From the NCBI GenBank assembly GCA_038317055.1, contig JBBQBA010000001.1, positions 344,153 through 408,152 of the forward strand: a DNA stretch of 64,000 bases, in the 5' to 3' direction. Positions 1-64,000 of this stretch are shown here, one piece after another. A program made the translations under genes and the position numbers. Position 1 is the first letter of the stretch. The number at the start of each line of letters is the position of its first letter. The DNA comes from Candidatus Saccharimonadales bacterium. Lineage in GTDB: Bacteria; Patescibacteriota; Saccharimonadia; Saccharimonadales; DATKHC01. The notes below the pieces were generated by a model. That model was not told the origin of the DNA and made no database searches. It saw only the letters and a program-made list of their open reading frames with translations.

Positions 1-661
1 TAGGGTTGCTTTTACCTTCTACTGCTAATTTTTTATAATATTGGGCTTGTTGTTGTTCTTGAGAACTTAAAATTTCGTTTATATGTTGAGCTTTAATGTT
101 ATTAGTTTCATAAATATCATCTTGGGCCGTTACTTCAACATTGGGTACCTCTGTAGGAATGGTTTCTGGATCAATTAATCTGTCTGAATCTCCCTGATTT
201 AACAAATAGGATGGTTGGCTATAGAGATTTACATTAACATTTTTTATTGCCCAACCTCGGGTATCGATTGTGTTTGCTAGGGCTTGAAGTCGGCTCCTAA
301 CTTCACCTTGGGTGTAGTTTTTGGTCAGTGATCGTTCAATTTTCTTTGGGATTGTAATTGTTACCAATTGATTAAAACCGTTTTGATTCCAAATTCTAAT
401 CCTTGGCTTAAGAAAATATCTTATTCTGGCTAACAGCCATATTTCATTTGGCTGATCTCGACCAAGCGGAGCCGCAAGTAAGCCAAAAAATACAATTACG
501 GGTACAAAAGGAATTATAAGAAAAGGACTTACATAAGCTAGTTTGTATGCAATAAAACCACTGACTACTACAACCACAGCATATATAAACTGCTTTAGGC
601 TCAATGGTCCAAGTAGTTTGTCGTCAGCTTCTATGTCTTGTAATACTTTATATGTTGCCAT
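1..661 (-). CDS. PrgI-family (VirB3-like) type IV secretion membrane protein; C-terminus cut by the window edge
   Basis: Not in the ORF track. My translation from ATG (complement of 661-659) reads MATYKVLQDIEADDKLLGPLSLKQFIYAVVVVVSGFIAYKLAYVSPFLIIPFVPVIVFFGLLAAP... The N-terminal YKV-QD-E-DK-GP motif plus a hydrophobic hairpin match what I recall of the PrgI family. The frame stays open to base 1. Confidence 0.6.
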   Translation of the reverse strand, partial: MATYKVLQDIEADDKLLGPLSLKQFIYAVVVVVSGFIAYKLAYVSPFLIIPFVPVIVFFGLLAAPLGRDQPNEIWLLARIRYFLKPRIRIWNQNGFNQLVTITIPKKIERSLTKNYTQGEVRSRLQALANTIDTRGWAIKNVNVNLYSQPSYLLNQGDSDRLIDPETIPTEVPNVEVTAQDDIYETNNIKAQHINEILSSQEQQQAQYYKKLAVEGKSNP

Positions 662-681
662 CTAATCTGTAACCTTATTTA

Positions 682-3513
682 TTATGCATCTATGTCTGCT
701 CGGCCACCACCACCAGTAGTATCATACGGATCATTTGATCTTTGTGGCGGAGCTTCAGCACGTCGTAGCATTCTACCTAAGCCTTCAGGATCTTGTTCTG
801 CAATATCTCTAATGATCTTCGAATTCGATGCAGAGCCATTAATCATATTATTAACATGTTGTTGATTTAATGGTGAGGCATAGCCCTTCTGGGTATCATA
901 TTGAGACATTTGCCCAACTGTTCTAATTGCATCATGTAATGCAGCTTCTCGATCTGCCTGTGGCTTTGAGGTGTCTTGCCAAGTAGAGATGCTTTTACCG
1001 AGGTGTTTACTTAAGGTCTCAGTGATGTTCTTAACTTGTTTTGGTTTGCCTCTAAGTGCGGTGACTGGATCAGCGGCTTGAGCAGCATCTAAGTTTGCCT
1101 GATCATAATCTCGTTCACCGGCATCCGCTGTTACTAATTTATTTAGAGACCCAAAACCAGGAGCTAAATCGTATCTACCAACTTCTTTAGCTCTTGAGTT
1201 GGCAAATCCAGCCAAACTTGTTTTGGTTGACATATTGCCTTTGGCAGATCGGTCTAGGGTTTCAGTCATATCCTTCATATCTTCATATCCAGTGCCGGTG
1301 GTAACCAGTTGTTGTGCGGCAGCATAGGACGCACCCTTTTCACCAGCTCCCCATCCAAATCCAGCTGCTTGCCATGATCTAATTGCATCATTAACCCGAC
1401 CAGGAACTTTATCGGGATCAGTACCATCAGCATTATATCTTGAAGTTAAGGCTGCTCTAGCTTCAGCTGCTGAACCATATGTTCCAGCCCTTAGTGCCTC
1501 TTCATGGTTAGCTATAGCCTGGAAGTTTTCACTCTTCATTATTTCCGCACCACGCTTTATGGTGGTTTGGTTATCTGCTGAATTACCTCGAACACCTAAG
1601 CCGAAACTTCCACCAAATCCCTGTCCAACTCCTCTAGATACTGTGTTTAGTCGGTTAGACAGTCTATTTGAACCTGGTATGTAATCTCTTCCGTGAAACC
1701 TTTCACCTTGCTTGAGGGCCGCTGCATTCTGACTAAGTTTGTTTCTTCTAAATTGGCCAAGAGGTTTGTTGATACTTCTTTGAAGTCCGCCCACCATACC
1801 GCCAACATTTGATAGTATGCCACCGGCCATCCTAAATGTCAGAGGTATAAGAAAATATGGTCCAAAGTAGGCAACCATAGCAGTAACTTGTTGTACTGCT
1901 CCAGCTCCTTGTACGTTAGGGCCGGTTGCGGAAAGCGCAAACACACGTCCAATTGCAATAAAACCAGCAATTATTGGGAACATTATTAGTGCTTTACTAA
2001 AATTCTCCCACCAGAACTTCCATACTTTCTGTGTTCCGGGTAGGATAAAACAAGCAATCGCAATAGGTGCAAAAATGGCCATGAAAACGATGAATATCTG
2101 TCTGAATGTTAGTAGAGCAAAACCAATAATTACTGCTAGGGCTGCCGTTAACGCAAAGCTAAGTAGTCCAATTAATCCCAGTCCAAGTAAACTAACGCCA
2201 CTAATGATTGCAAGAGCCGAAGAACCTGTCTGATTAATTGTAATACCACCATTTTTAGCTAAACCTACAAATGGCGCATAAATTAGATATCTTATCCCAA
2301 CGCCCAGATCATTTGAAATCTGAACCATTAACTGAACAAGCTCCCAAGACAATGCAATTCCTATAACAGCAATTATCATTCTTGGGAGTACTTTTTTAAT
2401 CGTATATGCATCAAAGACTTCGAAACCAAGAGCTTGAGAAATGACCATAATTAAAGCAGCTATTACAACAATACCAATAGCTATAGTTCTTAAGTTCTGC
2501 CAAGCCAGGTAATAGCCTTCTGATTCGGGGTTACCGTTACCGCTACAAGACTGGCCGTTGGCTGGAATAGTATTTATGTTATTTGGTGAGCTTGTTGGAT
2601 TAAAATACTGACAACCATTTATATCTAAAAGCGACGTAATTTGAGTATCCAAATAACCAACCATTGCGTTTGCCGCATCTACTATCGGACAAATTAACCA
2701 TGTAAGTGGATTCAGATCGACATTACATGTTAGGCCAATTGTTGCTGTTTGTTGGGCTGTAGATGTTGAAGTAGGGCCAGATGAAGACGTAACTGCCGTA
2801 GCTGTACCAGCACCAGCGCCACTTCCTGCAGTACATGCGGCTTTATCTGCACCAGTATAGTTGTTACATGCTGTGGTTGCGGCACCATCTCTTGACGCGC
2901 CATTCCAACCATTTACACAAGCTTTAAATTGCGAGTTAGTTGTGAACTTAAGATTTGTACAGGCCACGCCAGCGGTTGATGCGGCCGCTGAAGCGTTATA
3001 ACCTGTTTTACAAGCTTCAACTATCACTGCTCCGTTATTTACGTTCGCAGCCTGAATATTTTTACAATAATCGCTTCCTTGGCCTTGTTCACCAAGCGTA
3101 AAAGCATAGTTACATGCTATAAATGAACCATTCTGGTTGTTGCCGATAAAAGATGCATTATACGGGTTGTTGCTGTATTTAGCACATGCAGAATTTCCTG
3201 CATTATTTGTGTTCAGACCAGCAGCGGCTCCGGCTTTAACACCAGCTAAACATGAGTCATAGTTTGGGCCAGCCTGACCCAGGCCACCACAATTACCAAG
3301 TCCACCACCATTTGGCCTTGCTAAACCTTCAGCGTAACCGGTTTCACAAGGTGTAAGTAGGGCACCAGTTTTGCCTAGGTTTATGCAAGTTATACTCGCT
3401 GCGTCGTTTGCAGCTGCTGAAGCATTCCCCTGAACAACACCGGACAAAACAATAGTTACTAAAACAACAAGAGATATACCCGCAAAAACTGACTTTAGTT
3501 TTGATAAATGCAT
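682..3513 (-). CDS. VirB6/TrbL-like polytopic type IV secretion membrane protein with a Cys-rich ectodomain and a long C-terminal tail
   Basis: 943-aa ORF with a signal-like N-terminus, a ~200-aa Cys/Ala/Gly-rich region and an S/T linker. A block of hydrophobic helices (about aa 340-600) is followed by a ~370-aa polar tail. It lies directly upstream of the PrgI-like gene on the same strand. Confidence 0.5.
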   Translation of the reverse strand: MHLSKLKSVFAGISLVVLVTIVLSGVVQGNASAAANDAASITCINLGKTGALLTPCETGYAEGLARPNGGGLGNCGGLGQAGPNYDSCLAGVKAGAAAGLNTNNAGNSACAKYSNNPYNASFIGNNQNGSFIACNYAFTLGEQGQGSDYCKNIQAANVNNGAVIVEACKTGYNASAAASTAGVACTNLKFTTNSQFKACVNGWNGASRDGAATTACNNYTGADKAACTAGSGAGAGTATAVTSSSGPTSTSTAQQTATIGLTCNVDLNPLTWLICPIVDAANAMVGYLDTQITSLLDINGCQYFNPTSSPNNINTIPANGQSCSGNGNPESEGYYLAWQNLRTIAIGIVVIAALIMVISQALGFEVFDAYTIKKVLPRMIIAVIGIALSWELVQLMVQISNDLGVGIRYLIYAPFVGLAKNGGITINQTGSSALAIISGVSLLGLGLIGLLSFALTAALAVIIGFALLTFRQIFIVFMAIFAPIAIACFILPGTQKVWKFWWENFSKALIMFPIIAGFIAIGRVFALSATGPNVQGAGAVQQVTAMVAYFGPYFLIPLTFRMAGGILSNVGGMVGGLQRSINKPLGQFRRNKLSQNAAALKQGERFHGRDYIPGSNRLSNRLNTVSRGVGQGFGGSFGLGVRGNSADNQTTIKRGAEIMKSENFQAIANHEEALRAGTYGSAAEARAALTSRYNADGTDPDKVPGRVNDAIRSWQAAGFGWGAGEKGASYAAAQQLVTTGTGYEDMKDMTETLDRSAKGNMSTKTSLAGFANSRAKEVGRYDLAPGFGSLNKLVTADAGERDYDQANLDAAQAADPVTALRGKPKQVKNITETLSKHLGKSISTWQDTSKPQADREAALHDAIRTVGQMSQYDTQKGYASPLNQQHVNNMINGSASNSKIIRDIAEQDPEGLGRMLRRAEAPPQRSNDPYDTTGGGGRADIDA

Positions 3514-3765
3514 TTAACTAGATTTTATACCAAAATCGCAATAACCATAAGCCCTACTTGATGAAACAGCACAATAAAAGTATAATATCGGGGATAGAAC
3601 TTCATTCAAAAAAATCGAAAATATAATAAAATGAAATTAACAAAAACCATAAGATATTATCGGCAAAAACAGATTGAATCAACCTTTATATGTGACTGTT
3701 TGTCGTGCTTATGTCAGGACTGCACTAACTGTTATTTTATTAGATCTAAGGTTATAGTATAAAAA

Positions 3766-4554
3766 ATGCACATCTTAAAAATCGCTAAAACCAATCAAAT
3801 CTTAAATAAAAAAACTTTTAAATATTTTTTCATATTTCTTTTTCTTACAGTCTTAATTACTTCAGGTATTAAAAGTGCAAGTTATGCCGATACCCCCGTG
3901 GGTCAAGCTTATTGCTATCTTTCCCAGACTGGCATAACCTACGTTTGCGGACCTGGACCTCAAAAAGCACTTATAGGTGGTTATAGTGGAACTATTACAT
4001 CAGATCAACAATGGGGAAATGTATGTACGACACTGCCGATACAAGGTACTGACGGCAAAATAATTCCAGCCGGAGGATGTAACAGCAGTGGTGATAGTCC
4101 TCTTTCTCAATTCTCAAATGGAACTTGTTATATAGAAGGTGTAAATTCAAGCGGTAATGACGTTTGGATTGCCCAAAAAGACTGTACTTCCGCAAATTTT
4201 TCAAATATTGCTCCAGCCACAACCAATATGCCGACGGATATTACAAACTGGACCCAGGACACGGCAGTCGGAAGCTGTGGACTAAACACTAACTCAGGAA
4301 GTGGTTCGGGCACATGTGACCTGGTTCAAAAATATATAAACCCTACTATTGATTTTCTAGCAGCGGCAGTCGGAATTATTTGTGTAATATCAGTTGTACT
4401 TGGAGGTATCCAATATTCTGCATCAGCCGACAATCCGCAAGCATCCGCAGCAGCTAAGAAACGAATTGCTAATGCAGTACTAGCCGCAGTTGTTTTCCTT
4501 TTTCTTTGGGGCTTCCTTCAATTTATCGTACCAGGAGGGTTACTGAATGGTTAG
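3766..4554 (+). CDS. pilin-like T4SS/conjugal-transfer protein (VirB2/TrbC-like), paralog 1 of 6, with a large Cys-rich ectodomain
   Basis: 262 aa with an N-terminal signal/TM and 8 Cys in the ectodomain. The C-terminal two-helix hairpin AAAVGIICVISVVLGGIQYSASADNPQASAAAKKRIANAVLAAVVFLFLWGFLQFI is shared with the five following genes. Confidence 0.55.
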   Translation: MHILKIAKTNQILNKKTFKYFFIFLFLTVLITSGIKSASYADTPVGQAYCYLSQTGITYVCGPGPQKALIGGYSGTITSDQQWGNVCTTLPIQGTDGKIIPAGGCNSSGDSPLSQFSNGTCYIEGVNSSGNDVWIAQKDCTSANFSNIAPATTNMPTDITNWTQDTAVGSCGLNTNSGSGSGTCDLVQKYINPTIDFLAAAVGIICVISVVLGGIQYSASADNPQASAAAKKRIANAVLAAVVFLFLWGFLQFIVPGGLLNG

Positions 4555-4584
4555 GATTATACGAACTAAATATAAAGGAATGAA

Positions 4585-5004
4585 ATGTTACCGATAATAT
4601 CAAGTCATATATTTAATATATTTAGTGCTACAGTTGATACTTCGTGTAACCCTGACAAAACTTTTTTTGGACTTCCCACATGGTATAAGTACATAAACGT
4701 TAGTACCAATACAGACAAAACATGCAATTTTTCAAAATTTACTTTTTTTACACCACAGCACGTTTTTGCTCCGGGTAATATTTTTCTAATTCTACTTGCA
4801 ATATTAGACGACTTATTAATTATTGCTGGTGTTGTTGCAGTAGTTTTTGTAATCTACGGAGCAGTACAATTTATTATTGGTCAAGGAGAACCCGAGAGAA
4901 TAAAACACGCTCAAGGAACTATTCTAAATGCAGTAATTGGGCTAGTAATAGCAATTATTGCCGCCGCACTTGTAAACTTCCTTGGTAACTCACTAGCAGG
5001 TTAA
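4585..5004 (+). CDS. pilin-like T4SS protein (VirB2/TrbC-like), paralog 2
   Basis: 139 aa. Contains FFGLPTWYKYI and the C-terminal hairpin AGVVAVVFVIYGAVQFIIGQGEPERIKHAQGTILNAVIGLVIAIIAAALVNFL. An AAAGGAA RBS lies upstream. Confidence 0.6.
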   Translation: MLPIISSHIFNIFSATVDTSCNPDKTFFGLPTWYKYINVSTNTDKTCNFSKFTFFTPQHVFAPGNIFLILLAILDDLLIIAGVVAVVFVIYGAVQFIIGQGEPERIKHAQGTILNAVIGLVIAIIAAALVNFLGNSLAG

Positions 5005-5013
5005 AATAGATAT

Positions 5014-5361
5014 ATGAAAATATTGACACTTTCAACTAAATTTAAAATAGTAATTATTCCAATGGCCTTTGTATTAATTGCCAAAAGTTATGTAAGTGCT
5101 CAGACTCCAATATCGGTTCAAACTTTGCCTCAAGTTAATACTGATAATTCTGAGTTTAAAATAATATTAAATATATTTTTCGGATTAATTGGTTCGATTG
5201 CTTTACTCGTTATTGTAATAGCGGGTTTTAGATATATTGTTTCAAGGGGCGAACCCCAGGAAATCGCGCGGGCTAAAAATACAATTATTTATGCGATCGT
5301 TGGATTAGTAATTGCAATATTGGCGTTTTCAATTGTTAATTTTGTTGTAGGAAACCTATGA
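5014..5361 (+). CDS. pilin-like T4SS protein, paralog 3
   Basis: 115 aa with a signal peptide. C-terminal hairpin: IALLVIVIAGFRYIVSRGEPQEIARAKNTIIYAIVGLVIAILAFSIVNFV. Confidence 0.6.
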   Translation: MKILTLSTKFKIVIIPMAFVLIAKSYVSAQTPISVQTLPQVNTDNSEFKIILNIFFGLIGSIALLVIVIAGFRYIVSRGEPQEIARAKNTIIYAIVGLVIAILAFSIVNFVVGNL

Positions 5362-5786
5362 CCATATTCAATTCACTTACTAAAAAAATTATTGTAAGCC
5401 TGGGTTTTTTGCTGAGTTTTTCATTTTTAATACCTATTACAGTTCATGCATCCCCCTATAATGCTTTTTGTTCAAACGGACAAATATCTCCAAACTCTGG
5501 CAGGGGTCTAGCCGGTGCTAACGCACTTTGTAAAGACAATCCTAGCTCCAATCCTCTTTATGGCCCAAGTGGAATAATAGACAAGGTGATAAACATAGTG
5601 ACTATTGTCGCTGGAGTAGCTGCAATAATTATGATCATAATAGCTGGACTTCAATTTGTACTGGCTAACGGGGATTCCAAAAGGGTAGAATCTGCTAGAA
5701 ACACAATTATATTTACCGTAGTTGGCTTAGTGGTTATCGTTTTAGCAAGATTTATTATAGAATTTGTAGTGAGTAAGATCGGTTAG
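5358..5786 (+). CDS. pilin-like T4SS protein, paralog 4
   Basis: 142 aa; ATGA overlap with paralog 3. Has a signal peptide and a Cys pair (CSNGQ...LC). Hairpin: VAGVAAIIMIIIAGLQFVLANGDSKRVESARNTIIFTVVGLVVIVLARFIIEFV. Confidence 0.6.
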   Translation: MTIFNSLTKKIIVSLGFLLSFSFLIPITVHASPYNAFCSNGQISPNSGRGLAGANALCKDNPSSNPLYGPSGIIDKVINIVTIVAGVAAIIMIIIAGLQFVLANGDSKRVESARNTIIFTVVGLVVIVLARFIIEFVVSKIG

Positions 5787-5789
5787 ATT

Positions 5790-6200
5790 ATGATTAAACA
5801 AATTACCCAAATACTACTAATTATTGCAGCACCCCTACTTATTGGGCTCTCGAGCAGTCCTAGTGCGGTTTTCGCTGACAGTGCAACAACTGGAGCATCT
5901 AACCTAGTATGTCAAGGCATAGGTACTGCAAGTGGTACGGGCGGCTGTTCGGCTGATCACGGTGCAACTAGTATTAACAGCGTTATCGCTGAAGTCGTAA
6001 ATATCCTTACTATTATTGTCGGAATTGCAGCGGTAATAATGATCGTAGTGGCTGGTTTTAGATTTGTGGTCTCTGGTGGAGACTCAGCAAATGTCGCGTC
6101 TGCTAAAAACAGCATTATTTATGTAGTAGTAGGATTAGTAGTGGTAGCACTTGCCCAAATAATAGTTCATTTTGTATTATTTAACGTCTCTAAAACATAA
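5790..6200 (+). CDS. pilin-like T4SS protein, paralog 5
   Basis: 136 aa with a signal peptide and a Cys pair (CQGIGTASGTGGC). Hairpin: IVGIAAVIMIVVAGFRFVVSGGDSANVASAKNSIIYVVVGLVVVALAQIIVHFVL. Confidence 0.6.
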   Translation: MIKQITQILLIIAAPLLIGLSSSPSAVFADSATTGASNLVCQGIGTASGTGGCSADHGATSINSVIAEVVNILTIIVGIAAVIMIVVAGFRFVVSGGDSANVASAKNSIIYVVVGLVVVALAQIIVHFVLFNVSKT

Positions 6201-6279
6201 ATACATAAGAGGTTTACTTGATGCAAATAACTCGCTATGATATAAGTAAATACAATTTCCTAAGAAAGGTAATAAATAA

Positions 6280-6693
6280 ATGATAAAAAGATTAAAAACT
6301 TTACTAATGACGCTTACTATGTCCGGTCTTATATTTCTGCCTGCCATAATTCCAGCCGGTGTTCATGCAGCTTCAAATAGTACTGGTCAATTATGTACTG
6401 GAGCAGGTCTAAAAGTTCAAGGCAGTACAACTTGTTCTAATACAAGCAATGCTATAAATGGCATTATCAAGTGGGTTCTAGACATTTTCTCAGTGATTGT
6501 TGGTATCGCAGCGGTAATTATGATCGTAGTTGGTGGTCTTAAATACACTATCTCTGGTGGAGATTCGGCTAGAGTAACAGGGGCAAAGGACACAATTCTA
6601 TTCGCAATTGTTGGTCTGGTAGTCGTTGCACTGGCGCAGATTATAGTCCACTTTGTATTATCCAACGTGCAAACAGTTGCCAACGGCAGTTAA
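6280..6693 (+). CDS. pilin-like T4SS protein, paralog 6
   Basis: 137 aa with a signal peptide and a Cys pair (CTGAGLKVQGSTTC). The hairpin is nearly identical to paralog 5: IVGIAAVIMIVVGGLKYTISGGDSARVTGAKDTILFAIVGLVVVALAQIIVHFVL. Confidence 0.6.
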   Translation: MIKRLKTLLMTLTMSGLIFLPAIIPAGVHAASNSTGQLCTGAGLKVQGSTTCSNTSNAINGIIKWVLDIFSVIVGIAAVIMIVVGGLKYTISGGDSARVTGAKDTILFAIVGLVVVALAQIIVHFVLSNVQTVANGS

Positions 6694-6711
6694 ATAAATT
6701 AGTTACGGGAT

Positions 6712-6741
6712 AAAAAAAACGCTCCGAATTGGAGCGTTTTT
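6712..6741. terminator. bidirectional rho-independent terminator between convergent genes
   Basis: AAAAAAAACGCTCC-GAATT-GGAGCGTTTTT: a GC-rich stem flanked by an A-run and a T-run. It sits between the pilin paralog 6 stop (6693) and the hsp20 stop (6762). Confidence 0.75.
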
Positions 6742-6761
6742 AATTATTCAAGTAAATAGTT

Positions 6762-7247
6762 CTAGAGTACTTGGATCTTCTTAACAGTTTCTTGCTTAAC
6801 TTTGGTAAAACTAATAGTCAAAACACCATCTTTTAGAACCGCTTCAACTTCATCTTCTTTTACTGGCACGGGTAGTGCAATGCTTCGAGAAAATTCTCCC
6901 CAATAACATTCTTGTACAAAGTAATTTTCAACGTCTTCTTCGTTACCCGCAGATAAAGTACCTCTTATGCTAAGTGTATTATCGGCAATACTAATGTCTA
7001 GATCGCCCTTATTTACACCTGCAGTACGAGCTTTCACTACTAATTTCTCTCGAGTTTCATATACATCAACCGCTAATTGACCGGGGACCATTCCATCGTC
7101 TTCTTCCCACTCTTCAGCTACAGTTGCTGTGCCTTGGTCTTGTTCGGCTACTGGTGGATTTAGGTCTTCATCACCAAGGAAAGCGGCGGTTAATTCGTCT
7201 TCCTCCATCAGTAAATCGTCATTATCATGACTCTTTCGTGCCATCAT
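6762..7247 (-). CDS. Hsp20/alpha-crystallin family small heat-shock protein
   Basis: 161 aa. The alpha-crystallin domain reads LAVDVYETREKLVVKARTAGVNKGDLDISIADNTLSIRG...GEFSRSIALPVPVKEDEVEAVLKDGVLTISFTK. A GGAGGG RBS lies upstream. Confidence 0.85.
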   Translation of the reverse strand: MMARKSHDNDDLLMEEDELTAAFLGDEDLNPPVAEQDQGTATVAEEWEEDDGMVPGQLAVDVYETREKLVVKARTAGVNKGDLDISIADNTLSIRGTLSAGNEEDVENYFVQECYWGEFSRSIALPVPVKEDEVEAVLKDGVLTISFTKVKQETVKKIQVL

Positions 7248-7474
7248 TGTTACCCTCCGCTAAGCGTGAATTAATTTTATAACGATTTGCAATTTTTGTT
7301 ACTGTTCAGTATAGCTTATTAATTTCCATGAAAGCAACAAGCTAAGGTTTATTTACAACACAATACTTACAACAACCACGGTTTTTAGATGTACTGATTG
7401 GCCAATTCACTAGGTATGTTAAGCAATAATTATACATATTTCTATTTATAAGTAAGGACGCTATAGTTATCACA

Positions 7475-8716
7475 GTGAGTCTCTTAGACATAAACCTTCA
7501 TACGCGAAATAATTACAAAAAAATTATTATTTTCACGATACCGCTTTCACTTTTTCTTGTGGTAATAATATCTAATTTTGTATCTGGTGAAAGTCAGCAA
7601 TTTGCAGAGCTCTCAAGAGCTTTTCTGCATGGACAATTAAATTTTCTATCCCCGATAGGAACTTATGGACAAGACCCGATATTCTATCACGGTAAGATAT
7701 TCTTCGGTGATGGTCCCTTTCCGGCTATCTTATTGATGCCTTTCATGGCTGTATTTAACTTGTTTCACGCCTATTTTTATCAAGGGCACTTACAGTGGCT
7801 TCTTGTGTTAGGGGTTCTATATTTCGTCTATAAACTGGCCAGAAAGTTAACTTATTCGCCAGAAGATAGTCTAATTCTTGCGCTTGGTTTTACTATTGGT
7901 AGTGCTTTTCTTGGAGTAGCAGCTGTACCAAGTAGCTGGTTATTTGCTCAAGTGGTAACTGTATTCTTGTTATTTTGGAGCTTGTACGAATATTATTACC
8001 AACGGCGTTGGTGGTTGATCGGAATAATCTGCGGGCTAACATTATTGACCCGAGTTACTGCACTTCCGATAATTTTATTTTTTGCGCTTGAGTTATGGCA
8101 AATTACTGATAAAACCAAAAAACAAAAACCAATAAAATATATCCAACTATTCTCACCAGTCATATTCGGATTTATTCTACTTGGTCTGTATAACTTTCTA
8201 CGTTTTCATAATCCATTTAACGGAGGTTACAGTCATCAGCTACAATTCTCAGATTCAATTGAATCAAAATCTCTAGGTACATTTAGCTTGATCCATATAC
8301 CGACAAATTTCTTTTCGGCTGTACTTAGCGCCCCGCTTACTGTGGCCCGAGATCATACTTCGTGGACCTTAAGATTTCCTTATGTAACAAGTAATCCAAA
8401 TGGCATTAGTATCTTTATTACATCAGCCTATTTATTAAACTTGTTTACTCATAAATGGTCGTCTTTTGATAAGCGAGCCAGAAACCTACTTGTAGCAATA
8501 TTAGCGAGTGCATTTATGGTTCTATCTTTTTACGGTATAGGCAAAGACCAATACGGTTATCGATATTCACTAGATTTTCTCCCCGTACTATTTCTTCTTT
8601 TCATGATTATGTATAAAAAGAATCACAAAAGCTTAACAAGAGGAATGAAGTTACTGCTTCTTGGATCGATTATTATAAATTTTTACTTAGCTTGGTCGTT
8701 CTTGTTTCCTAATTAA
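7475..8716 (+). CDS. polytopic membrane glycosyltransferase-like protein (GT39/ArnT-like fold); family assignment tentative
   Basis: 413 aa with a GTG start and about 11 hydrophobic helices. Its general layout resembles lipid-linked-sugar glycosyltransferases, but I recognise no diagnostic motif with certainty. Confidence 0.4.
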   Translation: MSLLDINLHTRNNYKKIIIFTIPLSLFLVVIISNFVSGESQQFAELSRAFLHGQLNFLSPIGTYGQDPIFYHGKIFFGDGPFPAILLMPFMAVFNLFHAYFYQGHLQWLLVLGVLYFVYKLARKLTYSPEDSLILALGFTIGSAFLGVAAVPSSWLFAQVVTVFLLFWSLYEYYYQRRWWLIGIICGLTLLTRVTALPIILFFALELWQITDKTKKQKPIKYIQLFSPVIFGFILLGLYNFLRFHNPFNGGYSHQLQFSDSIESKSLGTFSLIHIPTNFFSAVLSAPLTVARDHTSWTLRFPYVTSNPNGISIFITSAYLLNLFTHKWSSFDKRARNLLVAILASAFMVLSFYGIGKDQYGYRYSLDFLPVLFLLFMIMYKKNHKSLTRGMKLLLLGSIIINFYLAWSFLFPN

Positions 8717-8793
8717 AACTATCTTCAAATATACAAAAAAAGAGCTAGCAATTAAACTAACTCATTTAATGGATTCATAATGAAGCGAAATAT

Positions 8794-8883
8794 TGGCGGA
8801 AGGGGTGGGATTCGAACCCACGGAACCCTTGCGGGCTCAATAGTTTTCAAGACTATCACCATCGACCACTCGGTCACCCTTCC
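8794..8883 (-). tRNA. tRNA-Ser (anticodon UGA), CCA encoded
   Basis: Reverse complement: GGAAGGGTGACCGAGTGGTCGATGGTGATAGTCTTGAAAACTAT...GGGTTCGAATCCCACCCCTTCCGCCA. The anticodon stem ATAGT/ACTAT encloses loop CTTGAAA, and there is a long variable arm. Confidence 0.9.
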
Positions 8884-8897
8884 ATAAGGTGTTACTT

Positions 8898-8990
8898 TGG
8901 CGGAGAGAGAGGGATTCGAACCCTCGCGGGGAGTTTCCTCCCCCTAGCAATTTAGCAAACTGCCCCCTTCAACCACTTGGGTACCTCTCC
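8898..8990 (-). tRNA. tRNA-Ser (anticodon GCU), CCA encoded
   Basis: Reverse complement: GGAGAGGTACCCAAGTGGTTGAAGGGGGCAGTTTGCTAAATTGC...GAGGGTTCGAATCCCTCTCTCTCCGCCA. Anticodon loop TTGCTAA, with a long variable arm. Confidence 0.9.
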
Positions 8991-9104
8991 GTAACAGATT
9001 GTAATTATACCAAAACATCTTAAATTCAACGATTATAAGATGATTTTAATATAAGCTTAGCAAACTTTTACTCTATTCTATAAGACATAAACAACTAATA
9101 TTTC

Positions 9105-9902
9105 ATGGGTTTTAACCTAGATTTATCGTACAATACGCTTATGGAAGAACATCAAACCGATAATCCAGCACAAATAGGAACAGTGATTCAACCTACGACT
9201 GAAGTAATTGTTCCAATAGGTGAAGCTGTTCCTCGAACTGAAGTTTCCCCCATAGAACTCGTCCCGGTACCACCTGCTAATGTAACACCAGAAGTTCCTG
9301 TGCCCGAACAACCTATTCCACCGGCGCAGCCAGTGGAACCTATGCCTAGTCCAGTTATTATTCCTGAGCCTACCCCTCCACCTGAAGCTCCAATAGCAGA
9401 TCCATCATCTATTTTGCCAAATGCTGAGCCCGATCAACTTCCAACTAATAGCCTCACATGGTCCGCTAATGAGTTTGTTGAACACAAGAAGTCTGCTAGT
9501 TGGTTTGTTATCTTAATATTAGTTCTGGCGATTGTATCAGTTGGTATATATTTTCTTTCTCACAGCATATATCCTCCGGTTATGATTATGCTGATAGGTA
9601 TAGTTTTTGCAGTAATTGCAGCACGGTCTCCAAAGTTAGTTAATTTCGAAATAAATAATACTGGGTTTTTTATTGGTAAAAGATTCTACAGTTACAACGG
9701 ATTTAAGTCATTCTCAATTGTTGACGAAGATCATATGGGGTCAATAGTTTTTAATCCATTTAAACGCTTTGCTTATCCTAGTACAATATTGTACGAACTT
9801 GAAGATGAAGACAAAGTTCTTACGCTACTAACTCAAAATTTACCCGTAGAAGAACCACCAAAAGACATAGTCGACCAACTTATGCGAAAACTACACTTCT
9901 AA
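9105..9902 (+). CDS. hypothetical membrane protein with a Pro-rich N-terminus
   Basis: 265 aa with a P/E/V-rich first ~115 aa, two TM helices and a small C-terminal domain. I recognise no family. Confidence 0.5.
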   Translation: MGFNLDLSYNTLMEEHQTDNPAQIGTVIQPTTEVIVPIGEAVPRTEVSPIELVPVPPANVTPEVPVPEQPIPPAQPVEPMPSPVIIPEPTPPPEAPIADPSSILPNAEPDQLPTNSLTWSANEFVEHKKSASWFVILILVLAIVSVGIYFLSHSIYPPVMIMLIGIVFAVIAARSPKLVNFEINNTGFFIGKRFYSYNGFKSFSIVDEDHMGSIVFNPFKRFAYPSTILYELEDEDKVLTLLTQNLPVEEPPKDIVDQLMRKLHF

Positions 9903-9964
9903 AACATTAGTAAAATAATCCCACGTCTGTTAAAATTTTGTATTGCTAACCTTTGAATTAATAT

Positions 9965-10041
9965 GCACCCGTAGTTCAGCTGGATAGAATGTCGGCTTGC
10001 GGAGCCGAAGGTCGTAGGTTCGAATCCTGCCGGGTGCACCA
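9965..10041 (+). tRNA. tRNA-Arg (anticodon GCG), CCA encoded
   Basis: GCACCCGTAGTTCAGCTGGATAGAATGTCGGCTTGCGGAGCCGAAGGTCGTAGGTTCGAATCCTGCCGGGTGCACCA. Hand-folded cloverleaf: acceptor GCACCCG/CGGGTGC, anticodon stem TCGGC/GCCGA, loop TTGCGGA. Confidence 0.85.
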
Positions 10042-10065
10042 TACTGATTATGCTATGATTATTCC

Positions 10066-10398
10066 ATGCTTAGATATTCCAGAAAACACCTAAAAGCATC
10101 AATCCTATTAGTGGTTGGAATATTAATACCAGTACTCAATTTGATACAGTCATCCAGTACAAACGCATTAACGTATTGCAATAGTAGTAAAAACACAGTC
10201 ACAGAAAACGTACTTTATTATTTGTTTATAGCTTGGCCATTTTTAATTTTCTTCGGAACTTATTATTTATTAGAAAAGATAAAGAGAAAATGGCTTCGGA
10301 TTATCACGAGTCTTCTTGCAGTTGTAATAGTTGCTACTTTGTGGCTTATCATCGCCTCCTATATAGGGCTAGGCAAATGCGGTGTTGGCGGGTATTAA
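10066..10398 (+). CDS. small hypothetical membrane protein (array unit 1)
   Basis: 110 aa with about 3 TM helices. It starts 24 nt after the tRNA, and its TAA stop abuts repeat R1. Confidence 0.5.
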   Translation: MLRYSRKHLKASILLVVGILIPVLNLIQSSSTNALTYCNSSKNTVTENVLYYLFIAWPFLIFFGTYYLLEKIKRKWLRIITSLLAVVIVATLWLIIASYIGLGKCGVGGY

Positions 10399-10465
10399 TC
10401 TAGCTCGAACCAGGCCTATATTTAAACAATTTGGTTCGAACCTCAGCCAGCGTGGTGCACCAAAC
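10399..10465 (+). repeat. array repeat R1 (split copy; the second half resembles the tRNA-Arg 3' end)
   Basis: TCTAGCTCGAACCAGGCC (10399-10416), then a 14-nt insert, then TTGGTTCGAACCTCAGCCAGCGTGGTGCACCAAAC (10431-10465). Compare the tRNA 3' end GGTTCGAATCCTGCCGGGTGCACCATAC. Confidence 0.7.
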
Positions 10466-10510
10466 TGGCTATGTATGTAATACATGTGCCTTAATATATA
10501 ATGTTTACAT

Positions 10511-10948
10511 ATGGATAATGATCAAAATCAAAACCTACAAAAGCATGAAGGTACTACTCAACAATCTACTCAACCTTATTCTGAAAACCCACAAAATAAT
10601 GCCCTACCTGCCAGTAACTACGAACAGTCACAATTTCAACCATCCAATCCTCTCAACAATTCAAAACCAAACCCAATAAAAGGTATTTTATGGATTTTAT
10701 CCCCATTTATACTATTGATTGTAATAGCTGTCCTACAAATAATTGTCCATTTTGTATTATCTACTACTGTTCCATCTCCCTCCTTGACTGATACAGGAAG
10801 TTCTACTCTAAACTCATCAACAGGAAGTACGGTTAGCTCAACAATAGTTTGGATAATAGATATAATTAGTATTTTAGCTGGAATGTTAGCAATCATACTT
10901 TTCCCTGTCGGACTAATTAAAGGGATAAAATCATTAACTAAAAAGTAA
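10511..10948 (+). CDS. hypothetical Q/N-rich membrane protein (array unit 2) sharing the QIIVHFVL helix segment with pilin paralogs 5 and 6
   Basis: 145 aa with a polar N-terminus and two TM helices. Bases 10735-10760 match 6156-6180 at 23 of 25 positions. The TAA stop abuts repeat R2. Confidence 0.55.
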   Translation: MDNDQNQNLQKHEGTTQQSTQPYSENPQNNALPASNYEQSQFQPSNPLNNSKPNPIKGILWILSPFILLIVIAVLQIIVHFVLSTTVPSPSLTDTGSSTLNSSTGSTVSSTIVWIIDIISILAGMLAIILFPVGLIKGIKSLTKK

Positions 10949-10982
10949 TCTAGTCTGAACTACGTCCAAGGTGCCGCACCAT
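10949..10982 (+). repeat. array repeat R2
   Basis: TCTAGTCTGAACTACGTCCAAGGTGCCGCACCAT; 33 of 34 positions identical to R4. Confidence 0.85.
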
Positions 10983-11017
10983 TAAGCTTATGATTAACTT
11001 AGATGTAGAATGGGCTT

Positions 11018-11359
11018 GTGAAGCCAAACACAGAATCAATTTACTTTAAGCTGTCTATACTTTTTTTATTAGCTTTCTTAGTGCACCTATTTATACTAGG
11101 CAGTTATATACGGCATTACGTATCTAGCAGTGACTCAACGATGCATAACTACAGCCCTATATTAATGTTTTTGCCTGTTATATGGGTTAGCTTAAGTGGT
11201 TTATGTTATTACATGTCTACACAAAATAAACAAACGCCTATTAGGTTGCTTATAGCCTTTACGCTTAGTCCAATAATTACAGCACCTATTCTGGGGATAA
11301 TTTATACAATAATCGTATTACTACCTCTCTACAACCTAATAAATAAAAGTGGATTTTAA
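11018..11359 (+). CDS. small hypothetical membrane protein (array unit 3)
   Basis: 113 aa with a GTG start and about 3 TM helices. Its stop lies inside the 20-nt perfect palindrome TTTTAACTGGCCAGTTAAAA (11354-11373). Confidence 0.5.
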   Translation: MKPNTESIYFKLSILFLLAFLVHLFILGSYIRHYVSSSDSTMHNYSPILMFLPVIWVSLSGLCYYMSTQNKQTPIRLLIAFTLSPIITAPILGIIYTIIVLLPLYNLINKSGF

Positions 11360-11371
11360 CTGGCCAGTTAA

Positions 11372-11405
11372 AATAGTCCGAACCACGCCCAAGGTGCCGC
11401 ACCAT
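11372..11405 (+). repeat. array repeat R3
   Basis: AATAGTCCGAACCACGCCCAAGGTGCCGCACCAT; 30 of 34 positions identical to R4. Confidence 0.85.
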
Positions 11406-11450
11406 TTCCCTTTTGCTTGCAATAATTATAGATAGTTTTAGTATTTAATT

Positions 11451-11738
11451 ATGTCACCAGAACAATCCAGCACCAGTGATGCTCCAGAACAAGATGTTAA
11501 AACTAAACGTACGAAAAGACTAGCAGTATTCATTATGAGTGATGGATCTCCTTCTTTTAGTGAATGGCAAAATCATAATGAACCTGTCGAAGAGTTTATA
11601 AATAGAATGTCACTAGAAGTTTCGAGAGGTGGTGGATTCGTCTCTTGTAGGGGTGTTGAACTTCATGAAATTAGCTCAGATCCTGAAACTACGGAATTAA
11701 TTCGACTGACTGCCCAAAATCATAGGGTATTGGAATAA
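11451..11738 (+). CDS. small hypothetical soluble protein (array unit 4)
   Basis: 95 aa with no TM helix and no recognisable family. The stop is followed 1 nt later by R4. Confidence 0.5.
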   Translation: MSPEQSSTSDAPEQDVKTKRTKRLAVFIMSDGSPSFSEWQNHNEPVEEFINRMSLEVSRGGGFVSCRGVELHEISSDPETTELIRLTAQNHRVLE

Positions 11739-11739
11739 T

Positions 11740-11773
11740 TCTAGTCCGAACTACGTCCAAGGTGCCGCACCAT
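11740..11773 (+). repeat. array repeat R4 (used as the reference copy)
   Basis: TCTAGTCCGAACTACGTCCAAGGTGCCGCACCAT. Confidence 0.85.
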
Positions 11774-11838
11774 ACATTTTGTATCTGTTAATTAGTATTA
11801 GTCACTTTAGACATTCAAATTTTTGTTATTATTAAGTT

Positions 11839-12402
11839 ATGTACTATTCTGAGTTACCTGGCGAAACCTTATTGATTCCATACGAAATTTCTGTAGCAAC
11901 ACCCGAAGATGCTTTAGGGATTTGTGAAGTACGCAAAATTGCATGGCTTAACTCTTATGAGCATGAGGATCCAGATCCTCTAAGAGTCATTACAATAGCT
12001 GATCTACAATCAAAAGACTACGACTCAGAAATAATAGTTAATTATTATAAAAGACAGGCATTAAATACTGAAGAACAGCAAATATTAGTTGCCAAAGATG
12101 CTGATAAAGTTATAGGTACAATTATAGGTAGGAGAAAAGAAGGGTTTAACACTTTTGTAACTTTCTTTGTGCTTCCGGAATATCAAGGTAAAGGAATTGG
12201 GACTCAATTACTTGATCGTACTTTATCGTGGTTTGGTAATAATAATCCCGTAAAAATAACTGTAGTCGATTATAATACCGATTCCATAGAGAAATATAAA
12301 CACTGGGGGTTTCATATAACAAGCGAACCAGAGTTACATGATACTGGGATAACGCCAAGCGGCAAGCATATATATGAAATTGAAATGACCAAAGATACTT
12401 AA
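11839..12402 (+). CDS. GNAT-family N-acetyltransferase (array unit 5)
   Basis: 187 aa. The acetyl-CoA binding motif region is VLPEYQGKGIGTQLLDRTLSW (the Q/R-x-x-G-x-G/A pattern). Confidence 0.75.
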   Translation: MYYSELPGETLLIPYEISVATPEDALGICEVRKIAWLNSYEHEDPDPLRVITIADLQSKDYDSEIIVNYYKRQALNTEEQQILVAKDADKVIGTIIGRRKEGFNTFVTFFVLPEYQGKGIGTQLLDRTLSWFGNNNPVKITVVDYNTDSIEKYKHWGFHITSEPELHDTGITPSGKHIYEIEMTKDT

Positions 12403-12428
12403 CTTTTTTGGAGTTGAATTATGAATAA

Positions 12429-12462
12429 TCAAGTCCGAACCTCGTATAGTACGCCACACCAT
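12429..12462 (+). repeat. array repeat R5 (most diverged full-length copy)
   Basis: TCAAGTCCGAACCTCGTATAGTACGCCACACCAT; 23 of 34 positions match R4 in an ungapped alignment. Confidence 0.6.
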
Positions 12463-12475
12463 GCCAGTTATGCTT

Positions 12476-12502
12476 AAATGACTTCCCCTTGAAGTCATTT
12501 TT
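12476..12502 (+). terminator. rho-independent terminator after array unit 5
   Basis: AAATGACTTC-CCCTT-GAAGTCATTT followed by TT; a perfect 10-bp stem running into a T-run. Confidence 0.7.
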
Positions 12503-12522
12503 ATTAATGGTATAGTTACTTT

Positions 12523-12750
12523 ATGAAAAATAATACAAAAAATAATCCCATATGGTTTAAATATAATGGACTTTTAGGTAAGGGCTTTAGGCCTATAAGT
12601 CGACAAGGGTGGTATGTTACTGTCAGTTTTATTTTGTTATTAAGTATAGACTTATATCTCGCTACTTTCTTAAATGTAATATTAGTTTTAGGTATAGCTA
12701 TTGTATTAGCGATAACCTTATATGTAATTATGTTAAAAACAAGCGAATAA
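12523..12750 (+). CDS. small hypothetical membrane protein (array unit 6)
   Basis: 75 aa with two TM helices. The TAA stop abuts R6. Confidence 0.5.
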   Translation: MKNNTKNNPIWFKYNGLLGKGFRPISRQGWYVTVSFILLLSIDLYLATFLNVILVLGIAIVLAITLYVIMLKTSE

Positions 12751-12784
12751 CCTTGGCCGAATTACGTCCAAGGTGCTGAACCAT
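12751..12784 (+). repeat. array repeat R6 (last copy)
   Basis: CCTTGGCCGAATTACGTCCAAGGTGCTGAACCAT; 28 of 34 positions identical to R4. Confidence 0.8.
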
Positions 12785-12817
12785 GTAACTAAGCTTATAA
12801 AAGTTAAATAATTTATT

Positions 12818-13279
12818 TTAGTTAGTTCTAGTATGGTCCAAAACTTCTCTGGCTTGGTCAAGAGATTGTCGTAATGCAATAAATGGGCTAGGTTTATCGA
12901 ATTGTTCTTTAACTCCCGATACGTCACCGTACTTATATTCTACAGTTACACTCTCTATGTCTGATGTATTACCAACACCAGGTATCTCTAAGGGTGCTCC
13001 TATGGTTATGTCTGGGAATTCATCAGGTGCTTCAAAAGGTTGTCTAGTACCAGCATTTATAACTATTCCCCGTCCCATTCCATAAGTATTTCCTGACTTT
13101 GTTTTAATAATAGCTAGATCATGGTTTCCTATGTGACTCAGGTACTTATTTTTAGCATCATAGCCTGTTACTAGTACATCACCGGGCTGGTTCCATCTAA
13201 TAGCTGTCCCGCCATCATTGAACCCAATAATTTCTTCATGAGTTATTTGTTCGTGAGATTGTGCTTGTTCGTGTGACAT
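12818..13279 (-). CDS. hypothetical protein
   Basis: The ORF track gives 12818-13354. I prefer the internal ATG at 13279 (MSHEQAQSHEQ...) because AAGGA lies about 7 nt upstream. I recognise no family. Confidence 0.5.
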   Translation of the reverse strand: MSHEQAQSHEQITHEEIIGFNDGGTAIRWNQPGDVLVTGYDAKNKYLSHIGNHDLAIIKTKSGNTYGMGRGIVINAGTRQPFEAPDEFPDITIGAPLEIPGVGNTSDIESVTVEYKYGDVSGVKEQFDKPSPFIALRQSLDQAREVLDHTRTN

Positions 13280-13533
13280 TACTTTTCCTTTATTAATTTT
13301 TGTGTTTATCCGTAACAATAGTGTTATATAAGCATAAGCTTGACCGATTGTCAATATACTATCAATACATATAACATCTCATATAAAGATTATGTATAGA
13401 ATCTACGGATTGTTAAATAACTAACATACGTACCTAAACAATCTATATATAATAATCAATTCTGATAAAGCAGTAGCATTATTGGGAGTACTCTTTAAGT
13501 TTCAATAATATTTAATAAGTTGGGAGAATTTAT

Positions 13534-14580
13534 ATGATAAGAACAATAACTCGTTTGAGTGTTCAAAGTGTAACAATAGCTACAGCCGCATGTTTAGGCT
13601 TAAGTGGTGCAGCCTCAGCGGCCAGTATTAGTAACACAGGACCAGAATCAACTAATATAATCAGTAGTTCTAACGGTAGTGGATCAGGAAGTTGGAGTAG
13701 CTCTTGGTCAGATAATTCCGGCAATCATATGAAAAATAATGGATCATGGAATGATTGGGATCCATCAACATGTATGGCTCAAGGCCAAACTTTCAGTAGT
13801 TGGTGGAGTGGCATGATGGGCCATATGGGTAGATATAGTGGTATGCAATGGATGCATGCAAAAAACAGTAGTTGGATGCCAAGTGGCAATAACTGGCAAT
13901 CATCGTGGTCAAACTGGAATCCATCAACTTGGCAAAGCAATGGCCAAAGTTATGGTAATTGGTATGGTCAGATGCTTGGCTTTATGACTTCTCATCACAA
14001 TAATTGGATGAATAATTGGGTAAGTCATCCAAATGTATCATCAAGTGTTGAAAGTAGCACTGGTAACTCAGGTGCGGCTACTATAAGTAATACTGGACCA
14101 GAGTCAACAAATGTTATTGAATCAAGTTCAGGCAATAGCTTTAGGAGTACAAATAATAATAACGTGAATGTTAACAGTTCTAGTAACCAGACAGCACGCA
14201 CAGGCAACGCTAACGTCACCGAAAATACTTGGGGTGGTTCAGCTGTTTCAGGAAATGCTAGCAACCAGAGCAGTTCACAAACAGATGTTCAAGTTACAAA
14301 TAATAGTAATAAGAATAATGATGTTTCAAGTAACTCCGGTGCGGGTGGTGGAAGTATTAGTAACACCGGCCCTGGTTCTTCAAATGAGATAAGCTCGTCA
14401 TCATGGAACAGTCATAGTTCAACTAATAACAACAATATAAATAGCTCAACCAGCAATACACAATCGGCAAGTACAGGTAATGCAAGTGTAAGCGAAAATA
14501 CGACTGGCGGTAGTGCTAGGAGTGGTTCAGCTATGAACTCAAGTGAAATTTCTTTGAAGGTTGGTATTACAAATAATTAA
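13534..14580 (+). CDS. secreted Ser/Asn-rich repeat protein with three ISNTGP modules and a Trp/Met/His-rich insert
   Basis: 348 aa with a signal peptide ending ASAAS. It has three modules starting ISNTGPESTN, ISNTGPESTN and ISNTGPGSSN. Modules 2 and 3 continue ...NNNN-N-SS-Q-A-TGNA-V-ENT-GGSA-SG-A-N. A GGGAGA RBS lies upstream. Confidence 0.65.
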   Translation: MIRTITRLSVQSVTIATAACLGLSGAASAASISNTGPESTNIISSSNGSGSGSWSSSWSDNSGNHMKNNGSWNDWDPSTCMAQGQTFSSWWSGMMGHMGRYSGMQWMHAKNSSWMPSGNNWQSSWSNWNPSTWQSNGQSYGNWYGQMLGFMTSHHNNWMNNWVSHPNVSSSVESSTGNSGAATISNTGPESTNVIESSSGNSFRSTNNNNVNVNSSSNQTARTGNANVTENTWGGSAVSGNASNQSSSQTDVQVTNNSNKNNDVSSNSGAGGGSISNTGPGSSNEISSSSWNSHSSTNNNNINSSTSNTQSASTGNASVSENTTGGSARSGSAMNSSEISLKVGITNN

Positions 14581-14602
14581 CATAATATAAGTAAGAAGAT
14601 TT

Positions 14603-14630
14603 AAAAGGAGAGTTGGTCACTCTCCTTTTT
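14603..14630 (+). terminator. rho-independent terminator
   Basis: AAAAGGAGAGT-TGGTC-ACTCTCCTTTTT. Confidence 0.8.
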
Positions 14631-14757
14631 CTATTTTGTAACAAATACCGTTTAATTAATAATTATCATGGAAACAACTAACAAAAACTAACTGATTAAG
14701 CTTATTGACACACCCCAATATATTAGTTAGTATCATTTTGTAATCAAAAAATAAAAA

Positions 14758-15486
14758 ATGCGAAACTTTTTACTACTAAAAATCCGTCTCAGCGTGTACT
14801 TCTGGATCTTATTGTCTACCTTTATTGTTTTAGCACTAATTATTCCACGGCAAAAATTTAGTGCAGGCGCTTTAGCATTATTCTCAGTTAACTCTTTCTT
14901 ATATGGATTCTATATAGCTCCTATTCTCTCTTCTCAAAAAGCAAGAGTGGAAGAATTACATAAAATAGTAAGATCGGAATCTAATTCTATCTTTGCAATG
15001 GCACTTAGTCTTAAGCCCTTACCCGATCGACTAAGAAATAATATTCAAGATATGCTGACCCACTACCTAAAAGTTTTAACCCAGGAAAAGAAGGTTAATG
15101 GTGGTCAGAAAGAATATGAAGATATAATTACATACTGTATTGAATATAAGGGACCAGAAAAAGAAAGTATTATGAAATTTCTAGATAAAATAGTAGCAAA
15201 CGAACAAAATCGTACCAATTTATCTATGCAGATGCAAACAGCGGTTTATAGCAATGAATGGAGCATTATCTTTGTATTGTTTAGTATTACTATTGGATTT
15301 GTTATCTCGATGGATGCTGGATCTAAGATGACCTATAGGCTTCTAGCAGCCTTACTTTGTGCGGGCCTATCTATGTTACTCGTTAACTTAATTAAATTAT
15401 CAACATTAACTCATAAGCGCGCTAGAGGAATCTGGAAACCCTATATTAAGCTCATCGACAGTCATTTCTATAGAATAGAGTCATAA
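14758..15486 (+). CDS. membrane protein, bestrophin-like/DUF4239-like (tentative)
   Basis: 242 aa with two N-terminal and two C-terminal TM helices around a helical soluble segment. Its stop overlaps the next start (TAATG). Confidence 0.45.
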   Translation: MRNFLLLKIRLSVYFWILLSTFIVLALIIPRQKFSAGALALFSVNSFLYGFYIAPILSSQKARVEELHKIVRSESNSIFAMALSLKPLPDRLRNNIQDMLTHYLKVLTQEKKVNGGQKEYEDIITYCIEYKGPEKESIMKFLDKIVANEQNRTNLSMQMQTAVYSNEWSIIFVLFSITIGFVISMDAGSKMTYRLLAALLCAGLSMLLVNLIKLSTLTHKRARGIWKPYIKLIDSHFYRIES

Positions 15487-15929
15487 TGAAAATTCTTTTT
15501 GTATGTAGGGCTAATTCTGGCAGAAGCCAGATAGCAATGGAATTATACAATCGAATATTTCCTGGTGAGGCAGAATCGGCTGGTACCCAAGTGGATACGC
15601 CTGGCCAGATGATAATGTATCGAAAAACAGCAGCTTCAGCGATCTCTTCCATGAAAGAAATTGGCATTGATATGTCTGAAAATCGACGTAGACAATTACA
15701 GCCGGAAGAACTTAATAACTATGACCATGTAATCGTCTTAGCAGAAACCAAATCAATTCCCGCCTATCTTAATACTTGGCCTGGTGCCGAAATGTGGCAT
15801 ATAGAAGACACCAAGAATATTGGCCTGGATAAAGCAATTGAAGTAAGAAAGAACCTTGAGCTCAGAGTTAAAGACTTAGCCGAGAGGCTTCACGGTAGTC
15901 CTACTGTGCAAAATCCTATTAAATCCTAG
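15486..15929 (+). CDS. low-molecular-weight phosphotyrosine phosphatase / ArsC-type arsenate reductase family protein
   Basis: 147 aa. N-terminal P-loop MKILFVCRANSGRSQIAME (C-x5-R-S). Confidence 0.75.
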   Translation: MKILFVCRANSGRSQIAMELYNRIFPGEAESAGTQVDTPGQMIMYRKTAASAISSMKEIGIDMSENRRRQLQPEELNNYDHVIVLAETKSIPAYLNTWPGAEMWHIEDTKNIGLDKAIEVRKNLELRVKDLAERLHGSPTVQNPIKS

Positions 15930-16359
15930 CAGGCTCTGTAGGAAAACCCTTCGCTATTCCCTTAATAATTGCTTCTTGTAGTTGGATAGTACGAAATGGA
16001 ATCTCTGAGAATTTTTTTTGTTCAACCCAAACTGGCTCATGTGTAGATAATTCCAATTTATTCATTAAAGCTTCTTCGGAGTCTGCTTGAAGTGATATTA
16101 GATCATAAGGTGCCACTTCACAGAGATAAATGTATTGTTCGTTATATGGTGAAGTATGTTCTTCAACAAACATGAGTTTAAACTTAGTTACATTTAGCCC
16201 GGTTTCCTCCTTAACCTCACGGACCAGCGCATCTTCAGTTGATTCATCTTCATTAACTCTGCCACCAATAAGAGTAAAGTACTTTGTACCGTACTTGTTT
16301 CGATGCATAAGAAGCAAACGACCACTTTCTATAATTATTGCTCTTGCTGCTTTTGCCAT
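15919..16359 (-). CDS. NUDIX hydrolase
   Basis: 146 aa. Nudix box GGRVNEDESTEDALVREVKEETGL. Confidence 0.85.
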   Translation of the reverse strand: MAKAARAIIIESGRLLLMHRNKYGTKYFTLIGGRVNEDESTEDALVREVKEETGLNVTKFKLMFVEEHTSPYNEQYIYLCEVAPYDLISLQADSEEALMNKLELSTHEPVWVEQKKFSEIPFRTIQLQEAIIKGIAKGFPTEPARI

Positions 16360-16440
16360 ACGAATTAGTATACATAGTTCTATATAACGATAGACAAAAA
16401 CTTTAGCATATTCACGTTAGCTTACTGCTATGATGAAATA

Positions 16441-17052
16441 ATGTTTGTTCATCAATTTAAGCGACTGCAGTTATATTCCGGTATTCTTGGAATATTTGTT
16501 ATCTGGACGGGCATTATTATTGGAATGAGCAGGGTTCATTTGGGTCTTTTGGATAGCCGACCAATAAGCTATCTCGGAGTTAATACCGCATCACGTTCAG
16601 TTTTTAGCTTATGTTTAATATTAAGTGCGCTGTTATTCTTTGCATTTGGCTATTATATAAACTCTAAATTTAAAATTAAAAATAAATTTCTACTTTATTT
16701 TACAATTGGTCAGATTGCACAAATAATCGCAGCAGTTGTTCCTGATACAAACAATAGTCCTTATAAAATAGTCCACACCGTTGCAGCTTTCATACTCGCC
16801 ATCTCCCTACCCTTTTTAATTCGTGAATTTGCTCGATCTCAATCAGGTAAAAGACGCAGCAAAATATATAACCGCTTATCTCATTTAGAACAGTTAACTT
16901 TTGTAATTGGAATAGGTTTATTTATATTTACTAGTGGCGTAGCTCCGCTAGGCGAAGCACTACCAGCCGTCGGGTTTCATATATGGATTATAGTTTTGAC
17001 ATTTTTAATACTAATAGATGGCAAAAAAATATTCAGTTCTTCTAAAACATGA
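16441..17052 (+). CDS. hypothetical polytopic membrane protein
   Basis: 203 aa with about 6 TM helices; family not recognised. Confidence 0.5.
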   Translation: MFVHQFKRLQLYSGILGIFVIWTGIIIGMSRVHLGLLDSRPISYLGVNTASRSVFSLCLILSALLFFAFGYYINSKFKIKNKFLLYFTIGQIAQIIAAVVPDTNNSPYKIVHTVAAFILAISLPFLIREFARSQSGKRRSKIYNRLSHLEQLTFVIGIGLFIFTSGVAPLGEALPAVGFHIWIIVLTFLILIDGKKIFSSSKT

Positions 17053-17102
17053 GAGGTATAATGTCCTATAGTTAATAAATTAATTTCTAGGAGGAATAAA
17101 TA

Positions 17103-17234
17103 ATGGGATTTTTCGATTCATCTAATCCAGAACAAAGACAGGAACAAGAATTTAAACAAATGATAGCTTTACTTACTCAAATTCGGGACTTACTGCAGAA
17201 ATCTATTGAACCGAACGAAAACGAAATACAGTAG
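17103..17234 (+). CDS. small hypothetical protein (43 aa), below the ORF-track size cutoff
   Basis: AGGAGG sits 8 nt upstream of the ATG. Product: MGFFDSSNPEQRQEQEFKQMIALLTQIRDLLQKSIEPNENEIQ. This makes the antisense track ORF 17177-17467 unlikely. Confidence 0.5.
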   Translation: MGFFDSSNPEQRQEQEFKQMIALLTQIRDLLQKSIEPNENEIQ

Positions 17235-17287
17235 TTAACTCTTTTCAATAGTTTGCAATACAGGTGTATTAATGATATAAGTGGTGT

Positions 17288-17452
17288 ATGGAATATCCAC
17301 AAAAACCTGACCCCATAGCTGAGCGAAGAGCTATTGAGGTAGAAACAAGAATGGCTGCATTTACAGACTATGTATTCGGTATGACCCAAACACACGAAGA
17401 ACTTATATATCAACCAAATACTGACCAAACAAACGAAACCGAACAACGCTAG
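17288..17452 (+). CDS. small hypothetical protein (54 aa)
   Basis: My translation: MEYPQKPDPIAERRAIEVETRMAAFTDYVFGMTQTHEELIYQPNTDQTNETEQR. It is on the same strand as both neighbours, and the RBS is weak. Confidence 0.3.
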   Translation: MEYPQKPDPIAERRAIEVETRMAAFTDYVFGMTQTHEELIYQPNTDQTNETEQR

Positions 17453-17495
17453 GCTTCTTAACACCATATACTTGCTTAAAAGAGAATAGTATGCT

Positions 17496-18248
17496 ATGAT
17501 ATGTTCTGAAATGATAGAACAAAAAGCTAAATTTGAAAATATAGAACAAGCTGAACACTACGTAGAAGATGTTAGATCTCACTACCGTGAAGAAGACGCA
17601 TCTTATAGGGGTAGACGAACACCAGATCAAGAACTTATAGCAGAAGTAACATCTGATGAAGCTCGTATTATAGCCGACGGTGTATTACTGGGTATGCTCT
17701 CAATATCTGGAAACGGTGGAGAATTATCTGAAGATGACACACAAGAATTCAAGGTTGGTGGACACACCTGGGAAGAGTTTCGTACTGAGTATGAAAGAAT
17801 TTTAGTAGGTTTTGGTGTTATAACTAATCGACTTGAGCGTGATGGTTATGATGTAGACAGTTATTCAGACATGAGTCTATCAGATAGATTAAAGGTAGCA
17901 TCAGTGCTGTTTTCTAGCTACCTTGGTCATAATGCACTACGTTTTGGTGTAGAATCCGCTGGAATAAAACACTCCATAGGTATAGACGTTAATTTACGTA
18001 CTGACGGCGTTGCTAAACAATGGGTTAGGGTAGATAAGGATAAAGCTAGGGATCCTAGAATGATTAAGCGAAATATGCGAAAACGAGGATTTACTTCAGG
18101 ACCTCGAAATATAAGTCCTGCTGCGAAAATGTCTGAAGCTGACTATATTACCTTACGAAGAGCTTTTCCTGATGTACCTAAAGATGACTTTGATACTATA
18201 GTTAGCTTTTCAACTGATGCAAGAAAAGAACTCGAAAAAAGAGAATAA
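17496..18248 (+). CDS. hypothetical protein
   Basis: 250-aa acidic soluble protein with no recognisable family. The start is uncertain (alternative ATG at 17511). Confidence 0.5.
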   Translation: MICSEMIEQKAKFENIEQAEHYVEDVRSHYREEDASYRGRRTPDQELIAEVTSDEARIIADGVLLGMLSISGNGGELSEDDTQEFKVGGHTWEEFRTEYERILVGFGVITNRLERDGYDVDSYSDMSLSDRLKVASVLFSSYLGHNALRFGVESAGIKHSIGIDVNLRTDGVAKQWVRVDKDKARDPRMIKRNMRKRGFTSGPRNISPAAKMSEADYITLRRAFPDVPKDDFDTIVSFSTDARKELEKRE

Positions 18249-18303
18249 ATTTTTCTAAACAAAAATTTAACTTTTCAGAAGATGGCAGAAATGCCATTTT
18301 TAG

Positions 18304-18810
18304 TTAAATATCAGGACAGTTTGAACCACTAAGAACGGGAATACAACTATCTTTAATTAGCTTAATTTGATCGATACTTATATAAACTCCCGATATTGTG
18401 AAGGTGTGTATCCCTTTTTTTAAACTTACACTGAAGTTTTCACCAGAATTATTGTTTAGACCATTTATCCATACCCAACTATTTAGAGGTATAATTTGAC
18501 CGTTCCCAACTTTGTAACAAGTGTTATTATCTATACCTACAAGTAGTGGATTATATATATCGGGCAAATCATTGAAGTTAATTTGCATTGGTGATTCAAC
18601 ATTCAACCATACTTTATAGTTCGCAGTATTCGTGACATTGATTTTAACGATAATTGTTCCGCTTTGTATTCCGGTTGGCTTGCAATAATTACTAACTTGA
18701 ATCTGATTTGTGTTCCGAAAGCTAATAAAAATTAAGCTACCAATAATTATTACTAAAAGTGTGAAAATTAGAACATCTTGTTGAAATAATTTGTTCTTGA
18801 ATATACTCAT
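18304..18810 (-). CDS. hypothetical membrane-anchored protein, co-operonic with the upstream glycosidase
   Basis: 168 aa with one N-terminal TM helix. Its start lies 1 nt after the stop of the 690-aa gene. Confidence 0.5.
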   Translation of the reverse strand: MSIFKNKLFQQDVLIFTLLVIIIGSLIFISFRNTNQIQVSNYCKPTGIQSGTIIVKINVTNTANYKVWLNVESPMQINFNDLPDIYNPLLVGIDNNTCYKVGNGQIIPLNSWVWINGLNNNSGENFSVSLKKGIHTFTISGVYISIDQIKLIKDSCIPVLSGSNCPDI

Positions 18811-18811
18811 A

Positions 18812-20884
18812 TCATTTACTCAGTTGCAGTACAGTTATTGAACTTGGTGGAAATGTAGCAACTAGTTTACCGTTAACTAGATTGCTATTTTTTTGTACAA
18901 AACCAACAACACCAGGGTCAATAGGCGTGTTGTATGCCAAGAAATTGTTTGAACCTAACGTCCAACTCTTTACGGTTTTATAGCTATTAATGGACGGTTG
19001 TACTTGGGTTTTGACACTTTTTTGTTCAGAGAAATTAATTATCATCATAGATTCATTTCCTTGATTATCGGTTGTAGCTAGTGAAGATAGAGTAGGATAG
19101 CTACCACCGTTAAATACTGTATTTGGGTTGTTGGTAATATTTGAATTAACAAGGTTTGAATAGAGCAATTTAGAATACGCCTGCATAACATAAGCACTAG
19201 GTTGAAGTATTGAGTTTGGTCCTGGCCCACCTATTAGTGCATTGTTTGAAAACGTAGAGCTATTTACATATGTTTTATAGCCTGGCGCAGCTGAGTTTTG
19301 GTAAGAAATTAAATAATGTTTTTCGGCAATTGGTATATGAGCGTTTATCATCACTCTAAGCGAATTCGCAACAAATAGTGCCATGTCTTGAGATCTATGA
19401 TAATTTGGTTGACCATATGGATAAGTTAGAGCATTAACTCCATATTCTGTAACCGCTAAATTAATGTCTTTAGCTCGCTTCCCTGCATACTGATTTATGG
19501 CGGATTGCTCTGATTTTAATACAGTACCAAAATTGTTACTCTGTTGAATTAAACTGTTATGAAAAAGTGATGCAGAACTGTTAGTTGAGATTATTTGACC
19601 GGCATATAAATGGGATGCTAGACAATCATACGGCGTGGTTGATCCCATCAATTGTATAAAGTCGATTGCCTCATAAGCAGAGCAAATCTTGGCTTTCGGA
19701 TCTGCGGCTTTCATTAAATTGTAGTACTGGATAAATCCGTCGTGTGGACCTGACCGATAATTAATACTGACAGTAGCATTGTTAGGAACAATTGCTCCAT
19801 TAACTCCATCACCAAATGTTATTTTACCGGTGATATTATCTAGTAAATAATCGTGTGAATTTCCAGAAACACCCGCAAGACTATTAACCTTCACCCAGGC
19901 TATTCCATTAACAAATACAACCTGACTACCCGATACGATTGGAGGGTATTCAGCGTAGAAAACTTGATTAGGACTTCTATTACCGGCAGTGCTGTTATTA
20001 GTTGCCAAAGTTTTTTGATTACTAAATGATGTGACACCACCATATACGTATTCACACAGGTGGATGTCTGTACTATTACATTGATAATTGTTGCTTCCAA
20101 TAGAAACTACTGCGCCAGACCGCCAGTAATTTTCTCCTGATAAAGACTGTGTTTCGTTGCCAATCTCCCAGACAGGAATATTATATGGCTCGGGATGTCC
20201 GTTTTTAGTTCGTAATTGCCCCCAGGAGTTTGAAATTGGTGCAGTCATATATTGAACCCAGTTTGCGGCTTCTTGGGCAGTCCCAGTTCCAAAATTAACT
20301 GTTATATCGCCAACCGAATTAGTACTACGAAGCAAGTTACCAAATTCATCAGGTCCAAAATTAGATGGAAGAAATACGTTTTGTCCCTGATATACTACGT
20401 TATCTGTTCTGCTATTTTGCTTTCCAATTGCATTTTGCCAATGGTATGTGTCGGACGGGATTCCGCCTGGGTACCTTAAGATAGATATACCAATATCTTT
20501 AGTTTGTTTTATAACGTTTGGATATAATTGGCCAGTTGTTATGTTTTGAGTACCATAACCTCCGTCATACCATATTTCATTAGCACCAAAATCTAGACCG
20601 CTAATCTTGCTACTTTTCGATAATTCACCACTTGTTATCTTTATATTTGATGAGTTTGACGAGGAATTATCAAAACTAACACTATTTTGATTTCCATAAG
20701 TTACCTTTGTATTTGAATCGGCTGATCTATCATTTGATAAATATGCACTACCACTGAGGGTTCCTCCGCTGACACTTAGAGCACTCGAAACACCCTTCCC
20801 TAACAAAATAAAACCAGAAACGATCGCTAATAGCGAAAATAACCTGATTAGTTGCCAAATATATTTATTGTGAACTCGTAACAT
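18812..20884 (-). CDS. secreted clan GH-A glycoside hydrolase, GH51 alpha-L-arabinofuranosidase-like
   Basis: 690 aa with a signal/TM anchor. LRYPGGIPSDTYHWQNAIG resembles the GH51 RYPGGN..Y.W..G.G motif. VWEIGNETQ would carry the acid/base Glu and LAVTEYGV the nucleophile Glu. Confidence 0.55.
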   Translation of the reverse strand: MLRVHNKYIWQLIRLFSLLAIVSGFILLGKGVSSALSVSGGTLSGSAYLSNDRSADSNTKVTYGNQNSVSFDNSSSNSSNIKITSGELSKSSKISGLDFGANEIWYDGGYGTQNITTGQLYPNVIKQTKDIGISILRYPGGIPSDTYHWQNAIGKQNSRTDNVVYQGQNVFLPSNFGPDEFGNLLRSTNSVGDITVNFGTGTAQEAANWVQYMTAPISNSWGQLRTKNGHPEPYNIPVWEIGNETQSLSGENYWRSGAVVSIGSNNYQCNSTDIHLCEYVYGGVTSFSNQKTLATNNSTAGNRSPNQVFYAEYPPIVSGSQVVFVNGIAWVKVNSLAGVSGNSHDYLLDNITGKITFGDGVNGAIVPNNATVSINYRSGPHDGFIQYYNLMKAADPKAKICSAYEAIDFIQLMGSTTPYDCLASHLYAGQIISTNSSASLFHNSLIQQSNNFGTVLKSEQSAINQYAGKRAKDINLAVTEYGVNALTYPYGQPNYHRSQDMALFVANSLRVMINAHIPIAEKHYLISYQNSAAPGYKTYVNSSTFSNNALIGGPGPNSILQPSAYVMQAYSKLLYSNLVNSNITNNPNTVFNGGSYPTLSSLATTDNQGNESMMIINFSEQKSVKTQVQPSINSYKTVKSWTLGSNNFLAYNTPIDPGVVGFVQKNSNLVNGKLVATFPPSSITVLQLSK

Positions 20885-20991
20885 GATTGCAAATATTGGG
20901 CAAAAATATACCCAAATGAACTTTCTATAACCTATAGCTATTTTAATCTATAAAAGTAATATGCATAAGCACATTAACTCTTTTATATTGG

Positions 20992-21000
20992 TGGTATAAT
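20992..21000 (+). promoter_or_regulatory. extended -10 promoter element (TGGTATAAT)
   Basis: TGnTATAAT lies 24 nt upstream of the ATG at 21024, with a GGAG RBS in between. Confidence 0.45.
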
Positions 21001-21023
21001 TATCGAATAATTCTGGAGAACTT

Positions 21024-22217
21024 ATGCCCCCACAAAATAATCTTTCATCAACTAATGATTCGGAAGGTGCTACAAAGTTCTCAGGTCTATCTGGAAATGA
21101 AATGTATTGTGCATCTTTACTTGGATATTTACCAGGTAATCTTTTAGTAGGAAATAGCGTATTTTCAATAGGCGTTATTGGAAGTTTTCGTTCAAGTATA
21201 AGAACTGTTGTCGGTGGAGAAATTAAACAATATACAGAGATGATAGCCGAAGGTCGACGACTTTCACTTGAACGATTCGACCAAGAATTAAAAAATAATA
21301 GTGGTTCTGGCGCAAGTGGTGTTACTAGTGATCTAATATTTCACCCTGGTAATGTAGAATTTTTGACTGTTGGGTCAACGATCCATAGAGCTGACAAGGT
21401 TGAAGAAGCAGACTTTACGACTTCGGCAGACGCCCAAGAACTTTTCTGCCAATGGGATGCAGGATATAAGCCAATTAGTTTTGTGTTTGGAAATGTTGCA
21501 TATTCAATCGGTGTTGGTAAGGGTATTCTTGGTTCATTTAAGAAACTCGCAAAAGGAGAAGTAACTCAGTTTAGTGGGATATTTAATACTACTCGAAATC
21601 TAGCACTTCAAAGAATTATTGAAGAAGCAAAAGCCCGAAATGCAAATAGTGTTGTTGGAATACGCACCAGTATATTACCGATTGGTGGTTCCGGAGTTCA
21701 AGAAATGGTTATGATTGGTACTGCCTCAAATAACGATGAACTTAATGAGATAGCAGCATCAGTTGGCGGAGTTACAACTAGCGATTTAACCGCTGAAGAA
21801 ACTTGGAATATAGCAAAGCTGGGCTATACGCCAATAAAGTTAGTACTTGGCACGTCGGTATATTCGTTAGGTTTAGCTGGTGGAATAAAGGCAGCTTTCA
21901 GAAATCTTGTAAAAGGTGAAATAAAGGAATTAACCGAGTTAATTTACGGTGCTCGAGAACAGTCACTTAGAAAAGTTCAGCTACAAGCTGAAGAAATAGG
22001 TGCTGACGATGTGCTGGGCATAAGGACTTACGTTTATAACCTGGGAAACGGCGTTATTGAGTTTTTAGCAATCGGTACAGCAGTTAAAAAAGTCACTGGT
22101 ATAGCTACAAAAAGCACTCAATTACCACCTCAAGCAATTATCCGGGATAAAAATACTTTCATAAATACCGCTAACACATCCTACGGTGTTAATCTTCAAG
22201 ATCAATCAAGAAGATAA
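21024..22217 (+). CDS. YbjQ/UPF0145-family protein with three tandem domains
   Basis: 397 aa with three internal repeats of the YbjQ-like pattern, e.g. GNSVFSIGVIGSFRSSIRTVVGGEIKQYT, GNVAYSIGVGKGILGSFKKLAKGEVTQFS and GTSVYSLGLAGGIKAAFRNLVKGEIKELT. Confidence 0.65.
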   Translation: MPPQNNLSSTNDSEGATKFSGLSGNEMYCASLLGYLPGNLLVGNSVFSIGVIGSFRSSIRTVVGGEIKQYTEMIAEGRRLSLERFDQELKNNSGSGASGVTSDLIFHPGNVEFLTVGSTIHRADKVEEADFTTSADAQELFCQWDAGYKPISFVFGNVAYSIGVGKGILGSFKKLAKGEVTQFSGIFNTTRNLALQRIIEEAKARNANSVVGIRTSILPIGGSGVQEMVMIGTASNNDELNEIAASVGGVTTSDLTAEETWNIAKLGYTPIKLVLGTSVYSLGLAGGIKAAFRNLVKGEIKELTELIYGAREQSLRKVQLQAEEIGADDVLGIRTYVYNLGNGVIEFLAIGTAVKKVTGIATKSTQLPPQAIIRDKNTFINTANTSYGVNLQDQSRR

Positions 22218-22371
22218 GTTTACCAAAGTATTTACCTGTGTTAAAATTTTAGTACATCATGAGTTTCAACATTTACAAGCACGTCACAATTATTGTCCTA
22301 GGAGCTAAAGGGCTGTGCTTTGAATATGTTGAAGCCAAGCGTTAACCCGCTACAGTACAGTCCAAAACGAT

Positions 22372-22396
22372 AGGCTTCAACTGAGAAGCTTTTTTT
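22372..22396 (+). terminator. rho-independent terminator
   Basis: AGGCTTC-AACTGA-GAAGCTT followed by a T-run (ttttttt). Confidence 0.6.
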
Positions 22397-22417
22397 AATA
22401 TAAGGAGATAAAAACAG

Positions 22418-22594
22418 ATGGAGTACGATCCGACAAATTCTAATAGATCATTAAGCCCCGGTTGTGTTGGTAGCTTTTCATTAAAGCATTCAATGCAGCC
22501 AGTTGAACCTCAAGTTCCAACTGAGCCAGAAGAAGTTGCCGATATTCAACCGAGCAATGGTTTTGAACACCAAGAATATGTAAACGCAATATAA
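22418..22594 (+). CDS. small hypothetical protein (58 aa), below the ORF-track cutoff
   Basis: AAGGAG lies 8 nt upstream of the ATG. Product: MEYDPTNSNRSLSPGCVGSFSLKHSMQPVEPQVPTEPEEVADIQPSNGFEHQEYVNAI. Confidence 0.5.
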   Translation: MEYDPTNSNRSLSPGCVGSFSLKHSMQPVEPQVPTEPEEVADIQPSNGFEHQEYVNAI

Positions 22595-22649
22595 TTTGTC
22601 GCTCTACATATTTTTATCTATACGAGGTAAACTTAGGGGTAATTGGATA

Positions 22650-23870
22650 TTGCTAGTGATAAAATTCAAACAACACATAAGTAAGCTCGAAACCGAAAAA
22701 ATAATTGGGATAACAGTTATAGCTGTATTAACTATCCTAGGCGTGAGCATATTAGCAGCCAGTCATGCTGCGACCACTTCTATATCGGTCGAAGTTGAAC
22801 ATGGTAATTTGAGTGGTTTAGCAACTTCACAACTAGATAGCACAACTTCGAGCGGGCATTACATAAAATTTGGTGATCCTTTTAATGTTTACAGCGGGAA
22901 GTTACTGGGGGTAAACGCCAATACTTCGGACATACCTTCATTAACCGAGCTTCATGCTACTAGTGAACGTAGTGAATTTAGCCTGGATACAACTGGTACT
23001 GTATTCAAAAGTATCGTAAATGACGGCTCAACAACGGTCAATTGGTTAAATAAAATGACCACGGCTCATATTCAGCCAATTCCATTAATGGACACATATA
23101 CTCCGATAGTTCCAGGTTCAAACGTATATATTGACCCAACTATTTGGGCAACGGCAGTGGTTAATTGGTGTCAGGTGTACTGTGCGGGAGGTTCTTTTTA
23201 TACAAATAATCCAGACGCCAACTCATTTTATGCCCCCAGAGCGCTTGAAATGCTAAATGAACCTTATGGTGGTTGGTACCGAGGAGGTGCAGTCCCGCCA
23301 ATAGGATATGCAAATATGCTAATTGCTACACGGGCAGCCTTAGATAAGGCTGGATATAGTAAAATTGCAATATTGGCGGCTACTGCTAACGCACATAGTT
23401 CTAATAGTTGGACGTTGGCAGTAGCGGCCGCAGGTGGCTATGCAGCTTCTCAAGGTCTCGCTATCCATCCATATTCTTCTGGTAACATTGTTATGCCTCC
23501 AAACGTAACACCTGATGACGGCTGGAATACTATTTATTATTACCACCAATTATTTAATATGGACGTATATGTAACAGAGGTTGGTTGGTGTACTACTAGC
23601 GTAATTGATAACTCTCCGTGTGATGGGCGAGTTCAGACAGAAGTGAATAAAGATGCTGACATTACTAATGCCATAAATCAACTTGGTAGCGTACCTTGGA
23701 TTAAAAATTTCGATTATTTTAATATGCATCCTTTTAATGAGTGTGTTACGAAAGTAAACGGAGTATGCACATTATCGAAAATTAATAGTTATGCACTATA
23801 TGATTCATCAGGAAATAAAACACCCGCCTATTCGGCTTATGAGGCAGCTGCTAAAGCGAACGGTTTTTAG
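22650..23870 (+). CDS. secreted glycoside hydrolase, GH5-like (clan GH-A)
   Basis: The track ORF starts at 22596. I prefer TTG at 22650 (AGGGG 10 nt upstream), which gives the signal peptide MLVIKFKQ...ILAASHA. ALEMLNEPYG (NEP acid/base motif) and VYVTEVGW (nucleophile Glu) are present. Confidence 0.6.
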   Translation: MLVIKFKQHISKLETEKIIGITVIAVLTILGVSILAASHAATTSISVEVEHGNLSGLATSQLDSTTSSGHYIKFGDPFNVYSGKLLGVNANTSDIPSLTELHATSERSEFSLDTTGTVFKSIVNDGSTTVNWLNKMTTAHIQPIPLMDTYTPIVPGSNVYIDPTIWATAVVNWCQVYCAGGSFYTNNPDANSFYAPRALEMLNEPYGGWYRGGAVPPIGYANMLIATRAALDKAGYSKIAILAATANAHSSNSWTLAVAAAGGYAASQGLAIHPYSSGNIVMPPNVTPDDGWNTIYYYHQLFNMDVYVTEVGWCTTSVIDNSPCDGRVQTEVNKDADITNAINQLGSVPWIKNFDYFNMHPFNECVTKVNGVCTLSKINSYALYDSSGNKTPAYSAYEAAAKANGF

Positions 23871-23871
23871 A

Positions 23872-24285
23872 TCAAGTTGTAACTTTTTGTAATAAGTCGA
23901 TGAAGGTTTTGACTTCTTTGTCAGATAGTTTTTTCATAATGAAACTGTCATCGTCTGTTAGCTTACTTATAATTATTTTGCGGATTTTATTTCCCTCAGG
24001 CTTAAGTTTAATCATTTTAACTCGACGGTCGTTTGGATCTTCAATGCGCCCGACAAGTTCTTTTTTCTCTAGTCCATCTATAATTCCAGTTGTATTAGAT
24101 GCATCACAATGCAGCATTCTCGTAAAACTATTCATTGGCCGCGATTCATCAAGTAACATTAAGGTAATTGCTTGAATAGGTGAAATTTTATAAGTTTCTG
24201 CAACTTGAGCAATGTTTCTTTTAGATAGTAAAAGAAATTCGGTTAGTGCTAAATATGATTTTTCTAAACTTGCTCGTTGCTCCAT
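23872..24285 (-). CDS. MarR-family transcriptional regulator
   Basis: 137 aa. Winged-helix pattern ISPIQAITLMLL...MNSFTRMLHCDASNTTGIIDGLEKKELVGRIEDPNDRRVKMIKLKPEG. It is divergent from an MFS efflux gene. Confidence 0.8.
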   Translation of the reverse strand: MEQRASLEKSYLALTEFLLLSKRNIAQVAETYKISPIQAITLMLLDESRPMNSFTRMLHCDASNTTGIIDGLEKKELVGRIEDPNDRRVKMIKLKPEGNKIRKIIISKLTDDDSFIMKKLSDKEVKTFIDLLQKVTT

Positions 24286-24305
24286 AACATTCTTATCCTA
24301 ACAAA

Positions 24306-24340
24306 AATAGTTGACAAACTCAACTATTGAATATTACAAT
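24306..24340 (+). promoter_or_regulatory. promoter (TTGACA-18-TACAAT) overlapped by a 9-bp inverted repeat, a likely MarR operator
   Basis: AATAGTTGA-CAAAC-TCAACTATT (24306-24328) is a perfect inverted repeat covering the -35 TTGACA (24311-24316). The -10 TACAAT is at 24335-24340. Confidence 0.6.
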
Positions 24341-24402
24341 GATATTATATTCATTATTTTAAATCTATACTTAAATAAAAGATCAAGAAAAGGTTGGGGT
24401 GT

Positions 24403-25854
24403 ATGAAAGAGAAATTAAAAAGCCATTGGTTTATATTAGTGGTCTTAGCGCTTGCCCAGTTTATGGTGGTGCTCGATATATCAATTGTTAACGTAATGTT
24501 ACCTACTGTCGAGAAAGCGTTTCATTTAACTCCACAATCCCTTCAGTGGATTATTACCGCATATACTCTAACATTTGGAGGTTTCTTACTCTTGGGCGGA
24601 CGAGCTGCCGATTTATATGGCAGACGAAAAGTATTCTTGATAGGAGTGACAGTATTCACTCTTGCATCTCTAGCTGACGGTCTTTCTACTTCTGGTGGGA
24701 TGCTTATCAGTCTTCGAGCGCTTCAAGGATTAGCCGGTGCATTTATGTCCCCTGCAGCACTATCCATTGTACTTGTTACCTATAAACAAGGACACGAACG
24801 TAACTTAGCCCTATCTGTATGGGGTGCAGTTGGAGCTGGCGGAGCTGCGGTTGGAGTTCTACTTGGTGGAATAATAACTCAATATCTTGGTTGGCGATGG
24901 AACTTCTTTATAAATGTACCGATCGGGATATTTGTTCTTATAGCTGCAGTTAGCGTAGTTAAAAAACATGAAAATGAAGAAAAAAATACAAGCCTTGATC
25001 TACCAGGTGCAATTTCTATAACTGGTGCTTTAATATCTCTTGTATATGGTCTTGTCAAAGCCCCTACAAATGGATGGACCTCACATTCGTCTCTCATATA
25101 TTTCGGTATAAGTGCTATCTTAATCGCATTCTTTATCTGGAATGAAAATCATGTAAAACATCCGTTGGTCCCACTTTCTATTTTTAAGATTAGAAACCTA
25201 AGTGCTGCAAATACAATGCAATTATTTACTGCAGCAGGGCTTTTCTCGGTATTCTTTTTCACAACTTTATACATTCAACAAATATTAGGTTATTCACCAG
25301 TAAAAACTGGTGTTAGCTTTTTAATTATTCCTTTTGTAATAGGAATATCAGCTACTAACGCTCCAAAGTTAATTCAAAAAGTTGGCTATAAACCAATACT
25401 CGTAGTTGCCCCACTAATCACTGGTCTTGGGTTATTTATGCTTGGTCATTTGCCTGTTCACGGAGACTACTTTAAAAATCTAATGCCCGGATTAATAGTG
25501 ATGGGTTTTGGGCTAGGATTTACATTTGTAACTATACTTGTAGCTGCAACCGATGGAGTTCCTGGACATCTATCTGGACTTGCCTCAGGTCTTGTAAACA
25601 CTGCTCAGCAAATAGGTGGTGCATTAGGACTAGCGGTGTTATCAGGCATAGCCGCATCAGCTACCGTTAAATACATATCAAGTGCACATTCTCTAAGTCA
25701 ATCTACCATCATCGCCGGAACAGTACATGGTTATCGACAAGGCTTCTATATCTCAGTTATCTTCAGTGTAACCGCGTCTCTTGTTGCATTAGTAGTTATT
25801 AAACAAAAGAATCCTAAAGCTAAACTAGATCCACTAGCCGCCGCCGGCGCTTAA
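24403..25854 (+). CDS. MFS transporter, DHA2 (EmrB/QacA-like, 14-TM) drug:H+ antiporter family
   Basis: About 483 aa counted from the ATG at 24403 (the track ORF starts at TTG 24394). Contains LGGRAADLYGRRKVFLIG (MFS motif A-like) and about 14 TM helices. Confidence 0.8.
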   Translation: MKEKLKSHWFILVVLALAQFMVVLDISIVNVMLPTVEKAFHLTPQSLQWIITAYTLTFGGFLLLGGRAADLYGRRKVFLIGVTVFTLASLADGLSTSGGMLISLRALQGLAGAFMSPAALSIVLVTYKQGHERNLALSVWGAVGAGGAAVGVLLGGIITQYLGWRWNFFINVPIGIFVLIAAVSVVKKHENEEKNTSLDLPGAISITGALISLVYGLVKAPTNGWTSHSSLIYFGISAILIAFFIWNENHVKHPLVPLSIFKIRNLSAANTMQLFTAAGLFSVFFFTTLYIQQILGYSPVKTGVSFLIIPFVIGISATNAPKLIQKVGYKPILVVAPLITGLGLFMLGHLPVHGDYFKNLMPGLIVMGFGLGFTFVTILVAATDGVPGHLSGLASGLVNTAQQIGGALGLAVLSGIAASATVKYISSAHSLSQSTIIAGTVHGYRQGFYISVIFSVTASLVALVVIKQKNPKAKLDPLAAAGA

Positions 25855-25894
25855 AATTCTAAGCATAAACGGCTTAGGAACTTGATCAGTATTT

Positions 25895-26668
25895 TTGTAT
25901 CATGAGTTAATGTACGATTTAGTTTTGCTCTTTGGTGCCGGTATTGTCGCTGGTCTGATCAATTCTGTAGCTGGTGGTGGAGCGATTATTTTATATCCTC
26001 TACTATATGGACTAGGTATACCACCGGTTGTTACTAATGCAACAATCGCAGCATCAATTTGGCCAGGATCCTTAAGTTCAGCATATGGCTACAGAAAACA
26101 TATTAAGAAACTACCTGGCTACTACTTTCTATTACTTATACCGTGTATTATTGGCTCAATAATTGGTGCGTTTCTTCTTCGAAAGACGCCAGATAAAAAC
26201 TTCAAAGAGATAATTCCCTGGCTAGTATTAATTGCTGTAATACTGTTGAGTTTGCAACCCAAGATTCACGAATTGTTAAAAAATAAACGCAAGAAATCGA
26301 ATAAGCTAAGTCTGTTCTCGCTTATTATTATTTCAATTGCTATATTTGGAACTGCTATTTATGGGGGTTATTTTGGCGCTGGCTTTGGCATTATTATGCT
26401 AGCTATATTGGGCTTTACAAAGATAACTGACATTCATCAAATGAATGGTCTAAAAAACCTATCCGCTGCCTGTATTAGCATAGTTGCCAGCATATATTTC
26501 ATACATTACCATCTTGTCGATTGGCATTATTTACCACCTCTATTACTTGGAACAGTTGCTGGAGGTTATATTGGTGCAACCTATGGAAGTAAGTTGCCGG
26601 CCTACATTATCAGAACAATCATTGTTGTAGTAGGTGTTGGAGTGGTAATTTATCTCTTCTTAAAGTAG
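25895..26668 (+). CDS. TauE/SafE-family (DUF81) anion exporter membrane protein
   Basis: 257 aa. Has two halves, each with a G-x-x-G-G-G-type helix (LINSVAGGGAIILYPLL and GGYFGAGFGIIMLAIL). The start codon is uncertain. Confidence 0.65.
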   Translation: MYHELMYDLVLLFGAGIVAGLINSVAGGGAIILYPLLYGLGIPPVVTNATIAASIWPGSLSSAYGYRKHIKKLPGYYFLLLIPCIIGSIIGAFLLRKTPDKNFKEIIPWLVLIAVILLSLQPKIHELLKNKRKKSNKLSLFSLIIISIAIFGTAIYGGYFGAGFGIIMLAILGFTKITDIHQMNGLKNLSAACISIVASIYFIHYHLVDWHYLPPLLLGTVAGGYIGATYGSKLPAYIIRTIIVVVGVGVVIYLFLK

Positions 26669-26837
26669 CTTGGTCACAATAGATATTAAATAAACATGTT
26701 GTGGTATAGTAAATAGGCTAGAAATAAGCTGCTAAAGTGTTCGTTAATTAGAATCGTTCTAGAATTAATATTTAAGGTGTTTCAATGAGGAGCAGCTAAC
26801 TGTTTGCCAGTTAACCTCAGAAACTATGAGGAAAAAA

Positions 26838-27221
26838 ATGGCAACTAATTTATTCGTAGGTGGACTAGCCTATAAAGTAACAGACGACGAGTTAAACGAC
26901 TTTTTCGCAACTGTTGGTACTGTTACATCTGCAAAAGTAATTGTAGACAAATATTCAAACCAATCTAAGGGATTTGGTTTCGTTGAAATGAGTACAGACG
27001 AAGAAGCTAAAAAAGCAATTGATGAGCTCAATGGAAAAGAACTTGAAGGACGACCAATCGCTATAAGCGAAGCTCGACCAAGAGAAGATCGAAAACCAAC
27101 TTACAACAACAATCGTGGCGGTGGCGGCGGTGGCGGTTTTGGAAGTGGTGGATTCGGCGGTGGCGGCGGTGGCGGCCGTGACAATAACCGTAATGGCGGC
27201 GGTGGCGGACGAAAGTACTAA
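26838..27221 (+). CDS. RRM-type RNA-binding protein with a Gly/Arg-rich tail
   Basis: RNP-2 LFVGGL and RNP-1 KGFGFVEM are present, and the C-terminus is GGGGGGFGSGGFGGGGGGGRDNNRNGGGGGRKY. GAGGA lies 7 nt upstream of the ATG at 26838 (track start 26826). Confidence 0.85.
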   Translation: MATNLFVGGLAYKVTDDELNDFFATVGTVTSAKVIVDKYSNQSKGFGFVEMSTDEEAKKAIDELNGKELEGRPIAISEARPREDRKPTYNNNRGGGGGGGFGSGGFGGGGGGGRDNNRNGGGGGRKY

Positions 27222-27347
27222 GCCTATTAACACCTAATTTCATTACGAAATTTAATTATTGACCCCTAGGTAAAAACCGGGGGTTTTTAATTTAACATTA
27301 TTTAAAAGTATTCGATGTATAGTTAAAGTATAACTATGGAGGATATA

Positions 27348-28058
27348 ATGGCAGATTGGGATTTTAGTGATTTAAATGTGGTTATATTTAATTGTACCCT
27401 AAAGAAATCGCCTGAAGTAAGTAATACAGAAGGCCTTATTAAAATTAGCCAAAAAATATTCGAGAAGCACGGCGCTAAAACAGAAATTATTAGGTCGCTT
27501 GACCACGATATTGCAACTGGAGTATGGCGAGACATGACTGAACATGGTTGGAAAACTGATGAATGGCCAACTATATATAAAAAAGTAATGGCTGCAGATA
27601 TTCTAATTATCGCTGGACCTATCTGGCTTGGTGATAACTCCTCAGAAACCAAAAAGATAATTGAGAGACTTTATGCATGCTCTAGTGAACTTAATAAAGA
27701 TGGCCAGTATGCTTTTTATGGAAAAGTTGGAGGTTGTTTAATTACTGGAAACGAAGATGGTATAAAACATTGTGCAATGAATGTATTATATAGCCTGCAA
27801 CATTTAGGCTACAGCATTCCACCTCAAGCAGATGCTGGCTGGATCGGCGAAGCTGGACCTGGACCTAGTTATCTTGATAAGGGTTCTGGTGGACCTGAAA
27901 ATGATTTCACAAATCGAAACACTACTTTCATGACCTGGAATTTAATGCACTTAGCTCAAATGATTAAGAAAGCTGGAGGAATTCCTGCTTATGGCAATCA
28001 ACGTAGTAAATGGGATGCTGGTGCAAGATTTGATTTCGAAAATCCTGAATACAGATAG
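27348..28058 (+). CDS. flavodoxin-like fold NAD(P)H-dependent FMN reductase family protein
   Basis: VVIFNCTLKKSPEVSNT...ADILIIAGPIWLGDNSSETKKIIERL matches the layout of multimeric flavodoxin/FMN reductases. A GGAGG RBS favours the ATG at 27348. Confidence 0.65.
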   Translation: MADWDFSDLNVVIFNCTLKKSPEVSNTEGLIKISQKIFEKHGAKTEIIRSLDHDIATGVWRDMTEHGWKTDEWPTIYKKVMAADILIIAGPIWLGDNSSETKKIIERLYACSSELNKDGQYAFYGKVGGCLITGNEDGIKHCAMNVLYSLQHLGYSIPPQADAGWIGEAGPGPSYLDKGSGGPENDFTNRNTTFMTWNLMHLAQMIKKAGGIPAYGNQRSKWDAGARFDFENPEYR

Positions 28059-28069
28059 GAAATAAAGAA

Positions 28070-28618
28070 ATGAAAACGGTTAAGTTGCCGAAAATATTTT
28101 TCTACACGACCGGTCTTCCCGGAGCAGGAAAAACTACCTTTGCAATTAATCTTGTTGAGTCAACTAACGTTAAACATATCTCGGTCGATAGAATTGCTTT
28201 TGAACTATTCCAAATACCAACATTTAAAACTGAAACTGAGCGAAACCTTGTACTTAAAGAAGCCGATTATAAAGTAGAAGAATTCATGTGGGATGACACC
28301 CCAGTTATATATGACGGAAATGTAAATAATATTGAATGGCGAAAGTGCATGAATATATTAGCTAAAAAATTTGATGTTCAATGTATAAGTATTTATATAA
28401 ACACACCAGTCAAAGTAAGCCGAGAGCGGGCATTAACCCCTAGATATGGCAAAATATCTAGAATGTGGCGCGTTCTTACTCCTAAACAATTCGAAGATAA
28501 ACTTGAAGAATTTGTATTGCCAGATCTTAGTGACAATCTGATTGAAATCTCTGGTACTGAGGAATTTGATAGCCAATTTAAAAAAGTTCTAAAACGAATA
28601 GCCAAAGCAAAAGTTTAG
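28070..28618 (+). CDS. P-loop ATP-binding protein (AAA_33/zeta-like kinase fold)
   Basis: 182 aa with Walker A TTGLPGAGKTTFA. It overlaps the convergent tsaC by 4 nt. Confidence 0.55.
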   Translation: MKTVKLPKIFFYTTGLPGAGKTTFAINLVESTNVKHISVDRIAFELFQIPTFKTETERNLVLKEADYKVEEFMWDDTPVIYDGNVNNIEWRKCMNILAKKFDVQCISIYINTPVKVSRERALTPRYGKISRMWRVLTPKQFEDKLEEFVLPDLSDNLIEISGTEEFDSQFKKVLKRIAKAKV

Positions 28619-29190
28619 CTGCGCTTAAATCTATATCCGGGTCTGATAACCTCTACAGCGTCGTCAATAATTTGTATTAGTGCCGATGCTTGTTTATTAG
28701 AGTAATCACCACCGTCAACATAAAAATCTAAGTCGTCTTTAAATATTTTTTTTGCTTGGGCCATATTAGTAACTGGAATATGACCAGTTTTGTTAGCGCT
28801 CGAAGTTAATAATGGGCCAACTTTTTCAAGTAGCTGCGTTAATTCGTAGGTATCAGGAATACGAACTGCTAAATAATTAGTATTTTCATCTAAATTATTT
28901 ACTAAATTAAAACACGGAATTAATATACTTACTGGGCCTGGCCAATACTCTGCTACCGCTTTCAGATAACGCCTTTTTAAACCTAAACTTTCAAGTTGTT
29001 CAATGTTTGAAGCTATAAAAGTTCCAGGTTTTTTCTCTCGTCCCTTAGCCTTATATATACGATCTATGGATTGTCTATTCTTTGCGCTGCAGACTAGACC
29101 GTAAACAGTATCTGTTGGTAAAAGCCCGATGGAACCTTGGTTAATGAGTTCTATAAGTTTTTTATCATTTAAGTTATTGAATATATTCAT
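28615..29190 (-). CDS. tsaC: L-threonylcarbamoyladenylate synthase (YrdC/TsaC family)
   Basis: 191 aa. GLLPTDTVYGLVCSA...KAKGREKKPGTFIA...PGPVSILIP is typical of the YrdC domain. Confidence 0.8.
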   Translation of the reverse strand: MNIFNNLNDKKLIELINQGSIGLLPTDTVYGLVCSAKNRQSIDRIYKAKGREKKPGTFIASNIEQLESLGLKRRYLKAVAEYWPGPVSILIPCFNLVNNLDENTNYLAVRIPDTYELTQLLEKVGPLLTSSANKTGHIPVTNMAQAKKIFKDDLDFYVDGGDYSNKQASALIQIIDDAVEVIRPGYRFKRS

Positions 29191-29293
29191 TAGACTTCAG
29201 TAAACCTTAATGAAAATCATTAGTGTTTCTTGTGATTTATGATTTTCCACAGAGGTATTATACCTCAGTTGTCCAGATGGCTATTTATGAACA

Positions 29294-30670
29294 TCAACTA
29301 ATAAATAGAGTGTAAATTGCCGCAACACCAGAAACTACCATCAGAGCAGTTAGTAACCAACCCAAAGTTCCGGAAATTTTACCGTTCTTCCACTGCCCCA
29401 TTATTTTTTCTTTTCGGGCAATGAGTAGTATTAATACTAGAATAATTGGAGCAACAACTCCGTTTGCTACTGCTGAATAAATCAGGGCTTTTATGGGATC
29501 TATGCCAATAAAGTTAATTGCAAGTCCTATTACCATTGAGATAATAATAATTCCGTAAAACGCCGAAGCTTGTTTAAGTTTAGAATTTAAACCCTGCTTT
29601 TTACCAATACTCTCACTAATTGCATAGGCACTAGCTCCCGCCATCACAGGAATTGCCAGCAAACCAGTTCCGATAATTCCAACTGCGAACAGCAAATATG
29701 TTGCGTTACCGGCGAATGGCCTTAAAGCATCAGCTGCTTGAGCTGCTGAAGTAATATTTGTAATTCCATGCGCGAATAAAATACTGCCACAAGCTGCAAT
29801 TATAAAGAACATCACCAGATTAGACAGAAACATTCCTGACCAAACATCCGCACGCATTTTTTTCATCTCACTTTTATCCGAACCCATTCTAGACTTTAGG
29901 GTGGTTTGTCCTACTGCTACTTCTTCTTCAATTTCCTGAGAGGTTTGCCAGAAAAATAGATAAGGTGTGATTGTTGTACCAAGGATGGCACATACTAAAA
30001 TGATCTGATCTTTAGTAAAAGCAATGTGCGGAATGAAGGCATGGTCGAGAATAGTATGCCAATTTGGGTGAGCAAGAAGTGCTGACAAAATATATGCAAA
30101 AAGTATCAAAGCTAACCACTTTAAATATTTTGCGTATCGAACATAAGGAGTAAAAACTTGAAGCGCTAATATCAATATGCTAAAACCTATAACTAAAAAC
30201 GTAAAGTCTATTCGGGGTGCAAGAAGTTGTACGCTTTTAGCCATTGCGCCAATGTCTGCTCCAATATTAAAAGTATTAGCTGCAAAAAGAAAAACCGTAC
30301 TTACATACAATACTTTTTTTCCAAAATGAGCTTTAATATTTCCGGCTAAACCACGACCCGTAACAAGTCCAATTCGAGCACACATTTCTTGAATAACTGA
30401 CATTAATGGGAAAGTAAATGCTGCTAACCAGATTAAGCCTAGACCGAACTGAGCGCCTGCCTGAGAGTAAGTCGCGATACCTGACGGGTCGTCATCTGAA
30501 GCTCCAGTGGTAAGTCCTGGCCCAAGCAAATACCAATAATTCTTAGCCTTTTTTAATGGTTGATGCCCAGTCATGGGTATATTTTTTGCTAATTTTTGAC
30601 CACCCTCAACTCCGAGTTGAAGAGCTTCGGCAGGTGCTTCAATAGCTTTTTCTAATATGTTTTTAGGCAT
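29294..30670 (-). CDS. mntH: NRAMP-family divalent metal cation transporter
   Basis: 458 aa. LGPGLTTGASDDDPSGIATYSQAGAQFG is the Nramp signature region, with about 11 TM helices. Confidence 0.8.
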   Translation of the reverse strand: MPKNILEKAIEAPAEALQLGVEGGQKLAKNIPMTGHQPLKKAKNYWYLLGPGLTTGASDDDPSGIATYSQAGAQFGLGLIWLAAFTFPLMSVIQEMCARIGLVTGRGLAGNIKAHFGKKVLYVSTVFLFAANTFNIGADIGAMAKSVQLLAPRIDFTFLVIGFSILILALQVFTPYVRYAKYLKWLALILFAYILSALLAHPNWHTILDHAFIPHIAFTKDQIILVCAILGTTITPYLFFWQTSQEIEEEVAVGQTTLKSRMGSDKSEMKKMRADVWSGMFLSNLVMFFIIAACGSILFAHGITNITSAAQAADALRPFAGNATYLLFAVGIIGTGLLAIPVMAGASAYAISESIGKKQGLNSKLKQASAFYGIIIISMVIGLAINFIGIDPIKALIYSAVANGVVAPIILVLILLIARKEKIMGQWKNGKISGTLGWLLTALMVVSGVAAIYTLFIS

Positions 30671-30787
30671 CGCTAATGTTTAGATAATATCATTATTGGT
30701 CATGTTTATTATATAACTTCGACACTTTAGAAAACGTTTTAATTAATAGATAGGTCTAAGTGATGCATTAGTTGTTACAATATATCT

Positions 30788-32095
30788 GTGAAAATTGCCA
30801 TTTTAGGATTCGGTGTCGAAGGACACTCAGCATACGAATATTGGAGTTTAACCGATAATCAAATTACAATATGTGATTTCAATGAAAAAACTGTTGTGCC
30901 ACAGCTTGCTATTCCAAAACTTGGACCAACTTATTTGTCGGGTCTGGATATATTTGATGTTATTGTACGTTCTCCTGGACTTCAGCCGGACGAAATAGTT
31001 GCAGCTAATAACCCAGAAATTTTGGATAAAGTAACGTCCTCAACTAATGAATTCTTTAAAGTTTGTCCAACTAGAAATATTATTGGAATTACAGGCACAA
31101 AGGGTAAAGGAACGACTGCTACCCTAATTACAAAGTTACTAGAAGCATCAGGTCACACAGTTCATTTAGGTGGAAATATCGGTAAATCATGTCTTGATTT
31201 ACTAAAGAATAAAATCCAACCAGAAGATTGGGTTGTACTGGAATTATCTAGCTTTCAGTTAGTAGATCTTAAAACTTCACCACATATAGCAGTCTGTTTA
31301 TTGATTGTTGCCGAACATCTTAATTGGCACAACGACATAGAGGACTATATATCGGCTAAAGCAAATATTTTCGCTCATCAAACTACCTCAGATATTGCCA
31401 TTTACTATGCAGATAATTCAACATCTACCGATATGGCAAACGTTAGTTCGGGAAAGAAAATACCATATTATGCAGTACCAGGTGCAATAGTAGTTAATGA
31501 TCATTTTGAGATTGATGGTCAGATTATATGTCATATATCTGACGTAAAATTAATCGGAAAACATAATTGGCAGAATATTTGCGCAGCAGTAACTGCATGT
31601 TGGCAAATCGATCAAAATATAAAGACAATTCAAGAAACTGTTATTAACTTTAAAGGTCTAGAGCACAGACTAGAGCTTGTTCGTGATCAAGATGGAATTA
31701 AGTACTATAATGACTCTTTTGCATCTGTTCCTGATGCCACTATAGCTGCGATTGACGCACTACCTGGACCCAAAGTTTTGATTATTGGAGGTTTTGACAG
31801 AAAACTTGATCTAACAAATCTTAGTAATTCAATTAAAGAGCATCAATCCGAAATCGAAAAAGTAATTTTAATTGGCGTAAGTGCTCAAAGAGTATCCGAA
31901 GAGTTTCAAAAAGTTGGATTCAGTAATTATCAAGTAAGTCTCGCAGGATCTATGTCGGAAATAGTTGGACTAGCTAAGGCGATCGCTAAACCAAGTGAGA
32001 CTATTATTCTCTCACCTGGTTTCCCTAGTTTCGATATGTTTACCAATTTTGAAGATCGCGGTAACCAATTCAAAGAAGCAGTTAACGCACTATGA
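30788..32095 (+). CDS. murD: UDP-N-acetylmuramoyl-L-alanine--glutamate ligase (MurD; the D-Glu versus L-Glu MurD2 type cannot be decided from sequence)
   Basis: 435 aa with a GTG start. Mur ligase P-loop GITGTKGKGTTATLITKLL, plus NWHNDIEDYISAK and GLEHRLELV. Confidence 0.85.
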   Translation: MKIAILGFGVEGHSAYEYWSLTDNQITICDFNEKTVVPQLAIPKLGPTYLSGLDIFDVIVRSPGLQPDEIVAANNPEILDKVTSSTNEFFKVCPTRNIIGITGTKGKGTTATLITKLLEASGHTVHLGGNIGKSCLDLLKNKIQPEDWVVLELSSFQLVDLKTSPHIAVCLLIVAEHLNWHNDIEDYISAKANIFAHQTTSDIAIYYADNSTSTDMANVSSGKKIPYYAVPGAIVVNDHFEIDGQIICHISDVKLIGKHNWQNICAAVTACWQIDQNIKTIQETVINFKGLEHRLELVRDQDGIKYYNDSFASVPDATIAAIDALPGPKVLIIGGFDRKLDLTNLSNSIKEHQSEIEKVILIGVSAQRVSEEFQKVGFSNYQVSLAGSMSEIVGLAKAIAKPSETIILSPGFPSFDMFTNFEDRGNQFKEAVNAL

Positions 32096-33381
32096 GTTCT
32101 TACAATAACTTTATATTTAAAGACTACGATTTCAACCCAAAGTCCAAAAACTTAAGACTTTACTATAGTTATGACGGTATTTTAGAGTTCTCTGAATCAT
32201 ATAAATTTGATTTCGATTATATTGATTACAATCCTTTAGTATTAGATAAAGCTATTCAGTCCTTGTATTTTATGGCTGGAATCTCCTATTTTAAGGCTTA
32301 TCTTGCTCCTAATATTCTTATTGACAGAGGTGAGTTGAATGTAGGAATGAGTGAATTTTATTCAAAAACCTATCAAAAGGGTCTTGCTGAGTTTTTTTAT
32401 GTAAATAAATTAGATCCAAATACTGAAATTAACTTCCCTGTTAACGATGACAATTCATCCAAACTAGAACACAACGAGGGAAAAGGCTTACTAATCGGAA
32501 TAGGTGGTGGTAAAGATTCCCTTGTATCTGTAGAATTACTTCGCGACAGTGGATTGGATATAACAACTTGGAGCTTAAGTCATAGACAACAGCTCGAACC
32601 TCTTATAAATGTTATCGACTTACCACATTTATGGGTTGATAGGACATGGGATAGATCAATGCTTGATCATAACGCAAGAGATGCGTATAACGGCCATATA
32701 CCAATTTCAGCTATATTTGCTTGTGTTGGCACAATTGTGGCTATTTTAAGCGGTAAACAGGACGTAATAGTCTCAAACGAGAGCTCTGCAAACGAACCAG
32801 ATCTGATGTATGAGGGTGTAGAAATAAACCATCAGTATTCTAAATCACTAGAATTTGAGAAAGAATACCAAAAATATCTAAGTGAAAATATTAATAACAC
32901 CAGTTACTTCTCTTTTCTTAGACCATTAAGTGAAGTACATATCGCTAAATTATTTGCTAAAGTTGGTTTTGAAAAATACAAAGACGTTTTTAGCTCATGT
33001 AACCGTGCATTTACTCATGATAGTACTCATACTTTTTGGTGTGGTAAATGTCCAAAATGTGCATTTACTTTCCTCGCCCTAACCCCTTTTATTGGTCGTA
33101 CCGAGCTTGAATCTATCTGGGGAAAGAATCTTTTACTGGATCCAACGCTAGATATAACCTACAAGAAACTATTAGGTATTGAAGCAGAGAAACCTCTTGA
33201 TTGCGTTGGTGATATAAAAGAATCTAGAGCAGCGATGCGATTAGCTCAAAAGAAATATTCAGTGCTAAATAAATACAAATTTGATATTCCAGCTGATTAT
33301 AATTATCTAGAGTTAAGTTCTCATTCTATGCCCGAGGAAATACTTGAGTTTTTATATAATAAGCTCAAGTCATTTAATTAG
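32092..33381 (+). CDS. PP-loop ATPase-superfamily protein with a QueC-like 4-Cys site; candidate MurL-type glycopeptidyl-glutamate epimerase (hypothesis)
   Basis: 429 aa; ATGA overlap with murD. Contains IGIGGGKDSLVSVELL (an SGGxDS-like PP-loop) and C-x13-CGKCPKC. Confidence 0.4.
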   Translation: MSSYNNFIFKDYDFNPKSKNLRLYYSYDGILEFSESYKFDFDYIDYNPLVLDKAIQSLYFMAGISYFKAYLAPNILIDRGELNVGMSEFYSKTYQKGLAEFFYVNKLDPNTEINFPVNDDNSSKLEHNEGKGLLIGIGGGKDSLVSVELLRDSGLDITTWSLSHRQQLEPLINVIDLPHLWVDRTWDRSMLDHNARDAYNGHIPISAIFACVGTIVAILSGKQDVIVSNESSANEPDLMYEGVEINHQYSKSLEFEKEYQKYLSENINNTSYFSFLRPLSEVHIAKLFAKVGFEKYKDVFSSCNRAFTHDSTHTFWCGKCPKCAFTFLALTPFIGRTELESIWGKNLLLDPTLDITYKKLLGIEAEKPLDCVGDIKESRAAMRLAQKKYSVLNKYKFDIPADYNYLELSSHSMPEEILEFLYNKLKSFN

Positions 33382-33454
33382 ACATCGGCATAACAGTTGT
33401 GCTTAAGTGTTTTCGTGATAACATAAAAACATTAAATAAAACTGGAAATAAAAA

Positions 33455-33922
33455 ATGGCTCTAACCTTATTTCTCATAGCATTCATAATTGTACTTTTAG
33501 CTCTTCTATTATTATTCATTGTTTCAGCCAGGAAAGTTTTAAAGAAAGCCGGTAAACCAGGTTGGGCTGCGCTTATCCCTTTCTATAATGGTTGGAGTTT
33601 TGCGGAAGTAGGTGGTAGACCGGGTTGGTGGGGGCTAATAGCTTTCCTGGGGTACTATCATAATTCAAACCTAAAATCAGGGATTGTTTTAGAAATCCTT
33701 GGTCTTATCTACTTGGTAGGCTTCGTTTTTTATATATTAATTTCGCTTGGTATTGCTAAAAATTTTGGAAAATCTAACTGGTTTGCAGTTGCACTAATGC
33801 TATTTCCATTTATCGCCTACCCAGTTCTTGCATATGGACCCGCTAAGTATAAACCAGTAGTATCTGTAAAAAAGAAAAATAAAGGAAAAAAGAATGGCGT
33901 CAAAAAAAGTAAAAAGAAATAA
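33455..33922 (+). CDS. DUF5684-like small membrane protein with a Lys-rich tail
   Basis: 155 aa. KAGKPGWAALIPFYN and RPGWWGL segments are followed by a KKKNKGKKNGVKKSKKK tail. Confidence 0.5.
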   Translation: MALTLFLIAFIIVLLALLLLFIVSARKVLKKAGKPGWAALIPFYNGWSFAEVGGRPGWWGLIAFLGYYHNSNLKSGIVLEILGLIYLVGFVFYILISLGIAKNFGKSNWFAVALMLFPFIAYPVLAYGPAKYKPVVSVKKKNKGKKNGVKKSKKK

Positions 33923-34127
33923 GTGGTTCATTAAAGTAAGAGGTAGCTATCTGCCAAGTACATCACAAGGTTGGTTATTATATATCCCATACCTTTCCTT
34001 CTTAGCGTTTTCTTTTATATTAGCTTATGAACTAGTAATTCCGGTTGTTGTAAGCATTTATCTTATCGTTGTACAGTGGGCGTTTGCATATTATTTTATG
34101 ACTTCCGTTGCACGAAAACATTCATAA
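33894..34127 (+). CDS. small hypothetical membrane protein
   Basis: 77 aa with two TM helices. AAAGGAAAAAAGA precedes the ATG, and the gene overlaps the previous one by 29 nt. Confidence 0.4.
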   Translation: MASKKVKRNKWFIKVRGSYLPSTSQGWLLYIPYLSFLAFSFILAYELVIPVVVSIYLIVVQWAFAYYFMTSVARKHS

Positions 34128-34213
34128 ATTAGTAAACTATTTATCTCAAAAAAATAGCGGAATAATATCCACTAAACTGCTATTATTATTCAAGTAAATA
34201 AATAGGGGGGAAC

Positions 34214-34432
34214 ATGAAAAAGCTTCTAATGATATTGTTTGTAGTCGCGGCTGTAATATTTTTAGGGGTAGCAATATACTACTTCATAACTCCTGCTGGC
34301 TCCCTTCCCCACATGGTTCCTGGATATATTGCTGGATCTAGTAAGGTTCATACTAAACATGGATTAGCTGCACTAATACTAGCAATAGGTTTCGCTATTC
34401 TAGCTTGGTTCTCAAGTAAGAAAACTACTTAA
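34214..34432 (+). CDS. small hypothetical membrane protein
   Basis: 72 aa with two TM helices; a GGGGGG RBS lies upstream. Confidence 0.5.
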   Translation: MKKLLMILFVVAAVIFLGVAIYYFITPAGSLPHMVPGYIAGSSKVHTKHGLAALILAIGFAILAWFSSKKTT

Positions 34433-35288
34433 ATAGAAAATACAAAGAATAGACTATTCCTCCAAAGAAGCAATATATTGCAAATGGGGTAAGGGTTTTT
34501 GTTTTAAAATATTTAACCAAGAATCTAACAGATAAATATGCAGCTATTGCAGCACTAATCGCGCCCGCCGACATAACTCCTCTTAAATGAGCTTGAGATG
34601 GTGAAGCTAAACTGGGTAATTTAAGTAGTGCTGCAGCTCCAATAACTGGGGTAGCTAATAAAAAGCTAAATCTTGCTGCGTCTTCATGACCAAGTCCAGA
34701 CAGTAAACCACCTGCTATTGATGTTCCTGATCTTGAAATTCCAGGTATTAATGCAAAAGATTGGGCAACTCCAATACTAATGGATTGCCACCAATGTAAT
34801 TTAGCAATATTCTTATCACTTTCCTTTTCACTAACAAACTTTTGGTTAGATCTTTTTCTCAATTGTTCTGCTCCGAAAAGGATAATGCCGTTTATTATCA
34901 AAAAGAATGAAGCAATCTGGGCTGAGGCAAACAAACTCCTAAGTGATTCCTGGAACAGAAGCCCTAATATACCGGCCGGTATGGTCGCTACGACTAGCAA
35001 CCAGCCTACTTTGGCATAACTATCGTCTTTGGCTATTTCACGAGCTAGAAATGACCGATACATGGCTCCAAGAATCTTTTTCCACTCTTTAAAGAAGAAG
35101 AAAAACAGAACCACGGCTGTTGCAAAGTGAGTTGCTACCAAGAATGTTAGGAAATATGGTGCATTTTGATCTAAGTGCCAACCAAATATATTTGGTAGAA
35201 TCACACTGTTACCTAAGCTAGAAACTGGGAAAAGTTCCGTTACACCCTGAAGTATGCCCATTATTATTGCTTGAAATAGAGTAATCAT
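34425..35288 (-). CDS. uppP: undecaprenyl-diphosphate phosphatase
   Basis: 287 aa. Contains GILQGVTELFPVSSLG and PGISRSGTSIAGGLL, the BacA/UppP signatures. Confidence 0.9.
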   Translation of the reverse strand: MITLFQAIIMGILQGVTELFPVSSLGNSVILPNIFGWHLDQNAPYFLTFLVATHFATAVVLFFFFFKEWKKILGAMYRSFLAREIAKDDSYAKVGWLLVVATIPAGILGLLFQESLRSLFASAQIASFFLIINGIILFGAEQLRKRSNQKFVSEKESDKNIAKLHWWQSISIGVAQSFALIPGISRSGTSIAGGLLSGLGHEDAARFSFLLATPVIGAAALLKLPSLASPSQAHLRGVMSAGAISAAIAAYLSVRFLVKYFKTKTLTPFAIYCFFGGIVYSLYFLFK

Positions 35289-35357
35289 GTTCTATAAAGA
35301 ATACAGATTTACTGATGAAAATAAAAACTTTTGAATTAGAATAGTATAAGTTGGAAT

Positions 35358-35449
35358 GGAGAGGTGTCCGAGTGGTTTAAGGTGCTGCTTTCGAAAAGCA
35401 GTGTACGGTTTATCCCGTACCGGGGGTTCGAATCCCTTCCTCTCCGCCA
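35358..35449 (+). tRNA. tRNA-Ser (anticodon CGA), CCA encoded
   Basis: GGAGAGGTGTCCGAGTGGTTTAAGGTGCTGCTTTCGAAAAGCAG...GGGGGTTCGAATCCCTTCCTCTCCGCCA. Anticodon stem CTGCT/AGCAG, loop TTCGAAA, long variable arm. Confidence 0.9.
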
Positions 35450-35723
35450 ATTCGAGGTCTAGAAGAGTGAGTTAAAGTATCATCAAGCCCATTTCAAGGA
35501 ATGCGTATCATAATAGTACTTGGCCATAATACAACAACTAAGGGATTGACTATACACAATGCCAAAAGACCTGCTCCAAGATATAAAAAAAATAGCTAAC
35601 TAAAAGAAGTACTAGTACCTTTTAGTTAAAATATTAAATGCATTTTATTATCTCGTTTATGGCTGAGATGTTGTCTAAATAAATAATGTGATGAAATTCG
35701 GTTTTTTGATCTATTATTAGTAT

Positions 35724-35912
35724 ATGGCAAGTGGATTTGTAATATCATTACTCGTCGGTTGTGGTTCGGGCTTTTGGATGTTCCAGCGATTTCAGAGGTC
35801 ATCTGGCGGGAATAAGAAGAACTCAGCAATTGCATCGGTTGTAGTTGCAATACTAATAACTGTCGTCGGAACTATAGTATTAGATATGGTGTTTAAAAAA
35901 TTTCATAAATAA
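35724..35912 (+). CDS. small hypothetical membrane protein
   Basis: 62 aa with two hydrophobic segments and no clear RBS. The antisense ORF 35626-35850 looks less protein-like. Confidence 0.3.
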   Translation: MASGFVISLLVGCGSGFWMFQRFQRSSGGNKKNSAIASVVVAILITVVGTIVLDMVFKKFHK

Positions 35913-35979
35913 AAATTGTAAATTTGACTGGCCGTTTAGTACTAATTATCTTGGTTTTTACTGGTTAAATTAGTATGAT

Positions 35980-36831
35980 ATGGCTATGGATGAGGTGGGA
36001 CTTGGAAAGTCACTACAAAGAGCACGCCAAAAAGCTGGCATTACTCAACAAGAGTTGTGCCAAAAAGCTGGTTTAAGCTATTCAACTCTGGCAAAGATAG
36101 AAAGAGGTGCTATTAAGTCCCCTTCTATATTTACTATTCAGCGTATTTCACAAGCCCTAGGAGTGGATTTAAACCAGTTAATTGGCGTATTACCACCTAA
36201 TGCTCAGACTTCTACTAAAAAGCGATCTAAAATTGGCGTAAGATTTGTCTATTTTGACATAAATGGTTGTCTGGTTAGGTTCTATCATAAAGCATTCACT
36301 AAAATTGCTAGCGAAACAGGTTTGGGCGCTGAGGCGATTGAAACTGCATTTTGGCACTATAATGACTTAGCTTGTAGGGGTGAAATAAGTTTAGATCAGT
36401 TTAATACGAAGTTCTCTGATAAACTAAACATTCCCAAGATAGATTGGGCAACGTATTATCTTGACGCGGTTGAACCAATATCTGAGATGCAGGAACTATT
36501 ACAATATGCATCAGAAAACTACCACGTTGGTTTACTAAGTAATATTATGTCCGGGTTAATAGATGACTTAAGGAACCATAAATTAATTCCGGACATTAAC
36601 TACTCTGCGGTTATTGATTCTTCTCAAGTGGGAGCTGTAAAACCAGAAGCTAAAATATACGAGGTAGCTCAAGAAAAAGCTGGAGTTGCAGCAAGTGAAA
36701 TACTTCTAGTGGATGATTCTAGATCAAATTTGATGGCAGCTGAGAAAATGGGCTGGCATGTTCTTTGGTTTGATGATTATGAACCGCTTGAAAGCATACC
36801 TAAAATAAAAGAATCTTTGGCTTTCAATTAA
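35980..36831 (+). CDS. XRE-family HTH domain fused to a HAD-superfamily hydrolase domain
   Basis: 283 aa. N-terminus: LGKSLQRARQKAGITQQELCQKAGLSYSTLAKIERG. The C-terminal half has HAD motifs: VYFDINGCL (motif I-like), LLSN, and LLVDDSRSNLMAAEKMGW (motif IV-like). Confidence 0.7.
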   Translation: MAMDEVGLGKSLQRARQKAGITQQELCQKAGLSYSTLAKIERGAIKSPSIFTIQRISQALGVDLNQLIGVLPPNAQTSTKKRSKIGVRFVYFDINGCLVRFYHKAFTKIASETGLGAEAIETAFWHYNDLACRGEISLDQFNTKFSDKLNIPKIDWATYYLDAVEPISEMQELLQYASENYHVGLLSNIMSGLIDDLRNHKLIPDINYSAVIDSSQVGAVKPEAKIYEVAQEKAGVAASEILLVDDSRSNLMAAEKMGWHVLWFDDYEPLESIPKIKESLAFN

Positions 36832-36913
36832 TATATCGTTTTCGTCTTTTTAGACTCATCAGTATGAACATACATTCATAAAACGATAAATCAATTCAAA
36901 TAGTAGGTAGGGT

Positions 36914-36955
36914 GTGGTGAGGAGTTAAAAAATTAACCCAATAACTCCTCACCAC
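36914..36955. terminator. 13-bp perfect stem-loop between convergent genes (no U-tract)
   Basis: GTGGTGAGGAGTT, then a 16-nt loop, then AACTCCTCACCAC. Confidence 0.45.
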
Positions 36956-36986
36956 CCCAATAAATGATTTATTTGACTCATCTGAC

Positions 36987-37277
36987 TCAGACCCCTGAAG
37001 CACGTGCCAAGGAAAAGAGCTCCAGACCCCAGATGAAAGTCGTAAACATAGTGATTACACAAATAATTGCAGCAATGCCACTAATCCATGAAGTTTCATG
37101 GCTGTCTTTTGCGCTACCTGCAAGAGCAAGAGTAACTAAGAATATAACTGCGCTAGCAAGAAACTTAATACTAGGACCAACTAGTCCTGGTCTACCAAGG
37201 ACTACAGACTCAACAGCTATAACAACCGTCAAAAATATAACTATACCGATTAATACATACTTCAAGCTTGCCCACAT
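36987..37277 (-). CDS. small hypothetical membrane protein
   Basis: 96 aa with three clean TM helices (MWASLKYVLIGIVIFLTVVIAV...). I prefer it to the overlapping plus-strand ORF 36964-37365. Confidence 0.45.
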   Translation of the reverse strand: MWASLKYVLIGIVIFLTVVIAVESVVLGRPGLVGPSIKFLASAVIFLVTLALAGSAKDSHETSWISGIAAIICVITMFTTFIWGLELFSLARASGV

Positions 37278-37392
37278 TTTACACTCCTTTATTAGTCGTG
37301 TGCGGCTACATTTCCTACTAAATGAATTGATAATGTACTATCTCAGCTCCTTAAGATCGAAATAGACGATTATAATGTCATAGAACTACGGT

Positions 37393-39954
37393 TTAATCAA
37401 GGTAAGATTTATATTGAGCCACATTAGATATTAGGCCTATTTTCGTTTCTTTTAGTTGATCCCTGGTTTGTTGAACTAATTGTTTCGGTGCATTATTGAC
37501 ATAAGATTTGTTGGATAACCTGCCTTCCAAGTTCTTAATGGTTTCTCTGTATTCACTAATCTGTTTCTTGAGCGAGCCAAGTATTTGCTTTAGCGAATCT
37601 TCGTCCAACTCCAACCAACAATCGAAGCTACTTTTGATTCTGAACCCTTTAGGATGTTCTGATATATCTACCGACTCTAAATTAACTAATGTTTTAATCA
37701 TGCCGGCATGCATTTTTATGAATCCATCTTCTCCATAAACTAATTTCAATTTTTTATTTAAATTAAGTTCGCTCTTAACGAACCGAATCTCAGTAACTAC
37801 TTCTTTCAACTTTTCAAAATCACGAGCTTTTTTCTTATCTATTTCTGGTATTTCTGGCCATTTACTGTTTATCAGTAGATTTTCGTCTTCCCATTTTAAA
37901 GTTTGCCAAATCGTCTCTGTTACAAAAGGAGCAAACGGGTGCATAAGTTTTAATATTGCTTCTAAACCGTATGCCAAAACACCTTTATTTAACTCATGTT
38001 TAGAGGTTTCTATATACCAATCTGCAAAATCATCCCAAACTAAATGATAAATTACCTCATATGCTTCATTAAACTTATATTTTTCCAAATAACTAGAGAT
38101 TTGATCACTTGCCTTCTTTATTCTTAACAAGATCCATTCATCTTGACTTGAAGCTGATTTTTGGTTTAGTCGTAGTTCAAAATCGTCACCTATATTTACT
38201 TCGACAAATCTAGCTATATTCCAGAGTTTATTACTGAAATTGCGTGCTTCTTCGACTCGTCTAATATCGAAACTTCGGTTTACAGCTGCTACCCTACCAC
38301 TAATTATTCCCATTCTAAGAGCGTCGGAGCCATAGCTTTCTATAACCGGCAGAGGGTCTATTACATTTCCAACAGACTTGCTCATTTTTGAACCATCATC
38401 GGCCATTACATAACCATGAATATAGACGTCTTTAAAAGGAACCTTCCCTGTTACATAAAGTCCTAGCATTATCATTCGACATACCCATTGGTATAGAATT
38501 TCCCCACCAGTTTCCATCAAACTTAGTGGATAGAACTTCTGGTAATCTTTTCCGTCTGGATAATTAAGGGTTGAATATGGCCATTGACCACTGGAGAACC
38601 AAGTATCGAAAACATCTGGATCTCGTCTGTAAGTGTGGTTATTCACTGTAATAATTTCTTCAGTTACTCGATCGTCAAAGATCCAATCATCAGGTTCGTC
38701 AACATTTTGAAAAGCAGGAATCGGAATACCCCAAGGAATTTGACGGCTTATATTCCAATCCCTGATATTTTTCAAATATTCTATAGATTGTTTTAGCTTA
38801 CTTTTTGGATAAAATGTAATATTTCCTGCCTCGAGTGCTTTAATTGCCTTTTCAGCTAAGGGCTTCATACTGACAAACCATTGATCCCGTAATAGTGGTT
38901 GAATAACAGTTCCACATTTATAACAGTGGCCAACGCGGTGCGAATAGGTCTCTTCTTTAACTAAAAACCCCTGCTCTTTTAAATCCTTAACAATTAATCG
39001 TCTTGCATCATCTACTGGTAATTCCCTATAACGCTCAGGAACGTTGTCGGCCATAGTTCCCTTTGTAGTAATAACAGTTATCAAGGGTAATGAGTGACGA
39101 ACGGAGACGTCATAGTCATTAATATCATGTGCTGGAGTAATTTTAACTGCACCGGTTCCAAACTTAGGGTCAACCATATCATCAGCGACAATTGGTACTT
39201 CCCTTCCAGTCAGGGGTAATTTGATGGTTTTACCGATATATTTTGAGTATTTTGCATCTTTAGGATTCACAGCTACTGCAGTGTCACCAAGCATTGTTTC
39301 AGGTCTGGAAGTAGCTACAGTAATCTCACCACTACTATCTTGCAAGGGGTATTTTATATACCAAAGTCTACCCTGTCCTGTTTTATAAACCACTTCTATA
39401 TCCGAAAATGATGTTCCGTGAAAAGTACAGAAATTAACTAGTCTTTCACCTCTGTAAATCAACTTATCATTCCACATCTGTTGAAATGTTGAATATGCTT
39501 GCTTAACTATTTTTTCATCTAAAGTATAAGTAAAATGACTCCAATCAGCACTTAAACCCATCTGTCTTACTTGATTTACTACGTTTTTCTTGTTGAATTC
39601 TACAAAATCCCAGACCTGGGAATATAATTCTTCACGACTATAATCGAATCTGGTCTTCCCTTTTTTATTTAGCTGTTTCTCATAAACAACCCAAGTTTCA
39701 AAACCAGCATGATCTGCCCCAGGAATTAGAAGAGTGTCTTTTCCTTTCAGGCGATGGTATCTGATGGCAATATCTTCAAGAGCCCCTGTTAGTGCGTGGC
39801 CTAGATGGAGATTTGCATTTGCATTAGGTGGTGGCATTACCACGCTATAGTAATCAGAAGAATCTAGCTTTGGCTTAAAAGCCCCTGATTTCTCCCATAA
39901 TTCGTAGATATCGGACTCGTACTGATTCGGTTCGTAAACACTTGGTAATTTCAT
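37393..39954 (-). CDS. valS: valine--tRNA ligase
   Basis: 853 aa. PPPNANANLHLGHAL (HIGH region) and KMSKSVGN (KMSKS), plus a C-terminal coiled coil. Confidence 0.95.
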   Translation of the reverse strand: MKLPSVYEPNQYESDIYELWEKSGAFKPKLDSSDYYSVVMPPPNANANLHLGHALTGALEDIAIRYHRLKGKDTLLIPGADHAGFETWVVYEKQLNKKGKTRFDYSREELYSQVWDFVEFNKKNVVNQVRQMGLSADWSHFTYTLDEKIVKQAYSTFQQMWNDKLIYRGERLVNFCTFHGTSFSDIEVVYKTGQGRLWYIKYPLQDSSGEITVATSRPETMLGDTAVAVNPKDAKYSKYIGKTIKLPLTGREVPIVADDMVDPKFGTGAVKITPAHDINDYDVSVRHSLPLITVITTKGTMADNVPERYRELPVDDARRLIVKDLKEQGFLVKEETYSHRVGHCYKCGTVIQPLLRDQWFVSMKPLAEKAIKALEAGNITFYPKSKLKQSIEYLKNIRDWNISRQIPWGIPIPAFQNVDEPDDWIFDDRVTEEIITVNNHTYRRDPDVFDTWFSSGQWPYSTLNYPDGKDYQKFYPLSLMETGGEILYQWVCRMIMLGLYVTGKVPFKDVYIHGYVMADDGSKMSKSVGNVIDPLPVIESYGSDALRMGIISGRVAAVNRSFDIRRVEEARNFSNKLWNIARFVEVNIGDDFELRLNQKSASSQDEWILLRIKKASDQISSYLEKYKFNEAYEVIYHLVWDDFADWYIETSKHELNKGVLAYGLEAILKLMHPFAPFVTETIWQTLKWEDENLLINSKWPEIPEIDKKKARDFEKLKEVVTEIRFVKSELNLNKKLKLVYGEDGFIKMHAGMIKTLVNLESVDISEHPKGFRIKSSFDCWLELDEDSLKQILGSLKKQISEYRETIKNLEGRLSNKSYVNNAPKQLVQQTRDQLKETKIGLISNVAQYKSYLD

Positions 39955-40232
39955 AATCTCTTAGTATTTTAACGGAAATAATCGGAACTTCAGAATAACA
40001 TCTAACAAAAGCTTTGACTACTTACATTTAGGTTCACGTGAAAGACAAATTTAAACCCAACTTTCCCGAGAAAGCCCTTACATAGACAAGACCAAAGCTT
40101 TTGTTTCAGATGTGCGACCTGTATGGGTTTACAGGCATTACCAGATTTTTTGTTTTCGTAGTTAAGCATAACCGCACTTAATAAATGAGGCAATAGATAT
40201 TTAAATTAAACAGCATTTCACCACTGTTAAAA

Positions 40233-41294
40233 TTACATACTTAAGTTGGGTTTGATTGTCAGAATGTAAGGATCTGCTATACCAACTTTATAGCTAGCTT
40301 GGAAGCAGCCTAGGGCAGCAATCATTGCTCCATTGTCGGTACAAAGTTTACGATCGGTATATTCAATTTCAACTGGAAGTCGATTAGCTAATTGATCTCT
40401 TAATATCTGATTACTAGCAACTCCTCCACCAATTACGATTGACTTAGGTTTGAATTCTTCGAATGCCATAACAGTCTTATCAACGATGGTTTCGATCACG
40501 ACACGTTGGAAACTAGCTGCAATGTTAGCCTTTTGAAACTCATTTAAGCGTTCTGACAGCTTTGTAGAAGGGAAGTTATAATCTTCACCTATTAGACTTT
40601 GACCTAGCCTTAGAACGGCTGTTTTAATACCAGAAAAACTAAAATCATATTTATTAGCTAGTTTAGATTTTGGAAGGGGATAAGCATAGGGGTCACCTTT
40701 AATCGCTAAGTTGTTAAGCCTAGGACCTCCTGGGTAGGGAAGACCAAGGATTTTGGCCACCTTATCGAAAGCTTCGCCTATAGCATCATCTCTAGTTTGT
40801 CCTAAAAGTTTATATTTAAAATGATCTTCAAAATAGACAAGTTGACTATGCGCACCGCTGACAATCAATCCAAGCATCGGGAATACAGGTGATTTTGTGG
40901 GAAGTTTGTAGTTTTTCAGGGTCGTATCAATCAAGAAATTGGCATACAAATGTCCTTCAACGTGATTCACTTTATAAAGTGGTTTATCTTTTATGATGGC
41001 TAAAGTCCGTGCAGTAATTACACCTATTAACAGGGAACCACCTAGACCTGCCCCGTAAGTAACAGCGATTCCATCTACTTCTGCCCAAGTCGTTTTAGCA
41101 TCCTTTAATGCTTGCTCAACAACAGGTATCATTGGCTCAATATGACTTCTAGCTGCTATTTCAGGTACCACACCACCATAAGCCGCAAATAAATCCATGC
41201 TACTGGATACTACGTTACTGAGTAATATGTGGCCATCTTCGACTATTGACGCCGATGTTTCATCAAAACTTGTTTCTATACCTAATATTTTCAT
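40233..41294 (-). CDS. tsaD: tRNA N6-adenosine threonylcarbamoyltransferase
   Basis: 353 aa. ILGIETSFDETSASIV, NHVEGHLYA and GGVASN (Kae1/TsaD motifs). Confidence 0.9.
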   Translation of the reverse strand: MKILGIETSFDETSASIVEDGHILLSNVVSSSMDLFAAYGGVVPEIAARSHIEPMIPVVEQALKDAKTTWAEVDGIAVTYGAGLGGSLLIGVITARTLAIIKDKPLYKVNHVEGHLYANFLIDTTLKNYKLPTKSPVFPMLGLIVSGAHSQLVYFEDHFKYKLLGQTRDDAIGEAFDKVAKILGLPYPGGPRLNNLAIKGDPYAYPLPKSKLANKYDFSFSGIKTAVLRLGQSLIGEDYNFPSTKLSERLNEFQKANIAASFQRVVIETIVDKTVMAFEEFKPKSIVIGGGVASNQILRDQLANRLPVEIEYTDRKLCTDNGAMIAALGCFQASYKVGIADPYILTIKPNLSM

Positions 41295-41324
41295 TCAGAA
41301 ATCAGTATACTGTATGAAGTTACT

Positions 41325-42692
41325 ATGAGCTTCAGAAGTTTAGTTAAAAAAGTTATCCCAACTCAACTCTTTAAGAAAATAGAGCCTTTTGGTCATTGGC
41401 TTGAAGCAGTTCTAGCTCAAACACTAAGCGGTTTTCCAGCGCGTAATCTAAAGGTGATCGGCGTAACCGGCACCGATGGTAAAACTACAACTTGTAGTCT
41501 CATAACACAACTTCTTAGACACAATGGCTATAAGGTAGCAATGATGACTACTATTTCTATTGATCTCGGCGACGGCAGGGGAGAGCAACCCAATCCGAGC
41601 CGTTTAACAACTGTCGGTGCACGTGCATTAGCTCAAAAACTCAAATTAATTAAAGGGGCAGGAGCTGAGTGGTTAGTTCTCGAGACAACTTCACAGGCTT
41701 TGGCCCAATACAGGGTATGGGGAGTTCCATATTCTATTGCAGTCATGACCAATATTAATCATGAGCATCTCGATTATCATGGAACTTTTGAGAATTACAG
41801 AAAGGCCAAGAGAAAATTATTTCAGCTGACTAACTCAAATAAAAGAGGATATCGTGTTGGAATTGTTAATTCAGATGACCCAAGTGCTCAGTTATTTGCA
41901 AGTGCCGTTAAAAATCCGCTATCCTACGGTGTTAAAACTGGAGATTTAAAAGCAGTAGACATTAAAATGACTGCTTCAGGTAGTAATTATGTAGCCAAGA
42001 TTGCAGAAGATATCTATAAAATTACCTGTAACTTACCCGGCAGTTTTAATGTATATAACTCTTTAGCTACCGTCGCAGTGGGCAGGACAATCGGTTTAGA
42101 CCCAAAATCTATTGAAGAGGGAATTGCTGAACTTAAAACCGTTGAGGGTAGAATGAATTCAGTTGACGAAGGACAAAACTTTGAGGTAATTGTAGATTAT
42201 GCCCACACACCTGAGAGCTTTGAAAAGATATTTAAAGAAGTTAGACCTCTAGTTAAAAACCGAATGATTGTTGTCTTTGGTAGTGCAGGGAGGCGTGATG
42301 AAGAAAAAAGATACCAACAGGGTGAAATTGCTGGGAAGTTATGCGACATTGTAGTTGCAACTGAGGAAGATGATAGGGATATGGATGGACTAGAAATTCT
42401 AGAGCAAATCGCCAGAGGGGCAGGGAAGTCAGGCAAGATTAAAGATAAAAACCTATTTTTAATCCATAAAAGGGAAGAAGCAATACAGTACGCGGTGAAC
42501 ATGGCAAAAGCAGGTGACGTGATATTACTACTAGGTAAGGGTCATGAAAAGTCTATTTTAACAAATGGGCCCCAAGCTGCCGAATTAAGACATTTACCTC
42601 AAGATGATACCGACCCCAGACGAGTAATTAAACTCGATTTTGACGAAGTATCCGTAGCTAGAAAAGTACTAAAAACGCTTAAAAATCGATAA
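41325..42692 (+). CDS. murE: Mur ligase, MurE-type (UDP-MurNAc-L-Ala-D-Glu--diamino acid ligase); substrate uncertain
   Basis: 455 aa. VIGVTGTDGKTTT, NINHEHLDYHG, VDYAHTPES and FGSAGRRDEEKR. A short N-terminal domain, and EDDR where the DNPR motif is expected. Confidence 0.75.
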   Translation: MSFRSLVKKVIPTQLFKKIEPFGHWLEAVLAQTLSGFPARNLKVIGVTGTDGKTTTCSLITQLLRHNGYKVAMMTTISIDLGDGRGEQPNPSRLTTVGARALAQKLKLIKGAGAEWLVLETTSQALAQYRVWGVPYSIAVMTNINHEHLDYHGTFENYRKAKRKLFQLTNSNKRGYRVGIVNSDDPSAQLFASAVKNPLSYGVKTGDLKAVDIKMTASGSNYVAKIAEDIYKITCNLPGSFNVYNSLATVAVGRTIGLDPKSIEEGIAELKTVEGRMNSVDEGQNFEVIVDYAHTPESFEKIFKEVRPLVKNRMIVVFGSAGRRDEEKRYQQGEIAGKLCDIVVATEEDDRDMDGLEILEQIARGAGKSGKIKDKNLFLIHKREEAIQYAVNMAKAGDVILLLGKGHEKSILTNGPQAAELRHLPQDDTDPRRVIKLDFDEVSVARKVLKTLKNR

Positions 42693-42713
42693 AAAGCTAC
42701 CCCTGTTAGAGTA

Positions 42714-42742
42714 TTGACATTCTAAGTTATATGTGATACTAT
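42714..42742 (+). promoter_or_regulatory. sigma70-like promoter TTGACA-17-TACTAT
   Basis: A consensus -35 at 42714-42719, a 17-nt spacer, then TACTAT. It lies about 160 nt upstream of the GC-rich ORF. Confidence 0.5.
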
Positions 42743-42904
42743 ACTAATACTTTGTAGAGGTGTTAATTTATCTCCAAAGTACCTTAACAAGTTCTCTGTT
42801 ATTACCCCGTTATGGCTGGATATATTCATAAGATAACTATCTTATTTTTATACCCAGTCCATAATTTTTAACCCCCAATCAACCCTCAACCCTAGGAGAG
42901 ATGC

Positions 42905-43411
42905 ATGTTTGCTTTTATGAAGAATTTCATCAAGCGGCTCGGCTTTCCCACGTGTTCATGGTGTCAGCATCCCACTATGGGAAAGACTCTACATGTGCGT
43001 TGTGAAGCGGAAGCAGATCAAGCCTATGAAGAGTACCTTGCCCAGCAAAGTCAAGATGATGAAGCGGAGCTTCAGGTGTACCTCGAAGAACAAGCCAAGG
43101 TCGAAGAAGCAGAATATCGCCTCTATCAAGACGAAGTTGCACTTCAGGAACTGATGGACAGTTTCTGCAAAGCAACTGGCTGTTACGAGGAGTCGCTTTA
43201 TTCAAGTGGTTTGTGCGAAAAGCACCTATCTGAAGCGCATGAGCGTGATGAAGACTTCGACGAACTCGAAGACGACTTCTATGAACCAGAAGATGAGATT
43301 TGCTCAGGCATCTGTGGTCAACCCTCATACGCCTGCACTTGTGCAGAAACCGAATCATATCGTGCATTTCAAGCTGACCCCGAGACGAGAGGATCATTCT
43401 GGGTGGCATAG
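42905..43411 (+). CDS. acidic Cys-rich hypothetical protein inside a higher-G+C block
   Basis: 168 aa; AGGAGAG lies 5 nt upstream of the ATG. It is rich in E and D (DEDFDELEDDFYEPEDE) and has Cys clusters CSWCQHP...HVRC, CKATGC...GLCEKH and CSGICGQPSYACTC. Hand counts give 28-29 G+C per 60 nt here, against 20-21 in the flanks. Confidence 0.55.
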   Translation: MFAFMKNFIKRLGFPTCSWCQHPTMGKTLHVRCEAEADQAYEEYLAQQSQDDEAELQVYLEEQAKVEEAEYRLYQDEVALQELMDSFCKATGCYEESLYSSGLCEKHLSEAHERDEDFDELEDDFYEPEDEICSGICGQPSYACTCAETESYRAFQADPETRGSFWVA

Positions 43412-43571
43412 GTCATCAACAGAGAACTGCTATCGGGGTGGAGAGAAAGACAAATGTGTCGATATTTTGAGTGCTTTTTGCTCTCACATCAATCACATTT
43501 CGTTAATCCCTTCACCCTGCAGTTCCCCAAGCCCATTATTTGATAATGATTTTAGGGAACTTGAAACCAAC

Positions 43572-44369
43572 TTAATCTCTAAGTTCAAGCGTTAAGCATT
43601 TTACGCCACCACCGGATTTTTGGTATTCACCGATAGGAGTTCCAATTACTTCTAGACCCATTTCTTGATATTTGTTGATTAGGCCAGTTGCTTTGTCGGA
43701 CAATACTATCTTCTTACCGTCACTCATTGCATTGAGTCCGTAGGCTTTGGCATCGTCTTCGGTCGCTTCAATCACATTTGGAACTATTTCATGAAGTTTC
43801 TTAACAGAATCTTCGGTAAAAGCAGGTGGCCAGATAGAAACTGTGTCGTTGCTTACTATCGTAAGACATGTATCAAGATGATAAAATCTTGCATCTGTGG
43901 TTTGTAGGCTTATTACTTTTTTCCCAAAGAAATCAGCTATTTCTTTATGGGATGGTAGGTCACTTCGCCAGGGATAACCCGCAAATATAATGTCATTCCA
44001 AACCAGAGCATCACCTTCACCTTCAAAGTCATATTTAGGCTCTAAAAACTCAGTATATCCTTGAGATTCAAACCATTTCTTAAAATAAGCGGTTTCACCT
44101 TGTCGATCTGGTGCACGAAAAGTAGGCAACGCCACCTTTTTATCTATAACTAAAGCACCATTTGCCGTGAAAACCATATCCGGTAGACCTTGGATTGGTT
44201 CGATTAGCTGGACGTCCCATTCAAAGTTATCTTGATAAATAGTATGAAGACTTTCCCATTGTGACTGCGCGAGAGTGGTTTCTACCTGATTGTCCTTATG
44301 CATCCAGGGGTTAATTTCATATTCGATATCAAAATATGTTGGAGCACACATGAGTATTTTTTTTGGCAT
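43572..44369 (-). CDS. amidinotransferase/DDAH-type guanidino-group-modifying enzyme family protein
   Basis: The track ORF extends to a TTG at 44438; the ATG at 44369 gives MPKKILMCAPTYFDIEYEINPWM..., the typical family N-terminus. The C-terminal GGGVKCLTLEL carries the catalytic Cys motif. Confidence 0.65.
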   Translation of the reverse strand: MPKKILMCAPTYFDIEYEINPWMHKDNQVETTLAQSQWESLHTIYQDNFEWDVQLIEPIQGLPDMVFTANGALVIDKKVALPTFRAPDRQGETAYFKKWFESQGYTEFLEPKYDFEGEGDALVWNDIIFAGYPWRSDLPSHKEIADFFGKKVISLQTTDARFYHLDTCLTIVSNDTVSIWPPAFTEDSVKKLHEIVPNVIEATEDDAKAYGLNAMSDGKKIVLSDKATGLINKYQEMGLEVIGTPIGEYQKSGGGVKCLTLELRD

Positions 44370-44458
44370 ATCTTTGTTTATATTAAAGTTGTTTGAGTAG
44401 AAGTCAAACTTATTTTTTGAACTCGTGAAAACTGTCAATTTAACTCTAGTTGTAGTGC

Positions 44459-44526
44459 TTGACGTTAATTTAGCAGTCAGCTATAGTGAGTGCTGAAAGT
44501 TAGCACTCTTATGATCAAAGTGCTAA
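44459..44526 (+). promoter_or_regulatory. groESL promoter (TTGACG-17-TATAGT) with two tandem CIRCE (HrcA operator) elements
   Basis: CIRCE-1 is TTAGCAGTC-N9-GAGTGCTGA (44470-44496) and overlaps the -10. CIRCE-2 is TTAGCACTC-N9-AAGTGCTAA (44500-44526). The consensus is TTAGCACTC-N9-GAGTGCTAA. Confidence 0.8.
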
Positions 44527-44564
44527 TGCAAATCTAAAAGAACTAACATAGGAGTATTCATTAA

Positions 44565-44831
44565 ATGAGTGTAAAAATCGAGCCTATTGCTGATTATGTA
44601 CTAGCCCAACAAGACGAGGCAATTACCAAAACTGCTAGTGGTATTTTTCTACCTAACCAATCACAAGAGAAACCAAAAGTTGCAAAGGTACTAGCGGTTG
44701 GACCCGAAGTTAAGAATGTAAAAGTAGGTACTAAAATCATTTACAAAACCTACAGTACTAACGAAGTAAAATTCGAAAAAGATGAATACATATTAGTTAA
44801 AGAAGAAGACGTCATAGCGATCGTTAAATAA
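44565..44831 (+). CDS. groES: co-chaperonin GroES
   Basis: 88 aa. IEPIADYVLAQQDEA..TASGIFLP...KVLAVGPE; located immediately upstream of groEL. Confidence 0.9.
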   Translation: MSVKIEPIADYVLAQQDEAITKTASGIFLPNQSQEKPKVAKVLAVGPEVKNVKVGTKIIYKTYSTNEVKFEKDEYILVKEEDVIAIVK

Positions 44832-44850
44832 CCCGAGGAGATAAATAATT

Positions 44851-46497
44851 ATGGCAAATAAAGTTTTTTATGATGATGATGCTCGACGAAGAGTATTAGG
44901 TGGAGCTCAAATACTATATGACGCAGTTAAAACTACTATGGGGCCTAAGGGTCGGAATGTAGTTATTAATAAGTCCTACGGCAACCCTACTGTTACACAT
45001 GATGGAGTTACTGTTGCTAAAGGAGTTGAAATCTCAGATGTTGATGATGAAACACTAGGTTATAAAGTTGGAGCAGAACTTATTAAGCAAGCAGCTAGTA
45101 AAATGAACGATGTTGCCGGAGATGGTACAACTACTGTGACAGTTTTGACTTATCACATACTTCAGGAAGCTAATAAACTAATCGCCGCTGGTCATGACCC
45201 AATGGCTCTACGACGCGGTCTAGAAAAAGCAGCTCATAACGTACTGATTGGACTAGGTGGACTAAGTGAAAATATACACGGTAAAAAATCTCGAGTTTCC
45301 GAAGTTGCAACTATTTCAGCTGGCGATAAGGAAATCGGGAAATTAATTGCTGAAGTTATTGAAAAAGTTGGTAAAGAAGGTGTAGTAACAGTCGAAGAAG
45401 GCCAAGGTCTTGCACTTGAGAGTGAAGTCGTAGAAGGTTTCACTTTTGATAAGGGTTTTGTGAGTGCTTATATGGTTACTGATACTGCGAGAATGGAAGC
45501 TGTGTACAACAAACCAGCAATAATCATTACCGACAAAAAGATAAGTGCAGTTCAAGATTTCTTACCAATTCTCGAGAAATTAGCTCAAGCTGGTAAAAAA
45601 GATTTAGTATTAATAGCTGATGATGTTGAGGGTGAAGCCTTAGGAACTCTAGTTCTAAATAAACTTAAAGGAACATTTAATACAATTGCTATAAAAGCCC
45701 CAAGTTTTGGTGATCGACGAAAAGACATTCTAAATGATATTGCAATTTTGACTGGCGCTACGGTTATAAGCGAAGATCTTGGACATACTTTCGAAGATGC
45801 AGAAATGAATATGATTGGAACTGCTAGAAAAGTTATTGTTACCAAAGACGAAACAACAATAATAGAGGGTGCTGGAAGTTCAGCTGAAATAAAAGACCGA
45901 GTCGCACAACTAGATACACAAATTAGTACTGCGACAAGTGAGTATGACAAAGAATTCCTAGATAAAAGACGAGCTGCGCTATCCGGAAAAGTTGCCGTTA
46001 TTAAAGTTGGTGGAGCAACAGAGACTGAAATTGAAGAGAAAAAATTCCGAGTTGATGATGCAGTCCATGCTGTTAAAGCAGCACTTGATGAGGGTATTGT
46101 TGCTGGAGGTGGAGTTACTCTAGTAAATCTCTCAGCAACTCTAAAAGTTACAGGCAGTGACTCTGAGGCAGCGGGTGAACAATTACTAAAAAACGCTCTT
46201 GATCAACCATTTAGAATTTTACTAACAAACTCTGGATTAAATGCAGATGAGTGGTTACCACTTGTTAAAGCTAGCTCTAAAAAAGGGCAAGGAGTAGATG
46301 TTAACAAACCAGGTAAACTAGTTGATCTAAAATCTGCTGGAGTAGTTGACCCTACAAGAGTAACTAAAGAAGCCTTACAAAATGCAGTTTCAATAGCCGG
46401 TACGGCAATGACAATGGGTGCACTAGTAGTTGAAGTTCCAGAGAAAAAAGATGCTCCAATGCCACAAATGGGTGGCGGTATGGGCATGGATTATTAG
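44851..46497 (+). CDS. groL: chaperonin GroEL
   Basis: 548 aa. GPKGRNVVI, AGDGTTTVTVL, VAGGGV, and a C-terminal GGGMGMDY tail. Confidence 0.97.
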   Translation: MANKVFYDDDARRRVLGGAQILYDAVKTTMGPKGRNVVINKSYGNPTVTHDGVTVAKGVEISDVDDETLGYKVGAELIKQAASKMNDVAGDGTTTVTVLTYHILQEANKLIAAGHDPMALRRGLEKAAHNVLIGLGGLSENIHGKKSRVSEVATISAGDKEIGKLIAEVIEKVGKEGVVTVEEGQGLALESEVVEGFTFDKGFVSAYMVTDTARMEAVYNKPAIIITDKKISAVQDFLPILEKLAQAGKKDLVLIADDVEGEALGTLVLNKLKGTFNTIAIKAPSFGDRRKDILNDIAILTGATVISEDLGHTFEDAEMNMIGTARKVIVTKDETTIIEGAGSSAEIKDRVAQLDTQISTATSEYDKEFLDKRRAALSGKVAVIKVGGATETEIEEKKFRVDDAVHAVKAALDEGIVAGGGVTLVNLSATLKVTGSDSEAAGEQLLKNALDQPFRILLTNSGLNADEWLPLVKASSKKGQGVDVNKPGKLVDLKSAGVVDPTRVTKEALQNAVSIAGTAMTMGALVVEVPEKKDAPMPQMGGGMGMDY

Positions 46498-46519
46498 AAG
46501 TATATAATAGCTAAATACC

Positions 46520-46798
46520 ATGTATTCCGAATCAGATTTACCCAAAGTAAAGACTTGTGAAATTAATCACATGCTATCTGATGCAAATGATGTTCTACTT
46601 GATGCCGAAACTATTTTCCCAGAAGCAAAAGATATTGTCAGGGATGTTTATAAAGCACCAAAAGAAGACCACTTACTCAGAAAAGTAGGCAGAGTAATAG
46701 GTGGTTGTGTAGTAAAAGGTTTCATGGAATTTGGCAGACCCTACTCTGGACTTGCTGGGCTACATAATTTAAACAAAAAAGACCAACCGAACACCTAA
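46520..46798 (+). CDS. hypothetical protein
   Basis: 92 aa; no recognisable family. Confidence 0.4.
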   Translation: MYSESDLPKVKTCEINHMLSDANDVLLDAETIFPEAKDIVRDVYKAPKEDHLLRKVGRVIGGCVVKGFMEFGRPYSGLAGLHNLNKKDQPNT

Positions 46799-46809
46799 TA
46801 ATTTTAGTT

Positions 46810-47277
46810 CTAATTGCTTGGGTGCGTAAAATAATTAATTTCGTTTACTACGTCAAGTAGTGCTTGTGCACGGGCTTTTTCATCTGGTACTTGTAATGCT
46901 GATTCGTATGCTGATCTTAACAAACTTTTATCATCAGTAGCTTGAATTAACATCATTGTTGTTCGAAATTTTTCTTCAGGTGTTTGGTCGAGATGGCCTA
47001 CAAGTGGTGTAAGTTGCTGCAAAGCATCTTTTTTAATGTTAATTAGATCATCATTTCCAGCTGGGGCTGGTTGATCTATGGCTGGCTGATCAGCTTGTAC
47101 TGGGTTGTAATCCAATGCAACATTTTGAGGTTGATCCTGAGGATGGACAGGTTGGTCAATAGGAGTGTCTAAAACGCCTGCAGCTAATAAATCATCACCA
47201 CCAACGGGTAATTCCTGGGCAAAATTATCTATAGCTCCATTATCTTGAGCAGTCGCTTGTGAATTCATACCGAACAT
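46810..47277 (-). CDS. hypothetical acidic Pro/Gln-rich protein
   Basis: 155 aa with a low-complexity N-terminal half and a helical C-terminal half. Confidence 0.45.
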   Translation of the reverse strand: MFGMNSQATAQDNGAIDNFAQELPVGGDDLLAAGVLDTPIDQPVHPQDQPQNVALDYNPVQADQPAIDQPAPAGNDDLINIKKDALQQLTPLVGHLDQTPEEKFRTTMMLIQATDDKSLLRSAYESALQVPDEKARAQALLDVVNEINYFTHPSN

Positions 47278-47351
47278 CTAATACCCCCTAAACCAGCATT
47301 CATAAGCAATATAGCATATACTGTATGTATCAGTAAATGAGGGAATAAATT

Positions 47352-48395
47352 GTGCTGGACGACTTAAAACTTATACACACGCGCGATAGCAAAGACTCAC
47401 TTGGAATAGCCCAAAAACAATCGGAACAATATAAATATAATTATCATTTTTCATGGCAACCAACCCAGCCAATAAATAAAATTATTGTTGCCGGAATGGG
47501 TGGTTCCGGACTTGCCGCAAAAGTATATAAAAGTTGGCCTGGAATTAAGCTACCGTTTGAAATAGTTCAGGATTATGAACTACCGGATTATTTCGATAAA
47601 AACACCTTAGTTATAGTTTCGAGTTATTCAGGTAATACTGAAGAAGAATTATCGGTTATTAATCAAGCAATTAACCAATCGCTTGATGAACAAAAAAAGC
47701 CGATGGTTGTAGTTATTACCTCTGGTGGAAAACTAAAAGAAATAGCAGATCAAAATAATTTACCGTCAATTATTTTGCCAGGAGGATTTCAACCTAGATA
47801 TACCCTTGGCTACCAGCTTCGTGCCTTATGTGAGCTCTTCACCGTTTGCGGATTATCGGACGGAAACCTGGCAGCCCTAGAACAAACTGCCGATTGGTTA
47901 AAAACAAAGTTAGATATGTGGGGACCAACAATACCGACAAAAGATAATTACGCTAAGCAATTAGCACAGGACATAATCGGTAAATCAATTGTTATTTATG
48001 CCAGTGGAAAATTGGCGCCAGTTGCTTATAAATGGAAGATTAGTTTTAACGAGAATGCTAAATCTATTGCTTGGTGGAACCAGTACTCAGAGTTTAATCA
48101 CAATGAATTTTTAGGCTGGACTAACCAGCCAGTGGAAAAACCATATGCGGTAATAGATTTAAGGAGCAATTTAGATCATCCACAAATACAGAAACGTTTT
48201 ATGATTAGCGAACAATTACTATCCGGTAAACGACCGGCTCCTGAAGTAGTAAACCTCGAAGGTGAGGATTTATTAAAGCAAATAATGTGGGGAATTGGAC
48301 TCGGAGATTTTGTGAGTTTATATGTAGCCATTTTAAGTGGCATTGACCCAACTCCAGTAGATTTGATAGAACAACTCAAACTGAAATTGCAGTAG
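47352..48395 (+). CDS. bifunctional phosphoglucose/phosphomannose isomerase (SIS domain)
   Basis: 347 aa with a GTG start. IIVAGMGGSGLAAKV and VIVSSYSGNTEE (SIS motifs), plus the C-terminal PGI/PMI-type domain. Confidence 0.7.
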   Translation: MLDDLKLIHTRDSKDSLGIAQKQSEQYKYNYHFSWQPTQPINKIIVAGMGGSGLAAKVYKSWPGIKLPFEIVQDYELPDYFDKNTLVIVSSYSGNTEEELSVINQAINQSLDEQKKPMVVVITSGGKLKEIADQNNLPSIILPGGFQPRYTLGYQLRALCELFTVCGLSDGNLAALEQTADWLKTKLDMWGPTIPTKDNYAKQLAQDIIGKSIVIYASGKLAPVAYKWKISFNENAKSIAWWNQYSEFNHNEFLGWTNQPVEKPYAVIDLRSNLDHPQIQKRFMISEQLLSGKRPAPEVVNLEGEDLLKQIMWGIGLGDFVSLYVAILSGIDPTPVDLIEQLKLKLQ

Positions 48396-48469
48396 TTTAA
48401 TAATCCACTCACTATCTTTTACTCTTTATGTTTCAGGGAATCGGCAGGGAGGGGTATTATTATAGGCCT

Positions 48470-49132
48470 ATGCGTATATTAGTAATTGAAGACGAAGTTA
48501 AATTAGCACAAAGCCTTCAGCGAGGTTTGGGGGCAGAAGGATATGTAATTGATGTTGCCTATGATTCAGATCAGGCGGATGTTTTGGCGGGTAGTACAGA
48601 TTACGATGCCATTATTGTAGACTGGATGATACCGGGTAAACACGATGGCCCAGGACTAATTAAGAAATGGCGAACAGATGAAAAACAATTTCCAATTCTA
48701 CTTTTAACTGCTCGTGGTTCGATTGGAGATAAGGTCGGTGGTCTAGACGCCGGAGCTGATGATTATTTATCAAAGCCATTTTCATTTGACGAGTTACTCG
48801 CTAGAGTACGAGCACTTCTTAGGCGACCAAAACAACATACTGGCAACAGTATTAAAGTTGGTACACTAACTTTGGATGTTATATCTAAATCGGTAACTGC
48901 CGAAAATAAACTGATTCATATTACGGCTAAGGAATTTCAATTATTAGAATACTTAATGCGTCACTCAGGTGAAGTATTATCAAAAGAAAGACTACTCAGT
49001 CATGTTTGGGCTGATGAAGATAGAGTCCAACATAATACAGTTGAAACATTTATTGCACATCTTCGTAAGAAATTAGGAAAATCAGGTGATTTAATTGAAA
49101 CTGTGCGTGGATATGGATACATAGTTAGGTAA
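48470..49132 (+). CDS. OmpR-family response regulator
   Basis: MRILVIEDE... with the receiver Asp in IIVDWMIPG. The winged-helix C-terminus reads LTAKEFQLLEYLMRH...VETFIAHLRKKL...RGYGY. The track ORF starts 14 codons earlier. Confidence 0.9.
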   Translation: MRILVIEDEVKLAQSLQRGLGAEGYVIDVAYDSDQADVLAGSTDYDAIIVDWMIPGKHDGPGLIKKWRTDEKQFPILLLTARGSIGDKVGGLDAGADDYLSKPFSFDELLARVRALLRRPKQHTGNSIKVGTLTLDVISKSVTAENKLIHITAKEFQLLEYLMRHSGEVLSKERLLSHVWADEDRVQHNTVETFIAHLRKKLGKSGDLIETVRGYGYIVR

Positions 49133-49143
49133 AATATAGTCAA

Positions 49144-50154
49144 ATGTTCGAATCCGCTAGAATTAAACTTACGTTCTTCTATCTTGCTGCAATAGTAGTC
49201 CTTAGCTTAATACTTACACTTGGGACTCGAACTCTAGCTCAAAAAGCGTTTGATAATACTAACGCGATGCAACAGGGTGGTATTAGAAATCTAATTCGTA
49301 GAGAAGTAGGACTACCAATACCAAATGGTGGTTTTGACGATTTACATTCTAAACAAGACGCACTAATAAATCATCAACTTAACGAATATGTCATTTACAT
49401 TAATGTTGTAGCTATAGTTCTTGGTGGTATTGGCAGCTATTGGTTTGCCGGAAGAACCCTAAAGCCAATAGAAGAAGCACACGAAGCTCAAGCACGATTT
49501 GCTTCAGATGCTAGTCACGAACTTAGGACTCCACTCGCAGTTATGCAGACTGAGAATGAAGTCTTTTTAAGGCAAAGGGACTTTAGTGAAAAAGAAGCTA
49601 GAGAACAAATACACAGTAATCTAGAAGAAATTCAACACCTAGAACAGTTAACAACTAATCTGTTATCACTAGCAAATTACGAAAAGGGTGATCGTCTGGC
49701 GCTAGCAAGTACCAAATCTGGTGCCGTTGCAAGCAAAGCAATCGAACAACTTACTAAACTATACCCAGATTCTAAAAAAAGAGTACAAATTGAAGTTAGA
49801 CCAGCCAAAATATATGCACATAAGGATAGTTTGGCTCAAGCCTTAACGATTTTCATGGATAATGCAATTAAATATAGCCCAGCAAATAAACCAATTAAAC
49901 TAATTGGGATAGTTGATGATAAAACTTATAAGTTTATGGTTGAGGATCAGGGTCCTGGCATAGATGTAGTTGATATGCCGCAAATTTTCGAAAGGCTTTA
50001 TCGAGGTGATAAAAACAGATCTAAGTCAGTGCCAGGGCACGGCCTTGGTTTGTCGTTGGCTAAAGAGATAGCAAAAGCCAACGAAGCTGGTTTAACCGTG
50101 GCTAACTTAAGCGAAGGTGGAGCTAGATTTACCTTAACAGTACAACTCATATAA
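49144..50154 (+). CDS. sensor histidine kinase (HisKA + HATPase_c)
   Basis: 336 aa with two TM helices. H-box FASDASHELRTPL, N-box MDNAIKYS, and G-boxes DQGPGI and GHGLGLSLAKEI. Confidence 0.9.
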   Translation: MFESARIKLTFFYLAAIVVLSLILTLGTRTLAQKAFDNTNAMQQGGIRNLIRREVGLPIPNGGFDDLHSKQDALINHQLNEYVIYINVVAIVLGGIGSYWFAGRTLKPIEEAHEAQARFASDASHELRTPLAVMQTENEVFLRQRDFSEKEAREQIHSNLEEIQHLEQLTTNLLSLANYEKGDRLALASTKSGAVASKAIEQLTKLYPDSKKRVQIEVRPAKIYAHKDSLAQALTIFMDNAIKYSPANKPIKLIGIVDDKTYKFMVEDQGPGIDVVDMPQIFERLYRGDKNRSKSVPGHGLGLSLAKEIAKANEAGLTVANLSEGGARFTLTVQLI

Positions 50155-50179
50155 GCAAATTAACCGGTTTATAGTTTTG

Positions 50180-50449
50180 CTATATAGAAGCCGAAAATAT
50201 ACAGGTACTACAGCTATACCAATCTCTATCACTTCTAGTCATCTTACAACCTATAGGTCTTTTGTCGAAGGCATCTTGAGCATCATTTAGGTCTCCACTC
50301 AAACTTTCTTCATGATCCGAATATCCGACTTCAAACTCTTTCATAAAGTAACTTACTGTAGCAATGTGTCTGATAGCCGATTGGATCAACTGTCTTGTAA
50401 CCTCACATTCGGGGTTTGAATCGATACTTTCTAGACCTCTAGAACTCAT
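50180..50449 (-). CDS. hypothetical protein
   Basis: 89 aa; no recognisable family. Confidence 0.4.
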   Translation of the reverse strand: MSSRGLESIDSNPECEVTRQLIQSAIRHIATVSYFMKEFEVGYSDHEESLSGDLNDAQDAFDKRPIGCKMTRSDRDWYSCSTCIFSASI

Positions 50450-50513
50450 AATACTTAGAGTATCCGACTAAAGTGTCAGATTATCAAGGTTAAGCGGTTA
50501 CCTCTGGGATTAC

Positions 50514-52868
50514 CTATAATACTGGTGGTAGAAAACTAATGCCAGCATAAGTTGGATTTGAACTAGTAGTCGAACCTGCAGTAAAAGGATTAACTATCCA
50601 AGTATTTGGATTATATTTAAAAATTTCAGCAGCACTATTAGCAGTCTGAATATCACCAAATGTTCGATTTAGCTTAATTTGTCTTGCAATAACAGCACCA
50701 TCAATAGTTAATTGTTCACTAGCACCACTACAGCTGTCGTATAAGTTAGAAAAGTCATATTTAGTATATCCATTTGAACAAGTTGTAATAACCCCCGCAT
50801 TTGCGTTCGCATTTGGTTGTGCAATATATACTCCATCCATAGTTGAAACCCCGTCATCGACAAATATATTTCCGGATACTACTAAGTAAAAATTAGGTAT
50901 GCTGGCAACTCCTCCAGCGTAGTTTTGGTCTAAAATTATGTTGTTTTTTATAACAGCATCACCTTCGACATAAAGAACCACATGGCCATTGAAATTTCCT
51001 CCAGATTTAGTGATGTTTACAAAACTATTACCAAATAACGGTTTAACCCAACAATAATTTATCCCGTCAGTTAACTTACAAGCAGGTAAGCTATTTAGAT
51101 CAAATGTATCGGATCCTAATGTTATCGCTGGACTATTTGCTTCCGCACCTGCACTGCCATAATAATCTGACGAACAATCTGTTTTACCCTGAGAACCAAG
51201 ATTGCCTCCAAACGGCGGTGAATTATTAGCAAATGTTAATCCTGTCGGGGTACTCAGACTATAACTATTATCACCGTTACTAGTTACGAATCCATTAATT
51301 ACATTAGGCGCAAAAGCCGCAAGATTTGAGCTTGCTCCTCGGTAAGTTGCTGCACCAAGATTAAAGGCTAGTATTCCAGATTTATTACTTGGATTACAGT
51401 TATTACTAAAACCTCCGCTTCCAGTAGAAACGTCACCACCCTGAACAACAAAATAAGGATTGTAGCCGATAGTAACAGTACTATTAGGGCATGCAGGGGG
51501 GGCAATTGTTACTGCACCATCTTTATATGTATAGCTATATGTATATACTCCCGGAGTTGATTCGGTAAATTGAGCTTGATACGGGGGTGAGCTAACAGAC
51601 TTAGGTGCTTGACCGTCAAAAGTTATTATTGCTGATCCACCAACTACTGGATTACCAGGAGAACCTGAAGTTTTATTAATAAACTTAGGTGATGCAACTA
51701 CAAAGAACGGTTGATTAAGTATCGGACCACCTAGATTGCCGGGTGCGTTTATTGACGGAGGGCCGTTACATGCTGGAGCATAACAAGGCTTTGGTGAACC
51801 ATAAGCAATGCTTGAGGTTAGGCCACTGGCTGGAGTTAAGTCCACATTATGTGAGCGTAGTTGATCAAAACTACTCATATCTACTGAGAAATTACCTAAT
51901 CCGTCGGAAGTTACCGGACTACCAGGTGGTGTTGAACCATCTACCTTATAATCAATTACAGCACCAGGATCAGGATTGCTACCAAACTCAACCTGTCCAT
52001 TGACAGTTTCCCCGTTTACCGGTTCACCGTTCGCCGTAGTTGGAACACATGTATAAGATAAATTTATAATTTTTATTGGTTGCAATACTTTTAAGATAAA
52101 ATTTGGTGCAGGGAAAAACGGCTTACAATTACCTGCTACATCAGACACTTTTGCTGACGAGTAACCACCATTAACCACACATTGATAAAGTAAAGTTTTT
52201 GGCTTACCTTTTCCGTTATTCTTCTGAAATATATTTGCAGAAATAACATTTGCGTTCAGGGTTATGTTAGTTGGTTGAGAAACATTAGGTGCAGTGTAGG
52301 TAAATGTAACTGGCTGTCCAAACCAATAACGAGACCCATTATCTGTATATTGTATGGTAGTTGGGGAAAAGTTAGATATAGTTCCTGGACTTGTTGGGTC
52401 AACATTATTTACCGGGTTAATTCCTCCAAAAATATCGATATTACCAAAAAGATTACCGTTTACATTTGAAGTGTCCCTTGTCCCATCAAGTGGAAGAATG
52501 GCGTTATACAAAGGACCAGTAACAATTGAGACTCGATAGCAAAGAAATATAACAGTGTTGATCTGTAGGTTAATCGTCTGGCCGGGGAACAGAGTAAGTG
52601 TAGTGGCGTCTACGTTAGGATTATTAACCGGTGAAATCCAACTATTTACGAACTCTTCTTGATTACCAGGAGGTTGACACGTACTTCCTAGATTAGCAGG
52701 ATTATCATATGACTGTAATTTGAACTGAAAGTCTGAAGGCAACTCAAGGTCTGGTCTCATATAATAAGCATGTGCTTCATGTTTTGTGATTGTCGTGATA
52801 GCCAAAACAAGAAATAGACTAAGAAGTAAAAACTTAGAAATATTAAACAATGTCTTATTAGATATCAT
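50514..52868 (-). CDS. large secreted/surface protein of unknown function
   Basis: 784 aa with an N-terminal signal/anchor (...TKHEAHA). It is N/G/S/T/P-rich and predicted beta-rich. The C-terminal third has repetitive hydrophobic-G-D/N turns (HVVLYVEGDAVIKNNII, FYLVVSGNIFVDDGV, LTIDGAVIARQIKL). Its ATG overlaps the upstream stop (TAATG). Confidence 0.6.
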   Translation of the reverse strand: MISNKTLFNISKFLLLSLFLVLAITTITKHEAHAYYMRPDLELPSDFQFKLQSYDNPANLGSTCQPPGNQEEFVNSWISPVNNPNVDATTLTLFPGQTINLQINTVIFLCYRVSIVTGPLYNAILPLDGTRDTSNVNGNLFGNIDIFGGINPVNNVDPTSPGTISNFSPTTIQYTDNGSRYWFGQPVTFTYTAPNVSQPTNITLNANVISANIFQKNNGKGKPKTLLYQCVVNGGYSSAKVSDVAGNCKPFFPAPNFILKVLQPIKIINLSYTCVPTTANGEPVNGETVNGQVEFGSNPDPGAVIDYKVDGSTPPGSPVTSDGLGNFSVDMSSFDQLRSHNVDLTPASGLTSSIAYGSPKPCYAPACNGPPSINAPGNLGGPILNQPFFVVASPKFINKTSGSPGNPVVGGSAIITFDGQAPKSVSSPPYQAQFTESTPGVYTYSYTYKDGAVTIAPPACPNSTVTIGYNPYFVVQGGDVSTGSGGFSNNCNPSNKSGILAFNLGAATYRGASSNLAAFAPNVINGFVTSNGDNSYSLSTPTGLTFANNSPPFGGNLGSQGKTDCSSDYYGSAGAEANSPAITLGSDTFDLNSLPACKLTDGINYCWVKPLFGNSFVNITKSGGNFNGHVVLYVEGDAVIKNNIILDQNYAGGVASIPNFYLVVSGNIFVDDGVSTMDGVYIAQPNANANAGVITTCSNGYTKYDFSNLYDSCSGASEQLTIDGAVIARQIKLNRTFGDIQTANSAAEIFKYNPNTWIVNPFTAGSTTSSNPTYAGISFLPPVL

Positions 52869-53416
52869 TATTTTTTACCCGCAAATATTTGTGCATTTTT
52901 ATCTATCTGATTATTCAAAACCGACATATTTGATACTTTTATTATAAGCGGTTTCAGGCTATTGTAATGTCCATCAATTTCACTGCTTAACACAAAGCTA
53001 GTTGTATACCTTGCTTCAAGTAATTTTAAGTATTTAGATGCGTTAGAATAATCTCCTATATTAATATAGTAGGAATCAACAATATATAAACAATTAGAAT
53101 CTTGCTCATAATCTGAAAATGACATAATTTGTTTTACGGTTTTTTTTAGTTGTTCAGTGTTAGCTGGAGCTAACTCTTCTCCGGCTGTTTTCAAGATAAC
53201 CCCTGAACAAACTTTCCCATTATCATCATCATATACAACTGCTTTTTTTTGACTACTGTAGTGATAAATTATTATCCCAAGCACTATTAATTCTATGAAT
53301 ATAACAACCATCACCACATGCCAGACGGTACCAAGTTTTTCTTCTTTGGAAAAATGACGCATTAAGAGAGTTGGCTTTTTTTGTCCAATACCTGAACTAT
53401 CATTCTTCTCGCTCAT
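52868..53416 (-). CDS. hypothetical single-pass membrane protein, translationally coupled to the 784-aa gene
   Basis: 182 aa with one TM helix (VWHVVMVVIFIELIVLGIIIY). Confidence 0.55.
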   Translation of the reverse strand: MSEKNDSSGIGQKKPTLLMRHFSKEEKLGTVWHVVMVVIFIELIVLGIIIYHYSSQKKAVVYDDDNGKVCSGVILKTAGEELAPANTEQLKKTVKQIMSFSDYEQDSNCLYIVDSYYINIGDYSNASKYLKLLEARYTTSFVLSSEIDGHYNSLKPLIIKVSNMSVLNNQIDKNAQIFAGKK

Positions 53417-53487
53417 GCTTAATATAGATTATATCAATAGAGTAAAGAGTTTTTCTAATACCAAAACAAAATCGGTAATTATAAATC

Positions 53488-54042
53488 CTAAATTGGCCTA
53501 GCTTTTAAACCAATCAAATAGCCAAAATAACTTGAAAGAAGATGTATTAGAACCCAAACAATTAATATTGAGAGATAGTTAGTCCAACTAAGTATAACTA
53601 TCGGTAAACTTAATAACAAACCACCAACTATGTAATCAATTTGATCAAATGGTACCCAGGAATGACCGGGTTTGACTCCGGCTTGTCTTTTAAAAAAGCT
53701 TTCAGTAGCATCTCCAGCTAAAGCACCGAAGCCTAGTAAGGGCCCCAATAATAAAATTTTTGGATCATTGTAATTAATTTTTCCAGAAATAGTGTTTATC
53801 CAATCAGAATGGTTATAACCATACTTTTGTAGCCGTATAACTATTAATCCAAATATAACTCCACCAATTAATCCAAGCCAAGTTTTATTATCACCAAAAA
53901 TTCTCTTACCCCTGTATTTCATGCCAAAATCTAGTGGTTTTAATAACGAACTCAAAAACTTTATTTTAGTTGTAAAAATTGGACTAACATTAGCAATTCC
54001 TGCTGGTAGAAAAAACCATAAGGCAAACCAGATTTCATTCAT
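53488..54042 (-). CDS. carS: CDP-archaeol synthase (CarS, former DUF46) family cytidylyltransferase homolog
   Basis: 184 aa. PLDFGMKYRGKRIFGDNKTWLGLIGGVIFG, FGALAGDATESFFKRQAGV and PFDQIDYIVGG align block-for-block with archaeal CarS as I recall it (PIDFGK..DGKRILGDGKTWRG; GD...SFIKRR; VDQL.F). Confidence 0.75.
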   Translation of the reverse strand: MNEIWFALWFFLPAGIANVSPIFTTKIKFLSSLLKPLDFGMKYRGKRIFGDNKTWLGLIGGVIFGLIVIRLQKYGYNHSDWINTISGKINYNDPKILLLGPLLGFGALAGDATESFFKRQAGVKPGHSWVPFDQIDYIVGGLLLSLPIVILSWTNYLSILIVWVLIHLLSSYFGYLIGLKARPI

Positions 54043-54045
54043 ATA

Positions 54046-54690
54046 CTAACTGAATCTCTTCATGACTCTGTTATATTTTGGATACAATATTGCCCTGAGT
54101 GTAGGTTTTTGTAAATACGGTGTTCCTTTGGCTAATAAATCTTTGATGTTATGTCTGGTGGGAAGTTCAGCAATCTTGGTATAAGTTTGTCCAAATCCAA
54201 AACTGCCATGTGCATCACTACTGGCAACGCCTATGAGTTTATTAAGATTAGCCCAAACAAGAATTTGACTATACTTACTTTGAAATAATGCTCTTCCATT
54301 ACCTATTTCGACGATATCTATAGTATCAATAACTTCTTCTAGTACATTAATTTGAAGACCATGCCGGTATGTCTCAAGTGGGTGGGGAATATAAACTAGA
54401 CCTCCTTGATCTTTAATTTTCCGGATGGTATCAACTGTAGTTAGATTTGCTGGTATTTTTTCCTTTAGATAAAGTCCAATTATCTCACCACTCGATGTCA
54501 TTATCTCTTCACCAACAATAATTCGGTCACCAAGTTTATCAGCCATTTTTTTAGCAAAGTCTATTCGATTATGATCAGTAATTGCTATGCAATCTAATTT
54601 ACCGGTTGATAGAGCTTTTTCATATTCATCACCAGTAATACCTCCATCAGGAGATGCAGTTGAGTGAGTATGTAAATCAATCTTGAACAT
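54046..54690 (-). CDS. PHP-domain metal-dependent phosphoesterase
   Basis: 214 aa. N-terminal IDLHTHSTASPDG, plus ITDHN and SSDAHG (the PHP His/Asp motifs). Confidence 0.75.
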   Translation of the reverse strand: MFKIDLHTHSTASPDGGITGDEYEKALSTGKLDCIAITDHNRIDFAKKMADKLGDRIIVGEEIMTSSGEIIGLYLKEKIPANLTTVDTIRKIKDQGGLVYIPHPLETYRHGLQINVLEEVIDTIDIVEIGNGRALFQSKYSQILVWANLNKLIGVASSDAHGSFGFGQTYTKIAELPTRHNIKDLLAKGTPYLQKPTLRAILYPKYNRVMKRFS

Positions 54691-55318
54691 TTAGCTTTTT
54701 ACTTACTCGGATTAGCCGATTAATTGCCTCAAAACTAGCAAGTATACCTATTAATACCACTGCAGTTCCAAGATAGTTAGTAAGTAGTCCTAAGATTAGG
54801 ATTACCATTCTAATTTCGAATGGAACTATACCATTTTTAAATACACTATTGGGCTTAATGTCTTTATTAGAAGCTAAAAGGGCAGCCTCGCCCCGAGCTC
54901 TAACATAACTTACTGATATGCTTGCTCCACATGCTAGAATTGCCCAAACCGCTAAATATGGCTGTCCGGAAGCAATTAGGTTATATCCAATTGCCGTGTA
55001 TAGCATCACTTCTTTAAAACGATCAGTAACTGAATCTAGTACCATACCAGTGCTGCTCACTCTGCCCTGTAGTCTTGCTAATTCTCCATCAAGTGTGTCA
55101 AATAGACCAAATACAATAAGCAGAATTGCCGCTAATTTATTGTGTCTAGTGGCAATAAGTATTGCAATCGGAATATGAGCCAATACCCCAGTAATTGTTA
55201 CCATATTAGGGGTCAGCTTGCCGCCTGTTATTTTGTTGAGTAATTTAGCAACTTGCCGAAGCATTTTACGAATTAAATTCCTCGTAGGATCTAAAACTGA
55301 AGTTTCCGCATTAGCCAT
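54677..55318 (-). CDS. CDP-alcohol phosphatidyltransferase family protein
   Basis: 213 aa. FDTLDGELARLQGRVSSTGMVLDSVTDR matches D-G-x2-A-R-x8-G-x3-D-x3-D. It overlaps the PHP gene by 14 nt. Confidence 0.85.
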   Translation of the reverse strand: MANAETSVLDPTRNLIRKMLRQVAKLLNKITGGKLTPNMVTITGVLAHIPIAILIATRHNKLAAILLIVFGLFDTLDGELARLQGRVSSTGMVLDSVTDRFKEVMLYTAIGYNLIASGQPYLAVWAILACGASISVSYVRARGEAALLASNKDIKPNSVFKNGIVPFEIRMVILILGLLTNYLGTAVVLIGILASFEAINRLIRVSKKLNVQD

Positions 55319-55367
55319 TTAATCTACATTATAGCTTGATAGGTGTTAATTGCTATAATAAGACTTT

Positions 55368-56057
55368 ATGATTACAGACATTATTAAAAGACACACCGAT
55401 TTTTTTAGAATTGCTGGTGCTTTAGCAGTGTCAACGATTGCGGCAATAGTCCTTATTCTAGTAGGTGCAGAGAAAGCTAAATCTAGTTTTTATATATTTT
55501 TAATCATAAATATGGGCTTAGCTTATATACCAGTAATCTTAGCCTGGTGGCTAGTAGAGCGACTCAAACGAACTGCCTGGCTTAGTCTTGGTAATATACT
55601 AATAACTTTGTTCTGGCTTGGATTCCTTCCAAATAGTTTCTATATAATTACAGATCTTATTCATACTCAAGCATCAGTTGGAATTGACCTACTTTATAAC
55701 GTCGTAATTATAATGTTTTGTATTTTTAATGGTCTAGTAGCGGGATATATTAGCCTATACTTAGTCCACCAAGCATTAGTAAAACGATTTTATTACCGAA
55801 ATGTACATTTTGTAATTGGTTTTATTCTTTTGCTATGTAGTTTTGCGATCTATTTGGGTAGATATCTTCGATGGAACAGCTGGGATGTAATCGTTAATCC
55901 GGCTGGTTTATTGTTTGATGTTAGTGATTCAATTGCCAGTCCATCGACTCATCCTGATGTACTAGTAACTACCGTTACTTTTTTCTTATTGCTAGGATTC
56001 ATGTACGTAATAATCTGGCAAATCGCACATGCACTTAGGAATGCTAAAAAAGTTTAA
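55368..56057 (+). CDS. DUF1361-like polytopic membrane protein
   Basis: 229 aa. NMGLAYIPVILAWWL and LPNSFYIITDLIH resemble the DUF1361 pattern. Confidence 0.5.
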   Translation: MITDIIKRHTDFFRIAGALAVSTIAAIVLILVGAEKAKSSFYIFLIINMGLAYIPVILAWWLVERLKRTAWLSLGNILITLFWLGFLPNSFYIITDLIHTQASVGIDLLYNVVIIMFCIFNGLVAGYISLYLVHQALVKRFYYRNVHFVIGFILLLCSFAIYLGRYLRWNSWDVIVNPAGLLFDVSDSIASPSTHPDVLVTTVTFFLLLGFMYVIIWQIAHALRNAKKV

Positions 56058-56076
56058 CTGATATACTTATAAGATA

Positions 56077-57750
56077 GTGAAAGAACAAATACAAATCGTT
56101 ATTAAATCTGTTTGTCGGGATTTATTTCATATTGAAACTGAAGTGGAATTAACACGTCCTGCATCAAAATATGGTGATTACAGCACGAATATTGCACTAA
56201 AGCTATCTAAACAACTCGATAAACCAGCTACGGAAATAGCTGAGATGATTTCTCAAATAATGACCGATCAAAACAGTGAAATTATAGACAAGGTGACTAC
56301 AGCCGGCCCGGGTTTTTTAAATGTAATTCTTACTTTTAAAGCACTACACGACAGTTATTCAGGTGCAAATAAATGGGAGAAACCTAATAAGGATAAACAA
56401 ATTTTAGTAGAATTTGGCGACCCTAATCCTTTTAAAGAAATGCATCTTGGACATCTTTATACTTCTATTGAGGGTGATACTATTTCTAATTTATTAGAAT
56501 CTAGTGGTGCCAATATAAAACGACTTAGTTATCACGGAGATGTTGGACTACCAATTGCTAGATCAATATGGGGAATAGGTGAGGCAATTAATTGGCAGCG
56601 TGAAGGACTAGAAGCTGCCCTTAAAGATAATCCATTGGGTTATTACTACGCGAATGGTGCAAAGGCTGATGAATCAGATGAAACTGCAAAAGCAAAAATA
56701 CAAGAAATAAATCAGCATATATATAAGAAAGACGATGAACTTATAAATGAAATATACACAAAAGGTTGCAAGCTAAGTTTCGACCAATTTGACGAAATAT
56801 TTAAACAAATACATGTTAGTTATGACGCTCGATATCTTGAGAGCGTATCTAGTGAGGTCGGCATGGAAACAGTAAAGAATCACATTGGAAATGTTTTCGA
56901 ACAAAGCCAGGGTGCCATTGTATATAAGGGTGAAAAAGTAGGCTTACACACAAGAGTATTTGTTACTTCAAGAGGTCTACCAACTTACGAAACAAAAGAT
57001 CTTGGACTAGTTGAGCTTAAAGATAAAGACTACCCTAAGGCCAATAAATCAATAGTTATAACTGGCAACGAACAATCTGAATATTTTAAGGTTATGTTAG
57101 CAGCACTAAAGGAGATTAATCCTGAACTTGCTGATAAAACTGTGCATCTTTCACATGGCTTTTTAGCGCTAACTTCTGGAAAAATGAGTAGCAGAACAGG
57201 TGATATTTATACAGCAAAAACCCTTCTAGATGACGTTAAAACGGAAGTAGCAGCTCACTACCCAGATTCTGAGGTTAAAAATGATGTCTTTCTGGCAGCC
57301 ATTCGTTATACGTTTTTAAAGCAAAGACTTGGTGCTGACATTATCTTTGATGTAAAAGAGTCAGTTAGCCTAGAAGGGAACTCTGGCCCATATATTCAGT
57401 ACGCCCACGCTAGAGCCCGAAGTATTCTTGATAAAGCTGATAAAGCTGGCAAAAAGATCGCACCAGAACTCAAAATTGATCAAATACCCCTAGAAGATGC
57501 TGAAAGATATCTAGCGATGAAGATTAGTGAATTTCCAGAAATAGTTGAGAGATCCAGTGAAGACTATATGCCTCACCACATTTGCACATATTTATATGAG
57601 CTTGCTCAAGAATTTAATAGGTTTTACGAACACAATCGAGTAATTGATGACACTCGTATGTTTACAAGGTTACATTTGGTTAAGGTTTATGCAGAAGTAC
57701 TGCACAATGGCTTGAAATTGCTAAATATTCCAGCTCCCGTGCATATGTAG
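56077..57750 (+). CDS. argS: arginine--tRNA ligase
   Basis: 557 aa with a GTG start. NPFKEMHLGHLY (HIGH-like), MSSRTG, and the C-terminal anticodon-binding DALR region ending ...PAPVHM. Confidence 0.9.
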   Translation: MKEQIQIVIKSVCRDLFHIETEVELTRPASKYGDYSTNIALKLSKQLDKPATEIAEMISQIMTDQNSEIIDKVTTAGPGFLNVILTFKALHDSYSGANKWEKPNKDKQILVEFGDPNPFKEMHLGHLYTSIEGDTISNLLESSGANIKRLSYHGDVGLPIARSIWGIGEAINWQREGLEAALKDNPLGYYYANGAKADESDETAKAKIQEINQHIYKKDDELINEIYTKGCKLSFDQFDEIFKQIHVSYDARYLESVSSEVGMETVKNHIGNVFEQSQGAIVYKGEKVGLHTRVFVTSRGLPTYETKDLGLVELKDKDYPKANKSIVITGNEQSEYFKVMLAALKEINPELADKTVHLSHGFLALTSGKMSSRTGDIYTAKTLLDDVKTEVAAHYPDSEVKNDVFLAAIRYTFLKQRLGADIIFDVKESVSLEGNSGPYIQYAHARARSILDKADKAGKKIAPELKIDQIPLEDAERYLAMKISEFPEIVERSSEDYMPHHICTYLYELAQEFNRFYEHNRVIDDTRMFTRLHLVKVYAEVLHNGLKLLNIPAPVHM

Positions 57751-57791
57751 GCTTTATTATTATGACTTCTCGAGAAAGGAGCATAATTTTA

Positions 57792-58193
57792 ATGAAAACT
57801 GATAATAAAAGGTCCTATATTCGTACTAGAGAGGTCAGAGTAATGATTCCTGTACTTAAGGCACCCAAAGCAATACAGGGGTTTTTAGATTTCATAAGGG
57901 GTTATGGGGTAGTCACAATTGCCATTGGACTTTTTTTGGGAGCAGATTTAAAGACCATAGTAGATTCTATTACTACTAATATTATTAACCCTATCCTTGG
58001 GGTAATTACTAATAACGTAAACCTGGGTACAGAAAATATCTGTATCAAGTCAGTTGGTGGGGTTTGTAAATCAAGTATTAACTACGGAGCTGTACTTAGT
58101 TCGTTAATAAGCTTTTTAATTGCTGCATTCGTAGTATATTTGATTATAAAGATACTTCGATTAGATAAATTTGAGAATAAAAAGGAAACTTAA
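57792..58193 (+). CDS. mscL: large-conductance mechanosensitive channel
   Basis: GFLDFIRGYGVVTIAIGLFLGADLKTIVDSITTNIINPILG is present. AAGGAG lies 8 nt upstream of the ATG at 57792 (track start 57762). Confidence 0.85.
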   Translation: MKTDNKRSYIRTREVRVMIPVLKAPKAIQGFLDFIRGYGVVTIAIGLFLGADLKTIVDSITTNIINPILGVITNNVNLGTENICIKSVGGVCKSSINYGAVLSSLISFLIAAFVVYLIIKILRLDKFENKKET

Positions 58194-58196
58194 GAT

Positions 58197-58595
58197 ATGA
58201 ATGCACAATACGACAACGACGAATTAAAGAATAAACTTACAAAAGAACAATACGACATCTTAGTTAAAAAGGGCACTGAAGCGCCTTTTACCGGAAAGCT
58301 ACTAAACAACAAAGAGAAGGGCGATTATACTTGTCCAGTCTGTGGTTCGACTTTGTTTAATAGTGACACTAAATTTGATTCTGGATCAGGCTGGCCAAGT
58401 TTTTACGATGTTGCCGACAATAAAGCAATTAAATTAGTTGATGATATTACTTTTGGTATGTCTAGAACTGAAGTTGAATGTGCTAAATGTGGAAGTCACT
58501 TAGGTCATTTATTTCATGATGCTCCAGACCAACCAACCGGTGATCGTTTTTGTATAAATTCAGCAAGTTTGAACTTTGTATCTAAAGACAAATAG
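58197..58595 (+). CDS. msrB: peptide-methionine (R)-S-oxide reductase
   Basis: 132 aa. [16 protein letters not shown] and [12 protein letters not shown]...RFCINS. Confidence 0.92.
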
Positions 58596-58665
58596 ATACT
58601 ACAAAATACTATTGCTTTAATTAACATTATATGGTAGTATAACTATGTTAATTTAAAACAAAAAT

Positions 58666-59277
58666 ATGAATTTCACACAAGAATTAAGTCGATCACAATA
58701 CCAAGCCCAGTTACAGCCCCTAACTTCAGAGGTAATTGACTCGGATTATGTTAGCGAATTATTTGAAGAAATTGCTCAATTACCGGGAAATGAAAAAGTT
58801 AACCTTGCTAACTCACCCGATAAAACCATAGTACTTGGATCAGAACCAATTCATGAATCTGGTGTAGCTGGAGTTACAATTTTAGCTCTATTAGATTTAC
58901 CTAAAAATGTGCATGAACATGGATATTTAGAAATAGGTTATTCCGAAGGGCATGGTTATTTTGTAGCTGGTCCAAATAACGACAACACAGAACTTGATAA
59001 ACAAACTAGCGAAACCATAAATTTTAGAACTTCACCGTTAATGCTAGGCAAGGCAGATCGCACTTCTTTTGTATTTGGTAGAGATGGAATAAGTGCACTT
59101 AATCTTGAAGAACAAGACAAAGGTTATTCAAAAGTAGCTCCGATTTTAACGACTGATATTATGCCTCAATTTGGGAATAACACTTCTCGAATTCACTTTG
59201 AAATTAATATAAATGACAGCAAATTATCTATTACCGATCATTCAAGATTTGGTACGGAATTAGTTAAACACCAATAA
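58666..59277 (+). CDS. hypothetical protein with a probable C-terminal FHA domain
   Basis: 203 aa. FVFGRD...TSRIHFEININDSKLSITDHSRFGTELV fits the FHA G-R...S-R-x-H...D-x-S-x-x-G-T pattern. Confidence 0.45.
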   Translation: MNFTQELSRSQYQAQLQPLTSEVIDSDYVSELFEEIAQLPGNEKVNLANSPDKTIVLGSEPIHESGVAGVTILALLDLPKNVHEHGYLEIGYSEGHGYFVAGPNNDNTELDKQTSETINFRTSPLMLGKADRTSFVFGRDGISALNLEEQDKGYSKVAPILTTDIMPQFGNNTSRIHFEININDSKLSITDHSRFGTELVKHQ

Positions 59278-59326
59278 AATATTCAATTCTTAAAGTTTAA
59301 TTTGGACAATTTGATATAGTTATCGC

Positions 59327-59893
59327 ATGACAGAAATCGATAAATCTATTACACCCACCAAACTTCTATGGGTAGATCTTGAAATGACAGGTCTAGATCC
59401 AACTAAAGACGTTATTTTAGAAATAGCTGCAGAGATTACAGATTTTAATTTCAAAACTCTAGCTAACTATGAATCACGTATAAAGCACGATAAGGAAAAA
59501 GTTATTCCACTATTCGAGGCAAATCATTGGTATAGAGATACTGTACCTGAAAATATGGAAGACTTTATAAAAACTTTGGAAACTGCGAAACCCTCAGATC
59601 AGGTTGAAGCTGAACTAATAGATTTTGTAATTCAAAATTTTGGAAACGAACCAGCAATACTTGCAGGTAACTCAATACACAATGATCGAAATTTCATAAA
59701 ATTTTGGTGGCCTAAATTTGATGCTAAATTACACTATCGAATGTTAGACGTAACTTCATGGAAGTTGATTATGGAGACTAAATTTAAAGCTAGTTATGAG
59801 AAGAAGCAAACCCACAGAGCTTTTGATGATATTCAAGCATCAATAGCCGAACTTCAATATTATTTAGAATGGCTAGACAAGAATAAACAATGA
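59327..59893 (+). CDS. orn: oligoribonuclease
   Basis: 188 aa. LLWVDLEMTGLDP, AGNSIHNDRNFI and HRAFDDIQASIAELQYY (DEDDh exonuclease motifs). Confidence 0.9.
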   Translation: MTEIDKSITPTKLLWVDLEMTGLDPTKDVILEIAAEITDFNFKTLANYESRIKHDKEKVIPLFEANHWYRDTVPENMEDFIKTLETAKPSDQVEAELIDFVIQNFGNEPAILAGNSIHNDRNFIKFWWPKFDAKLHYRMLDVTSWKLIMETKFKASYEKKQTHRAFDDIQASIAELQYYLEWLDKNKQ

Positions 59894-60234
59894 TCTTAAA
59901 TCCCTTAAAACGTAGCGACGTCGAGGGCTTTTTAAAAAAACTAAAAGGCTCCAAAATGGATTATCCATTTGGTGAAGAAGTTGCTGTATATAAAGTTAAA
60001 GATAAGATGTTCGCACTTGTTACTGAAGGCAAAGAGCCTGTTAGCATCAGTCTTAAGTGTGAACCAGAACTTTCGGTGGTTTTGCAAGAAAAGTATGAGA
60101 GCGTAATGCCAGGCTATCATTTGAATAAAAAGCACTGGATTACCATCACACTTACTGGTCAATTATCATTGGAAGAAGTTAAAGATTTAATCACCTTGTC
60201 TTATAATTTAGTATCTGGCGAAAAGAAAATCTAA
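59890..60234 (+). CDS. MmcQ/YjbR-family protein
   Basis: 114 aa. DYPFGEEVAVYKVKDKMFALV...SLKCEPE...PGYHLNKKHWITI. ATGA overlap with orn. Confidence 0.75.
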   Translation: MILNPLKRSDVEGFLKKLKGSKMDYPFGEEVAVYKVKDKMFALVTEGKEPVSISLKCEPELSVVLQEKYESVMPGYHLNKKHWITITLTGQLSLEEVKDLITLSYNLVSGEKKI

Positions 60235-60289
60235 AATTATTACGCACATGCTTGCATAGTAAAAAATCCTGTTTCATTATAGTAACTAA

Positions 60290-60703
60290 ATGGAAAATAT
60301 TAACGATATTGATGTCGCGGGCTTTTTAGAGCTTGGAAAAACTGTAGACCAACCTGAAACTAAAACTAAAGGTTTGATCGGACGAATTTGGGAACGAAGA
60401 CTCGTTCGTGGTGCAGCAATTGGAGTAGCTACTTTAGCACTACTTTCGCCACTCGAAAGAGATGGTTTCCAATACGTATCTACTAGATTTGGTATTGATG
60501 CTGGGGAAGCAGCATTTACTACGCTAAATGATAAAGCCCAAGTTGCGATCTCAAAGTATGAGCAAAGCGCACCAGGTAAGGTGCACTTAGCAATCTGTAA
60601 CTACGCAGTAGAACACCATATTTCTCCCAGAGTTTTAGAGTCTGCGAATTTCCAGTGCCCAATTACCATACCATCGAGTTCTCCAGGGGAAGTTCATGGT
60701 TAA
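60290..60703 (+). CDS. hypothetical protein
   Basis: 137 aa with one central hydrophobic segment; no recognisable family. Confidence 0.45.
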   Translation: MENINDIDVAGFLELGKTVDQPETKTKGLIGRIWERRLVRGAAIGVATLALLSPLERDGFQYVSTRFGIDAGEAAFTTLNDKAQVAISKYEQSAPGKVHLAICNYAVEHHISPRVLESANFQCPITIPSSSPGEVHG

Positions 60704-60754
60704 CTTGGGTATTAGCTATAGCTATACAAGTTAGCGTAAAATACTCAATTAGAC

Positions 60755-62521
60755 ATGGATGCAGTAGAGGATGTAAAAGCGAGATTAAGTATTGAGGACA
60801 TAGTTGGAGAGTATGTTCAGCTTAAACGTGCAGGACGAAATTTTCGGGGCTTAAGTCCATTTACGGCTGAAAAGACTCCCAGTTTTATGGTCAGTCCAGA
60901 AAAACAGATCTGGCATGACTTCTCATCTGGCAAAGGTGGAAACATATTCAGCTTTGTTATGGAAGTTGAGGGCATCGATTTTAAAACAGCACTTGAACTA
61001 CTGGCTCGCAAAGCCGGCATTGATCTTACTCAGTATAATTCTTCGATACCGGGTAGAAATGCTAAATTAAAAGAACGAATGTATGAGGCATTAGAGCTAG
61101 CTACTAAGTTCTATCAGGTACAATTTTCTAAGAATCAAACCACATTGAACTACGTATTTAAAGAACGTAAATTTACCAAGCAGGTGGTGCTAGATTTTAG
61201 GCTTGGATATGCTCCAAACACTGGTACAGCACTTCGTAATTACTTAATCAAAAAAGGCTTTAATGACGATGAGCTTCAAAAAGCCGGACTAGTTACTAAA
61301 AACTATAGACAACCAAGTGATATGTTTAGAAGTCGATTAATGATACCGTTGGCAGATGGACAGGGTAGAATAATTGGTTTCACTGCACGATTACTTGCGG
61401 ATAATCCAAATGCACCGAAGTACTTAAATACACCACAAACACTTTTGTATGACAAAAGCAGACATGTATATGGTTTACATTTAGCAAAAGAGGCAATCAG
61501 AAAAGGCGGATTTGCTGTGATTACTGAGGGCAACCTTGATGTTATAGCTAGCCATCAAATTGGTGTTAAGCAAGTTGTAGCAACAGCAGGCACAGCTGTT
61601 ACCGAAGAACACCTAAAAATACTTAGAAATTTAACTAATGATGTACGGTTTGCTTTTGATAAAGATATAGCAGGTCAAAACGCAACCGAGAGAGCTATTC
61701 CGATTGCGTCAAAAGTAGGTGTTAACTTAAGTGTAATAAATATTAAAGACGCCAAAGACCCTGATGAACTAATAAGATCTAATCCGGACGAATGGGAGAA
61801 GTCTATTAACAAACCTGACTATGCATTAGACTGGCTGATTGATAGCTATAAATCTCAAATAGACCTGGAAAGTGCTATTGGTAAGCGAAAATTTAGTGAC
61901 ATAATCCTACCTGTAGTAGGCAAGTTAACTGATTCTGTAGAGCAAGATCATTATATTTCTAAAATGTCCGACCTGCTTCAAATAAGTAAAGAAGCTTTGC
62001 TGTCAAAAGTTGGAACGATTAGCTCAAAAAATACATCAAGATTAAAACAACAAAAGAACTCACCCAAACCACTAAATAAAACAGAAGTTGAACACATAAA
62101 GAATCAAGATCAATTACTAGCTGTTGCGCTTATAAACACTAAAATGCGCGTATATATTAAACCGATTACAACTGAAATGTTAATTGGTGAGCATGCACCA
62201 ATAGTATTAGAATTCCTGATATCAAACATGGATTTTCAAGGCGATCCACTAATGGAAAAGGCATTGAATAACAGCTTAGATTATGTTAAAATGTTAATGT
62301 TACAGTACGAGGCGCTATATCAAAATCTTGATGAAACAGAATTAGATTATGAATCTAAACGTTTACAAGATCGCCTAATAACTAAATATGTAAAACAGCA
62401 AAAAGACTTACTTTCAACTGCAATGCAAAAAGCAGATTCTAACGAAATTCAACAATTATTAAACCAGGCAAAGAACCTGGATATTTTACTTAATAAATCA
62501 AAGGAGGTATCGCATGGCTAA
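60755..62521 (+). CDS. dnaG: DNA primase (DnaG) with a degenerate zinc-binding motif
   Basis: 588 aa. [18 protein letters not shown], then the RNA polymerase core, then the [14 protein letters not shown]...[10 protein letters not shown]. The canonical CHC2 ligands read S, T, D, S here. Confidence 0.9.
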
Positions 62522-63653
62522 AACTGATGAGTTAGCAATACATGATGATGCAGTAATTGACCCGGCTTTAGAAAAAATTAAAGACGAGTTAGTTACAAAA
62601 GCTAAAAAAGACCGACAAATAGATCAAAAAGATATTTTCAAAGTAATTCCTGATACTCCAGAAAATGTAGAAATTCTGGATGCTTTATATACTGAACTAA
62701 CAGATGCAGCAGTTGATGTTGTTGGTATCGTTGAACCACCAGTAAGCGCATTTGCTGATGGCTGGGCTGATGAAAGTACTGAAGAAGAAATTAATTTAGA
62801 AGCAGCTAATTTCTTCGATGATATATCCGACGATTCAGTTAGATTATATCTTCGTGAAATTGGTAAAATACCGCTTTTATCAGCTGAAGAGGAACTTGCT
62901 CTTGCTCAACAAGTAGTTTCTGGTGATAAGGGTGCTAAAGATAAAATGGCAGAAGCGAATATGCGTCTTGTAGTTAGTATTGCAAAGCGTTATGTTGGCC
63001 GTGGACTAGATTTACTTGATCTTATTCAAGAAGGAAACACTGGTTTACTTCGAGCAGTAGAAAAATTCGATCCAGATAAAGGATTCAAATTTAGTACTTA
63101 CGCAACGTGGTGGATCAGACAGGCTATTACTCGAGCAATTGCCGACCAAGCTAGAACTATTCGTATTCCAGTTCATATGGTTGAGACCATTAACAAATTA
63201 CTTCGAACACAAAGAAGGCTTACTCAGGAATTAAACCGAGAACCGACAAACGAAGAGATCGCCAAAGCAATGGAAATCGAAGTAGATAAAGTTGAACACA
63301 TAATGAAAATCAAACAAGATATTTCCAGTCTAGATGCTAGTGTTCACGAGGATGAAGAGGACTCAGTGCTTGGTGATTTTATTGAAGACGAAGATACTGT
63401 TAGTCCTGAAGAATCAGCAACTAGCCAGCTATTAAAAGAGCATGTTAAAGACATGTTAGGTGGACTTACAGAGCGTGAGCAAAAAATTATTAGACTACGT
63501 TTTGGTCTTGAGGATGGTAAAAACTATACACTTGAAGAAGTTGGCCAAGAATTCAGTGTGACTAGAGAGAGAATCAGACAAATTGAAGCTAAAGCACTTG
63601 CGAAACTTCGTAAACATAAAGACGCTAAGAAACTACACGATTATTTGAAATAA
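62514..63653 (+). CDS. rpoD: RNA polymerase primary sigma factor
   Basis: 379 aa. Region 1.2 VRLYLREIG, region 2 [36 protein letters not shown], and region 4 [24 protein letters not shown]. Confidence 0.95.
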
Positions 63654-64000
63654 TGGCTGAGGACATTTCAGATTTAAACATTATAGGAATTGGTGGTCTA
63701 CCAAGATCAGGTAAGGATATGTTAGCTGAACTATTTATTGGTTCTGGCTACTTCGGAGTGTCGCTAGGAGACATCGTGCGTAATATATCTAGAACTAGAC
63801 ACGCCGGTAAACCTGATCCTATTTCTCTGGCAAATAATACTGAAACATCTAATTGGCTTAGACAAACTAAAGGACCAGACTTTGCATTAAAAGAAGCCTT
63901 AGATTTATTTACGAAGGCAAGTAAAAATAATAACTACAAAGGATTACTGGTTTGGAGTATAAGAGCTCCAATTGAAGTCGATTTTATTATCGAACATAAT
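63653..64000 (+). CDS. P-loop nucleotide kinase-like protein (partial; runs off the window)
   Basis: Not in the ORF track. Its ATG overlaps the rpoD stop (TAATG). Translation: [28 protein letters not shown]..., with a Walker A-like GGLPRSGKD. Confidence 0.45.
   Translation, partial: MAEDISDLNIIGIGGLPRSGKDMLAELFIGSGYFGVSLGDIVRNISRTRHAGKPDPISLANNTETSNWLRQTKGPDFALKEALDLFTKASKNNNYKGLLVWSIRAPIEVDFIIEHN

Follow-up and report, generated by a model that had tools for sequence, protein, structure and literature searches.

pdif modules and Xer-exploiting elements (IMEX) are small one- or two-gene modules, often carrying toxin-antitoxin systems, which are bounded by short sites and mobilised by a recombinase that the host encodes elsewhere. 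In the tycheposon islands of Prochlorococcus, tandem integrations are split by partial tRNAs, degraded remnants also occur, and newer units displace older ones distally (10.1101/2020.12.28.424599). CIMEs are defined as att-flanked units without an integrase of their own that are mobilisable in trans or in cis, and decay to such att-flanked CIMEs has been described (PMC5704250). For the Listeria integrase, the motif of the zinc-ribbon domain occupies bp 16-24, counted from the centre, in attP and is 5 bp nearer the centre in attB (PMC3783163).

The locus presented here, from an uncultured ultra-small member of the Patescibacteria, resembles integron-like gene capture without known integron parts. 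Promoter-bearing mini-cassettes probably accumulate at the 3' end of tRNA-Arg(GCG) by site-specific recombination, mediated by a putative trans-acting recombinase, although we hold this view with some reserve.

Layout of the array

The window, i.e., the whole 64-kb stretch that was analysed, contains tRNA-Arg(GCG) followed downstream by six unrelated same-strand ORFs, each of which has a direct repeat of about 36 nt at or near its end (Table 1). The initial annotation had placed the tRNA and the six ORFs at the same positions, as borne out by ARAGORN, Rfam, and the ORF list, and its stop-to-repeat distances (0, 0, 12, 1, 26, and 0 nt for units 1 to 6) and unit lengths (424, 517, 423, 368, 689, and 322 bp) were correct. 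Its cargo description, four membrane proteins and two soluble ones including a GNAT acetyltransferase, holds as well: the hydrophobicity scan is consistent with membrane proteins for ORF1, 2, 3, and 6 and with soluble ones for the two others. No paralogy was detected among the six ORFs, the sole element common to the units being the repeats. The cassette 4 product is an orphan that, in a search of 5.8 billion proteins, matched nothing but itself.

The syntenic relative L009 and L013-L017 have exactly the same tRNA over its full length. On the right, the variable interval ends at a 40-nt block. The minus-strand ORF beyond R6 is possibly a terminal unit without a site, as its body shows no relationship to the ORF that L009 has in this place.

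Table 1. Features of the tRNA-Arg(GCG) array and its right edge, in window coordinates
Feature	Position	Strand	Remarks
tRNA-Arg(GCG)	9965..10041	+	ARAGORN; Rfam RF00005, 68 bits
TATGAT, -10-like, preceded by TGC (extended -10)	10054..10059	+	ends 6 nt 5' of ORF1 ATG
Cassette 1 ORF, 110 aa, hydrophobic segments	10066..10398	+	no Pfam match above cut-off
R1a, truncated left half-site TAATCTAGCTCGAACCAGGCC	10396..10418	+	profile match to model positions 1-23 only; TAA doubles as ORF1 stop codon
R1b, complete site, subfamily I, GGTTCGAACCTCAGCCAGCGTGGTGCACCA	10427..10462	+	16-copy profile, E 8.7e-9
-10 hexamer TATAAT	10497..10502	+	ends 8 nt 5' of ORF2 ATG
Cassette 2 ORF, 145 aa, two hydrophobic segments	10511..10948	+	
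Site R2	10946..10981	+	TAA is ORF2 stop codon; profile E 5e-9
-10 hexamer TAGAAT	11006..11011	+	ends 6 nt 5' of ORF3 GTG
Cassette 3 ORF, 113 aa, three hydrophobic segments	11018..11359	+	
Site R3	11369..11404	+	repeat family and profile
-10-like hexamer TAGTAT, 4/6 to TATAAT	11439..11444	+	ends 6 nt 5' of ORF4 ATG
Cassette 4 ORF, 95 aa, soluble	11451..11738	+	orphan
Site R4	11737..11772	+	repeat family and profile
-10 hexamer TATTAT	11827..11832	+	ends 6 nt 5' of ORF5 ATG
Cassette 5 ORF, 187 aa, GNAT acetyltransferase	11839..12402	+	Pfam E 3e-13
Site R5, most divergent copy in window	12426..12461	+	repeat family and profile
Terminator-like hairpin, then T-run	12476..12500	+	between R5 and ORF6 promoter
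Promoter-like TTGAAG-16-TATAGT, TG upstream	12489..12516	+	-10 ends 6 nt 5' of ORF6 ATG
Cassette 6 ORF, 75 aa, C-terminal part hydrophobic	12523..12750	+	
Site R6, final site	12748..12783	+	TAA is ORF6 stop codon; repeat family and profile
ORF between R6 and first sequence realigning with L009	12818..13354	-	no Pfam/PHROG match
40-nt block, contains TTGACC-N4-TGTCAA	13325..13364		87.5% identity to L009

A conserved site resembling the tRNA end

R2 to R6 emerged as one repeat family in the repeat search of the window. A profile built from them recovers its own members at E values of 5e-12 to 3e-8. The only further matches in the whole 64-kb window are R1b, at E 0.1, and R1a, at E 2.8. Ungapped identity to R4 is 33, 30, 24, and 28 of 34 for R2, R3, R5, and R6, which matches the initial count except for R5, given there as 23. 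Matches to R4 of at least 23/34 number five on the plus strand, none on the minus strand, and none in three shuffles of the window.

The repeat, first described as 34 nt long, proved to be a conserved site of about 36 nt running from TAA to CCA, with the consensus TAA-N4-GTTCGAAC-N12-GGTGCACCA and a T preferred at +1. Conservation ends at this position, and the right-hand side is not conserved. Block A (GTTCGAAC) corresponds to the tRNA T-loop and block B (GGTGCACCA) to the acceptor end, and both lie within the final 24 nt of the tRNA, GTTCGAATCCTGCCGGGTGCACCA. All copies align without gaps once anchored on the CCA, and the distance from block A to CCA is 29 nt in 21/21 sites versus 24 nt in the tRNA (+5 bp). 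The proposed GGTGC-N-GCACC dyad is not a constant feature of the family's members.

R1 had been taken for a single split repeat and for the middle of a graded series leading from the tRNA to R2-R6. It consists instead of a truncated half-site (R1a) and a complete site (R1b) of a different subfamily that is common to other genomes, which removes the series: core identity of R1b is 88% to both L17e and L15a in the core-identity matrix, and blastn gives 94% over 34 nt against L17e and 93% over 29 nt against the L027 site. Similarity to the tRNA 3' end together with its flank is significant for R1b, whose score was reached by 0/2000 shuffles, but the copies R2-R6 are weak when taken singly (p from 0.01 to not significant).

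Full sites total 21 in seven loci (window, 6; L017, 5; L020, 4; L013, 2; L014, 2; L015, 1; L027, 1). In the loci where the tRNA is visible, 17/17 lie on the tRNA strand and downstream of tRNA-Arg(GCG); the four in L020 are mutually co-oriented on a contig that stops before any tRNA. A separate observation concerns the Peribacteria MAG locus L011, where a plain duplicate of the tRNA 3' end lies downstream of tRNA-Arg. The site profile has no match in the remaining 61 kb of the window, including the surroundings of its other three tRNAs, or in 72 kb from nine control Patescibacteria loci that have the 3' 32-mer of the tRNA. Within the window, the search for scattered copies that had been proposed found the repeat only downstream of tRNA-Arg. 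A generic intergenic repeat of the REP or MITE type, which the short length, intergenic position, and relatively high GC content in an AT-rich genome might bring to mind, is hardly credible given that the copies occupy one 2.8-kb stretch of the window, lie downstream of tRNA-Arg(GCG) in every tRNA-visible relative, keep a single orientation, are not palindromic, and have no terminal inverted repeats.

Position at a tRNA 3' end together with direct repeats resembling that end is also the classic signature of an ordinary tRNA island, in which larger integrase-carrying elements (prophages, ICE/IME- or tycheposon-like) would have integrated repeatedly and decayed, leaving attR scars and leftover genes. 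The Prochlorococcus tandem integrations (10.1101/2020.12.28.424599) and CIME decay (PMC5704250) are precedents. Relics are present as well: R1a is a half-site beside R1b, and L017 has an empty unit of 109 bp. The L011 duplicate fits such an origin. We nevertheless regard this origin as unlikely. The +5-bp spacing seen in 21/21 sites is absent from any functional tRNA end, so the sites cannot be displaced tRNA ends, and the initial view that they are simple scars or duplicates of this end is not supported. Site subfamilies reach 88-94% identity between genomes, above the 67-84% of the upstream flank gene at the DNA level, which argues for selection and not decay. The units measure just 0.1-0.9 kb in seven loci and appear intact, with their own promoter and an ORF stop that is often the TAA of the site, and no fragments of integrase, phage, or conjugation genes were found in the cargo tested.

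Putative promoters and the junction at CCA

A hexamer with at least 5/6 identity to TATAAT ends 6-8 nt 5' of the start codon in 5/6 window cassette ORFs, whereas such a hexamer occurs at 4.8% of random positions and in 24% of the other window ORFs. These hexamers, TATGAT of ORF1 among them, probably represent the cassettes' own promoters, with leaderless starts. The motif TTATG(C)T, located 6 nt past the CCA in some window copies and considered as a dif-like motif, corresponds to extended -10 promoters and is not general.

In locus L029, the 30 nt past the tRNA CCA are the same at 25/30 positions, from +1, as the 30 nt past internal site b of L017. The match including block B extends over 39 nt at 89.7% identity (blastn, E 9e-9), and the estimated binomial probability of the ungapped match is about 2e-9 per pair, with 435 pairs compared. 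Since the promoter module follows the tRNA CCA in L029 and the CCA of an internal site in L017, unit boundaries lie at the CCA, and at this one junction an internal site takes the place of the tRNA end on the left of one module.

Two blocks at a fixed distance with a variable spacer between them are what one typically sees in protein-binding sites, and each site precedes the promoter of the unit that follows. The sites might accordingly bind a regulator or nucleoid protein acting on neighbouring promoters, or serve as homology anchors for natural transformation with homologous or homology-facilitated recombination, and the scan of the 63 window ORFs with 120 aa or more, which yielded no recombinase, is in keeping with both. 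We give this pair of roles little credence. The next -10 hexamer lies anywhere between 12 and 54 nt away from a site, which means that the site does not belong to the promoter, and there are sites in front of empty units and of cargo on the opposite strand. A regulator site would leave the restriction to a single tRNA, the mimicry of its end, and the complete cargo turnover unexplained. Stretches of about 36 bp at 60-90% identity are poor RecA substrates.

Cargo and its turnover

Cargo across the seven loci is mutually unrelated and includes small membrane proteins, GNAT, GT2, WhiB, and HD proteins, and toxin-antitoxin pairs (MazEF, PIN, Phd-RelE/ParE), in units of one or two genes. L009 has one unrelated ORF where the window has six cassettes. 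The comparison with relatives that had been suggested thus revealed a locus that is not invariant, in which the site is conserved despite complete turnover of the cargo. The relatives are distant and the gene content of L009 differs from the window beyond the array too, so ordinary processes could also have produced the turnover. An identical cassette was not seen in two positions; what different contexts have in common is limited to the promoter module of 30 nt and an ORF start of 21 nt. Homologues of the window GNAT (55-58% identity) occur in the L020 array, adjoining tRNA-Arg(TCG) in L021, and in L022. The window, L020, and L021 are thus three lineages with GNAT homologues, at 55-61% identity, close to a tRNA-Arg gene or to its sites, and these could be old residents and not mobile cargo.

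Some cargo between plus-strand sites is encoded on the opposite strand (MazF/MazE in L017, an FHA protein in L013, PIN in L014, and Phd/ParE in L020), and site orientation is thus independent of gene orientation. This bears on the earlier suggestion of a role at the RNA level, in which the repeats would be tRNA-like 3' tags that help to process or stabilise mRNA. The sites do begin 0-26 nt past the stops of same-strand window ORFs and end in CCA. However, they have no RNAalifold consensus structure, single-sequence energies equal to those of shuffles, no Rfam match, and an acceptor 3' strand without its pairing partner sequence, and they also follow empty units. The missing fold and the constant orientation make such tags very improbable.

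Proposed mechanism

Under the favoured explanation, accumulation of cassettes by site-specific recombination, a unit would be a self-contained module. Right past the CCA it would have an extended -10 promoter for its own use, spaced for a leaderless start, followed by a single gene (some units in relatives have a divergent or opposite-strand gene pair instead) and, at the close, the site of about 36 bp. The explanation assumes that a protein recognises at the DNA level this site, a mimic of the T-loop and the acceptor/CCA end with the blocks 5 bp, or half a helical turn, wider apart. A recombinase encoded elsewhere would join the site of a unit to the tRNA 3' end or to another site, with the crossover presumably in or beside the common GGTGCACCA block. 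Head-to-tail pile-up, quick turnover, and leftover half-sites and empty units would follow from such recombination, and R1a and the L017 empty unit are the expected leavings of a decaying cassette array.

The initial cassette-array reading is thus retained for the layout, the confinement of the sites, the differing cargo, and the CCA junction, but not for the graded series or the plain scars. Counting against recombination, classical recombination sites have two arms, and a site with a non-conserved right-hand side is unusual among them. The scan of all 63 window ORFs with 120 aa or more (about 13 of them without a Pfam match) gave no recombinase, as the initial annotation had said of the window, and none was seen in related contigs.

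Comparison with known systems

Tycheposon islands and streptococcal ICE/IME/CIME accretion share with this locus the insertion at a tRNA 3' end, tandem units, and tRNA-end-like direct repeats. The units described here are 10-100 times smaller and intact-looking rather than decayed, their boundary repeats form a separate conserved family with +5-bp geometry and are not copies of the tRNA end, and no integrase-bearing member was seen in any locus.

If the centre is set between GGTG and CACC, block A falls at bp 17-24 in the sites and 12-19 in the tRNA, which recalls the attP/attB pair of large serine integrases. This parallel is taken as a resemblance only: the right half has no matching motif, the putative central dinucleotide would be palindromic, and no serine recombinase was found. 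Recombination of attP with attL is not known for canonical serine integrases, which would therefore not build tandem arrays. The pdif modules and IMEX are alike in their small one- or two-gene units, toxin-antitoxin pairs, and short sites, but the present sites lack the 11-6-11 dif-like organisation and are direct rather than alternating repeats.

Unlike integrons, the array begins at a tRNA gene and not at attI/intI, its units probably have their own promoters without reliance on Pc, and an IntI-type recombinase turned up neither in the window ORFs with 120 aa or more nor in related contigs. The sites are not attC, having no imperfect palindrome, R/L boxes, or folded strand, which confirms the initial remark that attC cores are missing. 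Integron arrays and CALINs (attC clusters without an integrase, in which the integrase is likewise not adjacent) are otherwise alike in their head-to-tail one-ORF-plus-site units of 0.1-0.9 kb with constant site orientation, in a cargo of mostly orphan small proteins, acetyltransferases, and toxin-antitoxin pairs, some of it inverted, and in a content that differs wholly between relatives.

The array and its repeats

The tRNA-Arg(GCG) gene is followed by six plus-strand ORFs (ORF1 to ORF6), whose coordinates in the initial annotation held, as did the unit lengths and the gaps from stop codon to repeat. A repeat search of the window returned R2 to R6 as one family of five direct copies. A profile built from them recovers all five at E values of 5e-12 to 3e-8, and the next matches across the 64 kb are R1b (E 0.1) and R1a (E 2.8), with no others scoring. 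Recounted identities to R4 are 33, 30, 24 and 28 of 34, three of which agree with the earlier hand count, while the third value had been given as 23. Matches of at least 23/34 to R4 number five on the plus strand, zero on the minus strand and zero in three shuffles of the window. The first repeat had been described as split, which is not the case: R1a is a truncated left half-site that begins with the ORF1 stop codon, and R1b is a full-length site that belongs to a different subfamily.

The repeats are the only DNA-level similarity between the units, and the six proteins are not paralogous to each other, which rules out tandem duplication as the origin of the cassette ORFs. Pfam supports the earlier call of ORF5 as a GNAT acetyltransferase. 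Strongly hydrophobic 19-aa segments are present in ORF1, 2, 3 and 6 and in neither ORF4 nor ORF5, and a search of 5.8 billion proteins found no homologue of ORF4. Upstream, the array is bordered by a conserved membrane protein gene and two tRNA-Ser genes. Neither repeats nor similar arrays follow the other three tRNAs of the window.

Elsewhere in the window, five tandem paralogous T4SS_pilin (TrbC/VirB2-like) genes lie upstream of an HSP20 gene, a neighborhood also present in a distant relative (L001). A 348-aa protein rich in Asn, Ser and Trp has no Pfam match and contains an ISNTGPESTN-type motif in three copies; its sequence suggests a repetitive surface protein. A eukaryote-type RNA recognition motif (RRM_1, E 5e-23) was found in a 131-aa window protein, and the fetched locus L021 has an RRM protein as well.

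Features of the window and of the fetched loci (L numbers); positions are window positions unless a locus is named
Feature	Position	Strand	Remarks
tRNA-Arg(GCG)	9965-10041	+	ARAGORN and Rfam
R1a	10396-10418		Half-site
R1b	10427-10462		Full site
R3	11369-11404		Full site
Large ORF	682-3513		No Pfam or PHROG match
Large ORF	18812-20884		No Pfam or PHROG match
Large ORF	22596-23870		No Pfam or PHROG match
Large ORF	32092-33381		No Pfam match
Large ORF	50514-52868		No Pfam match
T4SS_pilin genes	3766-6693
40-nt block	13325-13364		L009 (oriented) 1291-1330
348-aa protein	13534-14580
RRM_1 protein	26826-27221
Contig L003	10010-11382		Logan, SRR19962015
Contig L002	11353-19611		Logan, SRR19962015
tRNA-Arg(TCG) 5' fragment upstream of intact gene	L021 (reverse complement) 2430-2470 and 2557-2650
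Contig end	L013 2186-2234		OBLW0100075572.1
L017			Five sites; GT2 glycosyltransferase, MazF/MazE pair
L013			Two sites; FHA-domain protein
L014			Two sites; PIN toxin
L015			One site; Phd and RelE/ParE-like toxin (toxin called by eye)
L020			Four sites and one partial; reached via protein homologues; WhiB, HD hydrolase, Phd/ParE, GNAT
L027			One site directly 3' of a 53-aa ORF; reached via protein homologues

Sites that resemble a tRNA end

Anchored on the terminal CCA, all copies align without gaps. Two blocks are conserved, block A (GTTCGAAC), which equals the T-loop region of the tRNA, and block B (GGTGCACCA), which equals the final 9 nt of tRNA-Arg(GCG); the match to the tRNA is limited to these two blocks of 8-9 nt. 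From block A to the CCA there are 29 nt in every site versus 24 nt in the tRNA, a spacing of +5 bp in 21/21 sites. The fixed spacing and the gap-free alignment on CCA argue that the sites are not copies of the tRNA end; judged by their sequence, they are a family of their own that imitates the tRNA end at a constant +5-bp spacing. The repeats had been thought to grade into the tRNA 3' end; in comparison with shuffled controls, a likeness to that end holds for R1b, whose alignment with the T-loop, acceptor end and 3' flank of the tRNA scores above all 2000 shuffles (0/2000 reach it), but not for R2 to R6, which taken singly are marginal or non-significant. To the right of the sites, the common sequence ends one base past the CCA, and positions +1 to +30 are not conserved across the sites. 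The family can be searched for as GTTCKAAC-N12-GGTGCACCA downstream of tRNA-Arg.

A hairpin, attC-like or tRNA-like fold of the site was ruled out: across 16 copies RNAalifold detected no common structure, single sequences fold with the same energies as shuffles, and Rfam returned no match even at E up to 10. No inverted repeats occur within the sites.

When the 19 sites aligned by then were clustered, some groups were partly genome-specific (R2 to R6 of the window; L17a/b/d of L017; L20a/b of L020) and others spanned genomes (R1b, L17e and L15a, later joined by L27a; L13b and L14a/b; L17c and L20a/b). R1b matches sites of other genomes at 88% identity in the core, and blastn gives 93-94% over 29-34 nt. 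For the flanking protein gene the identity is only 67-84%, and the cargo is unrelated, which indicates that sites are conserved or exchanged independently of their surroundings. Sites of L020 terminate in CGTACCA rather than GCACCA, and the tRNA-Arg genes of L021, from an organism of the same kind, terminate in GCGTACCA. This suggests that block B may follow the tRNA acceptor end, a lead given that the anchoring tRNA of L020 lies beyond the contig end.

Related arrays and their gene content

The exact degenerate window-type repeat had zero matches in genome and metagenome contig collections, which do not include the source genome, and the window-specific site subfamily is unique to that genome. 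A search with the tRNA 3' 32-mer returned nine Patescibacteria MAG loci, which were used as controls. Among these nine, only L009 has an identical full tRNA and synteny with the window, in the order flank protein, tRNA-Arg, one unrelated 154-aa ORF and a 40-nt block matching the window at 87.5% identity. In both genomes the block, which holds the dyad TTGACC-N4-TGTCAA, lies where a minus-strand ORF begins, and the bodies of these two ORFs are not related to each other; the block may serve as an operator or promoter and mark the distal limit of the variable region. Behind the one ORF that L009 has there, an 11-mer match (p about 0.045) weakly indicates a degenerate site. In the Peribacteria MAG locus L011 (oriented), the tRNA 3' end is plainly duplicated as a direct repeat (CCTGCCGGGTGCAC) about 64 nt past the end of tRNA-Arg at 7047; this duplicate has tRNA geometry like a classical att scar, in contrast to the +5 sites.

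A metagenome search with a lineage-specific 42-mer (D-arm to variable loop) returned five contigs with an identical tRNA, and the window-derived profile matches on the same strand downstream of the tRNA in every such contig with more than 1 kb downstream. A 16-copy profile recovers the sites of the window, L013 to L015 and L017 at E values of 3e-9 to 2e-4, and no match in the nine control loci, L001 or the remaining window reached an E value under 0.7; the sites of L020 and L027 were brought in later with a 19-copy profile. The observation made in the window is confirmed and extends to a family of loci. The L013 contig terminates in Illumina adapter (AGATCGGAAGAGCGTCGTGTAGGGAAAGAGTGT...), a contig-end assembly artefact. 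Anticodon GCG is kept in all relatives fetched via tRNA-Arg, and L021 has GCG and TCG isoacceptors; bacteria usually decode CGN with ACG (inosine).

A reading as dispersed repeats of the REP or MITE kind is disfavored: in the window and the fetched loci, site copies are confined to array loci, as the initial annotation expected of cassette sites, instead of being scattered.

No cargo is common to the window, L009 and L013 to L017, the sites being the only match. Relative to the bracketing sites, the MazEF, FHA, PIN and Phd/ParE genes are on the opposite strand, and L017 contains an ORF-less 109-bp unit flanked by two sites. Site orientation is that of the tRNA regardless of gene strand, also after empty units, so the site acts in DNA and not in mRNA, in agreement with the absent fold and the absent Rfam match. 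The suggestion that the repeats are RNA tags is therefore disfavored.

A phage origin of the cargo was dropped, as cassette proteins had no PHROG matches beyond generic acetyltransferase families. The three site patterns had no matches in viral contigs or chance matches within one phage gene, and the tRNA 3' 25-mer matched only phage-borne tRNA-Arg(TCT) genes there, with no attP. The GNAT gene as a travelling cassette was also dropped, since its homologues are 55-61% identical and stand in differing arrangements, which does not demonstrate cassette transfer. In L021, a GNAT homologue 56% identical to ORF5 converges on the 3' end of tRNA-Arg(TCG), with a 16-nt gap and no site; about 120 nt before this intact tRNA gene there is a 5' fragment of it (GCGCCCGTAGCTCAGCG).

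Unit boundaries and the search for a recombinase

All 90-nt right-hand flanks of sites and tRNAs were compared pairwise. The best pair was the flank of the tRNA in locus L029 and that of L017 internal site b, with 25/30 identical positions from +1 in both and a score of 40, where 2000 shuffles reached at most 31; including block B, blastn aligns 39 nt at 89.7% (E 9e-9). The common piece is a predicted promoter (TTGACA, 17 nt, then TG-n-TAGAAT or TG-n-TAATGT), and the ORFs behind it differ. This match indicates that one module can have either a tRNA end or an internal site as its left neighbor and that the unit boundary lies at the CCA or in the 9-bp block common to site and tRNA. The first 21 nt (MSIENE) of the ORF after L17b are shared with the first cassette of L027.

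Five of the six window cassette ORFs have a hexamer matching TATAAT in at least 5/6 positions and ending 6-8 nt before the start codon, versus 4.8% of random positions and 24% of other window ORFs. Upstream of ORF6, an independent promoter scan found TTGAAG-16-TATAGT with an upstream TG, immediately preceded by a terminator-like hairpin. We infer from these motifs that each unit is probably its own leaderless transcription unit, unlike integron cassettes. The site itself was ruled out as part of the next promoter by spacing that varies from 12 to 54 nt.

Two Logan contigs of the source run SRR19962015 (L003 and L002) are 100% identical to the window and overlap by exactly 30 nt (k-1; 11353-11382), ending ...AGTCCGAA inside R3, which places an assembly-graph branch at the start of R3. 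A site that varies within the population could cause the branch, as could a mere SNP; an R3-left/R6-right hybrid would branch at the same base, and so would a SNP.

A Pfam scan of all 63 window ORFs of at least 120 aa, about 13 of which have no match, found no tyrosine or serine recombinase, transposase or HUH family. No recombinase was found among the called genes of L020 or seen adjoining the array in related contigs, so any recombinase acts in trans. A novel one may be among the five large window ORFs (424-943 aa) without a Pfam match.

In large serine integrases, the outer motif bound by the zinc-ribbon domain lies at bp 11-19 in attB and bp 16-24 in attP, where attB has it 5 bp nearer the center (PMC3783163). 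With the center of our sequences set at GGTG|CACC, block A spans bp 12-19 of the tRNA and bp 17-24 of the sites. A right-half counterpart of block A, as in a symmetric serine-integrase half-site, was not found in the right flanks of the sites, and canonical large serine integrases would not build tandem arrays. The parallel is a hint about geometry by analogy, without assigning the enzyme. A dif/Xer-like right arm (TTATGCT at +7) was rejected, being present in some junctions only and explained by extended -10 boxes.

Discussion

The locus is best explained as a cassette array, a reading that we hold to be somewhat probable on the sequence comparisons, and from which we infer movement of units and a recombinase. 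The main rival is decay of ordinary tRNA-integrated elements. As in a tRNA-anchored island, the region starts at a tRNA-Arg 3' end and its content varies among relatives. Tandem tRNA integration would leave direct copies of the tRNA 3' segment (att core) at the unit boundaries, and none of the 21 sites is such a copy; nor was a cognate integrase found in the window, which is 64 kb of a 491,555-bp contig, or in the fetched loci.

Beyond the cassette array as such, we tentatively raise the rather less likely idea of a previously undescribed gene-cassette capture system of Patescibacteria, analogous to integrons and built of different parts. The tRNA-Arg(GCG) 3' end would serve as reception site, the cassette site would be a 36-bp unstructured mimic of the tRNA end with a fixed +5-bp offset, cassettes would bring their own leaderless promoters, and the chemistry would fall to an unlinked recombinase, possibly of a new type. 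No published description of such arrays in Saccharibacteria, Patescibacteria or CPR was found within the literature searched.

Patescibacteria (CPR) have tiny genomes, and to our knowledge their acquisition and exchange of accessory genes are poorly understood. If true, the system would be a compact dedicated platform to stockpile and exchange single genes (membrane proteins, toxin-antitoxin pairs, modifying enzymes) and a second, independent answer to the integron problem, in which the site works by tRNA-end mimicry and not as a folded attC. The fixed 5-bp offset offers a structural hypothesis of how the putative enzyme distinguishes the chromosomal target from the cassette site. Since the site pattern is easily searched, the idea is directly testable in metagenomes, reads and recombination assays.

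REPs and MITEs are dispersed, palindromic or TIR-bearing and found in both orientations, unlike the sites across the 64-kb window and fetched loci. A tRNA-like RNA element has an acceptor/T-arm fold and a covariance-model match, and the sites have neither. The pdif modules and IMEX have two 11-bp arms around a 6-bp spacer, an organization the sites lack; dif was compared by eye, with what we take to be the E. coli sequence. The array resembles the tandem accretion of att-flanked non-autonomous elements at tRNA genes, as in CIMEs and tycheposon islands, but its boundary repeats are not tRNA copies and its units are 0.1-0.9 kb in size, with no trace of integration or transfer genes.

In its layout of co-oriented ORFs with a 3' site, the locus works like an integron array or CALIN. 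The imperfect inverted repeats (R''-L''...L'-R') and single-strand fold of attC are absent from the sites. In place of the intI and attI that a complete integron carries beside its first cassette, the conserved membrane protein gene and two tRNA-Ser genes lie upstream, and no recombinase was found among the 63 window ORFs or the called genes of L020. Integron cassettes are mostly promoterless, whereas here five of six carry their own -10 hexamer at leaderless spacing.

What the first reader, a model, noticed from the sequence alone, without database searches (positions are those of the whole stretch)
53488..55318. Compact operon pairing an archaeal-type CarS cytidylyltransferase with a CDP-alcohol phosphatidyltransferase and a PHP phosphatase
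Three overlapping or abutting minus-strand genes are involved. The first encodes a CDP-alcohol phosphatidyltransferase with the full D-G-x2-A-R...G-x3-D-x3-D motif. The second encodes a PHP phosphoesterase. The third encodes a 184-aa protein that aligns block-for-block with archaeal CDP-archaeol synthase (CarS) rather than bacterial CdsA. Together they form a self-contained activation, head-group transfer and dephosphorylation module. It is analogous to the CDP-archaeol to archaetidyl-inositol-phosphate or -glycerol-phosphate route followed by a phosphatase step. CarS homologs in bacteria, including candidate phyla, have been reported, so the gene itself is not new. The tight three-gene arrangement does suggest how a lipid-scavenging organism could re-head-group acquired lipids.
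Basis: partly seen in the sequence, partly recalled or inferred. Interest (0 to 1): 0.55.

Follow-up and report, generated by a model that had tools for sequence, protein, structure and literature searches.

The report
Saccharibacterial phosphatidylinositol head-group operon
Three tightly packed genes in a lipid-scavenging Saccharibacteria (TM7) genome most likely turn borrowed membrane lipid into phosphatidylinositol, using an archaeal-type activating enzyme and a phosphatase type not previously proposed for the last step of this pathway.

Summary
Three minus-strand genes sit at 54677-55318 (CDP-alcohol phosphatidyltransferase), 54046-54690 (PHP phosphoesterase) and 53488-54042 (CarS-family cytidylyltransferase). 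They overlap by 14 nt or are 3 nt apart. The same order occurs in 55 of 80 Saccharibacteria species genomes.

The head group can now be named. In relatives, myo-inositol-1-phosphate synthase (MIPS) abuts the cluster. The transferase scores best against archaetidylinositol-phosphate and phosphatidylinositol-phosphate (PIP) synthases and keeps their phosphate-binding residues. The module therefore most likely makes phosphatidylinositol (PI): CDP-lipid synthesis, transfer to inositol phosphate, then dephosphorylation.

The lipid is probably diacylglycerol-based, not archaeol. In related clusters a canonical CdsA occupies the CarS slot. In others a YegS/DgkB-type lipid kinase lies between PHP and CarS. 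Other candidate-phyla bacteria encode fused transferase-CarS proteins.

This PHP subfamily sits next to a cytidylyltransferase in 41 of 42 loci searched from PHP. It is a concrete candidate for the PIP phosphatase, which published work calls unidentified outside Bacteroides.

No MIPS lies in this window, and no activity has been tested. I rate it a new variant of a known pathway, of moderate to good interest.

The parts
54677..55318 (-). CDP-alcohol phosphatidyltransferase of the inositol-phosphate clade (predicted phosphatidylinositol-phosphate synthase), 213 aa, first gene of the operon
   Evidence: Pfam PF01066 scores 62.3 bits. The best NCBIfam matches are archaetidylinositol-phosphate synthase (100.8 bits, cut-off 180) and PIP synthase (83.3 bits, cut-off 170), against 24 bits for PgsA. 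PDB matches are AF2299 and the PIP synthases 6WM5, 6H53 and 5D91. The full D74xxD77G78xxA81R82x8G91xxxD95xxxD99 motif is present. S137, R170 and R201 are invariant in 61 orthologs. S137 aligns with MtPgsA1 S132. R170 and R201 were matched to R155 and R195 by reading the AF2299 and RsPIPS alignments.
54046..54690 (-). PHP-family metal-dependent phosphoesterase, 214 aa; predicted phosphatidylinositol-phosphate phosphatase (inferred)
   Evidence: Pfam PHP scores 28.4 bits; PHP_C scores 19.9 bits, below its 21.3 cut-off. The AlphaFold model has pLDDT 95. Foldseek finds PHP phosphoesterases (3E38, RNase AM 7UG9, TM0559 2ANU, pAp phosphatase 2YB1). H7, H9, D15, H40, E62, H103, D159 and H161 are invariant in the family. 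The C-terminal tail is conserved and polybasic, net +4 to +7. The gene overlaps the transferase stop by 14 nt. In PHP-anchored loci it is followed by CarS in 39 of 42 and by CdsA in 2 more, and preceded by the transferase in 40 of 49.
53488..54042 (-). CarS-family CTP:lipid-phosphate cytidylyltransferase, 184 aa; predicted CDP-diacylglycerol synthase standing in for CdsA
   Evidence: PF01864 scores 95.8 bits. The NF003114 CarS equivalog scores 127.3 bits, below its 148 cut-off. The only PDB hit is 5GUF (E 1.7e-14). The fold matches 5GUF at TM 0.66/0.75. The CarS-type motif S115-F-F-K118-R119...D133-Q-I-D136 is invariant in the family. CdsA occupies the same slot in L124, L138 and L139. A lipid kinase lies between PHP and CarS in L121, L136, L140 and L143. 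Fusion to the transferase is seen in P0426, P0442 and P0487.
55321..55349 (-). Promoter-like site in the 49-bp divergent intergenic region, directly upstream of the first gene
   Evidence: TTAACA-17-TAGATT, 9 of 12 matches, ends 3 nt before the ATG at 55318. This is a consensus match only. The number of such sites in the region is not above the shuffled expectation.
55368..56057 (+). DUF1361 membrane protein, a divergent neighbour conserved in part of the family; whether it belongs to the module is uncertain
   Evidence: PF07099 scores 122.7 bits. It sits at the same divergent position in 17 of 80 species loci and in L090.

Best explanation
This is a three-gene operon of a Saccharibacteria (TM7, candidate phyla radiation) bacterium. 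It most likely builds phosphatidylinositol (PI) from pre-formed lipid in three steps.

Step 1: the CarS-family membrane enzyme uses CTP to convert a lipid phosphate, most likely host-derived diacyl-phosphatidate, into the CDP-activated lipid.

Step 2: the CDP-alcohol phosphatidyltransferase transfers the phosphatidyl group to 1L-myo-inositol-1-phosphate. This gives phosphatidylinositol phosphate (PIP), as in the actinobacterial, Bacteroides and archaeal route.

Step 3: the soluble PHP metallo-phosphoesterase removes the remaining phosphate to give PI.

What is shown: gene identities at family level, operon structure, co-conservation, linkage to MIPS, CdsA, a lipid kinase and fusions in relatives, and intact catalytic motifs.

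What is inferred: the lipid substrate (diacyl rather than ether), the acceptor in this particular genome, and the PHP substrate.
For: 1. Family assignments and intact motifs are given.

2. Operon structure: a 14-nt overlap and a 3-nt gap. A separate, stronger promoter-like site precedes the next gene downstream.

3. Co-conservation: transferase-PHP-CarS is kept in 55 of 80 species genomes, all labelled Saccharibacteria or close to them.

4. Inositol as the head group. MIPS (PF01658, annotated inositol-3-phosphate synthase) abuts the cluster in two arrangements. It lies upstream and co-directional in L004, L008 and L078, and convergent 4-1100 bp downstream in L022, L025, L053, L064 and L066. 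Adjacency in 7 of 72 loci has a chance probability of about 5e-7. MIPS also lies next to the divergent-transferase variant in L106, L121 and L127, and overlaps PHP in L164. All transferase variants score best against AIP/PIP synthases. The sulfate/phosphate-pocket residues described for M. tuberculosis PgsA1 (PMC6506517) are invariant here.

5. CarS-like as a functional CDP-diacylglycerol synthase. A full-length CdsA (PF01148, 189.5 bits) sits in the same slot after PHP in L124, L138 and L139, followed by a GT4 glycosyltransferase. A DAGK_cat/YegS_C lipid kinase is inserted between PHP and CarS in L121, L136, L140 and L143, which implies DAG to PA to CDP-DAG. Single polypeptides fuse the transferase to CarS, including one in a complete Ca. 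Nomurabacteria genome.

6. Saccharimonadia are reported to lack de novo phospholipid synthesis and to live on Actinobacteria, which make PI (PMC12592800, PMC8406219, PMC6031116).

7. A phosphatase is required after a PIP synthase. It is described as unidentified in mycobacteria and archaea (PMC6506517, PMC9385802). PHP is the only hydrolase in the cluster.
Against: No MIPS gene lies in the 64-kb window, and I could not determine whether the rest of this genome has one (one search was inconclusive).

The MIPS-linked loci carry CarS proteins only 47-51% identical to the window's, so the head group is carried over by orthology.

All NCBIfam equivalog scores are below their curated cut-offs.

Published work indicates that archaeal CarS and bacterial CdsA discriminate their substrates, and that A. 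fulgidus CarS does not complement an E. coli cdsA mutant (PMC9385802). Use of diacyl-PA by a CarS-family enzyme therefore goes against the only experimental precedent.

PHP is linked somewhat more tightly to the cytidylyltransferase (41 of 42) than to the transferase (40 of 49). PHP-CarS pairs occur without a nearby transferase, so PHP may serve another step.

No solved PHP relative is a lipid phosphatase.
Confidence: 0.62

Rival explanations
1. The pathway is right, but PHP has a different job. It is not the PIP phosphatase. It may work with or before the cytidylyltransferase. It could be a pyrophosphatase that pulls the CTP + PA reaction. It could be a phospholipase-C-like phosphodiesterase that releases diacylglycerol from host lipids for the kinase and CarS. 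It could also be an inositol-monophosphatase feeding a eukaryote-type PI synthase.
For: The tightest linkage of this PHP subfamily is to CarS or CdsA (41 of 42) rather than to the transferase (40 of 49). PHP-CarS pairs with overlapping stop and start persist where no transferase lies within 8 kb (L037, L038, L047, L059, L081). The order PHP, lipid kinase, CarS in L121, L136, L140 and L143 would fit a DAG-producing step. The nearest solved PHP proteins include phosphodiesterases such as RNase AM as well as monoesterases.
Against: A PIP synthase pathway needs a phosphatase, and no other hydrolase is conserved in the cluster. In L164, PHP genes overlap MIPS and the PIP-synthase-like gene with no cytidylyltransferase adjacent. 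The transferase keeps the phosphate-pocket residues of PIP synthases, which argues against free inositol as the acceptor. The PHP protein has no signal peptide or transmembrane segment, as an enzyme attacking host lipids outside the cell would probably need (sequence, model).
Confidence: 0.25
2. A genuinely archaeal-type route. The CarS homolog makes CDP-archaeol from isoprenoid ether lipid (made or acquired), and the transferase makes archaetidylinositol phosphate. These bacteria would then carry archaeal-type lipids.
For: The protein is a CarS-family member by every comparison. The transferase and its relatives score highest against the archaeal AIP synthase model. Experimental work indicates that CarS prefers archaeal substrates (PMC9385802).
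Against: No GGGP/DGGGP synthase, G1P dehydrogenase or isoprenoid gene was found among the 55 window ORFs of at least 120 aa scanned with Pfam. CdsA, the bacterial enzyme, replaces CarS in the same operon slot. A YegS/DgkB-type diacylglycerol-kinase-family gene sits next to CarS in other variants. Known hosts of Saccharibacteria are Actinobacteria with ester lipids (PMC12592800). The CarS equivalog score is below its cut-off.
Confidence: 0.05
3. The product is not a membrane glycerophospholipid. It could be a soluble inositol phosphodiester (a di-myo-inositol-phosphate-like solute) or an inositol-phosphate decoration on a polyprenyl-phosphate or cell-envelope acceptor.
For: The transferase also matches the DIPP synthase domain (58 bits). 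DIP synthesis likewise ends with a phosphatase step. The CTP-transferase superfamily also includes polyprenol kinases (own knowledge).
Against: The DIPP synthase score is well below the AIP/PIP synthase scores. DIP synthesis uses a soluble nucleotidyltransferase to make CDP-inositol, not a five-helix membrane CarS/CdsA enzyme. CdsA, a lipid kinase, a PatA-like acyltransferase and a GT4 glycosyltransferase in variant clusters all point to glycerolipid and PIM-type chemistry.
Confidence: 0.05

Closest known systems
Bacterial PIP-synthase route to phosphatidylinositol (Mycobacterium PgsA1 with Ino1; Bacteroides thetaiotaomicron BT_1526 MIPS, BT_1523 PIP synthase, BT_1525 PIP phosphatase)
   Same: The chemical logic is the same: CDP-lipid plus inositol-1-phosphate gives PIP, then PI. 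The transferase family and phosphate-pocket residues are shared. MIPS is clustered in relatives. Some variant clusters carry PatA-like acyltransferase or GT4 genes, as at the mycobacterial pgsA1-patA-pimA locus (own knowledge for the locus).
   Different: The CDP-lipid synthase is CarS-type rather than CdsA-type. The candidate phosphatase is a PHP-family protein, not the PgpA-family BT_1525 (PMC9246714). The organism cannot make the lipid backbone itself.
Archaeal CDP-archaeol synthase (CarS; Aeropyrum pernix structure 5GUF) followed by archaetidylinositol-phosphate synthase
   Same: It shares the protein family and five-helix fold (TM 0.66/0.75) and the CarS-type K-R...D-Q-x-D motif. The order of reactions is the same. 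The downstream phosphatase is also unidentified in archaea (PMC9385802).
   Different: It occurs in a bacterium. The equivalog score is below its cut-off. The protein carries an extra segment of about 30 residues (roughly 66-97) that is not aligned to ApCarS. Context (CdsA swap, lipid kinase) points to diacyl lipids.
Bacterial CdsA (phosphatidate cytidylyltransferase, PF01148; Thermotoga structure 4Q2E/4Q2G)
   Same: The predicted reaction and the position in the pathway are the same. CdsA occupies the identical operon slot in L124, L138 and L139.
   Different: CdsA shows only a local 33.9-bit match to the catalytic core. The fold match is weak (TM 0.46/0.34). The window protein is about 100 residues shorter.
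PHP-family phosphoesterases (COG0613/TrpH group: RNase AM, Cv1693 3',5'-bisphosphonucleotide phosphatase, TM0559, BVU_3505)
   Same: It shares the fold and the conserved His/Asp/Glu metal-ligand motifs.
   Different: The subfamily is distinct: 22-24% identity to the closest structural match of similar size, TM0559 (2ANU). It has a conserved polybasic C-terminal helix and a dedicated lipid-gene context. No characterised member acts on a phospholipid.

Membership tests
CDP-archaeol synthase (CarS, PF01864 / NCBIfam NF003114) | Profile match above the curated family threshold | tested here: inconclusive
   Pfam PF01864 scores 95.8 bits, above its cut-off of 22 (met). The NCBIfam equivalog NF003114 scores 127.3 bits, below its cut-off of 148 (not met). 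The protein is a family member but not a certified functional equivalent.
CDP-archaeol synthase (CarS, PF01864 / NCBIfam NF003114) | Five-transmembrane-helix CarS fold with a cytoplasmic CTP-binding cup | tested here: met
   The AlphaFold model has pLDDT 89.4. The best and only significant Foldseek hit is 5GUF, at TM 0.66/0.75 and probability 1.00.
CDP-archaeol synthase (CarS, PF01864 / NCBIfam NF003114) | Genome makes the substrate archaetidic acid (G1P dehydrogenase, GGGP and DGGGP synthases) | tested here: inconclusive
   None of these was found among the 55 window ORFs of at least 120 aa scanned with Pfam. The rest of the genome could not be read.
CDP-archaeol synthase (CarS, PF01864 / NCBIfam NF003114) | Catalytic activity on unsaturated archaetidic acid with CTP | not testable with these tools
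   This needs an enzyme assay. Context (CdsA swap, lipid kinase) argues for phosphatidate instead.
Phosphatidylinositol-phosphate / archaetidylinositol-phosphate synthase (CDP-alcohol phosphatidyltransferase, inositol-phosphate clade) | D-x2-D-G-x2-A-R-x8-G-x3-D-x3-D signature | tested here: met
   D74, D77, G78, A81, R82, G91, D95 and D99 are present. The Asp and Gly positions are invariant in 61 orthologs.
Phosphatidylinositol-phosphate / archaetidylinositol-phosphate synthase (CDP-alcohol phosphatidyltransferase, inositol-phosphate clade) | Conserved phosphate-binding pocket of the acceptor site (MtPgsA1 S132, R155, R195) | tested here: met
   S137, R170 and R201 are invariant. S137 is aligned directly to MtPgsA1. 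R170 and R201 were mapped through the AF2299 and RsPIPS alignments and by reading the sequence. The roles of these residues are taken from PMC6506517.
Phosphatidylinositol-phosphate / archaetidylinositol-phosphate synthase (CDP-alcohol phosphatidyltransferase, inositol-phosphate clade) | Score above the curated equivalog cut-off | tested here: not met
   NF040950 scores 100.8 bits against a cut-off of 180. NF045883 scores 83.3 bits against a cut-off of 170. These are still the top-ranked families, far above PgsA (24 bits) and PssA (29 bits).
Phosphatidylinositol-phosphate / archaetidylinositol-phosphate synthase (CDP-alcohol phosphatidyltransferase, inositol-phosphate clade) | Genomic association with myo-inositol-1-phosphate synthase | tested here: inconclusive
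   The feature is met in orthologous clusters of relatives: 7 species loci plus L004, L106, L121, L127 and L164. It is not met in this window, and the rest of this genome is unknown.
PHP phosphoesterase superfamily (PF02811) | PHP fold with the conserved His/Asp/Glu metal ligands | tested here: met
   PF02811 scores 28.4 bits, above its cut-off of 26.4. The model has pLDDT 95 and matches PHP structures at probability 1.00. H7, H9, D15, H40, E62, H103, D159 and H161 are invariant. Assigning them to the PHP motifs rests on my own knowledge of the family.
Phosphatidylinositol-phosphate phosphatase (functional class; known example BT_1525, PgpA family) | Homology to the known PIP phosphatase | tested here: not met
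   The protein has no PgpA-family match in Pfam or NCBIfam. If it does this job, it is a non-homologous replacement.
Phosphatidylinositol-phosphate phosphatase (functional class; known example BT_1525, PgpA family) | Hydrolysis of PIP to PI | not testable with these tools
   Only context evidence is available.

The most novel reading that the evidence does not exclude
Two linked claims. First, PHP-family enzymes of this subfamily are the long-sought PIP phosphatase of the PIP-synthase route, at least in candidate-phyla bacteria. Second, CarS-family cytidylyltransferases work naturally on bacterial diacyl-phosphatidate and are interchangeable with CdsA. The CarS/CdsA split would then not follow the archaeal/bacterial lipid divide. 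Together these would let Saccharibacteria rebuild scavenged host diacylglycerol or phosphatidate into phosphatidylinositol, the signature lipid of their actinobacterial hosts.
Probability: 0.42. Interest if true: 0.72.

Novelty: new variant of a known kind. Interest (0 to 1): 0.58.

Why it matters
Three points make this worth following up.

1. The enzyme that removes the phosphate from PIP is described as unidentified in mycobacteria and archaea (PMC6506517, PMC9385802). The only known example, in Bacteroides, belongs to the PgpA family (PMC9246714). A compact, well-conserved PHP subfamily wedged into inositol-lipid clusters is a concrete candidate that can be expressed and tested.

2. CarS and CdsA are usually treated as the archaeal and bacterial sides of the lipid divide. 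Here a CarS-family gene and a CdsA gene occupy the same operon slot in related bacteria. This is a natural experiment on their substrate specificity.

3. Saccharibacteria cannot make lipids and live on Actinobacteria, which are rich in PI and its mannosides. A dedicated re-head-grouping module shows what these epibionts do with acquired lipid. It may bear on how their envelope resembles or engages that of the host.

Tried and rejected
- I looked for MIPS in the window by tblastn and found none.
- I tried to learn whether the window's genome has MIPS elsewhere by searching MIPS homologs for one on a 491,555-bp contig. MIPS is so conserved that the 120 listed hits were all at least 79% identical to the query, and none was on that contig. 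The result is inconclusive.
- An exact-sequence look-up of the window's CarS protein found no record, so the assembly accession could not be recovered.
- The Pfam scan of 55 of the 63 window ORFs of at least 120 aa found no cdsA, lipid kinase, acyltransferase, GGGPS/DGGGPS or G1P dehydrogenase. This covers only 64 kb.
- I tested whether the PHP C-terminal helix is an amphipathic membrane anchor. The hydrophobic moment is modest (0.15-0.42), so I claim only a conserved polybasic tail.
- More distant PHP relatives (below about 44% identity) sit in unrelated contexts such as GNAT and UppP. The lipid role cannot be extended to the whole PHP/TrpH group.
- Literature searches for CDP-archaeol synthase together with Saccharibacteria, Patescibacteria or CPR found no paper describing this. 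Coleman et al. 2019 does not treat CarS. The ApCarS structure paper is not held.
- The terminator scan found no convincing terminator after the CarS gene.
- I considered and rejected a DIP-type solute pathway and a genuine archaeal ether-lipid pathway (see rival explanations).
Full report
**What is there**

The first pair overlaps by 14 nt and the second pair is separated by 3 nt.

A promoter-like site lies in the 49-bp divergent spacer upstream of the first gene. A stronger, separate promoter-like site (extended -10) precedes the next gene downstream, at 53416. The three genes therefore look like one transcription unit, and the two unknown proteins after them look like another.

The surrounding 64 kb is ordinary chromosome. 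It carries GroEL, ValRS, ArgRS, TsaD, Mur ligases, BacA, DnaG, RpoD, a two-component system and an array of T4SS-pilin paralogs. Homologs of all three proteins are labelled Candidatus Saccharimonadales in public records. The organism is therefore a Saccharibacterium (TM7, candidate phyla radiation).

**Family assignments**

*The 184-aa protein.* It matches Pfam CarS-like at 95.8 bits, against only a local 33.9-bit match to the CdsA family. Among all PDB sequences it hits only Aeropyrum CarS 5GUF (E 1.7e-14, collinear). Its AlphaFold model (pLDDT 89) superposes on 5GUF (TM 0.66/0.75) and only weakly on Thermotoga CdsA. It carries the CarS-type S-F-F-K-R...D-Q-I-D motif, which is invariant in the family. 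It scores below NCBI's equivalog cut-off for CarS (127 against 148). It is therefore a family member, but functional equivalence is not certified.

*The 213-aa protein.* It has the complete CDP-alcohol transferase signature. It ranks archaetidylinositol-phosphate synthase (100.8 bits), PIP synthase (83.3) and the Bacteroides PIP synthase (74.4) far above PgsA and PssA, though all are below cut-off. Its PDB matches are AF2299 and the PIP synthases. The residues that bind the conserved sulfate in M. tuberculosis PgsA1 are proposed there to hold the inositol-phosphate phosphate (S132, R155, R195; PMC6506517). They correspond to S137, R170 and R201, which are invariant in 61 orthologs.

*The 214-aa protein.* It is a PHP-fold phosphoesterase (model pLDDT 95). 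Its nearest structures are TM0559, BVU_3505, RNase AM and the pAp phosphatase Cv1693. Its His/Asp/Glu motifs are invariant, and it has a conserved polybasic C-terminal helix.

**Conservation of the arrangement**

A scan of one genome per species found 319 genomes with the CarS-like gene. The best 80 are almost all labelled Saccharibacteria. Calling ORFs in those loci and searching them with the window proteins gave these counts:

| Arrangement | Loci (of 80) |
|---|---|
| transferase-PHP-CarS, co-directional | 55 (53 of the 72 with enough upstream sequence) |
| transferase-CarS, no PHP | 6 |
| PHP-CarS, no transferase within 8 kb | 7 |
| CarS alone | 12 (4 on short contigs) |

A second survey anchored on PHP in metagenome contigs gave an independent view. 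For PHP proteins at least 44% identical to the window's:

- CarS follows PHP in 39 of 42 informative loci.
- The transferase precedes PHP in 40 of 49. In 12 of these it is in divergent orientation and belongs to a sister subfamily that scores 151-155 bits against the AIP synthase model.

PHP relatives below about 44% identity are in unrelated contexts, so the association is a property of this subfamily.

**Which head group**

In L004, L008 and L078 a myo-inositol-1-phosphate synthase gene abuts the transferase upstream, giving a four-gene run MIPS-transferase-PHP-CarS. In L022, L025, L053, L064 and L066, MIPS lies convergent 4-1100 bp downstream of CarS. In L106, L121 and L127 it sits beside the divergent transferase. 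In the more distant L164, PHP overlaps MIPS and is followed by a PatA-like acyltransferase, a second PHP and a transferase. That transferase scores 144-146 bits against the PIP/AIP synthase models.

MIPS adjacency in 7 of 72 species loci has a chance probability of about 5e-7 under a simple model, although those loci form one clade. Together with the family ranking and the phosphate pocket, this identifies the acceptor as inositol phosphate and the end product as an inositol phospholipid.

The window itself has no MIPS, and I could not establish whether its genome has one elsewhere.

**Which lipid**

Three observations argue that the CarS-like enzyme acts as a CDP-diacylglycerol synthase.

1. 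In L124, L138 and L139 a full-length canonical CdsA (PF01148, 189.5 bits) occupies the slot after PHP, followed by a GT4 glycosyltransferase. The PHP proteins of L124 and L139 are 53-56% identical to labelled Saccharibacteria PHPs. This is a non-orthologous swap within the same cluster.
2. In L121, L136, L140 and L143 a DAGK_cat/YegS_C lipid kinase of the YegS/Rv2252/BmrU family is inserted between PHP and CarS. This implies diacylglycerol to phosphatidate to CDP-diacylglycerol.
3. A profile search of 1.8 billion cluster representatives found 2642 relatives. They include 330-353-aa proteins that fuse an N-terminal CDP-alcohol transferase domain to a C-terminal CarS domain. One sits in a complete Ca. 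Nomurabacteria genome, between gyrB and secE-nusG.

No ether-lipid gene is present in the window. Saccharimonadia are reported to lack phospholipid synthesis and to depend on Actinobacteria.

Against this, the only experimental precedent says archaeal CarS does not replace E. coli CdsA (PMC9385802).

**What PHP does**

A PIP synthase pathway needs a phosphatase. The literature calls it unidentified in mycobacteria and archaea. In Bacteroides it is a PgpA-family protein. PHP is the only conserved hydrolase in these clusters. It is linked to MIPS and the transferase even where no cytidylyltransferase is adjacent (L164). PIP phosphatase is therefore the most economical assignment.

It remains an inference. 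PHP's tightest partner is the cytidylyltransferase, and PHP-CarS pairs exist without a nearby transferase. A role as a pyrophosphatase, a diacylglycerol-releasing phosphodiesterase or an inositol monophosphatase cannot be excluded.

**Comparison with what is known, and novelty**

The chemistry is the known prokaryotic PIP-synthase route. PI synthesis in a soil Saccharibacterium was already predicted from annotation (PMC6031116). The individual genes are annotated in public records as CDP-archaeol synthase and TrpH-like phosphoesterase.

I found three things undescribed in the searchable literature:

- the conserved operon itself;
- its use of a CarS-family enzyme, interchangeable with CdsA;
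- the dedicated PHP subfamily as a candidate PIP phosphatase.

I rate it a new variant of a known kind. Interest is about 0.58. Confidence in the overall mechanism is about 0.62: higher for an inositol phospholipid as the product, and lower for the specific PHP role.

Noticed in passing
L087:8001-8993 (CP060223.1, Ca. Nomurabacteria); proteins P0426, P0442, P0487: Single 330-353-aa proteins fuse an N-terminal CDP-alcohol phosphatidyltransferase domain to a C-terminal CarS-like domain. In the complete Nomurabacteria genome the gene sits between gyrB and secE-nusG-rplK, with no PHP nearby.
   Followed up: partly
L124:4660-5499, L139:2072-2917, L138:1956-2505: A canonical CdsA replaces the CarS-like gene directly after PHP. 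In L124 and L139 it is followed by a 403-aa GT4 glycosyltransferase whose best NCBIfam matches are a glycogen-synthase subfamily model and MshA (D-inositol-3-phosphate glycosyltransferase).
   Followed up: partly
L142:3790-4716 and L153:1124-1437: A 308-aa protein with no Pfam or NCBIfam match sits between PHP and CarS, in the slot that a YegS-type lipid kinase occupies in L121, L136, L140 and L143. It may be an unrecognised kinase.
   Followed up: no
L164:3995-7782: A GC-poor metagenome contig carries PHP, MIPS, a PatA-like acyltransferase, a second PHP and a PIP-synthase-like gene in one run. It has two PHP paralogs and no cytidylyltransferase adjacent. The organism is unknown.
   Followed up: partly
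window 3766-6693 (with 682-3513 on the minus strand): Five consecutive genes each end in a T4SS_pilin (PF18895) domain, forming a paralog array. They lie next to a 943-aa ORF with no family match.
   Followed up: no
window 50514-53416 (minus strand): Directly downstream of the operon lie a 182-aa single-pass membrane protein and a 784-aa protein with an N-terminal hydrophobic, signal-like segment. The two ORFs share one base (52868), and neither has a Pfam match. They have their own strong promoter-like site (TAGAAA-18-TGnTATAAT at 53457-53428).
   Followed up: partly
window 55318-55349: The best promoter-like -10 element ends only 3 nt before the ATG of the first operon gene. A TATAAT also lies about 10 nt upstream of the ATG. 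The transcript may be leaderless or nearly so.
   Followed up: no
window 55368-56057 and 17 of 80 species loci; L090:4016-4759: A DUF1361 membrane protein is conserved in divergent orientation next to the transferase gene, often with ArgRS beyond it. This could be functional linkage or plain synteny.
   Followed up: partly
L005:5978-8495 (OY969420.1, closest species genome, CarS 75% identical): The transferase, PHP and DUF1361 genes are each split or truncated into shorter ORFs. Because a neighbouring unrelated gene is also split, assembly indel errors look more likely than pseudogenisation.
   Followed up: partly
L004:3587-4738 and one search hit list: The Saccharibacteria MIPS is unusually conserved. 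The 120 best database hits are all 79-88% identical, and one is labelled as a Paenibacillaceae-type genus (Pristimantibacillus). This hints at recent horizontal spread or mislabelled bins.
   Followed up: no
window 43572-44438 (minus strand): This is a DDAH/arginine-deiminase-superfamily gene. Arginine deiminase systems have been discussed as an adaptive trait in host-associated Saccharibacteria (own knowledge).
   Followed up: no
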